A DNA stretch of 64,000 nucleotides from Laetmonice hystrix. Lineage: Eukaryota. The notes beneath the pieces were generated by a model. That model was not told the DNA's origin, did no database searches, and saw only the letters and a program-made list of their open reading frames with translations. Numbering within the stretch: position 1 is the stretch's first letter; each line of letters opens with the position of its first letter. The translations under genes were made by a program, and so were the position numbers. The DNA is taken from the NCBI GenBank assembly GCA_965235115.1, contig OZ249436.1:35776001-35840000 (forward strand), read 5' to 3'. Below, in pieces: positions 1-64,000 of the stretch.

Positions 1-3000
1 GGCTGTTGAACCAAATGAAAAGCCTGATGTTTCACTGGGTGGGAAGTCCCAGTTACCAAACTGCACATCAAGCTGGAATGAACTGATGTGGCCAGGCATT
101 TCGACTGCTGATGCTGGAATCTAAATAGCACATCCTAATTAGTTTATAGCAATGTCTAGGATTATTGTTCTTTTACAACAAGAGGTACAGGTACCTCACA
201 CAGAAGACCTGCCAACAACCAGTACTGTGTCAATTTTAAATACTGTGATAGTGTTTCATTTACAAATTGAATAGAATGGAACCCTGCTCTGCCCTAAATC
301 AATGGGTCCCGGACCAAAGTCAATGGGTCCCCAAAAAATATTAGTGCCCCCTCCAAAGAAAAAATATGCATCTGATTTGAACTTAGATGCATCCTATTTT
401 ATGAGAACAAGGGATACAGGATTCAACAGGTAAAATAATCACTACTGACACTGTGATACACATGTAGATAAATCTAAAAGCACACTGCCCTATACAAAGA
501 TACACATCAAAAATTCAAGTCGATTCTACAAATTTAAAGGATATGTTGTAGCAGACCATATGAACATCTGGCAAGGTCACATATGCTTTGTTTCAAAGGT
601 AACATAAGAACACCTTTAGAAAGGGGTTTCAAATATATAATTATCTCACAATAGACACGATTACTGACTTCTGTAATCATCTTTCATTCACCTTTAATAA
701 ACATATACAGGCTTTCCTTCAGGCCTGTTTTGGTTGTTTTTTTGTTTTTGTTTTTTTTTGGGGGGGGGTTCACCCCAATAAGCAGTTACTCCCCTCAAAA
801 CTTTTCTGGCTTTATTTATTTATTTTCAAAAAAGCCCTCTCTGACATCCAGAAGGTAAACACTTTCTCTATAGTAAATGACAAATACTTCAGACACATGT
901 ACCAATTTAAGGGGTCCGGAGTGGCGCAGTGGTTAGAATGCAGAATCTTTGATCCAAAGATTTTTAGTTCCAGTCATGGCCTCGCTGGACTTTACGCATA
1001 GCAGTGCTGCCGACTGCTTTACCAAAGGCCGGCCCTGTCGCAATACATCTATGTGGAGGGGCAAGTTAAAGATCCCTTGGAATCTATCAAAAATCACACG
1101 ATGGATTTCACCGACTGAGTTAGTCACTTTGTTCTCGCCCTGATATAGCTGAAATACTGTTGACTGGACGTTAACACCAACTACTCACTCACTTCACACA
1201 TTATAATAATCATAATCATACCTTTGAAGGGGGTGGAAGTTTCGAACGTTGCGGCTTTGGTCTCTGCGACAATGCCTGCTGTTGTGGGTGCTGTTGCTGT
1301 TGTGGCTGCTGTTGTGCAACTTGTTGAGCTGTTGGCTGCTGCTGTGGCTGAGGTGGTGGCTGCATCTGCTGCTGTGTCTGTTGAGGCTGGGCCTGCGATG
1401 TCACTGCCTGCCTCACTTGCTGGTTCACCACGGACGAAGATTGATGTGACGAAGTTGGCGTTCCAATCTATGTGAAAGAATGCCAGAGAACTACATTAAA
1501 AACCACACTTTGTTTTTTTATTCAACCTTGCAGGAGAGATTCAGAAACCTATTACCTAACCAAGACTTGCGAAAGTACTGCACTGTTTCAGACATATATG
1601 GACACATTTGAAAACTAGCACAAAAACACCATCAAGACACACATCCACCTCCAATGCACAACCTTCTTCAGCCCTTTCCCCACAGTACAGCTTATTGGCC
1701 ATATAATGGAGTTAAAAACTTGTCCCGTACAAGATTAGTAAATCAACAAAAGAATGGCGGGGGGCCATGGGCTAGTGGGCATTAGGCAGCAGTTGGGGAG
1801 TAACACCCCACTTACCCCCATTGCACTCTTGATGGATTCAGTCGCCTCTTGGGAGTACTGGTTCATATACTGTGACTGTTGCGGACTTTGTGAGTTCACC
1901 TTCAAACAGCAATAAAAATGGTCCTCAATGTTTCTTTGTGGGACAGGGCTTCTGCCAGGGGACAATATCGGGTTTGGAGTGAAGAGAAATCCTTTATATG
2001 ATCACACCCACTAAAGGAGAGGGCCCCACCATCTACCGTGTTCACGACACTGGTAGGGTTTTGTTCCCACAACAGCAAACCTGCTCCATTTATGATCACC
2101 TCCCAGAATTACTGCACTTTTTTTTATGAAACAGTTTAAAATCATGATTCCACCACTACTTCTGGATGTACTGAAAAAAAAAGAAGCAGAAATGGAGAAT
2201 CATAAAATATCAGCCTCCTTTCATTGTTCAGCTGGGTTACTACATCTAGGCTTGGCTCTACAGGTGAAAATTCGATTCCACACTTCTACTTTCTCCAAAA
2301 CAACCACCAGTTAAAATCAACTTTAAAGTAGAATTTTGTTCTTCCATGATTCGTCATCGGGTAACACTGGAATACATTACAATGAATTTGATTACAAATT
2401 ATTTTTTGGAATATTTCTTTTGAAATGCACTTTCAGTCAATTCAGATGATATTCTGTACTGCCTAAAGTTCAAATCAGTTGATCAAAAAGCAACCATTTC
2501 CCCCCTTCCTTTGAGACAGCACTACCGGTACTCAGAAGAAGTGTGTGTCGAGCACTCCATCATAAACATCAAGTCTAGAACTCCTGGACCACTGTATTCA
2601 CTGTAGGCATGATGTGATTAAAAAGTGCCATCGCCACCATGCAGTGTTGGCAGGTTTCTTCCACACAGTGGGGGGAAAATGTAGACTATAGACGAACCCA
2701 AAAGAAACAATGCCAAGTATTATAAAGATTTCAATCCAGAAATTAAACATCCCTTACTATCTCCATACACATGTGCTATAAGTCTATATAACACACCGAC
2801 TTAGTTAAGTGCACAATTGAAGTACCCAGAATAACAGGTTAAAACTTGTACAGCTCCCAGCAATAACTAGGAATTGGATGAAAAATACATACATGTAGCT
2901 GTAAAATGTACCCTATGAGCTCAACTGACTTTAGACCTTAGCTCCCAGATTGAGTCGTTTAAAGATAAATGGTATCAGATTAGAGCCAAAGTAACTTCAG

Positions 3001-6000
3001 GATAAAGGAACGAATGTGGCTCTATAAGAATGATTTTTGATATCAATTGTTGAAATGTGTTCTGAAATCACTCAGCCATATATCTGAAAATTAGGGAGTT
3101 TCTTTCCTGTATTTTAGATTCCAAATATGGGGCAGAATTGGTCTAAACCAGAACCATGGCCATTTTCATCCATTAAGATATCTTACGGACCAGATTTTGT
3201 TTCAAGTGTACGGGTACCACATACCAGTAATCTGCAGTAATTCTAAGTTCCGGGAGGAAGCTGGAGTCTCAAGTGAGAATGGTTAAAAAAAACGAATATG
3301 TCAAAGGACTAGTGAAATCCAAGGAGGTCATGTCACTAGATCTGTTTACTACTAAGAAGATGGAAGAAACCACAAAAGAATGAAAATATCCTCACATCTT
3401 TTGAGGTAAATCCAAGTTTCCGACTGTTTCATAAAGAAATGTACAAATTCACACACGAACTATACTTACTGTCAACTTACTATCAGATGGTTTCTGGATC
3501 TTGCAGTTAATATTCTACTTACCCCCATCATGTTCTTAATAGATTCCGTAGCCTCCTTTGAGAACTGGCTCATGAACTGATGAGACTGTTGCTGACTTGG
3601 TGTCCCAACCTGCAACAGAGGCCACTACAACTTACAATTGGTACATTTACTTTTACCTGCTCAGGGTTTTCTGCTTAAGTATTTTTAAACCCGACTCCAA
3701 ATTTAAAAGCCAACTTTAATTTCAGCTCTCAGTAGTTCATCCATTTTCTTTCCTTCCTTTTCTGGCACTAAAAGGGGCTAACACAAACAGGAACCCTGTT
3801 GGTAAAGACAATTGGCCGTATGCAAGAACATTTAGTATATAGTAAATTACCGTACAAAAATCCCAAGAATGGCTTAACCTATCTCCCTAGATTTACCGTT
3901 GGGTAAGTTTGGTCATGTTTAATTGAATTATATTCTGCTTGGCCAGTGAAATAAAGGCCAGTTTCCAAAATGGAGAACGTTAGAAAATTCTACTTTCTGG
4001 CAACTAGGAACAGGTGTAACTGTAAATCCACGAATTGGGTTAATCTCGAGACTTAACTCTTGTATACAGCCAGTGTTTATACTGCCTAGTCTAAACCAAC
4101 CGACCTCTTACTTCATTCTACATGTATTTACGACAGAGTATCAAAACTGATGAGAATGTTTTTCAGCTGACAGGGCAACACTTGAAACATGCCACTAAAT
4201 AACCGTTTGAACAGGCTGCTCTCACATCTGGCCACTGTCTCAATGTCCCTACCAAAAAGGTGCCGACCACAATCTGTGGATCATAACAAAAAATTGTTCA
4301 CCACCTCACCATACCATCGCACATCTTTATAGTACAAGATACAAATGTCTGTCCTAAAGTAAAGCTCTACAACAAGATACTTCCTTTGGTGTTCCTATAA
4401 ACTATATGCCTACACCTCCGTCTCAATAACAAGCTCCAACTCCACCCCCAACTTTTCAAAGATAAACGACATCAGGACATTACCATACGAGACATGAAAA
4501 CATGTCAATGAGCATCTTTCGTCATGATGTCACCAATCAACTGTTATTGACTATTATAGCGCAGTTTATCAACATACCATTAAGGTCACTGGGGTTAACG
4601 TGATGAGGCCTAAATAATAATAATTAAATAACACCAACAAGTACTGATAAAATGCATAACACGTTCAGGGGTCGAAAAATGAAGTAGTCCTATGCCTGGG
4701 ACTACCAGTATATTTTTCTGGGTTGGACTACCCTCCCCAATAGCCAAGCAAATGCATTAAAGTTAGTCCGACGGATGTGCCCTTTTTATGCCACTAAGTG
4801 CCAATGAAATTTTCAAATATGACGAATGTTATTAACTTTGAGACTTCACAAGCAGTCACAATCTACATGTATTTTCCTTCATTTCTTTCAGCGAGCTATG
4901 AAATATTGAATTTGTAGCCTGCATGGTAATGCAGGACCAAAGATAATGATGCCAGGAAGACAGCATTGTGTGTTTTTGATGTTTTTCAAATCAGGGCTGC
5001 AGGCCTCAAATTAAAAGTTAGAAGGCTTAGGGGCACGGCAAAAATTACTGTCGAGGACCTTGTTAAAAGGAGGCACCACAGCATTTTCAACAAGTTTGGA
5101 AGGGCACCGTGGCAAATTTACTTCTCCAAGGAGGGGCACCAAGGCATTAACAATTTGAAGAAATTTTACCAATAGATCTGAAAATGTGAATGTCGATGTC
5201 TTTGAAAGTGTTCCTCAAGAATATCTAGAGGAATCTAACAAGGTTGAATATAGAATATCTAAACTTTGTTAAGGTTTTAGAAAATGGGGTTATTAAGATT
5301 GTTAGAAAGTGGGATGTCACCTGGCCTGCGTCCAGAGAAGGGCACATGGGAGCAAGGGGAAAGGGCATCACGGCACTGGACTGCCGTTGATGAGGCAAAA
5401 CATAGGAGGGCACCACGGCAATTGCCGTCGGAGCCGTCGTGTAATTCAAGGCATGTGGCTGTATTTTTGAGTGGCCCTTACCACCAAGCTGTGGGATAGC
5501 CCAAGTAATGTATGTAAATCCAACGTATGTGGACTAGCTGCTCAAATTAATGGACTAGTACAACTTAACACAACATTAGCCAGGACTAATGGCCAAAGTT
5601 GGATTTTTCGACCCCTGATGAATTCAATGTTTACTTACTCCCATGGCATTCTTGATGGATTCGGTTGCCTGCTTGGAGAACTGGCTCATGAATTGAGATT
5701 GTTGCTGGTTTGAAGGTTGTTGCGTGTCTGAAGTTGGCTTTTGTAAGAGCATTCCAAGATCCAATCTTAAAATAACACCATAAAACAAATAATTATCCCC
5801 AATTCAAAACATTTAATGCTAGATCTAAGGGAAAATCAGTTGGTGCTAAAAATTGTAGTAATGCTGTTATAGATTAACGAACAGTACTAACGTCCACCAG
5901 ATCATCAAGGAACTCACAAGAAAGTATGTTTCTGAGAATTATGAGAGAAAGCGTAAAATATAGGCCTGTTTTCATAAAATTTCATACTAGCATTACTTTC

Positions 6001-9000
6001 AATACCGAATCGTAAATTAATACGACTTTATCATAGTGGTTGGCAGGTCTGCTAGATACTGCATGATGGGACGAGGTTTTTACTTCTTTCTTGCTCTTGC
6101 TTTTTGGATCACAAATGTATTGAAAAACACTTCTCCTCACCTCTGGCCTAAAGGATGGGAGCTTTGTCCAATACTGCTGTTCTGTCCCATGGAGCTTTGT
6201 GTTATGGAGGTTTGCCCGATCGAGTTCTGGCCGATGGAATTTTGTAAGGTATTAGTTGTATCACTGAGGGCTGGCTGATTTGAATTATCCAAGGAAATAC
6301 TTGAAGAGAAGACCTGGCTCTCCACGGTCAACGAAGGTGTGCTGAACATCTTGGCGTCATTGTCGCCAACTGCACTACTGAATCCTTTTGGTGCTGTGTC
6401 TGCAGCATTACTTGCTGTGAACACTTTTGTTTCCTCAAGCTGTAATCAAAACAAGAACATGCCCTCTAACGAAAATGGGTAAACGATTAACTACGGGATG
6501 ATCCACACAGTACCAGTATCCTTACTACATACACATAATGCAGACAAGAACCAACAATAAGCATGCCATAATAATTAACTTGCAATCCTCAGTACTGGGT
6601 CAGCCATCGCCTCCAGCATGGACTTCACCACACTTTTATCAAAGAACTTAAAAGAAGAAATCAGCTTTATCAAAGTGTATGAAAACTTTACATTTTATTA
6701 TGCACAATTCATAAATAAAACACTAACTTCAACAGGAAATTTACAACATACAATTACTATTAAATACATCAATACACCAACAAAGACAGTCTTAAAACAT
6801 GGATCAGGAATCATCTGACCAGTGAAGTCAACTTGTAACATTTTACAGTTAACAGTGTTACTTTGCAATCCAGTAATTTGGGACATTTATTGTGGGGGAA
6901 AAGATCATTTTTTTTGCCCTTAACTAAACGGAGTAGGGGCTTTTAAACTGCCCTCCGTCAGTACATCAGGGTTGGACAAATCCACTAGCCCAAGGTCCGG
7001 GACCTGCCTATTATTGCTTCGGACTTGTGAAAATATATCAGTGGTAGTCCGACGGACTCTTGCCCAGTCTTGGTTAAACCTACTGTCACTGACAGGGGGT
7101 ATCTGTCAGCACCTGGTGCCAGGCATATAGCAGGTCACAAACCTCCATCCTCCAAGGATACTGGAGGTCTGTGGCCTGTAATGGCAATGATGATGGCAAT
7201 CTTAACATTTCCATAAACTCTCCATGGAATTGTGTCGTTTTGGACCTGTGGACCCAAGAGCAGGACCAGTAAATATTCCGAGTTACTGGTCCTGGACCAG
7301 TGACTCATGAAATAATTTGTCCAACCCTTTACATGTATGGACAGCAATTTCAGAGACAGGTATATGTCAGTTAAATTAACTTGACACAATGACCAGGGAT
7401 GGTTTGAGAATGATGCACACATCTAATCGATTTTTTATCTAGTTCTCAATGGCTGCTTGGGAGCCATGTTGTTTTGTCAGAAAAAATATGCAGCACGGAA
7501 ACTTCTAAAAATTGTTAATTGCGGCCACAGGTAACATCACCTCAGAATGTTCAGTCTCAAGAGTGTGTAAATATGCAATTCACTTTCATTCAGTATGCAG
7601 CAAAAATCTCAAATATCTTCAGTATGTACACAAAACAACTATACATGTACTGTGAACCCACTTGCAGGGGTTTCAGGAAGATATGCCGATTGCAAGGACG
7701 TGTTTAGTTTTGGGGTTGACCTGCTCTCAGGGTTAACTTAGTTAAGCCGATTGCAAGAATGTCACAATTCTCAGGGTTAAGCCATTCTGGAGGTTAAAAC
7801 TAACCCCGGTCTTCTAGTAGGTCTAACCCTGTTAAACTGGCTGATGCATCAAATTGGCCAGGTGTTGTCGCCGAAGGAAGCAGTTTGAAAGAATTGACAA
7901 TGGGTTAAACCAACCTGTGGTTTAACCCATTCTTGAGGTTAACCACTACTAATGTCCTTGCAATCGGCCATTGAGATTACGATCTTAAAGGAACTATGTC
8001 AGCTTGGTTGAGCATTATGGAAAGCCAGTTTGGCTGGGTTTCATGCCTACCATGTCAAATTTACACACCTTCTGTCACTAGCAGAGTACTTATTAGGTTT
8101 AATATATAGGTTTTGTAAACAGACAGCAACTAAATGCACGGTCACCCTCACATTCTACATTTCTGGTTGGGATCGAAAGCAAGGCTGTGGCCATGCTGCT
8201 TCTTCATGGAACCATAGTGCACACTGCATAGGCGCACAACGATATAGTTCCCCGACGAAACCGTCAATTTTTTCACATCTTCAAGCAAATAGCTTTACAA
8301 AAGTACATCGCTGCTTAATTCATCATAAAAATCTGTCAAGAAAAGTGTTTTGTTTAATCTAGAGAACTCTGGCCAAAAATCTTTCTCAAAGGCAGGAGAC
8401 ATAAATTCCACTTGCCCGGCTTTGACATCGACATGCCCTCTATACTTGTTATTAAGTCTATGTTAGGTCAGAGCATTAGCCATCGGGCTATTATCTTTGG
8501 TCTGTTGGACTTGCCTGACCATGCAATCAACTTGCCCTGGGCGTCGGGCATTAGGAATCGGCCATCACTGGACATGTCCAGGAAAAGACCAGGCCTTGTC
8601 CTTTGAAATTAAAAGCAAATAATTACTTGCCTAAACTTCAATTTGAACCTCGAGGTGAGCATTTTTTCTGACAACCTGTGGGCAGTTTTAACACTTGCCA
8701 ATAGGTCAACCAATAAGGTTCATTGTTGTAAGCCAGAATGGCTTTGACTTTGAGGTGGGTGGGTATTTGGGGTTTTATGCCTTGCAACAGCCAGGGTCAT
8801 ATCATGGCGGTGAAGATGATGATGAAAGTCAGTTTTTCTTGGTGGAGGAAACCGGAGTACCCGGAGGAAACCACCGACCATCGGGAAGGAACTGACTGAC
8901 AAACCTTTCACACATGCAGCCCAGGCCGGGGATCGAACCCGGATCGCAGCGGTGTGAGGCGATGGTCCTAGGCGTCATGAGCCAACACCTTAGACCATTC

Positions 9001-12000
9001 GGCCACCCGACATTGAGGTACCACCGTACGCGTCAATTAGTTTCCGATTATAACCCTGAATTGCACAAGCCAAGAATCAGCCCTACCTAGGCACCTAGCA
9101 CAAGTCGTTAAGAAAATTGAACAGACAGGTCTCAGCTTGAGGAACTAAGGCCAGAGGAAGTCAGCTAGGTGCGCATATCTTTAACTAATCTTATAGGTAG
9201 GCGTACAGTATTTTGCGTGCCTTGGCGCAATTTTAGGCATGCTATGGCCCAATTATTGATACACTTTTGAATTTGAAACAATGTTTTTGCCAATTTGTCC
9301 AATGTATAAGAAATAGTTCAGAGATGTGCCCACGCCGGGCGGCACCTGGCACAGATTTCAGCCGCCCAGCACAAAACTAAAAAGGCACATCATTTGAAAA
9401 ATATAGCACCCCTTGCCAACTGAAAACCTTGCGGCTTTGTTGCTAGTGCAAGCAGCAAAATAACCTGTTTCGCATCGCAAATTGCTATACAACTGATGCA
9501 TTTTGCTAATCATTTTCCAAAAATGTTCAGTATAATTTTGTACTATCTGCGAATCAAGCTTTATTTTGCTAGTCAAATTTTTTGGATTATTTTGTGCCTT
9601 GTAGTGCAAAACTACCGCCCGGCACTCAATTTTTTCTGGGCACATCCCTCTAGTTGACACGATTCCTTTAATGTAGATCTTATTTATGGTAACGATATTT
9701 GTATCTTTGTGTTATTGTGGTAGAGACTTTGTTGTTGCCACATGATCTACTTCCAGTTTTAGAATTGGAGGTCTCTGAGACATCCCTACTGCCACAAATC
9801 AGACCTCATTGAGATACCGATTTGTCTTTAAACCCTCATGACTGGTATGTAACATATTTGTGGCTTAGTTCTTTAGAATCTGTGGACTGTGAAAAGATAC
9901 ATTATAACACATTTCTATCAAACTTACTACAGGTACTATTCACATACCTTCAATTATAAATGTCCTAACTTTAAAACATTTTGTATTATTAACGGGTTAC
10001 CCTTGAATTAAAAATAAAATTAAAGAACTGTTACGTACAGATCCTGTCCATTCATCTGCTGTCCAATCCTCCGTCATCTCGCCCCATGAAGTATTTTCTT
10101 TCTCAGCATTTTCAGCTGTCTCATTGGTCCAGGTGTCAATCTGAGGGCCTTTATCGTATCGGTTGCTTCTGTAACTGCGGCCTCCTCGACCACGACCACG
10201 CCCTGAACCATTCATCTGACCTGCATTTACATACACAGGGTCTGAATCATAGCCGTCCACAGCGTGACCCCGAGCTACACCGTTCATCCAACCTGTGCGC
10301 ATTCACAAGAAAAACATACGAAAAACTAAAATGATAAACTTGGCAATATAAGCAGTTTAGGTTGTTGGGGATCACTTTGAAGCAGCTTCCTCTGCCCCAT
10401 TCTGCAATCAATAATAATAAGCCAATATATTTCTAACTCAAATTTGAATTGGGAAATATATTTTTCAGAAAAATTAAAATTTCTTGATCACAAATTAAAT
10501 GATACTGTTTTCCATGCAACAGAGCTAGCTGCACAATATATAAAAGCATTGGTCCCACACTCAACACAATGAACAACATTCTGTGATATTTATTTCATTA
10601 TAAGGGCTTCAAAATTTTATCAAACAAAACAAAGTCCAGAATTTCGTCAGTCAGCAGTTTAAATAAGTTGGTATATATTGGTGTGCAATTTGTCTGAATT
10701 ATGTACAGACTGCCCATTTATGGTAACATGTATACTTCCTATATGGCTACGAATCATATGGCAGTATACAGAATATACACAACATAAACATGTAGCTAAA
10801 GTCAGGAATCCATGTAGTAGTGTTGGCGTGATGTGTAATGCTTAGTGCGTATTGACTGTTTCCATGTACTGCGTATTGATGTGTGCATGATATAACCAAG
10901 TCTAGACTCAGTGAGTCGGGGGTAGATTTCATGTCCGGCAAAAAATGTGGGAGTCCACTATTCCCTAGTGGATCCCCTAGTTACCATTTACATATTTTCA
11001 CTATCATGGCTGTAGCTGCCGGGGGAACTGTCACAAACAGAAAAGCTCTGCTGAGCGTCCAACTATTTGTAGTTCAGAACATCGATTTTGGTCTCAAAAT
11101 CAAGACCCAGTGACATTCAGGATCTCGCCACACAGGCAGTGAGTGTTTGCCGGACAAAATGACTGACGTAACTGCAACAAATGTCTGACAATGTCGACAA
11201 TGTTGCATGAATGTCCGCCGTATTACAGAAACACTGGTATCAGTTCACCGAGACTAGCCGTCGGTTAGAAACTGGGTTAGAAACTGCATCAATATGTGTG
11301 TAAATATCTGGGAGACAGCCGGACTCATGGACAGGTGGCTACCAGATTTTTTTGAGTCTTGGACTCACAGACTCCTGTCGAAATCGACCCCTGAAGTTCA
11401 TAGCCAGGGCTTTCGCTGACATTTACAGAGGTGGGGGTTTATCTTTTTTTCTGGAGAAAAATTGCACTACAAACTGTGAAAAAGTATGTTAAAGAATATG
11501 ATTATAGATCAGTGTGTGAAACTACAGGGAAAAAGAGCAGTCAGAAGGATCACAGCATATTGAAGCTACTGGTCCTTCGGGGCTGTCCATAAATTATGTA
11601 ACCAGATTTTCCCAGTATTCGTCTGGATATCTGGACTTTTTGAGGCTTATAGAACCACTTTTATCATATTTGAAGAGACTTTCTCTTTTAAATCATTAGA
11701 GGCAAGGAGTTCTGATGATTACACAATATGCACTTTAAAGAGTAAATTTGAATAATAAAGTTCTGTTGTTTCCACACTACGTACACATGGATTCCTGGCT
11801 TTACCCTCTGAACGCGACTGCTTCTATAGATTACATCAGAGATTTAGGGTTACCCCATTTACTTTGCAGTATCATGTCATTTCCCTTGATCTGCATCCTA
11901 AATTTTAAAATTCAAGACAAGTATTCAGGGCTCTCAAAAGTAGCCGGTCACTGGCGGCAAAACGCCGTCTAAAACCAGTTTTGCCGCCGCCTACTTTTTG

Positions 12001-15000
12001 TTGAATGACAAAATTTTTTTTTTAAATGTTCTTTTTTCATTTTCCTGCAGGTAGGATCCGCATGTACCCCAAAACATCATGTCAGCGATGACCAATTGCC
12101 CCTCACAGATGCCAGGAAATTGCATCTCAGGGGGCATTTTTTCATGGGGAGGCCCCCCCCCCGAGGGCTGCACCCTGTTACTTTCTCTTCTGTACCCTGC
12201 TATTCCTGCCAACTTTGAGAGCCCTGAGTATTTATTTATATAAAGTAGCAAATACCCTTTTGACGAATATTTTAGCAAGTCTCACCTCTTCCTCGCCCCC
12301 TTCCTCTCTCATAACTTCGCTCTCGGCTCTCTCCATCATCATCTCCTCCCCGACTTCTCTGCGCATTGCGTTCATTCTCTTCTCTCTCACGGTTTTTACC
12401 TGTAATGACATGAGACATTAACCTTTTTTTTTAGTGAACTTGTCTTCAATACTCACATTGGCAAACTATTTGGCAGTAGTATCAGTGTTCTCCACAGGAT
12501 GAAATGTCACACCAGCGGTGAGCCGGGGGTCTGGGGGCCTGTGGGGGTCCAGATCCTGACAGCCTGGATTCCTATGTTTTTTTGGGGGGTAACAAATTAA
12601 ATCTAAGGACACTTTAAATGGACAATTTAACTGTGTTACTGCTTAAAAATTGTACTTTTCACTTAGCCTATACAGGGGTGGAAATTAGGGGAAATTACCT
12701 ACTAGCCAGCAGGGCTAGTTAAGTAGAAATTTAACTAGCCCTGCTGTAAATGAACTATCCAGCAGGGCGAGTTCAGGTGAAGGGTTACTCGCCCTCCACG
12801 TGACCACTGCCCAGCCATTCAACCCACAGAAATCTGTACAGTTGAAGGTGCTACCTTGTGGCTTTAGAAGGTCTGGAATTGGGCAACTGGGGAACTTAGA
12901 ACCTACTGAACATGCTAAATTCTCTGCCCGGTAGTATCATGACGACTGCCATTGTGGGGGCAGGCGATTGCAGGAAAAAAATCACTCGCCCATTAATTTT
13001 AGACAAATCGCCAGCAGGGCGACCTGAATGGTCAGACAAGGTCGCCCAACAGAGGTTTAACTTGCCACGGGCGAGCGGGCGAGCGTTAATTTCCACCCCT
13101 GCCTATACAATATTATGGGTCCACCACAAAGGGTACACCCAACAGATCCACATCTGAGGCATGGATGCTCGGTGAAAATGCACACTGGCGGTCCCTGGGT
13201 GCTCAGTACACCGGCGGGAGACAAAAGTACACCGGAGGGCCACCTGTGTACTTTGTATGTGTGGAGAACACTGAGCATGTACAGAGCAGAGGCAATAACA
13301 TATAAACTGCATACATGTGCAAACACGATATAATTGCAAGATGGGTCAAAAAATATAGTTTGAATTTCAGTTAGAAACAGGTTACAAAGGAGTTAATATT
13401 TTCTTTAATACCATCAGACAACTGAAACTTTATTGCAAGTTCAATTAAAACAAGTGAGGATAAAATGATTTTCTTACGAGCAAGTCTAGGAGGTTGTCTA
13501 CCGCGCCTATCCCGGTCTCTTGGTGGTCCACTGTCACGTGCAACATACTCATCCCTATCACGACTCTTTTCACGTCCATCATTGTGACTATTTGACAAGC
13601 CATCAGCTGATTTTGGTACAGGTGGCTGGCTCTTCCCTTTTCGTCTTTTTCCCGTTGCTTGCCATTCTCCCTTATGTGGAAAAAAATGATATTCTTAAAA
13701 ATTCATTAGCCAAATTTTATTTCTCTTGCCATAAATGCATACCTGCCAACATTTGGTCGACGGAATCCGTAATCATCCCAAATTGACTTTTGATATTCTC
13801 TCTAAATAACTTATATGGGCCCCCTTTCTTTTATCCATCTCTCTCTCCTCTCCATTACTGACAGAAAGCACAACTCTGATTTACTAAACTTAGTCTAGAG
13901 ATCTAGTTATATGGCAGGGACCATAAACGATCTTTTTGCCAGTGAAACTCTGCCATGAGCGAAAAATTTAACATGTTTAGAGAGTAATGCAGAATGCGGA
14001 ATACCTCATTCAAATGCGGAAAGATTCCGCAGGGTTGGCAGGTATGTAAATTGTAAAATTTGTGCCTCTATCATTTTAGCCTTCGGCCCCATGGTTGGAA
14101 TCATCAATACTGCAATAAAAATTCTCTGCATGGGAAATTCTTTCGAAACAGTATCTGGCTGAACTTACCTGGTCATCCTCTCCTTCAAGTAGCATATTAA
14201 TGGCGCGAGTAGGATCATGGTCACAATCATGTAGTGCCACAATTGCAACATCTGCATCACGGCCAGTCAATTCCATCACCTACAACATGTCAATTAACTT
14301 GAGTTAAAAAAACAGCAGGGGTGGAAATTGGGGGAAATCACCTACTAGCCAGCAGGGCTAGTTAAGTAGAAATTTAACTAGCCCTGCTGTAAATGAACTA
14401 GCCAGCAGGGCGAGTTCAGCTGAAGGGTTACTCGCCCTCCACGTGACCACTGCCCGGCCATTCAACCCACAGATATCTGTACAGTCGAAGGTGATGCCTT
14501 GATGGCGCTAGAACTAGTAGAAGGTCTGGAATTGGGCAACTGGGGAACTTAGAACCTACTGAACATTCTAACTCTGCCCGGTTGTATCATGATAACTGCC
14601 ATTGTGGGGGCAGGTGATTGCAGGAAAAAATTCACTTTCCCAATAATTTTAGACAAATCGCCAGCAGGGCGACCTGAATGGTCAGACAAGGTCGCCCAAC
14701 AGAGGTTTAACTCGCCACGGGCGAGCGTTAATTTCCACCCCTGAAACAGGATTTTGGACTTGTCTTCCAGAGTCAGTCATCAGTGTTCATCACAGATTCG
14801 GATTCCAGAGAGCTAGGGCCCATCGTCCATGCAAAGTCCAGGAGGACACAAACCATGTTTTATTGAATTTCTGGTCTACTGCATATTATTCAACACACAT
14901 AATTCATAAAACAGTAAGGAGATTTTCAATCACATTATAGGAAAAGTTATGAGATTTTTGTTGATAAATACGGGAGAATATAGCTGCCCAGTCTGATCCC

Positions 15001-16244
15001 TGATTTGAAGACCTCCGAGGCAATGTCAGCCTTAAAATTTGTGAGTGTACAAAATTAAAATATATATTGCCAGGTCCCTCGCTGGCTTTCAAAACTGATT
15101 AGCCAATAACCTAGCCAAACACTTTGTTTTTATCCAAAATTCAGCAAATTCTATATGTACAATTTGCAAGAAAATTCATCAATATGGATTTTTCCTAGCC
15201 AATTTGTGGAATTAATAGCCATTGGCAACCTGACGACCCAGTAGCTTGGGCCCTGTATTGCTATTTTAGAACATGATAAATGTCACTGCCCCCCCCTCCC
15301 CACCCCGACATGAAGTTTCATGAAAGACTTCACTGCCCTGCTGCTGAAAAGCATTTGGAGTGATGCAACAAAACCACATAGACTCTTTGTTATGATAGTA
15401 CATGTAGTTGATTAACTAGCAATGGTCAACAACAAATGGCACCTGCTGAAACAAGGTAAAGGGTGGTTAAATGTGGCAAATAGACAAGATACAACTAAAC
15501 TATGTTACTTCGCCACAAAAAAATGCCCATGTATACTGAGCTATATTACAGCTCTTAATATCTTTGCTTAGACTGCATGAGTCCTTGGACTTTACTCAGA
15601 CCTCGAAGAACATGCACTAAAGCTAGATAAGTGAGCAAAATTGTAACGCACCTGCTTGACCTTAGCCTGCAGAACTGGATCCTCTATGTCATTTTTGTCT
15701 GCAATCATTTGGGCCAAACGCATCTGTTCTGGTGTGGGCTGCACAAAAAAATGATAAACCATAATATTATAATTGCCTCCAGATAAATAGATCTGTACAC
15801 AAAACAAAACAAACAGTACTGTGCACGCTTTATTTTTAAAATTTACCCCTTTAACAAGAATTCCCTCAATGCCTTAAATTTCTACATTACAGTAGAATAT
15901 ATCTACATATCTATTAATTATGATCATCCATTTCATACTCTATTATAGAACGTCTATGTCGGAACAATTCTTTAAAACCTGACAAGTCACAACTTATTTC
16001 GACATCATTTTCTTTCATTTCAATTTTTAAGGCAATTTGCCATTATTTGGGTTACAAAGATCCAGTCTGGTTTTAATCATAGTAGAGTCTATTATGTTCA
16101 TCTTAAACTGAATTTTAAAATCACACAAGGACTTACCTGATTTTTGGGTGGTCCTTCTGATTTAACATTCTGTGTCTGTTGTGTTTTAACTGTTTTGTCT
16201 TTACTAGATCTACTAGCACGCGAGGTGCCGGCTGAGCTCATCAT
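1..16244 (-). CDS. UBAP2: Ubiquitin-associated protein 2-like / lingerer ortholog (3'-truncated at window edge)
   Basis: Coding exons with GT-AG boundaries and consistent phases: 16137-16244, 15652-15738, 14169-14279, 13478-13670, 12286-12399, 10039-10292, 6141-6439, 5639-5765, 3523-3609, 1816-1899, 1222-1467, <1-120. The translation has family hallmarks: QPTPEQMRLAQMI; UBA-like VMELTGRDADVAIVALHDCDHDPTRAINMLLEG..GEW; RG/RGG tracts; EDW..EWTGSLEETKVFTAS; a Q-rich linker; and the DUF3697 motif PPPSKIPASAVEMPG..LDVQFG. The first coding exon's acceptor lies just above 16287, so a non-coding exon lies further upstream. Confidence 0.93.
911..1197 (+). mobile_element. tRNA-derived SINE with Deu/Nin-type core
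   Basis: A-box TGGCGCAGTGG at 922-932, degenerate B-box AGTTCCAGTC near 966, core GTTAAAGATCCCTTGG, 3' tail GATATAGCTGAAATACTG..CGTTAACACCAA and an (ACTC)n end. A related copy lies in reverse orientation at 45227-45477. Confidence 0.8.
4468..4531 (-). ncRNA. Candidate intronic box C/D snoRNA
   Basis: The minus strand (sense to the UBAP2 host) reads GACATC-ATGACGA(C-box variant)...TTGA(D'?)...CTGA(D box)-TGTC, with complementary termini. No rRNA target was identified. Confidence 0.25.
4666..5617. mobile_element. Non-autonomous TIR element (CAGGGG ends) containing a nested element
   Basis: TIRs CAGGGGTCGAAAAAT / ATTTTTCGACCCCTG. No clear TSD. Confidence 0.7.
5000..5455. mobile_element. Nested non-autonomous TIR element, same family as 44025-44182
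   Basis: Ends CAGGCCTCAAATTA / TAATTCAAGGCATG, flanks GGGCTG/TGGCTG (5/6 match). The subterminal GCCGTCGTGTAATT is shared, in the opposite orientation, with the 44025 copy. Confidence 0.7.
6967..7329. mobile_element. Non-autonomous TIR element (hAT-like MITE)
   Basis: Ends CAGGGTTGGACAAAT / ATTTGTCCAACCCT(t), 5-bp direct flanks TACAT. Confidence 0.7.
7685..7968. mobile_element. MITE, PIF/Harbinger-like
   Basis: TIRs GCCGATTGCAAGGAC / GTCCTTGCAATCGGC, an internal repeat of GCCGATTGCAAG and many GGTTAA motifs. Confidence 0.7.
8757..9008 (-). mobile_element. tRNA-derived SINE with V-domain core (V-SINE type)
   Basis: Minus strand: A-box TGGCCGAATGG (8995-9005), B-box GGTTCGATCCC (8929-8939), V-core GGTTTCCTCCGGGTACTCCGGTTTCCTCCACC (8841-8872), (ACCC)n tail. 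Flanked by an 11-bp near-identical TSD GACTTTGAGGT/GACATTGAGGT. Confidence 0.85.
9319..9650. mobile_element. Non-autonomous TIR element
   Basis: Ends CAGAGATGTGCCC / GGGCACATCCCT(c), 5-bp direct flanks TAGTT. Confidence 0.65.
10918..11393. mobile_element. Degenerate non-autonomous TIR element related to 4666-5617
   Basis: Ends CGGGGGTAGATTTC / GAAATCGACCCCTG. Confidence 0.5.
11926..12226. mobile_element. Non-autonomous TIR element (hAT-like MITE)
   Basis: TIRs CAGGGCTCTCAAA / TTTGAGAGCCCTG, perfect 6-bp TSD AGTATT. Confidence 0.8.
12673..13101. mobile_element. ~430-bp non-autonomous TIR element, copy 1
   Basis: TIRs CAGGGGTGGAAATT / AATTTCCACCCCTG, 6-bp TSD CCTATA. Highly similar over its full length to 14316-14743. 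Confidence 0.9.
13738..14046. mobile_element. Non-autonomous TIR element (hAT-like)
   Basis: TIRs CATACCTGCCAAC / GTTGGCAGGTATG, flanks TAAATG/TAAATT. Confidence 0.7.
14316..14743. mobile_element. ~430-bp non-autonomous TIR element, copy 2
   Basis: Same TIRs and body as 12673-13101 but a different 6-bp TSD (AAACAG), indicating an independent insertion. Confidence 0.9.
15071..15255. mobile_element. Non-autonomous TIR element
   Basis: Ends CAGGTCCC / GGGCCCTG, 6-bp TSD TATTGC. A related partial copy lies at ~40221-40395 (CAGGGCCCTCGCTGGCTTTCAAAACTGATT...). Confidence 0.75.
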
Positions 16245-16859
16245 ATACAGTATATACAAAACAGGATATATGTACAAAATAGAAAATCTGAAAGAAAATA
16301 AGAAACACTGTTGGTCAAATATGACTGATCTCAGCTCAGTTTTTAATAGGCTTGGCCAGACCACAGTACAAACCACACCACAGAAAACGTGTAGGGCCTA
16401 CACCTAGTTCTAGTCGCACCAAACATTTGGGTTACAAATGAACGTTCTGTTCATGATCTCAAAAATGACTCACGTCTCATTAACATATTAAATGACCACA
16501 CTCCGAACAAAGATACCCAGGTTCCTACGGGTGTGTATAAAAATTCTGCTAATTATTATAAGTCTTGATATTCAAACGCCATATCCGCGAACAAGACTTA
16601 GTAAATAATGAAGCGTTCACATTCCCACATTCCTAAAATAGGAACAAAAACACATCTCAAGTCCTCGCCATGTGACGCCATGCTGAATTTTAAGCAAATT
16701 TCCGGACACGTGAAAACACGTTATTATACATCAAATGCTCACAATCGGCACTCCTAACACACCTTTAAACATCGATCTTTCTATAGATCCTCATTACTTA
16801 CGAAAAGTTAAATCAGACAAGTAGAATTTCGACTATGCCCGTACATTCACATTACCTGG

Positions 16860-17100
16860 AAAATTGCGCTCACAAAAGCAGAAAGGTCACGTGACTTTTC
16901 CTGGTTCGCGCCGCCATAAAAAAATTCTTCAATAATGACGTCAGTATATAATTTCAACTACCCTTCACTGTCCGTTATTCGAAATTTGTTAAATAGACAC
17001 CAATATAGTTACATGATTAATTTCGACATTTCTAAAAAGAAAAAAAAACCACTTCGGCGAGAGGGCGACTTCCTCGGAAAAGGAATTACTTCCGGTTCAT
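16860..17100. promoter_or_regulatory. Housekeeping-type, probably bidirectional promoter of UBAP2
   Basis: CpG-enriched motif cluster: GTCACGTGAC E-box (16886-16895), CCGCCAT YY1-like (16911-16917), TGACGTCA CRE (16936-16943), ACTTCCGGT ETS-like (17088-17096). Candidate minus-strand donors at ~16856 (CAG|GTAATG) and ~16801 (C|GTAAGT). Confidence 0.6.
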
Positions 17101-18293
17101 CGCGAAGACTAATTATTAGAATTGCAGATTTAAAGCATCATCTACGGGTGGATACGATGTTATTAAATAGTCTGTGTGGCATAAGAATAAATTGGACATA
17201 TACTAATTTGGTCTTTAGATAGAAATTTTAAGATGTTTCCTGTGTTAATGCAAGGATTACTCCTTCGCAGAATATTCATGAGGAGACGGTGTCAAGAGGT
17301 CATGGGTCATATTCCTTATATGGAGAGTCATTCATTTGTTTATCCAATGAGATTGGAGCGCGAGGACGACATCACCTTGGCTACCCAAGCTTTTGGGTAT
17401 TTATTCCACACGCGCACGACAGCCTTTACTTTTGAAGTTCGGTCACTGCTGCACTGCTGTAAGGGGTGAGTAATGCTTTCTGGTAGGCCTATTCGAAGAT
17501 CATGTCGCGTTTGGGTTGAATTTCATGACTTAAGGGTTAACTATCAATTGCACGTGTCCGGCACAATATTAGTTCCCGGAACATGCTTGATTTTCGGGAT
17601 TTTCGATCAGGTTAATAGTCTGAGTGACACTGCTCTGGGTGGTAGTGCTGCCTAGTGTAGCTGTACTGTAGCCAGTGTAGGGAGCCCATCCGCCGATCAC
17701 CCGTGCCGGCTAGCAGCTAACCTACTGCAGCATGGTCAGTGTGGTACCCGGCCTACTTGCTTGTAGTACGCGGCCACGTTGGACGTTCCCCGGATCAACG
17801 GCGTTAAACGTACTTTCAATGTCGTGACATTGTCCACATCGTCAGTTTAAAAGTCAATCAATGTGACAATGACAATGTCTTCTACTTTCTAGGCTAACTA
17901 TGCCGCAACGTAATACCTAGGCTAGGCTAGATCTAGTCATACTCATACGGCCTACATTAACATAGTCAGTACAATACGCTAAGCATAATAGATCTAGGCC
18001 TAGTCTTGCTCTAACTAAACTCCATACTCTAAAGGCTTTAACGTTATGGCTTTACTGTAAACTAAAAGTAAAGGGGGTGCCCGCATTTCGCCTTTTACTA
18101 GTTTTCAAGCGTCGAGGCCTAGCTCCCTGGCTGGCTGGTTAACTGGCCTAATTGACCTTGACATATGATTCATGACATTCAATGTCATGACATTGACCTG
18201 AACTACGACACTCGTATGACATGCAGCATGTCACACTCACACTGTCACAGTCACAAGTCAGAGAATAGTAGTCTCTCTAGTCTAGTACTAGTA

Positions 18294-18358
18294 GTAGTGC
18301 TTGTATTTTGTAAACACTCCCACTGGCACTGGGAGTGTTTACAAAATACAAGCACTAC
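18294..18358. repeat. Perfect inverted repeat, 29-bp arms with a 7-nt loop
   Basis: GTAGTGCTTGTATTTTGTAAACACTCCCA-ctggcac-TGGGAGTGTTTACAAAATACAAGCACTAC. Confidence 0.95.
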
Positions 18359-19255
18359 CAGGACTCCCTTCACTCACGGTGGATCATGTAGATCTAACGC
18401 CCAGCCCCAGATCTAGTAGGTAATTGTTTAAAAAGACTCCCAGACACCTTGAGAATGGGAGCCCCAATAAAAGGGAGGGGAAAAAGCAGCAAATTGGCAG
18501 TTTATAATGTAGCCGGCAAATTTATGGCAGTTCAATCTTAAGATAGCAACTGGTGTTGCCAACCTGGGGAACCCAGAAAATCCTGTCCTATTCGGGAATG
18601 ACATGGGACCCATTCGTGCACGACAACACACATTCGCAATTACCATAAAATTAGCACCTCGAAGTTTGCTGACATGTTGACTGGCTGGTTTGCCAACTGT
18701 TCAAATTAGAAAACCATGTCAAAACTGGCCAACTTGTGATCCATGTTCTGATTGATCCTTTGACTTACAGTTACTGAAATTCCTAGAGGTGTGAAATGGA
18801 CCCGTACATCCTATAGCCTAATCCAAGCAATTTGCAATCGGTTACCAGCTAAATATAGATCTATACACTGCCATAAAATTTATAAATGATTTTATTCTAT
18901 ATGTATTCTATTTGTATTTTAAATTTGTATTTACACTAGTATAGTCTACTTAGACTAGGCTTATACCGGTACTAAATAAGTTATACTTAATTATATCTAT
19001 TGCCTAATACAGTGTAGTACTTGTAGTAAATTTAGAGTGATAGATATAGAAATTTAACATAACTATGGCAGTGCCAGTGTACATGTATGCTTATTTTTGA
19101 TAAATCTAGTTCAGATAGATCTATCAATCATAATTGTAATCCACCGTACTAGAAACTGTAGAATTTTAGTAACTAGGCCTACCAAAATAATATAAACTAC
19201 ATACGGTACTTGAGATGCCACATGAATTTATTACGTATATGGGTCAAAACACAAT

Positions 19256-19515
19256 CAGGGGTGGAAATTAAAGTTTTTAGGAACTAGACAGCCGGGCTAG
19301 TAAAGCAAAAAATCAACTAGCCCGGATGAAAAATTATTAGCCCACATGATGGAAACGTCTGATGCCCGGGTCTGTTTTGCAATTAATTAATCCCAGTCAG
19401 GCCTATCTCCAGAATATGCTACTCGCCAACCGGGCATGTGTTCTGTGAATGTCTAGTCGCCCGAGCTCGAATTCTGTCGCCTCGGTCGACCGGTCGACTC
19501 CAAATGCCACCCCTG
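19256..19515. mobile_element. Non-autonomous TIR element related to the 12673/14316 family
   Basis: Ends CAGGGGTGGAAATT / AATGCCACCCCTG, 5-bp direct flanks ACAAT. Confidence 0.75.
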
Positions 19516-22506
19516 ACAATACTGATCATTTTAAGCATCTCCCTTATTTTGAGTGCAAATAATATCTTAACATCATTAAAAAATCAGAAGGTGGGGCTCA
19601 ATTTATTATGTCACAAGCCCCAGGAGATATTTCAAGTAGTTTTTGATAGCAATTTTAGTAACCAACGGTAAAATAACCGCATGTCCATTTCCAAGACTAT
19701 TGTTTTTTTACGTTAATTGGCGTCACACAGAAAAATAGAGACGTTTTCAAACCCGCCGTGAAACTTTGTTAGTGGCTCAAATACCTTCACTCCTGAATGA
19801 AAATGTACCTTAATAATGATATATCATGGTGTATAATTAGCGATGTTTTGATACCTGGAATGGTGATCAAAAGAGAGACACAAGGCCAACATAGTGTCCG
19901 TTGGTACCCCCCGTAACGATTTTGTCCATCAATGTTACTAGCAGACACTGTACCATAAAGGGGACCTGAACATGTCGTGAGCAATGTTACCATGAAACCG
20001 TGAAATGCGTTACCAGCTACCTTCCCTCTGTAAACAGATGTTGCATAGACTTCATTTTCATTTCCTGCGGGGAAGGGGAGGGGAGGGGAGTTCAGTCGCC
20101 CGTCACCAGCAGGTAACTTGGACACAGTGACAGCTGAGGTTTGTGGCTACGTTCCTGTTTCTTTGGAGGGTTATAGCCATGCTAATGATTAGCAATAATG
20201 AGAATTTCCCATCAACAAAATAGTTTTATAATTAATTGTGGAGCTGGTTGAGTTTTAGCCGAGTTGTAGTATAGCTATACTATAGGTGGCCGGGTGTAAC
20301 GTGGACAATGTCCATGTTACCTGCTGCTAATGCAGCAAAACATTCCTGATTAACACTAAGCAAACGGAAATTTCCTTCCCTCAAAAATAACTACTGAACC
20401 AGCAGTTGTGCAGCATCACTCAGCTATATTTTGGATTTCTTTTCGATCTGCATCCAGGTCACTATTCAGTCATAAGAAGAGAAATGTCCATGTTACCTGC
20501 ACGCCAAAATCCCGTTGCTATTTCCGTCTGTTTCTTCCAATAACAAGCAAAGCCTTTATAAATTTCAAGAATTAGCCTAACGCAATTCAGTAAGAAACCC
20601 ATAGATTTCCACCCTGAGAGTATGACTTGATTGTGAGCATTATAAATTGTCCTCATTACCAACAGGCCCATAGGAATTATCCTGTTTCACTACTTTATAA
20701 CATGGAATTTTATCTTTTTGTCCAGTCTCTGTATAACAGAACTGCATTTTGATTATTTTGACATGAACTTGGGTTAGATTGATGGGTGATGAAAATTCCA
20801 TAGTCATGTAACACATTTTGGAGCAATTGTGTTTTGACCCATATATCACAAATTCCTTGAGAGCCCAATAAATCAGAAAGGAAGAAAAAAGAGTGCAAAT
20901 AAAATGAAGAACATGGTTTTATACAGGCTAACTTAAGCTACTAAATTGCTGATTTTAGAGATTCAAGATTGGGGAATTGCGCCATGGCATAGGCAGTAAA
21001 AAACATGCTTACATAATACAGTAGATTGTTCTTCTAGGTTGGTACCGGTACATTAAGATTCACATTGTTCCTTACTGTTTTAAATGTGTAACATATTATA
21101 ACTATAAGTAAGAGCAGTAACTGATGTGTACCACATAGGATCATGAATGAGCCGCAGCCATTTCCGCACAAGTAGCGCCTTTGCCAACCAGACACTGTGA
21201 CCTTGATAAAGTGACTGTGTACATGCACACATACACGTGTATACATGTGGCCTACCTTGTCAGGCTGCCGTCTGTGCTAAGTAGTATCATGTGTCATCTG
21301 TGTAAACTGATGGGAACAATGCGACCTTGAGTGTGCTTGGTTATGTACGTGTCATACTTTTATATCATTGTGATCACTGTGTGACCTTGATATTGTTGAT
21401 GTTGAAGGTGACTCTGTAGGCCTTTCTAGACTAGCTGACCCATAAACTAACTGGCAATACGTGCTGGTTTTCTGGCAAAACTCCAGTGTGTGCATGGCCC
21501 AGTCTGGGCAAGTGAACTGGAAATATGCACCTGCAATGTTTTAGGCCCAGCTCGATCTGTGTAAGTCCCTTACAAGTTAAGTACCTTTCATCTTAGCAAT
21601 ACAATGACTGTACTGTGCACAATAACCTGCTATGCCTGTCAACCATACTGACAAATTGTGGTTGCCCGAGGGCTACTGGGGTGCATTTCAATAAAGCCCA
21701 AAGATATCTTTGAAAACCTTGCTGGAGCCAGGTGCGAGGTTTTTATTGAAACACTCGCTCTCTCCCCATCCAGACTGCACTAGTCCAAAAGACATCTTAG
21801 GCAAAGATATCTTTGGCAAAGATATCTTTTGATATTGAAACACATATTTTGGAAGCATTATCCTGACAGACATTTGTCCCACCATAGTTAAATTTTACAC
21901 AAGTTTACTATTTGGAAGTTATTTGAAAATAAATTTCAAAATGAGTAAGTGATATGGTTGGAATTCTTCTGATAAAAATAGGGGCAACCACGTCAAATTA
22001 TGCCATGTATACAACCACTACCACAGAAAGTGATAGCCCCCTGGACAGCTGCTTTAAAATGTGATTTGTCGAGCACTGTCGGGCCATCATTTTCAGGCCA
22101 GTGAAGATTTATCCTTGTTAGCAATATTTAGCAAATAAAATATTTTCTAGCAGTAACGGGAGACCTTTGACAGAATTGTCAGTAGTTTTTAGTAAGTATT
22201 TTAATATCCAAGAACTGTGATTTTGTATTGCAACTTATAATGCCTTCTAAGTTTCTATACATGTCTTAACACCTTGATGGTACTGTACATGTTCAGGTAT
22301 TTCCAAGTCGGCAGGACTCCCAAGTGTCGACCCAACAACTTCACAATGAACGACCAACAAACATTTTGTTCTTTATGGTTTGCACGACATTGCCTTCTTA
22401 GCATGCCCATCCACACATATTAGCCCAGTGAAATGCTGGGTTGGCAGCAGAGTTTGCCACCTTGTCACATTCGTCCATAAGCTTCGTAGCGACTCCTTTT
22501 ACCTTC

Positions 22507-22643
22507 CTGGCCCCAGTTTCAGAAAGATTAAGATCTTAAGTTAAGCACTACTTAGGGCCCCTCATTGGCTGGTTGAAACTGAGCAGAAGAGGACCTGAGC
22601 ATAAATAGGCTAAGATGCTAACCTTTCTGAAACCGGGCCCCAG
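22507..22643. mobile_element. Short MITE, PIF/Harbinger-like
   Basis: Inverted ends CTGGCCCCAGTTTCAGAAAG / CTTTCTGAAACCGGGCCCCAG. Confidence 0.7.
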
Positions 22644-25600
22644 CGTCTCTTTGAATCTTGCTGTCTCACTTGCATGGCAATCATTAGGTTGTTTACTAAA
22701 CTCTAAAGGCCTTTGTATTATACATGTATATAAATCAAATTTACAGTATTTACTTTGAGTATGCTTTTTATCTTGTGGTCGCCTTGGGTAGTTATTCTCT
22801 TAAATTACGATGGTGGGTGTACATACAGTATATAGGTCGCAATCAGCGGTGTGGATTGTGTACATAATACTAGTAGTACATGTACTCGGTATCACAGAAC
22901 TTTGGCGTTTGAATACGGTCCTTTGAATTTAAAGGGTGACTCAATGGATGAATTATACTCGCATGGCTTAGGTGCACGAACACAACAGATGAGGTCAAAG
23001 CAAGTGGACCGCACAACCAAACTTGTAATAAAAACTACATAGAGTTTGATCATTTGTTGTATCCATGATGACATTTGGTTTTGTGCCGTATTCATGTGCC
23101 AGGCATCTTGTTCCATACTTTCGCAAAGTGAAGGACCCTCATCCCATTATGTATAATTTTGTATTTCAGCGATACTGTTATACTGCCATTAACCTTTGGT
23201 GAATTCCATTGTGACTTATCATTATGGGACATTTAATAAATTTTTACCCTTTTGACTTCATGTACAGAAATCCTTTTTCCACTGGACTAACAATACTTGT
23301 AGATAAGACATATTTCACCCCCCCCCCCAAAAAAAAAACCCGACCATACGCTGACTAAATCTTTAATTAGTTCAAAGATATGTCAAAAGGACATCGACAT
23401 GCCTTATCACTATCTAGTGGGGCCCCTTGCACCCGAGACGTGCACTAGAGACGATGCAACAATTGGGAACACGTGTCCTAAACTTGGACGGACCATTCTG
23501 GCACGTACACCACGTGTGATAACTCCTCGCAATCACTGTCACATTCAGAAAAATTATCCATGTTTTAGACAGAAGTTCTAGATTTGCGTCTAGAGTTGGT
23601 CTAGGCCTAGTGTTATGTCGTGATGCAGTGCTGCTGGCTGCTCTATAATACACAATGGGCCTTTGATGAAAATCAAATGATGCCTCAAGGCATCATCCAG
23701 CCCCCTGCCTGGGAATGCTTGGAAGGAAACATGGGTCCTTAAATGGGTTAAGAGGCAGATAGAATTGCTGTTTTATGCATGAATGGGAAATTGATAGCCA
23801 AAGCTTAATATATTATTATTAAAGGAATGAATCCAAAAATCTAGCCACTGGTACTAGTTTTCAAATGGGAGAAAGCTGGAATTCATGTAAAGGCGGCCGT
23901 CCACTAGAGGGTTTTCTTGCACAAGTTTGCTGTCTGAGAGTAACTCGCAAGTGCACATCTCCTTGGGAGTAGCTGTCTGACAGTAACTGATTAAAGATGG
24001 GTGAGAGCTCAAAATATGTGACTTATGGGACCAAACGATTGTGACTTATGGCACAGCATTTGACAGTAGAGTTGAGATTTTCCAAGCAAACATAATCTGA
24101 TGCTTTTGAAGGAGTAACCAAATAAAACTTTTTTTGAAACCTTTTCAAAGAGATTTATCATCCTCTGTCTCTCTGCACAGTTTGTAGCAACCATAACTGA
24201 CTTATGAGAAACAAATCACTGAGACCACAAAGTGAGAGCGGTTTGGAATTCAGTTACATGTACGTTTGTTGAAGTTTGGTGGGGAGGTCTGTATCGTTTC
24301 ACGACCCCAATTAAGCAATCCGTGAGTCGGTACTCTTATCTGGCAAGTTCAGGGGTAGGGAAGTGCCTGAAGCGAAGGAACTGCCAGTGCATCTTAAACG
24401 TGGCGTGGGCTAGTGCCCCTCTTGGATTTTTCTTTCAATTCAGGTATACAATTTTGTGGCCAGTGCAGACCATGATGTAACTGTTCAGCCATAAAATAAT
24501 GTATTGGAATATTTCATTCATTGACAGGTGCCTTGATTTCTGTTTTAGTTTTAAATAGAAAATATTAATAGAACGAAACCACACGGCACGTTAACCAACA
24601 ATCTTTTAGAAACTCAAGATCTCTTATTTCTGCAATTGATATACATTGTATCGCTCTTAAACCAAACTGAATTTTATAGATTACAAAAAAGCTATCTTCA
24701 GTAAACAAAGTTGAACTATGAGTATGAATTGCTTTCCGAAAAGATAAGTAAAAATGAATAAATACATTTTTTAAAAGTTTGAGGTTCTTAAAATCGTATT
24801 GATCAGCAACAGGACGTTAAGCATTTTGGGTGTTGCTATAATTTCTTGCTTTGTATATCCTTGGTTTGAGAGCTTATATTTTACCACATGTGCCTTTAAA
24901 CAATCTGTGGGCCAACATTTGTTCTATTGTTTTGATTTTAATTTGCATCCTCTTTTTAGTACTCTGTTGCTTGGAGAATACACAATCTTTGTGTGGTCAT
25001 AAAAATGAGACATGAATTCACTCCTACTGTTGAACCCGAGTGTATTTCACTTCAAAAACTGAGAAGGCTATCGCCTGATTTGTCCTAAACTTAAAACCTG
25101 CACTCTACTCCAGCATGGGATATATGTGTGTAGATCTATCAGACCCTGCTATATGGAGCAGCATGAGGTCGCTCAATATGATGGTATTCCCCATGTTTGA
25201 GGAAAGATCTACAGAACTTTATAGAGTACTTACGCATAATATGCAAAGCTTAGGAAAGGTTCAAATCAAGTTATACATTTACACAATGATTTATTCATAA
25301 GGACTAATAAAATCGAATCAAAGATGATTGACTCACCATTGCTATACAGAAAACATACAAAAGTTATGTTTTCACATATATATTTTGTGATAATTTTTGT
25401 TCGACTGCTGAATTTGAGAACATTTTGTTAGAATGTTCTTAGAAGTAAAAAAAAAACTCATAGAAGTAGTTTGTACACATGTATTATTGTAGGTTCTGCA
25501 TGCAAATTATACATACCTGGCTCAAGCATCATCTTTCATATGTGTCATTTGATTTACCCTTTAATTGTTTTCTGCTGTTCAGGCAGCACCACAAAATATT

Positions 25601-25707
25601 TCCAGATATTAAACCAAGCTACTTGGATCTTATTTTTCTGTTTAGGAGGGTGCTGAATCAAGAGTCTCCGTCATCAATCCTCTGCAGTTGGTATTCTCAT
25701 TGCAAAT

Positions 25708-28155
25708 ATGGCATTCACAGCACGGATGATGAGTTCTGGCAAGCTGGCGGCTGCTACCCTGGTGGGGGCAGGCGCAGTTGCTGCCGGAATTTACGCTAAT
25801 CACAACAGGCAGAGTGCTCGCAACTGGCAGTCAAGTGCACATATGAAGTACCCGGCAAGCTGCAACTACCCGGATCTCTCCAGCCACAACAATGTTATGG
25901 CTGAGTGTCTTACCCCTGATGTAAGTTAATCAGTAGAACATCATCTGGCCAATGTTCGTTGTAATTTTTGTACCGATTACTAAGTAACTTAAATCCTTTT
26001 AGAATAAAGAATGTGTCTCAGGATTCCCATACTTGTACCAAAAAATTCAGGTCGGGAAAGAACCCTGTAAATGTCGAAGTTAAGTTATAAGAACGCTATC
26101 AGGTAAAGGTCAAATTCTTAACGGTATCTTGGAATTGGATGTGAACCAACATCTGCTTGATCAGGCTCACTTGTGCACATAGTTTAGCTATACTGGTAAG
26201 TCGTAGATTTTCTAATGCTAAATATATCTAATGGGAGTGTTCTAAATTACTGTTGAAAGCCATCAGATTAAGAATTAAGGCAAACCTAAATAAAAAGATA
26301 GGTGTATTCAGTCATGTATGCAGAGAAAAGTACAGTAAATGTTCTTTCTTCTTCACCCCTCCAGATGTACATTCATCTGCGTGATAAGGTGACACCAAAT
26401 GGATGCACACTGGACAATTGTATCCAGACAGGAGTTGACAACCCAGGTCATCCCTTCATTAAAACTGTTGGCTGTGTGGCCGGGGATGAGGAAAGCTATG
26501 AGGTATGTATGGGTCCATGGTTTCAGCAACCCCAGGATAAAAACAAAATATGGTAGTTTTAGACACCAGTATTGAACAGGGAAGTGTATGTTACCATCAC
26601 TTATCTTTGTGCAAACCCAGTGCTTTCCCTAACCTGGTTCAGATATTGCCATTCTCTGATTCTGGAGCTAAATCTAGGAGGAAATTGTATTCAATATTGG
26701 TAATGTTCCCTAGACGATTGTGTCCTTGGAAGTCTTGACAATGAAAGTATCGGGTCACTGTTATAATGGGTCAGTGCTTGGCATGTTATCCCAGCACATC
26801 AAATAGTCTTAATTGATTATTCCAGGAACCAAAGTTCTTGTCCTTGCAGTTTTGTCATTCAGATAATAAGAAAAAAGTTCCCTCTCAACTTGATATCCTG
26901 GTACTTGACAAGCCGCATGGGAACTATATCCCGTCATATACCATGATAAGAGATATCAAAGATAAATTTGCTCCTGTTCTCAGGTGTTTGCTGAGTTCTT
27001 TGACAAGGTAATCGACATCCGCATGGGTGGATACAAGCCATGGGACAAGCACACCACTGACCTGGATTTCACCAAAGTCAAGGGCGGAGACTTTGATTCT
27101 AAATATGTTCTATCATCTCGGGTTCGTACCGGGCGTTGCATCCGAGGTCTCACTCTGCCCCCTATCTGCTCCCGTGCTGAGCGCCGTGAAGTGGAACGCG
27201 TTGTAACTGATGCCCTGGGTAACCTGAAAGGGCCACTCCAGGGCAAGTACTACCCTCTGGCCAAGATGACAGACGCCGAGCAGGAACAGCTCATCAATGA
27301 CCACTTCCTTTTCGACAAGCCCGTTTCTCCTCTTCTCCTTGCCTCTGGTATGGCACGTGACTGGCCTGATGCACGTGGCATTTGGTACGTTTTAGATTTG
27401 GGAATTTCAAATAAACACACTGCAATTCAAGCGCAAGATCTGTAAACTATGCTAACTTATGCCTAGTTCCTTTTCAAAAAAAGGAAAGAAAAAATTGTCA
27501 CCATTATAATTTTCCATGGCTCAATTACTACACATGAAATGCTGATTTAAATTACACTGGACGAATGCCTGAATTTTAATTAAGTGAAAAAATATATGCT
27601 AATTTTTTGTCTTAAAATAAAATCATAGTAAGCTCATTTGCTGATGCAACGTGATTTTTCAGGCACAACGATGCCAAAAACTTCCTAGTGTGGGTGAACG
27701 AGGAGGACCACACTCGTGTCATTTCCATGGAGCAAGGAGGCAACATGAAGCGGGTTTTCCAACGTTTCTGTCAAGGCCTGCAAGAGGTGGAGAAGAACAT
27801 CCGTGCACGTGGCTGGGAGTTCATGTGGAACGAGCACCTCGGCTACGTTCTGACCTGTCCAAGCAACCTCGGTACTGGTCTCCGTGCCGGTGTCCACGTC
27901 AAACTCCCCCTTCTCTCTCAAGACCCCCGCTTTGGTGCTGTTCTCAAAACCATGCGCCTGCAGAAACGGGGCACAGGCGGCGTCGACACTGAGGCAACCG
28001 GAGGAGTGTTTGATATCTCTAACGCAGACCGTTTGGGCAAGTCTGAGGTCCAGCTGGTTCAGGGCGTCATTGACGGAGTAAACCTCCTTATTGAAATGGA
28101 AAAAAGGCTAGAAAAGAGGCAGCGCATTGATGATCTTGTGGCACGTGCCAAGTAA
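25708..28155 (+). CDS. CKMT: Mitochondrial creatine kinase (MtCK), 414 aa, 4 coding exons
   Basis: Exons 25708-25920, 26365-26502, 26984-27384 and 27663-28155 total 1245 nt, all GT-AG. CK-specific motifs: [33 protein letters not shown]. The N-terminal basic-plus-hydrophobic presequence ([29 protein letters not shown]), the RGWEFMWN octamer-type Trp and a basic C-terminus indicate the mitochondrial isoform. An acceptor at 25645 implies an upstream non-coding exon; AATAAA at 28776. Confidence 0.95.
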
Positions 28156-30128
28156 ATGTATTCGGTGATCAAAATGAAATGGCCAAATTTTTTTCAAAGG
28201 GAGGCATCTTTTACAACAACCTCAATATGTTTTATATCACCATGACTAGCTCAGACCCAAGTGACATCTCGTCATGCTCATATCAAACTTTTCTATTATA
28301 CTGTTAGCCCCCAGTTATGCAAGTTGATCTGGTTATCAAAATGACAATACACAAGTCAAAAGGAAGTGGAACTGTTTGGAACCATGCGTAAACATGAGCA
28401 CAGCACAGCATTTATTGCACCAGCCTTGGTCGATGTGCTAAATTTAATATTGTACACTCAAAACTGGGCATAGTACTGTTCTAGTACTAGATTGCTAGTT
28501 TGTCGGTTAATATTTCTCTTTGATCTGTTACACATACACTTGTATAATATTGTTATGTGTAAGGGTTTAAATCTCAAGCACAACATTAACTTTCTGGTAA
28601 ATTTATTAGTAGATTTATTGTGTAGACTGTTTAAAAGTCCGCCTTGTACACAACGGTATTTGTCGCAATCAATTGTTTTGTCGTATTGATGGTGGGGGCA
28701 TGAGTGATCAAGTGTCATTACCGATTTTCGGGCAGGCCAACAATTTTCTACGTATTATGTAGGTAACTTAGTCTGAATAAAGCCGGTCATCATTATCATG
28801 TAAACTTGCTTGTTTTCCGTTCATGAAAAAGAGGTACCCAGATATAATTCTTCAGAATAAGTTTTGTTGCGAAATTGTCGAGTGGGAGGAGGGCCCTGTA
28901 AAATCTCGTCCTCTAGCCAAATAGTGACTATCCAGATGCATGGCAGAACATGCAACTTTCCAATCGAGTCGGGGGTGGGGGGGGGGGACTTTTGTTTCTG
29001 CATCCAGCTCTGGCTAGAGAGCATTGGCAAATGATAGTAGTGGTCGTGCCCGGTTGCAGTCTTCCTTTCTATATGGGGAGAATGTCATTAAATGAGAAAC
29101 CAATTCTACCCCATCGTGTAAAAAATCGGGTGTTCCCAATTTATCATAATATTTCCTAGGTGGATTGACACAGCTTGGAATTTTAGTGCAGGCAAAATAT
29201 GGTATGTAGAACCGAAGGAGGGCTAGTTTAATGCAAGAATGGATCCTCGGGCCATATCCCCTGGCACCACGTTGACACTGCATGGCTAAGGGGTGGTTCA
29301 ACATTTTCACAAGCGTACAAAGAGTACTTTTTTTTCTTTTTCTTTATGAACCCCCCCCCCCCCCAAAAAAAAAAACACATAAGGAAATGTCTGAATTTTT
29401 TACATTATTGGATGACCAAGGAGGAGATTAGGTCATTACTTGTGACCACAGTAAACAGAAGAATAGGTCAGGGGTGTAGGGAAGTCCATTAAAAAATATC
29501 CCCATAAAGCCCGTGGTGAGCAGATCTTGTATAAAGAGTTTAGTATGATAGTACATGTACCCTCTTTGCTGTAATCGCTATTCAGTCTTATTTATCACCC
29601 TGTGATTCGCACAAAGGGGAGAGGTTGTACCTTGGCCGCTTGACTAATCAATTACAGATGGACATTTTTCATATCTCAAAAAGCGTACATTGGGTGTTAA
29701 CCCCCCCCCCCCCCCCCCCCTAGCGTACGGTTTGTACGCTTGTGAAAATATTGAAAATGTTGAACCACCCCTAACAATGGCGAATGGTAAAACTACCAAA
29801 GTTGAAATGTGAAAAATAGACAAGTAAAAATGACAGGTAGCATAAGTTGTTTCCAATTTTTGACTTTCCTTTAGTTCATTTTCGAGTCACTTGTCAACAG
29901 TGGTGGTAAGTACAGATCAAAAATGTTGATAAAGCATCATCAATGATGAGTTACGTAAGTGTGGCCTGGTTTACGACCATAAATACAATGTTATCGTTAC
30001 AATCGGTTTGCACACACCCGGCGGCCCTAACAAACGTTCCCGGAATATGTCTCCTGTTCATCTGACAAGTCTTTCCCTCTACTGGCAGTCACATGTAGTA
30101 CCGTAAATTGCATCAACCATTTTAAAAT

Positions 30129-30555
30129 AAGCCGACATGTCCACTAAGCCGATTTGGACGTTGTATGGGTATCGGCGAGAGTCCCACGATTCGTGGGGAA
30201 AATCGTCTTAGTGACACAGCCACACGATTTGACACACGACAATCATGTGGCTCCTGTGATGTAGGGGCTTATCGCCAACAAGACTTGATAAATCCAATCA
30301 TCGTGTTCAAGTCACACAATAAGGAGTCACCCTCTATATTAAATTTCAGTAACTAACGTTACATTGCCACAATCAGAACCCGCTGAGTGGACACACTCAC
30401 ACGACATCCAACCGACGTCATGCAGGAAAAAAGTGTGAAACTATCGTGGTAGTGGACAGTATGAAATTGTATGGGGCCATTGGTCTGCTGGACTGGCCGA
30501 TGCCCATACGATTTCATCCCCGACAAAAAAATCGGCTTAGTGGACACCCGGCTTT
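30129..30555. mobile_element. MITE, PIF/Harbinger-like
   Basis: Inverted ends AAGCCGacaTGTCCACTAAGCCGATTT / AAATCGGCTTAGTGGACAccCGGCTT, plus a subterminal inverted pair GTATGGGTATCGGC / GCCGATGCCCATAC. Confidence 0.75.
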
Positions 30556-31426
30556 ACCCTCACATGCTCCTCTCAAGTCATTACAAACCATTCCATTTGC
30601 TATCAGTTTTAAAACAGTATCCCCCTCCTTACCACTCCAAATCATCACACATTACCAACAAACTGTCCCTCTAATAGCTAATACAGAACAGCGATATATG
30701 ACTGGTGCTCTTTTAAAGAAAGACTTGTTAAGTATCACTTTATGGCTTTCAGCACAACATGCATGTCTCCTGCATCATCACAGTCTGCCAAACTAGTCTA
30801 ATTAAATCCGTGCCATTCGATCGGTATCATAATTACACACTTGTGTATGATCCTAGTCACACTGCGTGGAGGTACCTGGACTGATACCTGCACTACAGTT
30901 ATACACCAAACTACAGGGGGGGTCCGCTTACATTAATATTACAACGAAGACGCATATCACCAGTGCAAAGAGGTCGCATTTGGTGTGGTGTGACAACACA
31001 AACCTGCGACATTGGAAGGAGGCAGGCCCAGGTTCAGTATCTGATTTCTTGTTTCAATGTACCACACTTTGCCTCTTCTAAAGCGGTTATACAACATTTA
31101 TGCACATTTAGTACCTTTTTCTTCCATGAATCAACAGTTTCCAAGGGTTTCATAAATTTCACATGCTATACCTCTGGATATTATTGATAATATTTGATTA
31201 TTGGGAATTTTAGACGATGCTTCTTTGTTTCCAGTTTACATGATTATTCGGGACCTAAACTACTGATACCTCAAAAACATTTTCAATTTACTTTTTCTTT
31301 TTTTCTTTAGTTTCATCATGTCATGTACGAAGTTTCTACATCCGTGCTAAACACTGCTTCAGCTAAGTTTTTACGTTTCCTTTTTACGTTTACGTTACCC
31401 ACAAGATACATAACTGAAGCCCAAAA

Positions 31427-34400
31427 TTAATTGAAGAAATAGCGGACAGGTGGACCCATCTCATCATCTTCTGTTCCTTTGTAGGACACGACAAGGTCTA
31501 CATACTTCTTCCCTGGTGGTGGCTTTAATAACTTCGTCATCCTGCAATATGTGGTTTGGACATATACAATGCTGAATTCCCTGTAGCAACCTTATCCTAA
31601 TAAATAAATAAGAATACCACCAATATTTGTATGCCGTTATACTCTTATCCCTAATTTTTTCTCCTCTGCACTTTGAATAGATTTACCAATTATAATAGAA
31701 ATATCAATGTCAAAACCTAACATAGGTATACATTCTACCAACTTGACAAACTTCCACTATTACTCACGTTTGTGGCAAGCGTTTTTTGTGACCAGGCATG
31801 ATGGGAACATAGATCATCTTCACTCCGTGAACTACCATAGTCGCTTCTACATCATGTTTTTCCTGCACATCAAATACAATAAAAAATTTCAGAGCATAGA
31901 ATATGTATCTACAGACCTAAGGGGTTTATTCAATATGGGACTTTCTATTGGCTTTGTGGCCTATCAGCCCTAACGATTAGCTTTGGCAAAAAACACAACA
32001 AAGAGACAATATTTTGTCCTTACCTTGAAATAGTTAAGGAGGTCTTGTAGAGTGAAATCCTTGTGGCCAGTGACATTCCACCGGTCCCAGATGGTGTAAG
32101 TCATACCACAACTGTGTAATGGCAAACATGTACTTTCTTAGAGAAGAAAAAAATCCTTTGCCTTAAATATGCTTTTAATGAGTGAATAATTTCTTTGCAA
32201 CCGATTTGTAACAGACTTAAGACCTTTGTCAATCCTAGATATCCGAACCCTTCTATGCTCTTCCTGGTTGCTTACTTCATGGTAGTCTTTACTGCTGGTC
32301 CGGGTTCAGACATGAGTATCACAGGCAGTCCGAGGTTGAGGAAACAGTTCTTGTAATGCTCAATGGGGGCGCTCTTCAACAGCTTAACCAGCTCAACTGA
32401 CACCTAGCGGTAAAAAGAGACATTAACAATAATGTACTCACTGCAATGAAGCAAACAATGCAATGAAAGCATAAAGAAACTTTTAACGCTGCCGTTTAAG
32501 AAATCTGTGAATCAACTTTCTTGTCTATAGGTTTATATTAACAGCTGCACAATTTACCAATGTTTATTGATACATTTAAATATGTGCCTTACAACTTAAA
32601 ACATTAACAAAGCAAACATACGAGGCCTGCTACAGCTGCTGTGGTAGTTGCAATTGCTGGTACAATTCGTCCCGCAATACGCTTCGTCTTCAGGCGATCG
32701 GAACTTTCAATATTGTACATTGTCCCACGGAGATTCTTTTGTGAGAAACACATCACCTCAGTAAATTGATGCATCTACTACATTCTTTATCATATAGTTT
32801 ATGATATAAAGCTATCAGGTAGTAACATGTTGGGACAACCTTAAAAACTTTTATAAAATCTCATAAATAAATCTGCTGTGTCATACAATTTGATACAAAT
32901 ATCACACAAAAAGATTTCACGACTTACAAGGAGAATTAACAAAGTTATAAAACCTAATGTGGACTTACAGCTGCTGCAGTAATGAAATCAATGTGGCCAT
33001 TACTGTCGTCATCTTTCTCAAACACTTGAGGCCTCATCTGGCAAAACACTAGAAAACAAATCAAAATACATTTACTACACCCATGTCCCCCACTTATTTT
33101 ATTAGCACAAATTTATTTGTATATTTTCCAATAATTTTTATTTTTTATTTATGCATACACAGTAGCAACGCACAGTAACATACACAAATCGACACAGATA
33201 AAATAATAATTACAAGAACAGTACACATTCATTACATATAGATATAGATAAACATACCAGGCACACATTTTACAACATCATGGTACAATACAATTTATTT
33301 GTAACATTTAGTAGTGTTGAAAGTTTCAGATTTACTTGCAAAGTGATAAAACCAAGAGCTCTGTAAAAGTCAAAATCATTTGGAGGCGCTCCACTTTGTT
33401 TTCTCTTTTCAAAACCAACATTATACAGAAGCCTTACCTTTCGTTGTTGCGTCCGGCCTCTCCAGTGCCTGACTGATACGTCTTGCTGCATCTTCCAGTT
33501 CATCCCCGCTCCCAGGCTCTGTACTATCAGGTTTTGTGGCGTTTTCATCAGTTTCTATTAACTACCAGTTCAAGCAAAAATTTGTTTAAAACTTCTGGCA
33601 AAGGGGTATATTACAACTTTGCAATGTGATGCTTTCTACCTTACTTACTTTGTCAGGCCTCTATTCTCTTAAGTGAACCTAAGAGGATAACGTATAATAA
33701 TATTTTCTTTGGGTGAATTTTGTCATTCATTTTATATACCAGTAAGGGCAATTGAAATACATGTAGGCGCGGCGGAGTATAGGACGCTGGCGGCCATCTT
33801 GGGTAAAAAAGTAGCATCTTATTCTCCGCGATTTACGGTACATGTAGTTATAAATTAGAAAAATTCCCAAATTTCCATTCAGATTTCTAAATACCAAACG
33901 CTTTGGATGGTTTATATCCAGCTGACCTTTCCTTTGCTGGGGTTAAATTCTGGCACGTGCACACCAGCCACAATAACCCTTATACGCTCCTTGAGCATAT
34001 CCTGTAAAATGGGCATACATAGAAGACTGTCATATGAGAAGCAGAAATTAAGCGACAGGTTTGTAATTTTACCTTTAAGGTTTGCTAAATTCACTTATCA
34101 ACTTCTTATATAAAATATATGTAAAAACATCTATATACCAGATGATAATAGATGGAGGATAACAAACAAAAGAGTTAATTATGTTAACAAATGCAAATGG
34201 CATGGATACCTCTGAAGTAGTCTTCACCCCACAAACATTGGCATAGAGTTTTGCAGCAGCTATTATAAATAATAAATGCCTGAAATAAATATAAAGACAT
34301 TAACTTTATTAAGAGATTAAGAAAAAATGATAAGGATATCGAAAAATGGAAAAACCACATTTACCGTATTTAAAAAAAATACGAATCTGAAAATCTGCTC

Positions 34401-37400
34401 ACAGCTCATTATCTGGATCAAAGTCTAATGGAGTTGGAGGACGTTTTGGTGACTGCCAGAACAGAGCTGAAGAACAAAACAGAAATAGATGACATCCACG
34501 TATACATGAGGCTTTCTCTTGTTCAGAAGCTATGCCAGCAAGGAAAATGACTTACATCCATCCTTGAGCTGAGTGTTGAGAGGAAAGGCATGTAGCAGAT
34601 GTCGTGCCTTGTGGTTGAAATACTTTTCAAACTTGGTTCGGGCGTGGATGACACACATGTGCCAGGTACCTGGTCGACCATAGGCCAGCTTACTGACCTG
34701 TACAGCTCCTTCCATCGACTGACCACTACCCAGCCTCTGTCAAACACAAATCCTAATTGATATCACAGTTTTAATATCAGAATCTGACTTGCTTTCTTGG
34801 TAAACATTTTAAATCGGAGATCCTACTTTTGTTTTTGCAGCATTTATCCAGAAACGAAGTCCACATAGCAATATAATATCCCACAGCTCAGAGCTTGATG
34901 TTGCTATTTTCAAAAGGGGCTTTCTTGTGACCTACTTGAGCTTACTAAAAAAGGGTGGTCACAGCTATAAATCAGGCACTTTGATCTGAGCATGAACAAA
35001 AGCTTACTTCCTTGATAATCCTGACTACTCAAGTAAATCAACACATTACTAGTAACAACACACTGAATGCCTTCAAACAGACTAGACTAACATCTACTGG
35101 GACTGCACAAATCCTCTGGTGAGGAGTCCTAGTACATCACCTACCTCTACAGCCTCTTGTGGCGAGGATAAGGACAACCAAAACTTGTTATATAATGCAG
35201 GTTTCTGAGCAAAGGCGCTTTCAAACTTGTCCCTGGCCCACTGTATGCAGTGTTCAATGGTAGCAGGGAAGGACTTTAGAGTGCAGTAGGGGACATCTTC
35301 ATCGTGAGGATCTGACTGACTTGTGTAGGATTCCGTCAGATGTGGTACGATGATTTGAACATGACCTTTGGCTCCCATGGTGCCCGATTCTAACAGGGGA
35401 CGCTGATTGGTCACACACCGACTGCATACATAACCAAGGCAGATTTTTACATACAAGGAATAATACAAAGTTACAGAATAAACAAAAAAATAAAGCAAGC
35501 TCTATATATGTATGATTTCGATCTAGATCTTTTATATGAGAGAAATTGTTCAGGAATCAGCATGCAGAGGAGTGCTACACTTTTGGTTTTAGTTCAGTTA
35601 CCGGCACTTCCATTATTAAACTAGTCATTTCTTGAATTCATTTGCCCCTTTGTTTCCAATATATTTAAATGGTGTCAACTCAAATCCTGTTACAACCGAC
35701 CTGTCCATGTAGCGACGGGCTTCAACATTGTCCAAAGCATTAATAACAATTTGCTGGGCACAGAAGAAATCATCTGTATATACTGTACTCTCCGTCTGAG
35801 GGCAAACTACAAGAAGAACCATAACAACAAATTAACAATGCCTTGATTCACTCGTGGATAAAACAATAAAGCTTTGTTCCACCTCTTAGATGAACAGTAA
35901 AAAGGAAGGTTACCAATCAAGCATTCAAAGTACTGATGAGCCTCTGAAGAGACTGCCATTTATCCAAAAATCAAGACACAGTAAGCAATAGGTATACATG
36001 TATCTCATGATGCATACCTTTGTGTTGCTGAGCATCTATATAGAGAGCTGCAAAATTGAAAAAAAAGAACAACGGGTAAATACATGTAGTTGACCATGCC
36101 CAACCCTTTTTGGCTTACTTGTATATCACACAAATCAATTAACACAAGGGAAGAATAATGTATTGAATACATTATTTTACAATGTTGATATTTTTTTAAT
36201 TTGACACCATTTACCCTAAAACATGTTCCATTCTACCAAATCACATGGAATCGTGATTCAAGTGATTCATATAATTATCTGTCCACATCTGATATGACTC
36301 TGCAATTGGTAAAGTGTTATCCTTATTGCATTTATTTTTTAGGTTAATTAAACATATTTTGATCAATTTTGGAACCAAGCACTGAATTCACCGGGAATCA
36401 TGAGAGTAAAATTCCATCAATTGAACAAAAATCACCAGCTTCAAACCATCATCATCTTATTATCTCAATACCTACCCGGATTAATTTCCTTTGCTGATGA
36501 AGCAGCTGTTGTACTCTTTGGGTGCTGGAAAGAATCATCATCATAGCATTAAGCAGTCATACTTGCAAATGTTAATAATCTGACTTTGCCACTCATTTTT
36601 ATATGTTTTTCTTGGGTGGGTTTAGCCAGTTGGCCACAGTCATCAACAAAACTCTCTCTCAAGTTAAAGAACCGTTTTCAAAGGATTAAAACTCTCTTCC
36701 AAAAACGCTACACTCCCAACAATCTTGCCATAAAAAGACAAAGACTTTTTGCTGTTGCTTCATTCCTGTACTCTTGGGTAAAGTTGAAAATAGCCCTTTC
36801 ATGGTAAAAACTTGATAGATAGAGTACCTACTCTTATATGATGAGGTCGGAAAAGGAACTGTCTGTTCAAATTCGACTTCTCTATTAGGTCATTATCTGT
36901 AATTGTAATCTGCAAACAAAGACAAGATCAAAAACATTACTGATCACAGGAAAAGAGTTTTCAACTTAAGACATGGAGTACAATGCTGTTCATCACATAC
37001 TTCTACGTCAATCAGTGAAAGCAAGTACAAACATAACGAACCTGGCCATTGCTGGCTCTCCCTGCACCCAGAAGGGCATAGTTCTTCAGCATCTCACATC
37101 CTATAGCTCCACAACCAACCTAGAATATCAATCAAAACACACAGAACATGTGAATACACAACTAGCAAGAGCAATTCGATTCAAAACTACCTGAAACTAA
37201 ATAGCTCAATATAGAGTCATGTTATGTCCTTTTCTGTCTTTCTCTTTTTAGCATAAATAAGACTGCCATGATACAACATCATTCTCACCATAAACAATCT
37301 AAGATCTGCCAATTTCCTACAAAGGTCCTCGCCAACACATATTCTTAATGCATCGTATCTGTTGCCACTATAAAGAAAGGGGACAGTAAGGTTAACACAG

Positions 37401-40400
37401 AACAACAGTTAACATCTATTTCAATGAGCTTCATCACTTTCTTGTAATTCAGGTTTCTATGCATATTTTTAATCATATAAATCAATATTGTATTCATTCT
37501 TCATGTTGTCCCAGCCACGGGTTCATACTAGTATTACCTGAAATTTGCACTTTATGGAAATAAAAACACTTTCCGATGAGTCTGAAAATGTAACTTTCAA
37601 TTTTTGCCACTATACATATGTCTTTGAGTATGATTGGATTGTCTCAGTTGAGATGAGGAGTGTTATCCGGTCGGTCCACCTTCACACCAATGGTTTTATT
37701 ATTCATAAAGGGTAATCCAAAATTATCTCAAAGTAAACGGTTACTTACATCGGCTGGAATGTATTACTATCTGCTTGCTCGAGCCCCACTGCAATTTCAC
37801 CGGCATCAAGACATAACTGAAAAAACAATAATATTTTAGTAAGGGCTTCACTCTTCTCATATTAAGAAATCCTGTTACATTACAAAATTAATGCCCGTCA
37901 CAATGTAATTGCTAATGCCTAAAAAAGTACTCATGATTACATTAGGGTACAAAATGTTGGGGAATTTTTTGCTATGTACACAAAACCATATACCCGGTAG
38001 TTGTAATTTGTATCAGTACCCCAGTTCACTTTTCACACTTAATGCCTTGTATATAAAGGGCTTTCAATTACCGTGCAGACAGGGTTTTTATGTGTTTTAC
38101 AGGAAGGAATGCATTGCACAGGTTATAGTTTTACATCGCATACTGCCATGCGATTCTGAACATTTCAGACCCTGCGTTATATAACTTTAATTTTCTTAAA
38201 CCCACCAACCTTGGATTGGTCATATAAAAAGATAACGATTAAAAAAAACCTGACTGTCCTATATTATTTCGATTTCTACTGCTGTTAACCTTGTCCTCCC
38301 CTCAGAAAGTTTTAACTGACCAAATTATATGGCCCTTTCCAAGCCTTGGTACATATTGTTAAACTTTAAAACTTACCAAAAGAGATCTATACCAAGCACG
38401 ACATCAGCTGAAAAAACTGTCTTGGTGGTACACCTGTTACCGATGATGTATGAAGTCCCATGAGACTCACCCATTGATGAAGCGGTGTGAACTTTCCCGT
38501 CAGTGCTTTCAGTGCTTCCTGAGCTACAATACCCCCAAGAGTGGCACACAGGGGTGCAAAACATCCTTGGGCTGTGAAAGACATCACTCGCAGTAACACC
38601 TCATCTATTGGATCGACCTTGATGTCCCTCTGACCATTCAGGTCATGTGCGATGGCTATCAATGCATCAGCATCTTTGCTGCATCTAAGAACAGCAGAAA
38701 GGAAAAAAACTCTTTAGAAAATAAATAAATTATTATCTAATTTCTAAAAGCCATTATTTTTCTATTCTTAGGGAGAACAAACATCTACATATTGACCACC
38801 AGGAAAAAAGCATGTTGAGAAACATCTTCAACATCAGCACCAAACAAAGATGTTCCTGTTCGATTGTTCTTTAAATTTTTTTTATCATTACCTGACATTA
38901 GGGAGCCGTCCCTCTTGTAGTCTGAAGGCATGCAGGGAGACCAATCCTAAGTGAAGATTAGGTGGGGCCTATGGGAATATGAGACCATTATACTCATTTG
39001 TGAACCATCAGAGATTGTTTAAGATATTTATGTATATTTCTTACAGCAATACTTTAAGGTTCAATACCATATTAAGTAACCTTTCATGTACGAATAAAGG
39101 TGGAAACATGAAAAACTTACCTCAAATTTGCTGAGGTCTGGAGTAAGTAAATCTGGAGACTTCAGTTGCTGCTCCAGAGGTTTCTGTGAAGAAAAAAGTT
39201 TGGGTAATACCCAACATTCCTCATTTAAATTACCAAAACACTGCCCTCCTCTTACTTTTATGTGAATGTTACATCACTTTAAACTTAATACAGTTTCATT
39301 GATTGGTAAAGTCTCACTCCACAACAGAACAAGTGGCAGTAAATAAAAGATAGACATAAAGTACAATGTACTTACAAAATTCATCATGCTTGGAACCTTA
39401 ACCTGGGAAACAATGCCGCCATTTTCATACTGGTCAAATTCATCACCAATTGTATCACAGATACTGAAGGCATAAGGTGACAGCACTGAAAATGAAAATG
39501 CGATATACATGTATGTACATACTAAGAATTTCCCAAATTTTGCAGTTTTGAGAACGTTTGGACGTTTGAATTAAATTTCTTCTAAAGAATAGGTTCTCCT
39601 ATTCAAAATCATATTTTTCATATTCAATTTTATACATGTATGGAATTTACAATTTCTTGCACAAGTATCGTAGTCCATAAGTAAGAACTGAATACTGTCT
39701 CTTTGATACCACTCACCCTTTATTTTGCACTTTTTGCCATTGAGGGCCTCCATCCCCTTGACTTCTCGGAAGGTTACCACATCACCATCCTCCAAACCAT
39801 GCATCTTATTCTCCAGTGTGGTTACGACTCCAGGGCTATCCTGCAAGGAACAAACCAAAGTCACAGTCACTCTACTATCTAGTAAAGTTCTATTAAATCA
39901 AAAAATCTGATAGAAGGTTCAAACAATTTATTGTGTATGAAAGCAATTTTTATTATTGAACATCTTTACCCAGGATTACTGACTCGGCTGGCAGCTGTTA
40001 CAAATATGGGGTCCTGCACAGAATGCAATGCTACATAATACATACATGAATACATATACTATAAAAGTGCCCTCACAACTAAAACAAAAAATTAGTCAGT
40101 GACATCCATCCTTATGACTAGGTTCAAAGTCTGGTGACCATCTAAGATAACGTAGATAAAAGTAAATAATTTCTATGAATTATCCAATGTGTGTTTTTTT
40201 CTATATATATGGAAAAGAATCAGGGCCCTCGCTGGCTTTCAAAACTGATTATCCAATAACCTAGTTAAACCCTTTGTTTTTATCCAAAATTCGACAAATT
40301 CTATATGTACTGTACCAAAATTTGCAAGAAAATTCACCAATATGGAACCAGTTTGAGAAACTAATTGCCACTAGCGACTTTGCGACTGAGTAGCATCCAC

Positions 40401-43400
40401 AGGCCCATTATGCTACGCATCACACTCTTCATATGCTCTGCTAGATTGCACCCACTTTGCTTGTATAGAGCTATTATCAGAGACAAACAAACAAATCTTG
40501 CTGTTTGGTAATGAGCATTTAGTGCCCACAGCTGAATATTTTTAGTTCAACAAGATCAAATCGCCTTGTGATCCTTAAAACCTGTGTAGCCGTCACCATT
40601 TCGTATATAGGGCGTTTAAGTATGTCACGAGAATTCAAGAGATTTCGCGTTAGCGGGACAAGGAGCAAATAGCCTCGCTAGTTTAACATTGCGATGGCCA
40701 TAGGGAAGAGTGACAGTCAACTTTGAAATATTTTCATTCTGCAGTCAAGTCGCTGTTAATGTTGAGCGTTACAATACATGATTACCGGGATGTTTACTCT
40801 AGGATAAAGTTTGTTTTATAGTTTAGAAAGTTAGATTGTGAATATACGGGCTGGTTTTTGTAAACCTGTCGGCCCTGTCAATGTTAATCCTATGGGAAAA
40901 TTTTTGACGTCACAATCGCTTGGCGCACTTTCGGCGCTATCGCGAGCTGGTTTGAGGCTATTTAACGTCATTTGCATATCCAAGTCACGAGACTTAAACC
41001 CCCTATTGTCACTCCCACTTCTATCACAGTGTTTGTTATCTGTTTGTTGATTGGTCGCGACGAGAATCGCTTGCAATGCAAACTTCCGAGCTACAGAAAA
41101 GAGTGTTGATTGCAGCAAGGCCTCTGACCGGAGAGATGGAGGTCAGGGGGCTTGTTTAGGAAGAAGAATGAAAAAGTGGAAGGAAAACATACCGTAATCT
41201 TCCGTGTATAAGCCGCACTTTTTTCCTCCTCATATTAATCATAAAACGGGGGTGCGGCTTATACATGGCCACAAGGTCTGGAGACCAAGTCATAGGGCTT
41301 ATACATGGCCACAAGGTCTGGAGACCAAGTCATAAGGTTGAACGTTAATACCCATTGTTCTACGTGTGACTATTTGCTGACTATGACAATGGGATGGATT
41401 CCAAAAATAAAGATGTGTCATATTGTTTTCAATACCCTGTGAAAGCAATGGCCCATTTAACAATGGGAGGTGATGGTGGCACCGGCGTCTGGTCAACGAC
41501 TTTTCACACTATGGCCAGGCTGGTGAAGCATCTCAGCATGTTTCATAGGGTTGATGGTTGGGGCCCAACTTTGCTATGACTGGCATCAGAAACATAATTT
41601 TTTTTTCTCTCTGACTTTTGCTCCAAAAACGGGGGTGCGGCTTATACATGGCCACGGCTTATACACGGAAGATTACGGTAATTATTAGTAACGGGTAATA
41701 TAGGTGACCCCATAGATTACCTTGGTGATATTGGAGATAAAGGTGTCTCTTGGTTCCTCACCATTTCCATCAAGAACCTCAAACTCATCACCAAAATCAC
41801 AGAATGCCCAGCAGAAAAGACCATACACATCTGCACTGATGAACTGTAATTTAAATAATACATTGAAAATTATGGTGATAGTAACAACAGCCTATTCAAA
41901 GAGTAACTGTATTTAAAATTCTTTATCTTATAAACAGGGATGAGAATGGCTAACAATGGAAAATGCAGAAATGTCATTATACATGTATATTATAAGTTTG
42001 ATGAAGGGGGAAAAACATGGAAATCTGCGGATCCACAGAAGATTCTCGTCCCTGTATAAAGAACATACATACATCATTTTAATGTTAAGAGATCACTCCA
42101 GTTAATATGAAAAATATGTCTTTTGGTACAATACCAATACTTACTGTACTTTGAAAGTGCCAATCTTGGTTTGCCGAACAGTTCAGAAGATGAACACAAA
42201 ACTACTGCGTGTTTTAAAACATACCTTTACTGGTGTATTTTGAGCCCTACAGTAGGCGTTCACCTTCAGCTGTAATTCCTGAGAGGCCTCAGTAAGGATA
42301 ACACACTGGAACCAATACAGTTCTTAAATGACTACAAAAACTAGCATCTAATAGCAGGAAGATGATTAAGAATGACATTACATATATTTGGATTAATAGT
42401 GATACAACATTCTATTTACTGGGTAAATGAAAGATTCAGGCATGAAATGTCAAGAGTTAGGCTACATTAGCCTAATGATTTTCTGCGATTGCAACAATGA
42501 GGAAAAAGTTACAGAAAAGTCTAAAAATAAATGGAAATTGGCTTTATTACCAGTACATCAAAATTTATGGTATTGCTTATACAGATTTCATTTAAAGTTG
42601 CAGAGCATGAAATGCAAAATAGCAAGTCATAGAGAATTTGATCGCATGGGATATATGACAAATCTTTTTTTATCTGAACTGCCTAACAATAAAACTTACC
42701 TGATATGCATTAAGGAAAGATAAGTCAACGCTTTCATCAAATGGTTCCGTTTTGATGCAAACCGACACATACGGATTCAGTTCCGATAAGCGCTCTGCAC
42801 TGGCCACTGCCCTGTAAGTAAGCATGAAGCCATCACCAAAAAAGTAAATGGATTATCAAGAAGGAAGCAAGACCTTTTGAACTTTTGAGTTTTTTCCCAA
42901 ATGGACTTCCAAATTAAAATCATGGAAGTCATGACCCAGGTAGGGGAAAGCCCTGCTACCATACACTACGTAGCTCTTTCCCTATAGATCAAAGTCAAAC
43001 TGGAAATGCTGGAGCATATGTATCTGAAAATAATCCACCTGGCTATATAATAAGTCTTGATACCAAGATTACAACTTGGGAAATAAGTGTCATATAGCAT
43101 ACATAACCCACCTATTTGGGCCTGCCTGTACGTCATCTTCACGGAGAAAGAACTGGGTACCAAGATCATGGTAAGTGGCTGATTTTGTATCCTGTACAGT
43201 TATGGACTTTACACCAGCCAGGATAATATTCTTTGCTACAAAATTAAAAATTAGAAATTCATGTGAGTTCAGTTAACCTGTGGCTTTCTATTTTAAGTCT
43301 GTATGTCCATCTGTATGTTCGTACATATACATGTACCCAGTTGGGGGCCTTGACTCCCGACAGGCTCTTATTTTAACTAATATTCATACTGTACATGTAT

Positions 43401-45015
43401 GTTGTATTTAGGTTTACTCTATGATATGCATATTCCATGGTTATCAGACAGCCTCTCAAATCTTAATCATTCTTTGGCCCTTGTGTACACATGTTTATAT
43501 TATAAAGGTCCTGTATTAGCCACATTCACTACAGAAGCTTAACATACATATACATGTATATGCGATTCGCAGCAATATCATTACAATTTCAATACAATGC
43601 AGTTACATTGTATAATATAATCCTTAGGTGAGTGAGAACATTATATGGTGTAGCAGTGCACTTAGGCATTCTGTACAGGTAGTGATCTGCAGACTGTGAC
43701 TGTAGACTTCCATAGTCAGGCTTCATCCATTAATTGCCTTTCCCAGCCCATAGAGCAATCCCAGTACGGCAGTGGCTAGACATTTATTGACTGGATGCAA
43801 ATGCCCACTAATCAGTCAGGCTGGACAGTGTGCTACACTACAATTTAGTATCCTGCTTTATGCTTTTCGAGCCAACAATATACTTCTTCCATTTCTACTG
43901 GTACAGCAATACTAACCAATAGTAGAATGTTAACTGATTATGGGTATTTAGAAATCACCTTTCCTTCTGCAGATTCTTGGAAATTTGTTCTTGCTATTCA
44001 GTCACTAAGTTGGCAATGGTGATTCAGGCCTCGAATTACACGACGGCATCGACGGCATTTGCCGTCGTGCCTTTTCCACGTATGGGAAATTTGCCGCCGT
44101 GCCCTTTAAAAATCTTATGGTATTTCTCATGTATCGACGGCAGTTTTTGCCGTGCCCCTGTAAACTTCTAATTCGAGGTCTGGTGATTATCGTTGCAGTT
44201 AGCAAAGAAATTATGACAATGGCAAGTTTCAGTCTGAATAAGGCAGAGGCCAAGAGGCTAGACTGATTTTTTAAAGTTGTTGCGTGCACTTGGACCATGA
44301 TGTTCATGTTCCAGAACCGTTAATACTGATCTTGAATTTATGTTTCTATCATGAGCTCAAAAGAAATATCAGTTACCTACCAATCTCAACACCTAATCCG
44401 CCCAGGCCTACAAGGAAAATGTTTGACCGGGCCATGCGCTGCATTGCCCCATCTCCTAACACGTAACGCTGACGGCTACAAAAAAAGCATGAAAATATAA
44501 TTTTCCAGCAATCCGTCAATTCTACTTTTAGCAATCCACCTATTAAAACAAAATACATGTACATGCAAGTTATACCTATTTTGGGGTTAATTGTGTCTAG
44601 CTCTATTATACATTCAGATTAGACAAATTGCATTCAATCATTAAAATTCTTTAACAATGAACAAGGGTTGCTGCTGGAAAGTTTTAAGTAACAGCCAAAG
44701 TGTAAACAAATGCATATCTTTACAATAATCCAACAAATCTAATAGCTCGACATGGGCTCGGAATGATGGTGGATCGTAATAATTAAACACCCAAAAATTT
44801 GATCACGGGGTTTAATAAAATTTGTATTCAATAATAATCACCACTTTTCTCCCCAAATGATAAGGATAACAGTTCACAGTAGGTTCACAATTCATAGTTC
44901 ATCTCTGTGATCAAAAGAAATACTTTGCTGATTAAAATTCTTACTAATTAATAATCACAACAGAGATAATATCTTGCCTGTACAGCGAGTCATCAATTTC
45001 AACATCTGTTGCCAT
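31427..45015 (-). CDS. UBA6: Ubiquitin-like modifier-activating enzyme 6 (E1), 1019 aa, 30 coding exons
   Basis: Exons: 44978-45015, 44381-44475, 43112-43235, 42700-42811, 42225-42305, 41721-41843, 39717-39840, 39376-39485, 39121-39183, 38892-38968, 38471-38684, 37749-37816, 37289-37367, 37042-37119, 36832-36909, 36476-36524, 36018-36047, 35701-35806, 35145-35421, 34556-34736, 34403-34466, 34210-34279, 33927-34001, 33438-33561, 32969-33048, 32622-32735, 32276-32403, 32024-32111, 31768-31862, 31427-31541. They total 3060 nt with consistent phases. Motifs: [36 protein letters not shown], catalytic [10 protein letters not shown] (Cys codon 35283-35285), [21 protein letters not shown], and the UBA6-type [20 protein letters not shown]...GPPVRYFF. 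Confidence 0.95.
40607..41006. mobile_element. TIR element with a possible nested inner element (40667-40963)
   Basis: Outer ends ATAGGGCGTTTAAGT / ACTTAAACCCCCTAT; inner ends AAATAGCCTC / GAGGCTATTT; CpG-rich body. Confidence 0.5.
41192..41678. mobile_element. Non-autonomous Tc1/mariner-pogo (Tc2-like) element
   Basis: Perfect 24-bp TIRs CCGTAATCTTCCGTGTATAAGCCG / CGGCTTATACACGGAAGATTACGG flanked by TA...TA. Contains an internal ~40-bp tandem duplication GGCTTATACATGGCCACAAGGTCTGGAGACCAAGTCATA. Confidence 0.9.
41935..42054. mobile_element. 120-bp non-autonomous TIR element
   Basis: Ends CAGGGATGAGAAT / ATTCTCGTCCCTG, 6-bp TSD TATAAA. Confidence 0.8.
44025..44182. mobile_element. 158-bp non-autonomous TIR element
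   Basis: Ends CAGGCCTCGAATTA / TAATTCGAGGTCTG, 6-bp TSD GTGATT. Confidence 0.8.
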
Positions 45016-45226
45016 AGTTCCAGGTAGGAGCAGATGATCAGTTAAAGATGTTCGAGGCTTTTTAGCAGGATGCGTCTTGTTTGTGGCCAGTTACCTGAGA
45101 AAATGGGAAATCATGTTAAACCATTGATCAGCACATCTATGTGCAAAATGACATGTAATCCATAAATTACATACGGGTAACACTCAGGGGGTGGGGGGTG
45201 TGTCCAAGATTACGGTCGTCCATTAT

Positions 45227-45477
45227 AGTGGGTGCGTAATTGGTGTTTAACGCCCAGTCACTGAGTCAGCAGTATTTTAGCTATTTCTGGGCAAGAACAG
45301 GGTAGCTAACTCAGTCGGTGAAATCCATTGGGTGATGATGAGATGATAGAAGGAAACCCAACATCAGGGCGAACCCCTACTCTTATCAATAGGTGCCAAG
45401 GGATCTTGAACGTGCCCCTCCACATAGGCGTATCGTGACACGGCCGGCCTTTGATAAAGCAGTCGGCAGCACTGCTC
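45227..45477 (-). mobile_element. 5'-truncated Deu/Nin-core SINE, same family as 911-1197
   Basis: The reverse complement shares AGCAGTGCTGCCGACTGCTTTA..AAAGGCCGGCC, GTGGAGGGGCA.GTT.AAGATCCCTTGG and ATGGATTTCACCGACTGAGTTAG with 911-1197. It also retains GGCAC..TAAGAGTAGGGGT, typical of the Deu core. Confidence 0.8.
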
Positions 45478-46332
45478 AGTCCATTATTGGCATCATAAGG
45501 TAAAATTCCATTAAAAAGATATCTACCCGCTACAACAATGCAATCCATTGTAACTCTGCAGTTAATACATGCGACTCTGGTACTCCTTGCAGCTCAATCA
45601 GACCTGTTCAGTTACCCACCCCCTCACAAAAAAAAATTATAGGTCTAAGTCTAACGTTAGTTGCCTGGCCATAGGAGGCCTCATCCTCCCACGCTCGGGG
45701 TTGAACAGCTTCGAGCGATTCCCCCCCCCCCCCCCCAAGACAGCCAGCCTTTTTCCACCAGTGAAAAGATCGCAGCTCCATCTGCTTATGACCTAATAAC
45801 TCTTCTTGAGGCCTACTTGCAGTACCACAAGCACCAATCAGATTACAGCACTGTCTGAGTCGCGATTCATAAAAATTAGCTTGCATTTCTGGTTAGCCAA
45901 TAAGAACATCCTGAGTAAAGTTATTGTTGTCGAAGCAAGATGGCAAAGCCAACGATGGCAGCAAAGGGTAGGCACTAAATCTTGACAGTGGGAGGAACAA
46001 CTTTGAGTTGACTGGGCTTCATGAACACACACTATAACTAACCCTATCCTGACCCTTAACCTTAACCCAGGGGCACGGCAGAAGCTGAGACCGACAGCGA
46101 GCGTCGGCAACACTGGGCTGAGCAGGCATATATGCCAGCTGAAGTGAAGCGACAATGCTGAAATCAGGGGAGATAAAATTTGGAATTTCACGTATTAAAC
46201 TGTATCGAGATTCAAGTCATAGTGCTACAAACTCTATTACCAGGGAGGGGCAGTTTCGACTGGGCTGTAGAATGCAGGATGCGTGATGCCCCTTGACAAC
46301 TCAAGATGGGGAGGCCTGGGCAATATTCTTCC

Positions 46333-46809
46333 TGGGCATCAATAAACAGTAAACTGAGGGAAATGAGATCGGTTAATTATGCCTGGGGGGGGGGGGATTC
46401 CTGATAGGGACTGGCTATTGACACCAACACAACGAAGCCGACCTAAATTAGGTCGACTAATTCCGACACGAAACAGTGTGTTTGGGTTAAGGCCGCCGCA
46501 CATTTGTTCGGAAATATTAAACATGTTGAATACCGACGAACAATTGTTCGTTCGGCATTTTGATCACCGCACACGAGTGGATTTTTGTTCGGGAACAAAT
46601 GTTCGCACACAAATGTTCGTCGTGTGTGGCAGCGTTTAGGGTAAAGGTTAGGCCTAGGCTCGGGTAGGGTTAGTGTTAGTTTAGTCCCAAAATTGTTGTT
46701 AAATAGGTACTAACTTCCGGCCGTAACGTCATACCTGACGTCACGGGCTTGTAGCATGACTAGGCCTAATCGATCTCAGTTTGCTCAGTTCGCTGTTTAT
46801 TGATGCCCA
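46333..46809. mobile_element. TIR element with long imperfect inverted ends
   Basis: TGGGCATCAATAAACAG.AAACTGAG...TGAGATCG at the left end is matched by CGATCTCAG..CTCAGTT.CTGTTTATTGATGCCCA at the right end. Internal GGTTAG-rich tract and a possible nested MITE at ~46489-46638. Confidence 0.7.
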
Positions 46810-46943
46810 TTCTTCCTTGCTAAGTAGATCTACCGCTACTTTCTAGATTATAATCATTGATTTATTTAGACATCATCACGACATCAGTCATCAGCCATGA
46901 TCAGGCACCGCATTCATGATAATATCTGACCTAGACTAGTTAC

Positions 46944-47466
46944 CGAAATTATGTCTGGGCCAGCTTTAAATAATCAGTAATCTTCTTAGTGGTGTTTTCA
47001 CATCCAGTCTGTCATTGATCCCACCACTGAACTACCCGGATAAATGAAAACTGGCAGAACCGGCACTTTTGACATTTGTCAGGGCAGACACTGAGACTGA
47101 GTGAGACAGTGGTGGCATCTTGAAGTTGGCCAATGTTGACATTTTGACAGATCAGACGTTACTGCACATGCGTGTCACTGATCATTCTATATGCATAACA
47201 TATGTGCTCTGGATTCTAAGATAAGCACTTAAAACTTAGGCTTTTCTACGTCTCGCTATATTTCACATAAAGTAATTTTACCGGCAATTTTGACATTCCC
47301 TTCTTCCGATATCACCCTCGCAGCTACGGCAAACGATGTCGAAACATGTGTAGCCTCCAAATGGCAGCGCAAATCCTATTGGACGTTGCATATATGTGAA
47401 CCAATGAGATCACGTGTAATAAAAGGTGAGGCAGACATTCGTGACGTCACACTCCCCACTTCCACA
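46944..47466. promoter_or_regulatory. Bidirectional promoter region, UBA6 (-) / MAP1-futsch (+)
   Basis: Head-to-head genes. Candidate UBA6 non-coding exon 1 ends at 46944 (CG|GTAACT donor). ATTGG/CCAAT pair at ~47378/47401, CACGTG at ~47412 and GTGACGTCAC CRE at 47441-47450, just upstream of the futsch ATG. Confidence 0.55.
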
Positions 47467-47614
47467 ATGGCGACGGGAGATGCGAACGGTGGTTCTGGTC
47501 TGGGAGAAAATACTTCTGATATGGCAGAATTAACTGGATCCGCTGTGCTCGTTGTCATTGGAGAACCTTTGACGGCCGATCACAAGGAGCTGATTTTGGA
47601 ACGGATAACTAAAG
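47467..47614 (+). CDS. futsch: Microtubule-associated protein futsch / MAP1 family, first coding exon (gene continues beyond the window)
   Basis: Good Kozak context ACAATGG. Encodes MATGDANGGSGLGENTSDMAELTGSAVLVVIGEPLTADHKELILERITKG and ends at an AAAG|GTGAGC donor. It resembles the futsch/MAP1 N-terminal motif LTG..LL.V.GEP....HK..IL.R..KG. No exon 2 (expected F.SWD) was found up to 64000. Confidence 0.8.
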
Positions 47615-50600
47615 GTGAGCGTGTTTTCCTATTGTTTTCGTTACCAACAAAGTGCCTTGTCGCCGGCAACCCCGGGTTGTCAGCAGCCACCGCTGTGCGG
47701 CATCAGTGCGCGGTATCGCCTGTTCAGCTTGGCAAGCACTGCGCTAGCTGCCGACGGCAGCCGGTTGCGGTGCCGCTTTGCGGCGCAGTGGACTCCGCTC
47801 CTAGGAAAAGATGGCGTTTGTTGAGTCCGCGCAACCACTCACTACTTTTACATGTTCTGCCTCCGTGGTATTGTAAATTTATGTTAAAATTACGGATGCT
47901 CTTCACATGCTGGGGAATTTGTGGTCAGCAGCGTTACCAATACCAGTTTAGCCTACTTACTAGTTACTTCATTACTCACTGTCTTTCTTTAGCACCGTAA
48001 ATTCCGTCTTTTTAAAAGTTTTTTTTCTCAACAAAATGACGTTTCCCACCTCAACTCAAGTCTAGACTTCATTAGTTCATGGGGATCAGTCTCCTGTGCT
48101 GGTGGTAGTGTGGTGGTACGGTACTGGCTGCGTAGGCTGTTGCAGCCAGCGACCGTTGCAGCATCCTGGGCCTTTGCACCAACTCGCTGCACTGTTCAGT
48201 AATGTATAATGACTTTTTTTTTTGTAGGATGGACTGAGCAATAACAGGGGCTCTAGTCTAGGCCTAATTCTAAATAATTATCCTGCTAACATGGCTAAAA
48301 AGACATTGCAGACTACAAATACAATGCCCTTTGAACAATATTGAAGGGGTAATTGAGGGAGGGTCTCGCTTGATCTGTGGACAAAAGGGGCAGTAATAGT
48401 ATAGATCAGACAACACTTAGGTAACCTAATTGGCATACTTCTTCATGTACTAGTTAACTATCCTGTGCTGCATCAGTGCATGCAGCGTTTTACAGATTGT
48501 TGACTGCCTTTATCACCCGGTAAGCTACTGTAGAGACTAGAGTCCATGTGCCTAATTATTTGTGTAAGAGAGCAATCAAATTGCCATCATTTTAATGGTG
48601 TTCACTGTATAAGAGTCATTTATGAGCTTGTATTCTTTATCAAATGAACCCTTGAAATAGTTTCCATGGAAGGTTATGAAGGACTTCATTTTATTAGAAC
48701 ACAAGAAAAAAAAACATTCTCTTGATTACGACAAATTATAGCGGTAACAGCCCAGATTCAACAGTGCATAGTTGTCTTGCATATTGTGGCCACAGTGGCA
48801 AAGATCTGACCATGTGTCTAATACTGTCTAACTTGCTGCAATAACACTCATCTGATGCTGGATTATGGCCGCTGTCACTGTGTCAGTGTTGTCAATAGTA
48901 GCTGGTCACCGGCAGCCAATTGCCTTCTTTAATAGCTTTTGCTGGTGTCTACTTTTTGCAGGATGACAAAACATTTTTTTTCAATTTTCTCTACCTTAAA
49001 ATGCACCTGAGACTCAGGGAGTCTTGTTTTTCAAAATTTCCCGGGGGAGGACCACTGGACCCCCGTTTGGATTATCCCAATTTCAGTAATCTAAAAGCCT
49101 GGACTCTCACAAAAGAAGTATGAGATCCTTGGCAACTGGCCCAAATTTCTTAACTGAGAATGGAAAGCAGACCTTCTCTGGTGTGTTTCCCGGGTAGAAA
49201 ACTGCCCCTTAGATGCCTGGAAAATGCACCTCAGGGAGTCTTATTTACCAAAAGTTTCTGGGGGACCCCAGACCCCCCATTTGCGAAATATATTGCACCC
49301 TTAGCTCCTCAGATACAGGTTTTCTCCATATTTTCTACACCCTCCTACTTCAGGCCCTGTACCCTGTGTTGTACTCTGTTTTACTTTGACAGCCCTGCAC
49401 TGTTGCAGAGTTTGTACAATTAGACGTGCAGAGTTTGTACAATTAGAGTACAAGGATTAATGCTAAATATTGCGTATTGGGGTATTGGTACGTATTTGAC
49501 AGATTTTTTTGGTGAATCTTTTGAGTCTGATCTAATCAAGTGGATTAAGGAGCTGTGTCTGTAGGAATTTTAATTCTGCCTCGGGACTTTACTCAACTGA
49601 ACCAGCCCTCCAAGTCTTCCACTACTGCTTCCTAATCTCTCTAGGATGCATGCTGTGACCGAAGTGTGAGGTCATCCTTTGGTAAATCGGAGAGGGGGCC
49701 TGCCAAGTTTTCACAAAGGCCACTGTGCCAGAACAGTGGGTGAATCCTGACAAGTGCTGGGAGGGTACCAGGCCTATTGTCTGGGTGCCATGGCTGGCCT
49801 CTGAGTAATGGTGGGAGACAGACCGGCAAAACCCACCCTAATGTGACATCATAGACAGGGCCGCCATGGCATACCGGTTGTAAACCAGGGAAGGGAGCAG
49901 CACTTCGGTGCATACCCTGCGAACCCAGGGTAGGGGTGAACCTTATGATTAGGCATGGGGCTGTGGGTGCTGCAACCTACCTGGAACAGCCTGCCCTTGT
50001 CACCCCCATGTGGGGCCATTCATAGTCTCTGCCTTCATCACCCCATTTGACCTTACCTGACACCTGACACAGTCTACTACATTTACTACTGTAGGTTCCT
50101 GGCCCCACTTGGTAACCATGGAAACGGGTAACTGATTGATGGTTACTAGGGAAGGCCAGTGGAGCCGAGGTGCTGCCAATTACCAGTGTTGATGTTTGGG
50201 CCTGGCCTCTTGATGCTGGAGTTTGGCACATGTTGGGAGAGTGCTTGCAGAAATATGTCATGCATGGTGTGTATGATTGTTGGTTTTGTGGTCAACATTC
50301 AACGCAGTCAGGAAGTAGGCAAGGCTCAGTACCTTGGATTATAAATCTTTTAAGCTGTGATATGTACAGTCATTTGCCTGAACTGTTAACTGGTTTCAAA
50401 TACAGTATCATACCCAGATTTATTTTGAACTGTTTTGTAACATGGAATTAAAGACACAATACACTTCTGGGAATAACAATATACTGAGTGACCGCCCTCC
50501 TTTAAGTAGCCTGTAGGGCCTCCTCCAAAGATAACTCAGATAGATGGGATGTTAGTCACCTGCTCAGGGAGGATGTTAGGACCGATACACCGGTTTGAGC

Positions 50601-53600
50601 CGCTCACTCCCCTGCAGCAGCTAGCAGACAGGGCTATGCTGTGATAACGTGTGCTGGTAGGGGTAGCCGGGCTGACCCAGTGGCCCACACCCACCACCAT
50701 CCGAGGCCCTCTCGGCCTGGTATCAGGACTCTCCTCCCTCCCGGACACAAGTACAGCCATGACTATGTAGGGCTCAGCCACGGCCCAGCCGGACTAGACC
50801 CAGTGACACACATCCCCGCTGAAATGGTTCCTCCATCACTAAGCTGCTTACTCAGGAAAGAGGGTGGGGGACTCTTACTCACATCAGTGAACTGCCAGAC
50901 CAGTACAAGAGCCGAGGGGGACTTTTCTTGTTTGGTAGTTAACGTTTGTTGCATTTTCGCTCAAATTGACTAACAAACTGCTTAGGCTGTTAGGGCCATT
51001 TTCCTCAAATTGGCTAACAGAATGCTTGGGGCCGTTTCGCTCAAATTGGCCAGCATGAAAACACTTAGAACCATTTCCCTGCTACCTCTTTGTCTCCAGT
51101 GGTAAAACTCGTAGAATACTGGGAGCCAGCTTGTTAGTTAGTGGCTACCTACCACGACCAGTAGCACTAGCAGAACGCATGGGAGATCGAGCAAGGCCTA
51201 TCTGACACAAAAACGTAACAAAACATTGTGGGCCATCTTACTCTTGGCAGGCAACACCTAGGCCTATACTCAGAATTCCATGGATCAAAATATTTCGACT
51301 TTTTATCTCCAAGAAGTGTGTCGATGACTCAATGGTCAATATAAACATCGCATCTTTTCATTCAGTAAATCATGATGTATACCTCTTTTACTCTGCCTGG
51401 TTTCTCTTTGCAAAGCTTGGTTGGAACCGTTGTCGTTGATGAATGTTGGTAATGGTTGATATCACATTGTGAACATCTCAAGGCACAGTGACAGTGTACG
51501 GGATGCCCTACGTAACGTTGGACAGTGTAGGGTAGGAGGAAGCCTCAGCACTATTTAGTCCATATTCTGGACAGGCAAACATAAAAAAAAATGGAACATT
51601 GACATAAACCAGTTCATATGGGTAACTGGTTGTTCCGACAGCTGACCAATGTGGGTTATGAAAACAGAGAACTGAGATACCCAGTTACCCATCAGTGTAT
51701 AGTGACTGGTGGCAGGGAATGTTCGGAGGGGTGTAATCAGAATCCCTGTGGCTGTAGAGACAGGAAAGGTGGCGTAGGGCCAACACATTAATTATGGCAT
51801 GATTGCTCTGCCAAGAACGACCTATGTCTATAGTGCTGTGTTCCCTAAAAACCTGATTCACTTTTTTGTTGCGAATTTATATAATGTTTTAAAAAGGATT
51901 ACAAAGCTACATTTTCTCCTTGATCATGATCTGCATTTCTTTCCTGTTCCAAAAGACTGAATGAGGTTCAATTCACACTTGTAAGGTAATGAGAAACTGA
52001 ACAAAATTTGGAAAAGTTGCAGTTGTTCCATCATGTTGGTCCAGAATTGATGATTCATACACTTAGAATGAACACCTTGGCTTTTCCCCCTCCTCAGCAA
52101 GTCGTACGCATTATGTATGCGTCATTTGTGTATATTGTAGGTTGTATATGATGCGATGCCATCAGGAAATGGACATATTGATATGTGTGCCCTCAGAGCT
52201 AAACAATGTCGTTTGTACCCTGTAGGTTTCAAATTCAAGGCAGTGCCAGCATACGTCTGTCTCCATTGATAGAACTGGCCACCGGAACAATTGGTAGCAG
52301 TGTGATCGTGGCAGCCATTACTATTGCGACAGGGCCTTTTTTCTGTGTCAATTTTGTACATTCCATGTGATGCCTGAACAGATCGGGAAAGACTGACCAA
52401 TAACACCGGCCATTTATCCCATTGGCCACGGCTCAAATGGCGCACACAAACACGAGTTTAAAAAGATAGTTTTGCAGGACACTGCCATGTTTTGCAGGAC
52501 ACTGCCAGCCATAATTAACATAGGACTAGTCGCCCCGGTAATTATGATGCAGCCAGCAGGCAAGTCGAACATATGGCGGTCCAGCCCAGAGAAGTACATC
52601 CAGGGGAAAGCTGTCAAAGCAGAAAGCAGCATGAAAGAAGACCATATGTCTCCTCAATTACTTTGTCTATTAGTAAAGGTAGGAGGTCAGCAGTCAGGTG
52701 AAATTAAATGTATAATGAGCTGTTACATGTTGAATGCTTATAAATGCTGGACAGTCAGAACGATTGTGTGATCAGAACAAACCTACTAGCATTTTAGAAA
52801 CTGTACACAAATTTTGAACTTGATACTTTGATTTCAAGTGCAGTGGAGTATTGATTTTAAAATAAAGTAACAAAACTTCAGTCGAGTTCAAACTACACGA
52901 GGAAGTATTGTGAGAAAATCTGATCCAGAACTGGGGCTGAGTCAGTGTGTATACATTAATCTGCATGCATTTTGCATGTATGACTTTGAAAATTAGCTGA
53001 AAGCAGGTCAAGTCCACAAGCACAGAGTCAGGGTTGCTGGGATGACCGGATGGCCCAAACAACATTTGCAAGGCTGTTTTCTAATAATTTCTCAATCAGT
53101 ACAGGCCGAGATCTCGAAAAGGAGAAGTGTGCGATCTGGGAGCTGAATCGAGCAGGATGCCGCTGTACTAAAACAAAATGTGCCACATTGCTACACAAAC
53201 AAGTGTATCCTTGATAATGTTCAATGCAGTTTACACTTACAGTAGGTCCATGTTCCGGTACGGTTTCACTCAAGGATACCAGCCTCTTACTCCCGTGTGT
53301 GGGGTGGGGGTGAAGCGGGGACAGTGTTTGACAGAAAAAATGACATTACTTTAAATAGGCGAAAAGAGGGTCGGAAATGTAGTGGTAGTATGCTTGTCTT
53401 TGAAAACGTTATTCTTGGCAGTGACGGCATCCCACAGTTGTATTTATCTGGTAATTCTAAGGCGAACACTGAGTTACGTAGAGCGTTAAGCTTTTTTCTG
53501 GACCGTTGACAGTAAAGGATAAAACCCCTTAATGATGTTTACCGTTTTTCATTTCTCAGAGCCTTGATTTTAAAAGAATGGAAGTATGAAGCTGACACAG

Positions 53601-56600
53601 GCCAAGGTACCCACATTCCTTAGGTGCCTCCAAACCCTCCGTAGAGTTTCCTGCTATTTATTGCATGTATTTTTTTTAATCCAGTCGTAAATTTACTATT
53701 TGATGTTTGTAGAGGGTAAAGAGGTGTAAAGTGAGAGCTTGCTATTATACCGGCTAAACACACATTTGAGGGGGGTCTGTCACTCAGGGCCCAGTAGGGG
53801 TCCAATCAAAGGTCAAATCCCTGGGGAGGGTCCCACTGAAGTTGTGTATGCCTAGGGGAGGATATAATACCAAATTTTATTCCAGTTCATACAGCTCGTC
53901 GATCGTTTGATTTAAAGCCACGTTTTCGATGTTTCAGATGCTTAAACCTTAACGCTGTTTCCATCTTAAACGAACATACATTTGTATATTTTGCCCCGTC
54001 CGACTAAAAAGCTGATGATGCTTATTGTAACAGAGCTCAATGCTGTGGTGAATGGTGCGCAGGGATCAGCATATCTTTAAATGGATGGAGTAATCATTAT
54101 GATGATGGGGGTAGTTTGATGACGGGTGAGGGTGACTGTTCCTTGCCCCAGGTGATGCAGTATGCTACCAAGTTGAGTAGGTGCGAGCCTTATAATCCAC
54201 ACTGATATATCTTATGTTATGATTATTATGGTGCTTCCAGAGACCAGATGCCGCATTTGCCCCTTGGTTGTGACCCTTTGTGGCGCCAGGGTCGTCCCAA
54301 GACAACTGGCATGATAAATCTTTGCAGGTCTCACCAGGATCTTGTAAACATCACCCTATTCTGACCCCTCCCCCCTCCGGCCCAAATTAACGGCAGATGG
54401 CATGGGCAGGTTTAAAGTCGTTATAGCTGCTTCCTTCCTGGTGTTTATTCTGGTTAATGCCTGGGCTGGTGGTGTTGGTGGAGGAAAGGAACTGTCAGAG
54501 GTACCGTTAACCCGTAACCTCAGCCGGGGTCATACAAATTTCAGGTCACAGTGCCAGTCTTCCGGAGTCGTCACGTGGTCATTCTGGTCACAGTAGTACA
54601 TCCGGCGCAACATTTATATCTACCCAAATACTTCAGGACTCAGCATTTTTCATTTAGGTGTGTGCTGGGTAGATGCCCTGCTGTATGAGCCCTTGCCCTC
54701 GGCCAGAGAGATATCCTAGCCCATTGACGGGCTTTCAGGGAGCTCAGACTGCCAGAGGACGTTCCTGTCTCTTGGGGCCCAGTGGGTGATGGGGACGGGG
54801 CCGCCTGTAGCCAAGTCTAGTCTGGGCCACTCGCCCAGCTCGGATGGGAAATAGGCCAGGTCAGAGGTCATAAGGATCAGCGGTCATATGCCGTGCATGG
54901 TGTAAGAGGTTCTTGTCTTATACAGCGACAGCATGGCTTGGCGTGCTGCTGACCCATGTGGTAACCTGATCGTGGAACGTGAAATTCCAGAGTATCTGTG
55001 GTCCATTCTTCTCAGGGGGATTTAGGAGCGGCATTGAATAAAGACGTTTGTCTTGTATTTGTTGTTGGGTAAGAGTAATGGACATACAGAGTTCGTTAGG
55101 GATTTGACAGCATTCCTTTTCTCCACTGGGTATATTTTGAAATAACGCCAAATATCAAGGGGAAAGTGGAAAACCAACAGATTGAGGAAGATGGGATCTA
55201 TATTTGGCAGTGGTGGATTGCTGACGTGACTGAGATGTTAGTAAGGTGTCAAGGCAGCCTCCACCACGGGCCGGTTACATCCATCCTGCGTGGCGCCAGG
55301 CAGTCGGCCGACTGGCCAGCCGGCAGCCAGGCCCGCACTATGGGTGTGGCACGGGAACATGCATGCTGACCATCAGGCGCCGTCCTCTTGATGCCTTTAC
55401 TGGGTCGCCGGTACCACCGTGCCACCGGATAGCGTGCCTCCCAGCATTAAAATTGCTGTTCAGATATCTATAGGCGTCTTTTGCAATCACTTCTCTGAAG
55501 CTAAATATTCCATGATTTTCTTGGGCCTCCTGGATCTCACGTTTGTTGGGATACCCATTGTTCTAAATCTGATATCCATATAACCAAGTCTCGTTGATAT
55601 ATAATATCTACAGGTTCACCCATATTGGATCTCCATATTGGTCTATATAAGTTATGCCTGGCATCACATCAAGGAACCTCTGAGGCCCACACAAAAATAA
55701 TTAACCAACTCTTTCTGACAATGTTCACGTCATCAGGAATCCGGGGCTCTGCTCCGTTGTAAGGCCCTATTGATTGGATGTGGGAAAGTGAACCGAGCAC
55801 CGCCTGTAATAGAGATGCCGTTTAAGTTAAGGATGATTAAGATGCCTCAAGTTAAGGATGATTTGTCTAAGCGACCCACAATATAAGAAAGTATCATCAT
55901 AATTGTATTTTTGCATGCTTATATAGGCTATCTTAGATCTGATACGTTTTAGATATATTTCCACTGGGAGTTTTTTTAAATACAATTTCCGTGTCGGTGC
56001 TAATCTTTTCATGCAGACACTGAGGCCCCCCCCCCCCCCCCAGTTCCCTGTCTGTGCCAGTGGCCATGGTGGCGTGTAGAGCGTCTATCAATCCTGCTGT
56101 GATGTTAACTTCCATCAAGCATCTCATTAACGTTGCATTCTTTTCATTGGTCCAAAACACGCGTACATTAAGCAGTAAGATTTTATCTTTGAAACATTAT
56201 TTGGAATTTTACACCCAGCCCAGTTGTTGCTGTGAATTCTCTCAGTCTGGGTGGGTTCGAGGCTGTTGTGTTGGGCTGTGTATCTTGTCTGGCTGCTTGA
56301 TCCGCTGCTGTGCCACCGAGCCATGCCAGTGTTGTGGGGGGGGGGGGGGGGGGGGGGGGCTCAGACTATTGGGGGAGGGTCCGTTTGATGTGATGGTCTG
56401 GCATTCTCCACAGTTGGCACCGTTTCCGTATAGGATTTTATAATAGAATCTTGTGATTTTCTTTAATCTTGTGTCTGGAAAATTTGTTGTCATTAGTCCC
56501 ATTGTTATCAAACCAGTTTCACCCTTTGGTTTAGATGATTTGTATTTCGCAGCAGACTTGTGTAAAGGTTAAGTTATTCATCGGTCTTAAGAGCGTGAGC

Positions 56601-59600
56601 AAGCAGTCTGAGAAGGAATAAGAAGAGTTCCTATAGTCAGCATAATTTTGCCAGTCGTAAAGATATAGTCTGCGAAACTCAGCTGCATTAAGATGTACCA
56701 CATCCCTAATCACTATGGGAACATCTTCAGTCAACTCCTCACCTCTGCTGTTTCAGAAAAATATTTATATTTAATCCACTTGGAAGTTTATTATGGGAAT
56801 GAAATTTTGCATTCTTACAAAGGGCTGATCGACGTTGACCGTTGAGGGGGGAACATGACCGTATTTACGTGTTGAGGCCCGGTTGAGCAGGGTCACCACA
56901 GAGTATAGAATCAATGGACCAGCCAGACTTTGGTACTATGGCTCTTTTGGTACAGTCATGTTAATGGTATGTAAATGAACCTCTAGGCACGAATTAGAAA
57001 TTAACTGACTAAATTGATGTAGAATAACAGGGACCGGCAAGCTATCTAGACATCTAAATGTATTTAAAAGAGTATTTGAAATATTAGAAGGCATATCGTG
57101 CTGTTGCTTTGGATCGAGAACTGTAATTATTGTGTTTAGGATGTGCATAAGTTTTATTTCAGTTAGATGATGTGAGAAATTTGTCTGACTTCAGCACGAC
57201 TGTTTACTGATACTCAATGAGAACATTTAGATTGATCAGCAGTTTGCCAATCTCGGTGATAGATCAGATAAATAAGTAATCTTTGTCTGTATATAATGTT
57301 TACACGTTTATACATAATGTTTACACGTTTAAATATATACATGTATAAAAAAGAAAATTGCCAGAAGCATACTAATGATCTGTAATGCAGTATTCGACAG
57401 TGGAAGTTAAAAAAAAAGGGCTGGAAAAAACTTTGATCGGGGCTCCACGTGAAACAGGATGTGGTAGAAACATGTTTGGCTTTGCCCGCCATTGGTTCTG
57501 ATAGACCTACTGAGTTTTAATAAGAGGGGTAATTGTGACTGCTAATCCCCGTCAATGAATGGTTTGTTAAGACGTCATTTGTGTCCTTGATACCGCATTT
57601 TACGGACCAGTTGTCATTTTGACCTGACAGTGCAGTGATTATCTGAATTTAACTACCGTAATCCCCCTTCCCTCCTTTCCTTTGGACCTAATGACTCATA
57701 CAACCACATGTGGAGTCGATTTTACGTGCACAAGACATCTGAGGAAGTTTTCACGCCAGGAGGTGCATATGGTCGTAAAGATTGTGCCAATGTCTGAATA
57801 TAGAGACGTCAGACAGTTGGCTCTATGATACACGAAATGTTACCGGAGAGAGGTTGTTGCAGTCGATAAAAGGGGAAAAAAGGATCTAGAAGAACCCCCT
57901 GCAGTAGTTAATATTAAATTCTGTACAAAAGTGTGAAATATTATGGCGACGTTCATTATGAAAAAAAAAATCCGAGATCGAAACTGATAACTTGTAGAAC
58001 TGGGTTTTCATGAAATTTCTTTTTTTTTTCAAAGTGGATTGGATTACCCCAGTATATCCCACAGAATAGTATCAGCAAAAACTTTTGAAACTGCTCAATA
58101 CCATTGATATTGCAATACCTTTTCTAATCATCAATATCAGTGACACTCAGATAGTATGCTCTACACAATTCATGTATTTTTTATAAACGTTAGATAAAAG
58201 GCTCGCCCACCATGATTCAAATGCTGAGGATAATTCGATCGTACTAAAATAGATGATAATATGTATTTTTCAAGGATAGTGGGATTAAGCCTTTTGTCCC
58301 GTGTGTAGATTTGATGGAATGTAGCCAAACACCACAGCTTTGTAGTCTTCCCTCCCTATCGAGTTGTAGTTCCAGCACCGTGCAGGGAGTGGACGAGGTG
58401 GGGGTTTTACACAGGTAGAGGTAGACGATGGGGTATTCTAGGAATTCATGAGTCACGATAAACTAAGGGTATTGGTATTTTTGGCCAGGAGTCTTCAGGG
58501 CAGCTGCCACTGGTTGATGTTGTGTCTGGCAAGTATATCGTCAGTGCCCCAGGTAGACAATATATGCCGAATACGCATGCAGTAACTTGTTTTGTTACAT
58601 GTTTTTCAGTTAAAGGTCATTGCTTCTAAAGGTTGATTGAAGAAGCATGTATCAAGACCTTAAATATTTCCTAAAGAAAGTTCACCTTCTTTCAGTCTAA
58701 CTATTTTTGGTATCGCTTTGCCAATTTTATATATACATCATTGTTAAAAAAAGCTTATTTAATAGTAGCAATTAAAACGAAACAATTGTCCAGAATCAAG
58801 AGGTTGGAAATTGAGAAGTGGATGGGGGTTCGGCGGGGCTTCCCTTGGGCTGTGCACAAAATCGTAACACGTTACCAAAAGCCAATTGATTTGTAATTAT
58901 GAGGTGAGAATTTTATGGAAAGGTTGTCTCCCTGTACCGACACGGATATCTTAAAACACTGGCCCCGGGCACAGCGAGGCCATGGCTGGAGTCGGGAGGT
59001 GAGAGGACAGGCCGTTGTGGCCCTTGCCTAGTGCAGGCCGTGTGGCCAGAGGCTGCGTGTACCATGCTGTCGGCCGCCGCCGAGGTGGCTCGCTGATGAT
59101 GTTGTATTGTTACAGTACCGGTGTCAGAGGTCTGTCCAGTATTGTCCGAGGCCCCAGGGGAACAGCGCTAATTGATCGTTAGCACGATTAACGGTAACTG
59201 CCCATCTCCTGCCTCTGGTCATCTAATCGGCTTGAAGGGCGTGAGTCGAGCCCCGGCGTTCCAGACGGTCAGGCGACATTTTTAAATGTGGAGGTCAAAG
59301 GCTTTCTTAATAATTTATTCATTTCACGTAGTCCACTCTGGCCGGAGAAGGGTTCCTAAGTATGATAATATTATTGGATACAATTTGTAGGGACATTTCC
59401 ATGGGAACCCGGCAGGCCCGCGGGCTATAGTGAAACAGTGGAGCCTGATTAGATGTAATGATGGCCATACGTCAGGGGGTATTACAAGGACCCTCTAGTT
59501 AAAACCTCTTACACCAGGGCCAAGATTTTAGATGGTTTCGGGCATGAAGAGATTGCCCATTTAAGGTATATGGCGGAATGGAGACGAGAGCTCTGAAAAT

Positions 59601-62600
59601 TGATGTGGTGGTAGGTCGATTGATGTGCAAAAATCATTTGAAAAAAGCGCCTCAGAAAAGAACGAAAGCGGGAAAAAACAGCAAAAGGTCCCAGAGCTTA
59701 TAGCAGTACAATAGATGGAAATTTGCCATCTTTTGTCTGCGAATTATGATGAAACACGAAGATGAAGACATGACGGTTATGCCAGCCCAGTTGCCCTCAC
59801 ATACAAGACCACATCAAACAGGGCTGGTCAGTTGGATATATGAAGGACATCATCAGCATCCTGAGTCTCAACGGCTATCAGTCGGTCGGATCGGTTTGAT
59901 GAGGGAGGGGCGGGGCGGGATGGGGTCGGGTTGTCCCTGCAGCCAGCCGGACACGCACGTGATCCTTACATGGAGAGTTCCAATTACGTCTGGGAATCAA
60001 CAGACAGTTGGGACAGGCGGAGTGAATGATCCATCACTCACACAACAGGCGCCACGTGCCGGTAACAAGGTAAACTGCTCTTAGAGACTACCTTCTTCAT
60101 TCGGGTTCAGATTCACGGGTTCCGAGGTGGACTTCACCTTGTGTAATTAACATACAACATACAACCAATCGAGCTAAATTGAGCAAATTTTTAGTGATTC
60201 TGTATATAATAGGGGTGAGGGGAGGTTTTCCCGCAGCGATGACAAGGGAAAACAAAAGTCGCGGCTAACGTACGTACCGTATAGAATGATATTTATAGAT
60301 GTACAACCGACGCATGTATTTTTTAAACTACCTATGTATTTATGCTGTCCAACGAGTGAAGATAATTGGGAAAGTGGCCTGTTGCCACAGAAGGATAACT
60401 AATATAAAAGAATATATACAATGTAGTTCAATTATGTTAGGGGAGGGGCTGTTTGAATGATTATGATTTATTGGAAACGGCGCACGGGCTAGACTGGGGA
60501 GAATTTTTGTTATCGAGAAACCGTAATATTTAAAACAGGTTAGATTGGAATATTATTTGCCGGACTTTCTGAATGAGTTCACCTGTTAAGATGAAGAGAG
60601 ATAGAGATAGCTTTCCACACAGCAAAGCCGCCTCAAATAGCGAACTAGGGTGCAGGAATATGGATATGTGATCACGGTTCTGAGCCACAGTTTGTTGTAA
60701 TGAAGTTGTGCGCGTATGGCACAGATATATCGATATATCGACATGGACCAGGGCTCGCGCCGAGGTGCAGCACACTAGCTTGGGTAGATACTTTTCTGTA
60801 GGGGGTCCTTCAAGTCACCTGGAATATATATGCAAGGGTCTGTGATACCTCAACCCCGGCCCTAGGACACATAAAGGAATTTGGAAGGTTTACAACATCC
60901 TAAAGGGAAATGCAGGAAATCTTTACGGAATCTTTGCCTGTACATTGTTTGAAATAGAAAGAATCATGGCAATGGGAATTCTGAAAAGACCGTCTGGGAT
61001 ATTTCATTTCATTTACTAGATTGAATACAAATACCGGTACATATGTATGTCAGTAGTTTATATAAGCATATTGGAGTACCTTGATAAAGTTGATGGTTGA
61101 GAAAATCGTGAACGTTAAACATTATACAATGGCAGAATAGAGAGAGGTAGATTGGTACCTGTAGGTCGTGCATGCTGAGACCATGAAAGGATGGTTTAAA
61201 GAAACGTAGGAAAACACCTGGGTTCAAGAAGAGCACCGAGACAAAGGGTACTCTTGGGGTCATCAGTGACAGCTAGGATGACTAGGTAAATATACCTGGT
61301 TGTCTGGCTACAGGAATCCTGACTGTCTGGCAGGTTGGTAACCTAGCTGTCCGGTAGGACGACAGACTGTCTGGCTAGCAGGTGGAGGTCCTTGTGTGGA
61401 GGTCCTTGCTGCTGCCTTCAGGATGTGGCCTGGAGCCAGGCATTGCTGATGGATGGAAATAATCCCGCCAGATAGTAAGAGAATATCAGGAATAGCGTGC
61501 TCCTCATATTAACAGCCTTCGAGTGTCTAAGGTTGTCCTAGGGCAACGGGGTCAGGTTGCAGATCGTGCTAGTAGACCTATGCTGATGTTGGAAAAGACA
61601 AATCAATAAGTTCTGGAACATAGATCTTAGGTTAACAAAAAGACCAAATGTCCCCGTTTTACGTAGTAAAGAACGTTCTCGTGTACAGTGGCTGGTATGG
61701 GCGGGGGGGGGGGGGCCACAGCCAAAATGTTTCAAAACCAGGGTCTCTCATAGTGAAAGTTGAGTTGAGCTGACCCTTGCCTATCCACCCACACGGCTGT
61801 GCCCCCCCCCCCCCCTCCCCGAAGAAAAGCCCGGGTGCGCCACTGGTGTATGTCATTGTGTCTGTGGACAAGTTTTGGATTTTTGGAGCAAAGTATTGTT
61901 GACAGGGTGACCTGGCAGAAACCAGGTATGCACTGGCTGCAAAGTACTGAGTACCGGTCGGAAGTGAAAAGTTAAGATTGTGTGCAAACACATTTTAACG
62001 ATTGTACAATATGGTGAATGATTCATGGCTCCAATTCAGATGGGTGTTGTTAGGTGTAGGAGAAAGAACTAATCGGAAAGTCTGCCAGGGAATAGAGTGG
62101 GAAGGTTGTGTACTCCGGAGGGATCCCGTTCGTTCTCGGCACGGCTGACCTGCATGAGGGACGGAGACATCGTTCTGCTCGGCGCTCCGATCATTCCGAT
62201 AAGGGACGATCGATATGTGTTGGGCGCGTACATCGGCCGACGGTTTATTGTTCAAAACGAGATTATGGCCGACAGGATAACGATATCGGCAAGTCGGAGG
62301 CACAGCCGCGCATAATTAATGGCGCGTATTATTAAAAAGATACCTCATATTACACGCTCTATGGGGTTGAGCCAGACTTCCAGATGGAATTTACACTATA
62401 TTTTTCAGTGTACACTGATACACCGGGATTTCCTCTTGTTTTTTTGTTTGTTTTTGTTTGGTTTTTTTTGCCATAAGTTGGCTCCCTCGTCTTCGAGATG
62501 TAGAGTCCATTTACCATCAGACATGGCACAAAGGCAAGGCTTCACCGTGAAAACTATACGTACTGTCTTTTTCTAATGAGAATAAAGGTCATACATATAC

Positions 62601-64000
62601 CGGTATATGTGCTGCCATAATAATAGAGGCAATAATGCATCAGTTTAAGGGCTCCATATCCGTTGTCGTCAACTCAGCACTTTCCAACTGACCATCTGCA
62701 TAAATATTTTTAAATGTAAGTCATTGTATGAAACTGGTAAAGCCAGTATTTCTGAATTGATGATTCTTTAGCCAGTAGCCATCTCGTAGTGACCAATCTC
62801 ACTAACCTTATAATACAGTAAGTAAGGAAGATTTATCGCTTGAAATTTGAACAATCCACCCACATCATTTTAAAGGTGGTATACATGTATAAACAAATTG
62901 ACAGTTACTTAAAAGGGTTAGCCATCATTCCAGGATGTTGCATTGATGTTGGTGTTAGAATACGTTACCACAGCGCGATGTGGTAAACAGGAAATGTCGG
63001 TTGGGGGGTATATTAATTTCATACAGTGATATGTATCCATGCCTCCTGGTGACATATATAAATACGTACATATATCCAGCCGGAAGGCAGATCTAGGAAA
63101 TTAAAAGTGCCAACTCGCTGAGTTTAGAGAATTCCGTTTCCATCCCCCAGAGTGCAGGCTTGATGGCCCAGAAACAAACAAGCGACACAGGCGCGATCAA
63201 TAATTGGCTTTCCATTTCAAGGCTTGCTTTAATCAGAATAATATTTTGCGAAACAAGCTTCCCAACAGGACCCAGTGGCCCAGTGGAGGATCTGTGCACA
63301 TACGACGGGTATCCTGTGTTCTTGTAGTATTTGCTGGTTTAATAAGTTTTAACGGTAATAGATATTTATATGCTACGAAGAGTGTTAGCTTGGTCGTTTG
63401 TAGGGTTCCATCTACATCAAGGCTGCAGCAAATTCGTAGTTACCTGGTACCCATTAATTTAATGCATACTTTAGAAAGGGCTGAAGTGTTCCTTGTCTAT
63501 AATTAGAAACGGTGCAAGAATTCTTTCGCTTTTTATCAACTTTATTGGAAAGATTTTTAGTGCTTAGTCTCAAGTATTTTTAGTTGTCTATTGTGTTGGA
63601 AAAGAGTCCAGTATTTTGATAGTTTGTCTAAGTATCAGTAAAGGTCACCAGATTTTCTGTATAATCTACCAGTATATATTAGAAACGGTTCAGATGTTTG
63701 TGGTTGTGCCAGATATCTGTAATGGTTCAAGTGTTGTGTAGTTGCTCCATATTATCCGACAGGTCTGAAGTGTTTGTGGTAGTTCAGATAAGAAAGTGCT
63801 TATTGACCGAGTCAGGCAACATACCGGTATATAGACACCGGTCAACTCCTGTGCTCTACCCATCTTAGTTCACTTTTGTGGACTTGTACCAAGTACAAAG
63901 TTTAGATTAGTATAAAAATGAAATGCAACCTACAGATTGATCACCCTTACGAAACAGCCTTAAAATATGAGAAATAGAGGTTTGCATTGCATTTCTTAAG

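Follow-up and report, generated by a model that had tools for sequence, protein, structure and literature searches.

A triplicated, putatively helical motif at the ends of three consecutive exons in the lingerer/UBAP2 gene of Laetmonice hystrix

UBAP2L/lingerer is a core stress-granule node, and valency is thought to govern condensate behaviour. Stress-granule scaffolding is described for the human and fly orthologues in the available parts of PMC7205891, PMC11248227 and PMC3708825. In Laetmonice hystrix, three consecutive lingerer exons each end in one 19-residue motif at a phase-0 GTAAGT donor. We examined them in a 64,000-nucleotide window, the whole stretch of contig OZ249436.1 that was analysed (GCA_965235115.1, positions 35,776,001 to 35,840,000). 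The gene lies on the minus strand, and all positions below are those of the window.

Judged by homology, the window gene is lingerer/UBAP2 and the only such gene in the genome. The exon at 1-120, which holds the predicted G3BP-binding FG region and runs on beyond the window edge, matched PF12478 (UBAP2-Lig) at 35.2 bits against a cut-off of 22.2, and was the sole match to this domain in the whole genome. For the N-terminal UBA domain, the family profile (A4) matched PDB 1wj7 with an E-value of 1.5e-29. Together these matches bear out the identity proposed in a first-pass annotation of this DNA. A 37-residue exon by itself gave UBA-type Pfam matches under the cut-off, and the window exons matched homologues at 45-59%. 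A 12-exon model running from 16244 to the window edge, with all three motif exons in place, was open for 610 residues. Its first three coding exons (16137-16244, 15652-15738 and 14169-14279) include the UBA domain, and two further exons (13478-13670 and 12286-12399) form an Arg/Gly/Asp-rich region. The exon at 10039..10292 carries RGG repeats and a Trp-rich conserved region before ending in the first half of an FMRP-binding-type motif; the second half (L..K-V-F) lies in the exon at 6141..6439 with an S/G/Q-rich linker. The pattern W-x3-L-x3-K-(I/V)-F found at this 10039/6439 junction is a putative FMRP-binding motif, and its spacing matches W249, L253, K257, I258 and F259 of human UBAP2L (PMC10897489). 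Of the double FG motif of G3BP/Rasputin type, as defined in the available part of PMC3708825, we found one FG, with a second Phe that has no Gly after it. The gene shares with the UBAP2/UBAP2L/Lingerer/PQN-59 family (PF12478) the UBA and RGG regions, the FMRP-binding-type motif, the PF12478 region, a long disordered S/Q/Y-rich tail and its status as a single gene, and differs from the other members in having three motif copies.

The three exons were recovered at the coordinates and with the translations first assigned to them, each with an AG acceptor and a GTAAGT donor. Exon A (5639..5765; 127 nt, phase 2/0) is ancestral, begins with a conserved LDLGxLL and ends in the first motif copy (5639-5695). 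It is followed by a phase-0 intron of 2029 nt with high-copy repeats inside (3610..5638) and then by exon B (3523..3609), whose VGTP head resembles exon D and whose tail is the second copy (3523-3579). A second phase-0 intron (1900..3522, 1623 nt) leads to exon C (1816..1899), which has a Val-first head as in exon B and carries the third and most diverged copy (1816-1872). The last phase-0 intron (1468..1815, 348 nt) precedes exon D (1222..1467; 246 nt, phase 0/0), an ancestral exon whose first codons (IG) complete the motif and which continues as a Q-rich linker to PPPSK. As claimed, the two extra exons are symmetric, with 87 nt in B, 84 nt in C and phase 0/0 in both. Nucleotide identity over the last 69 nt was 50 for A/B, 53 for A/C and 44 for B/C, and repeat detection without prior input grouped the three exon ends as one 73-nt family. 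The motif profile scored exon B at 38.3 bits and exon C at 38.0 bits. We therefore have adjacent homologous coding exons within one gene, as in tandemly duplicated exons. A search of the 627-Mb genome with the exon B peptide gave at least three matches, a lower bound since three candidates were scored, and these were the three exons with no others among them. Across the six reading frames of the window and of 20 kb past it, no further copy rose above 0 bits; the head of exon D, which DNA alignment had hinted might be a degenerate fourth copy, had a negative profile score. DNA-like contigs from all three public runs (one sample) cover all three exons, so these are not an assembly artefact.

The motif has the consensus [YF]xxQ[YF]xxxATESIKx(A/S)(I/V)G-IG and is split by the phase-0 intron before its last IG. 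It thus straddles the intron (...G|IG), and each copy is finished by the first codons of the next exon; the copy ahead of exon C then receives VN, not the consensus (I/V)G. Conservation extends to molluscs, annelids, a brachiopod and arthropods, with relatives ranging from mites and centipedes to molluscs and worms. In beetles, moths, springtails and the one hemichordate examined, the C-terminal half is absent or degenerate, and the motif is therefore not essential in all animals. No Pfam family matched the motif peptides, a PDB sequence search with the motif profile found nothing meaningful (best E 0.065), and an ESM Atlas search gave uninformative matches (best score 0.85, recognition under the useful range). 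Our literature search found no paper on the motif or its duplication, and the conserved regions of the original lingerer paper may include it. The regions listed for human UBAP2L in the available parts of PMC9250975, PMC7205891 and PMC13513674 (UBA 49-89, RGG 131-190, 239-257, 282-290, DUF 495-526 and 850-864) do not include the motif.

Predicted structure supports the earlier suggestion that the motif is helical. Each of the three copies has its maximum hydrophobic moment at 95 degrees. An AlphaFold2 model of the Lingula orthologue, of low overall confidence, contains just two helices, one of them the motif (306-323), with a block mean pLDDT of 69 against a protein mean of 39; no segment outside the UBA domain is better ordered in this model. 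It lies between the predicted FMRP- and G3BP-binding sites, a conserved island in a disordered region with a predicted amphipathic helix, as is typical of helical short linear motifs. Given its conservation and shape, it may be a binding motif.

We next considered whether the triple state could be ancestral. Among 155 homologous proteins of 700 or more residues, 115 had one clear copy, one had two copies and none had three; partial upstream half-copies in Lamellibrachia and P0007-like proteins scored below 5 bits and were left out of these counts. This agrees with the first-pass view that triplication is novel. GT directly follows the motif Gly in 14 of 19 related loci, and the remaining five are transcript-like and continue in frame, four of them into IG. 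The borders of exon A (R|LD... and ...G|GT) are the same in mollusc- and annelid-like genomic ORFs and loci, and the exon homologous to D starts with IG in L013, L014 and L015. From these alignments, the intron after the motif is ancestral. A Met precedes the motif Gly in all three window copies and in none of 105 distinct motif ends elsewhere, which implies that the duplication is lineage-specific. The same motif occurs in tandem in the lingerer of P0005 and P0067, where both copies of P0005 share one reading frame in a 5286-nt contig encoding the whole 1311-residue protein. The added unit in P0005/P0067 begins with AG-S, resembling the IG-S with which the downstream part starts, and fits the same kind of duplication. 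These proteins differ from the window gene in having two copies, a 31-residue period and Val instead of Met before the Gly; the P0067 ORF crosses both copies without an intron, and P0005 clusters with single-copy proteins and away from the window gene. From its sequence, the two-copy form looks independent of the window triplication, and evolution would then have multiplied the motif more than once.

The likeness of exon heads suggests how the extra exons arose. The first-pass annotation had compared the VGTPS of exon B with the IGTPT of exon D, and 11 of the first 15 nt match between them, against 3 of 15 for the matching part of exon A. Its proposal of a duplication spanning the intron therefore holds for exon B and is weaker for exon C, whose head matches exon D at 6 of 15 nt. 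Between the heads of B and C, 9 of 15 nt match, and C may have arisen from B by copying of the entire exon. Exon A was not copied whole with its own acceptor and donor, given its 127 nt, its phase 2/0 and the D-like head of B. No residual similarity among the three introns rose above 100 shuffles. The ancestral protostome lingerer/UBAP2 had one amphipathic helix motif, interrupted by a phase-0 intron ahead of its final IG. In the present lineage, a tandem duplication whose breakpoints fell within exons copied the exon A tail together with the intron and the exon D head, creating a new in-frame exon, as the head of exon B shows; a second round would have given the third copy, exon C. The two duplications could have occurred in either order, as A and B have ancestral residues in common and synonymous sites have reached saturation. 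Known tandem exon duplications and mutually exclusive homologous exons, in the available part of PMC9013439, likewise involve neighbouring homologous exons in one gene that share their phase and are similar in length, and the available parts of PMC8373072 and PMC9741552 concern the same subject. The window gene departs from them in that its parent exon was not copied whole and the new exons are chimeras of a D head and an A tail. Such copying across an intron, in which the frame is kept automatically, is a known process that this gene illustrates cleanly.

Among the three copies (19 codons), pS was 0.91, 0.66 and 0.85 and pN was 0.07, 0.13 and 0.16 (Fisher p <= 0.0014), with pN biased downward because the motif region was picked for protein similarity. 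When the exon A tail was left to diverge neutrally, it scored as high as the weaker extra copy in 5 of 2000 simulations with 0.3 changes per site, and in 0 of 2000 with either 0.5 or 0.75. The five changes in the exon C copy (Y, N, Y, Q and S) are residues used at those columns by other family members. As first proposed, codons have diverged while the peptide was kept by selection. Given that synonymous sites are near saturation while pN is low, the copies are old and selected; both duplication events are old, with all copies retained under purifying selection. This selection also indicates, indirectly, that the copies are translated.

The best overall explanation, which we hold with moderate confidence, combines intron-spanning duplications and selected copies with a main product containing all three helices and a gain in avidity or valency. 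The helices would follow one another at distances of 29 and 28 residues within the disordered linker that separates the predicted FMRP- and G3BP-binding sites. Each would probably fold on docking, hydrophobic face down, onto the same folded partner, and the conserved Gln, Ala, Glu, Lys and Gly would determine specificity. Having three copies would raise avidity or valency in the RNP-granule network, and they probably let lingerer grip a putative partner more tightly. Fungal Dcp2 offers a parallel, its helical leucine-rich motifs being multivalent helical motifs in an RNP-granule scaffold. As in Dcp2, short amphipathic helices recur within a disordered region and could engage multiple copies of the same partner; the copy number in the window gene is instead built from separate exons, and the likeness implies no sequence relationship. 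As it stands, the locus is a well-supported case of gene anatomy within a single lineage. Its triplication draws attention to a helix of the lingerer scaffold that is conserved and apparently unstudied. This offers a defined 20-residue bait for a partner search and a natural series of one, two and three copies for valency tests.

Alternatively, as the first-pass annotation suggested, splicing could control valency: B and C would be regulated cassette exons, with tissue- or stress-specific skipping that sets one, two or three helices, a reading we regard as possible but on the unlikely side. Both can be skipped in frame and, because exon D begins with IG, skipping restores the consensus G|IG junction; however, any exon made by copying a single phase-0 intron is bound to be symmetric, and the symmetry of B and C cannot count as evidence for skipping. 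Their splice sites score within the spread of the remaining sites in the gene. In a matrix derived from the gene, the exon B acceptor takes 17th place of 21, whereas that of exon C ranks 2nd and both donors are mid-range. Opening the exon C donor costs 11.9 kcal/mol, the most among the 22 donors folded, although a constitutive-type donor (6141) needs 11.7. Five splice isoforms are reported for human UBAP2L in the available part of PMC9250975, while strong purifying selection here suggests regular use. We found no significant regulatory RNA structure for the extra exons. A hairpin over the exon C donor was no more stable than shuffles (z -0.42 and +0.68). A pairing of the intron after B with the intron before D, looping out C, was matched by none of 20 plain shuffles. 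Since 4 of 200 dinucleotide shuffles and also 5 of 52 other intron windows did equally well, and the pairing was one among six tests, we rejected it. A broader proposal is doubtful: that lingerer has, in addition to the FMRP and G3BP sites, a third and as yet undescribed docking helix found across protostomes, that its copy number rose at least twice independently in annelid-like lineages across the splitting intron, and that the added exons are alternatively spliced here, setting the valency (1-3) of one stress-granule network edge by tissue or stress.

It is improbable that the helices self-associate in an intra- or intermolecular bundle rather than bind another protein. A tandem array of amphipathic helices that have small residues along one flank and are joined by short Gln/Pro linkers would suit such a bundle. 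However, the best-conserved columns include Gln, Glu, Lys and the Gly-Ile-Gly tail, a pattern more in keeping with docking onto a folded surface than with a coiled coil. A fold of two exon A peptide copies, run without an alignment, scored 0.01 for self-association against a mark of 0.32 and speaks neither for nor against a bundle.

Mutual exclusion of B and C is quite unlikely. Splicing would then swap the second of always two helices for a variant of different affinity, and the similar lengths, same phase and homology are the usual pattern of such tandem exons in the available part of PMC9013439. That the exon C copy is the most diverged would also fit, as would the consensus (I/V)G that A-B-D would place after both copies. 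Nevertheless, we found no enforcing mechanism: the intron between B and C is too long for steric exclusion, the frame is kept when both are included, and docker/selector pairing did not exceed chance. In addition, whenever C is included the preceding copy always receives VN. Finally, decaying or never-used duplicates are highly improbable, since frames, splice sites and motif scores are intact despite near-saturated synonymous sites, and neutral simulations almost never kept the motif.

The lingerer/UBAP2 gene lies on the minus strand of the window, in a source genome of 627 Mb and 35 contigs, as a 12-exon model running from 16244 to the window edge with an open frame of 610 residues. Its exon at 1-120 is the sole PF12478 (UBAP2-Lig) match genome-wide (35.2 bits; cut-off 22.2), and 3' exons extend ~13.5 kb past the window edge. 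The gene is an ordinary UBAP2/lingerer family member. As the first-pass annotation had described, with the same coordinates and, for B and C, the same lengths and phases, three consecutive minus-strand exons end in one motif at GTAAGT donors: exon A (5639-5765; 127 nt, phase 2/0), exon B (3523-3609; 87 nt, phase 0/0) and exon C (1816-1899; 84 nt, phase 0/0). Searching the genome with the exon B peptide returned matches at exons A, B and C only (three candidates scored, a lower bound), and with a broader profile the window and a further 20 kb yielded no additional copy. Contigs from public runs covered all three exons in 3/3 runs (one sample). Among 40 variant rows listed of 117, exons A and B contain none, and a single one (position 1890) alters a linker residue of exon C.

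The 19-residue motif, [YF]xxQ[YF]xxxATESIKx(A/S)(I/V)G-IG, sits between an FMRP-binding-type motif, with the spacing of W249, L253, K257, I258 and F259 given in the available part of PMC10897489, and the FG region, a G3BP/Rasputin binder according to the accessible text of PMC3708825; it is neither of these. The domain lists for human UBAP2L, in the portions available of PMC9250975, PMC7205891, PMC13513674 and PMC11248227, name nothing at residues 290-495. For Lingula lingerer, AlphaFold2 (35 sequences; mean pLDDT 39) modeled the motif as a helix at 306-323 (block mean 69), the sole one beside an N-terminal remnant. The hydrophobic moment peaked at 95 degrees in all three window copies (0.49, 0.49 and 0.37), and the motif Ala, Glu, Lys and Gly were unchanged throughout the 35-sequence alignment. 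These features are what one expects of a helix folding upon binding. Of the "short helical binding motif" originally proposed, the helix is thus upheld by model and hydrophobic moment, and the predicted partner is one that we infer.

In a search with a three-copy profile, all assignable matches were lingerer proteins; later homologue searches covered 41 proteins, 32 proteins and the best 120 of 374. We counted copies with a profile built without the window copies in 155 proteins of at least 700 residues, isoforms and cluster members included. A single copy at ≥ 12 bits was present in 115/155 and two copies in one (P0005, a homologous protein record). In the remaining 39 no match attained 12 bits: 21 had a single weak match of 5-12 bits and 18 had none, and shuffled proteins all stayed under 5 bits. 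Each of the 19 confirmed metagenome loci (out of 100 pattern matches), several nearly identical to one another, had one copy. The motif is therefore old and normally single-copy. This ortholog count, proposed with the first-pass annotation, found three copies in none of the 155 homologues, so the layout is not ancestral. With polychaetes thinly sampled, near relatives may share it; the window protein is called annelid-like because the closest named protein is from Lamellibrachia (50% identity).

Carriers include gastropods, bivalves, Lingula, Owenia and Lamellibrachia among lophotrochozoans, as well as mites, ticks, a scorpion, Limulus, a sea spider, Strigamia, copepods and hemimetabolous insects. 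The motif is partial or absent in beetles, moths, springtails and the hemichordate Ptychodera, and no vertebrate, Drosophila or nematode protein appeared among the homologue search matches (at largest, the best 120 of 374). Duplication of exons is a familiar process (PMC9013439, in the part available). Keyword searches returned no publications on this motif or its duplication, the original drawing of Lingerer's conserved regions lying outside their coverage. New here are a conserved protostome helix in the lingerer/UBAP2 scaffold, its three-exon array and, apparently, a second, independent doubling.

That doubling occurs in P0005 (1311 residues; contig of 5286 nt) and the 187-residue P0067, whose two copies are spaced 31 residues apart, the extra unit beginning AG-S. 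Met precedes the motif Gly in 3/3 window copies and in 0/105 distinct motif ends elsewhere, both P0005 and P0067 copies included. A tree of 20 proteins, from a quick search only and with a long P0027 branch, placed P0005 beside single-copy Lamellibrachia, P0014 and P0027, separate from the window (SH-aLRT 99). This is read most simply as two independent expansions.

How did exons B and C arise? The motif region ends at G followed by an intron-derived Val in 20/22 short ORFs, and GT directly follows the motif Gly in 14/19 loci; the other five, transcript-like, continue in frame, 4/5 into IG. The next exon was located in 3/5 genomic loci examined (L013, L014 and L015), each time starting IG, and hence the consensus is split by an intron. 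The intron following the motif is thus ancestral; L013 and L015 have bivalve-like sequences. Exon A cannot have been duplicated whole in frame. The first 15 nt of exon B were identical at 11/15 positions to the ancestral downstream exon, exon D (1222-1467, minus strand), and at 3/15 to the matching part of exon A (binomial p ~2e-4). This is not mere motif conservation, since IGTP follows the motif only once among the homologous motif ends listed. One duplication with breakpoints within A and D would create both the chimeric exon B and its 0/0 phase. The head of exon C gave a weak signal (6/15 to exon D, 9/15 to exon B), and its source may be a second intron-spanning event or a copy of exon B. 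The intron-spanning duplication originally suggested is thus supported for exon B and more weakly so for exon C. No similarity was retained among the three introns when compared.

The 0/0 symmetry of B and C is a by-product of this origin. A splice-site matrix, trained on the gene's own small set of sites, ranked the acceptors of exons C and B 2nd and 17th of 21, with both donors mid-range among 22. Constant inclusion of both exons, giving avidity, is somewhat favored. Regulated skipping would recreate the G|IG junction and is possible, but we consider it unlikely, as the sequence offers no positive sign of it and exon symmetry is explained by origin. That the helices act by self-association is quite improbable, and mutual exclusion of B and C, for which no enforcing feature is present, slightly more so. 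The exon C donor, covered by a G/C-rich hairpin (1790-1822, minus strand), had a higher opening energy than any other of the 22 donors, but the stability of that hairpin did not exceed that of shuffles. A pairing between intron sequence downstream of B and that upstream of D failed controls.

Over the last 19 codons, pS was 0.91 (A/B), 0.66 (A/C) and 0.85 (B/C) versus pN of 0.07, 0.13 and 0.16, the latter biased low because the region was picked for similarity (Fisher p ≤ 0.0014; longer windows consistent). Region choice cannot explain synonymous saturation together with intact frames and splice sites, and the selection first suspected on the copies is borne out. Neutral simulations started from the exon A tail scored as high as the weaker of the two extra copies in 5 of 2000 runs at 0.3 changes per site and in none of 2000 at either 0.5 or 0.75, and the first family profile scored A, B and C at 41.8, 38.3 and 38.0 bits. 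Saturation, simulations and profile scores together imply that B and C are long-standing, real coding exons; that they are dead is scarcely credible.

Several minor features were observed nearby. In lophotrochozoans exon A starts (5740-5765, minus strand) with another conserved element, LDL(G)xLL, which has counterparts in arthropods and Ptychodera and was not included in the duplication. Imperfect five-residue S/I/G/Q repeats lie just upstream of exon A (6141-6260, minus strand); P0005 and P0014 have similar runs, as does P0004 within exon A. A possible partial helix repeat (< 5 bits) directly precedes the motif within exon A of P0015, P0073, P0083, P0007, P0070, P0077, P0079 and P0085. Genomic-looking ORFs P0006, P0069 and P0194 pass from exon A to exon D without an intron and with an altered motif end (KNDLRIG), suggesting intron loss and a changed junction in some lineage. 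In P0081, P0072 and P0075 exon A has a degenerate motif end, which a second copy elsewhere in the gene could replace. Intron A|B (3610-5638) contains a perfect 16-nt inverted repeat (4665-4680 / 5603-5618), 20 nt from the exon A donor, flanking ~0.95 kb of high-copy sequence; it resembles a non-autonomous DNA transposon. A very high-copy repeat lies at 937-1170, in the intron that follows exon D (summed contig depth > 100,000). Elsewhere in the window, an ORF at 47233-47997 (plus strand) has no Pfam match and a middle part presumably like the MAP1/Futsch N-terminus. An exon of a ubiquitin-activating E1 enzyme (35097-35501, minus strand; ThiF and SCCH domains) is one we take to be UBA6-like, and phosphagen kinase exons (26966-28152, plus strand) have mitochondrial creatine kinases as best PDB matches.
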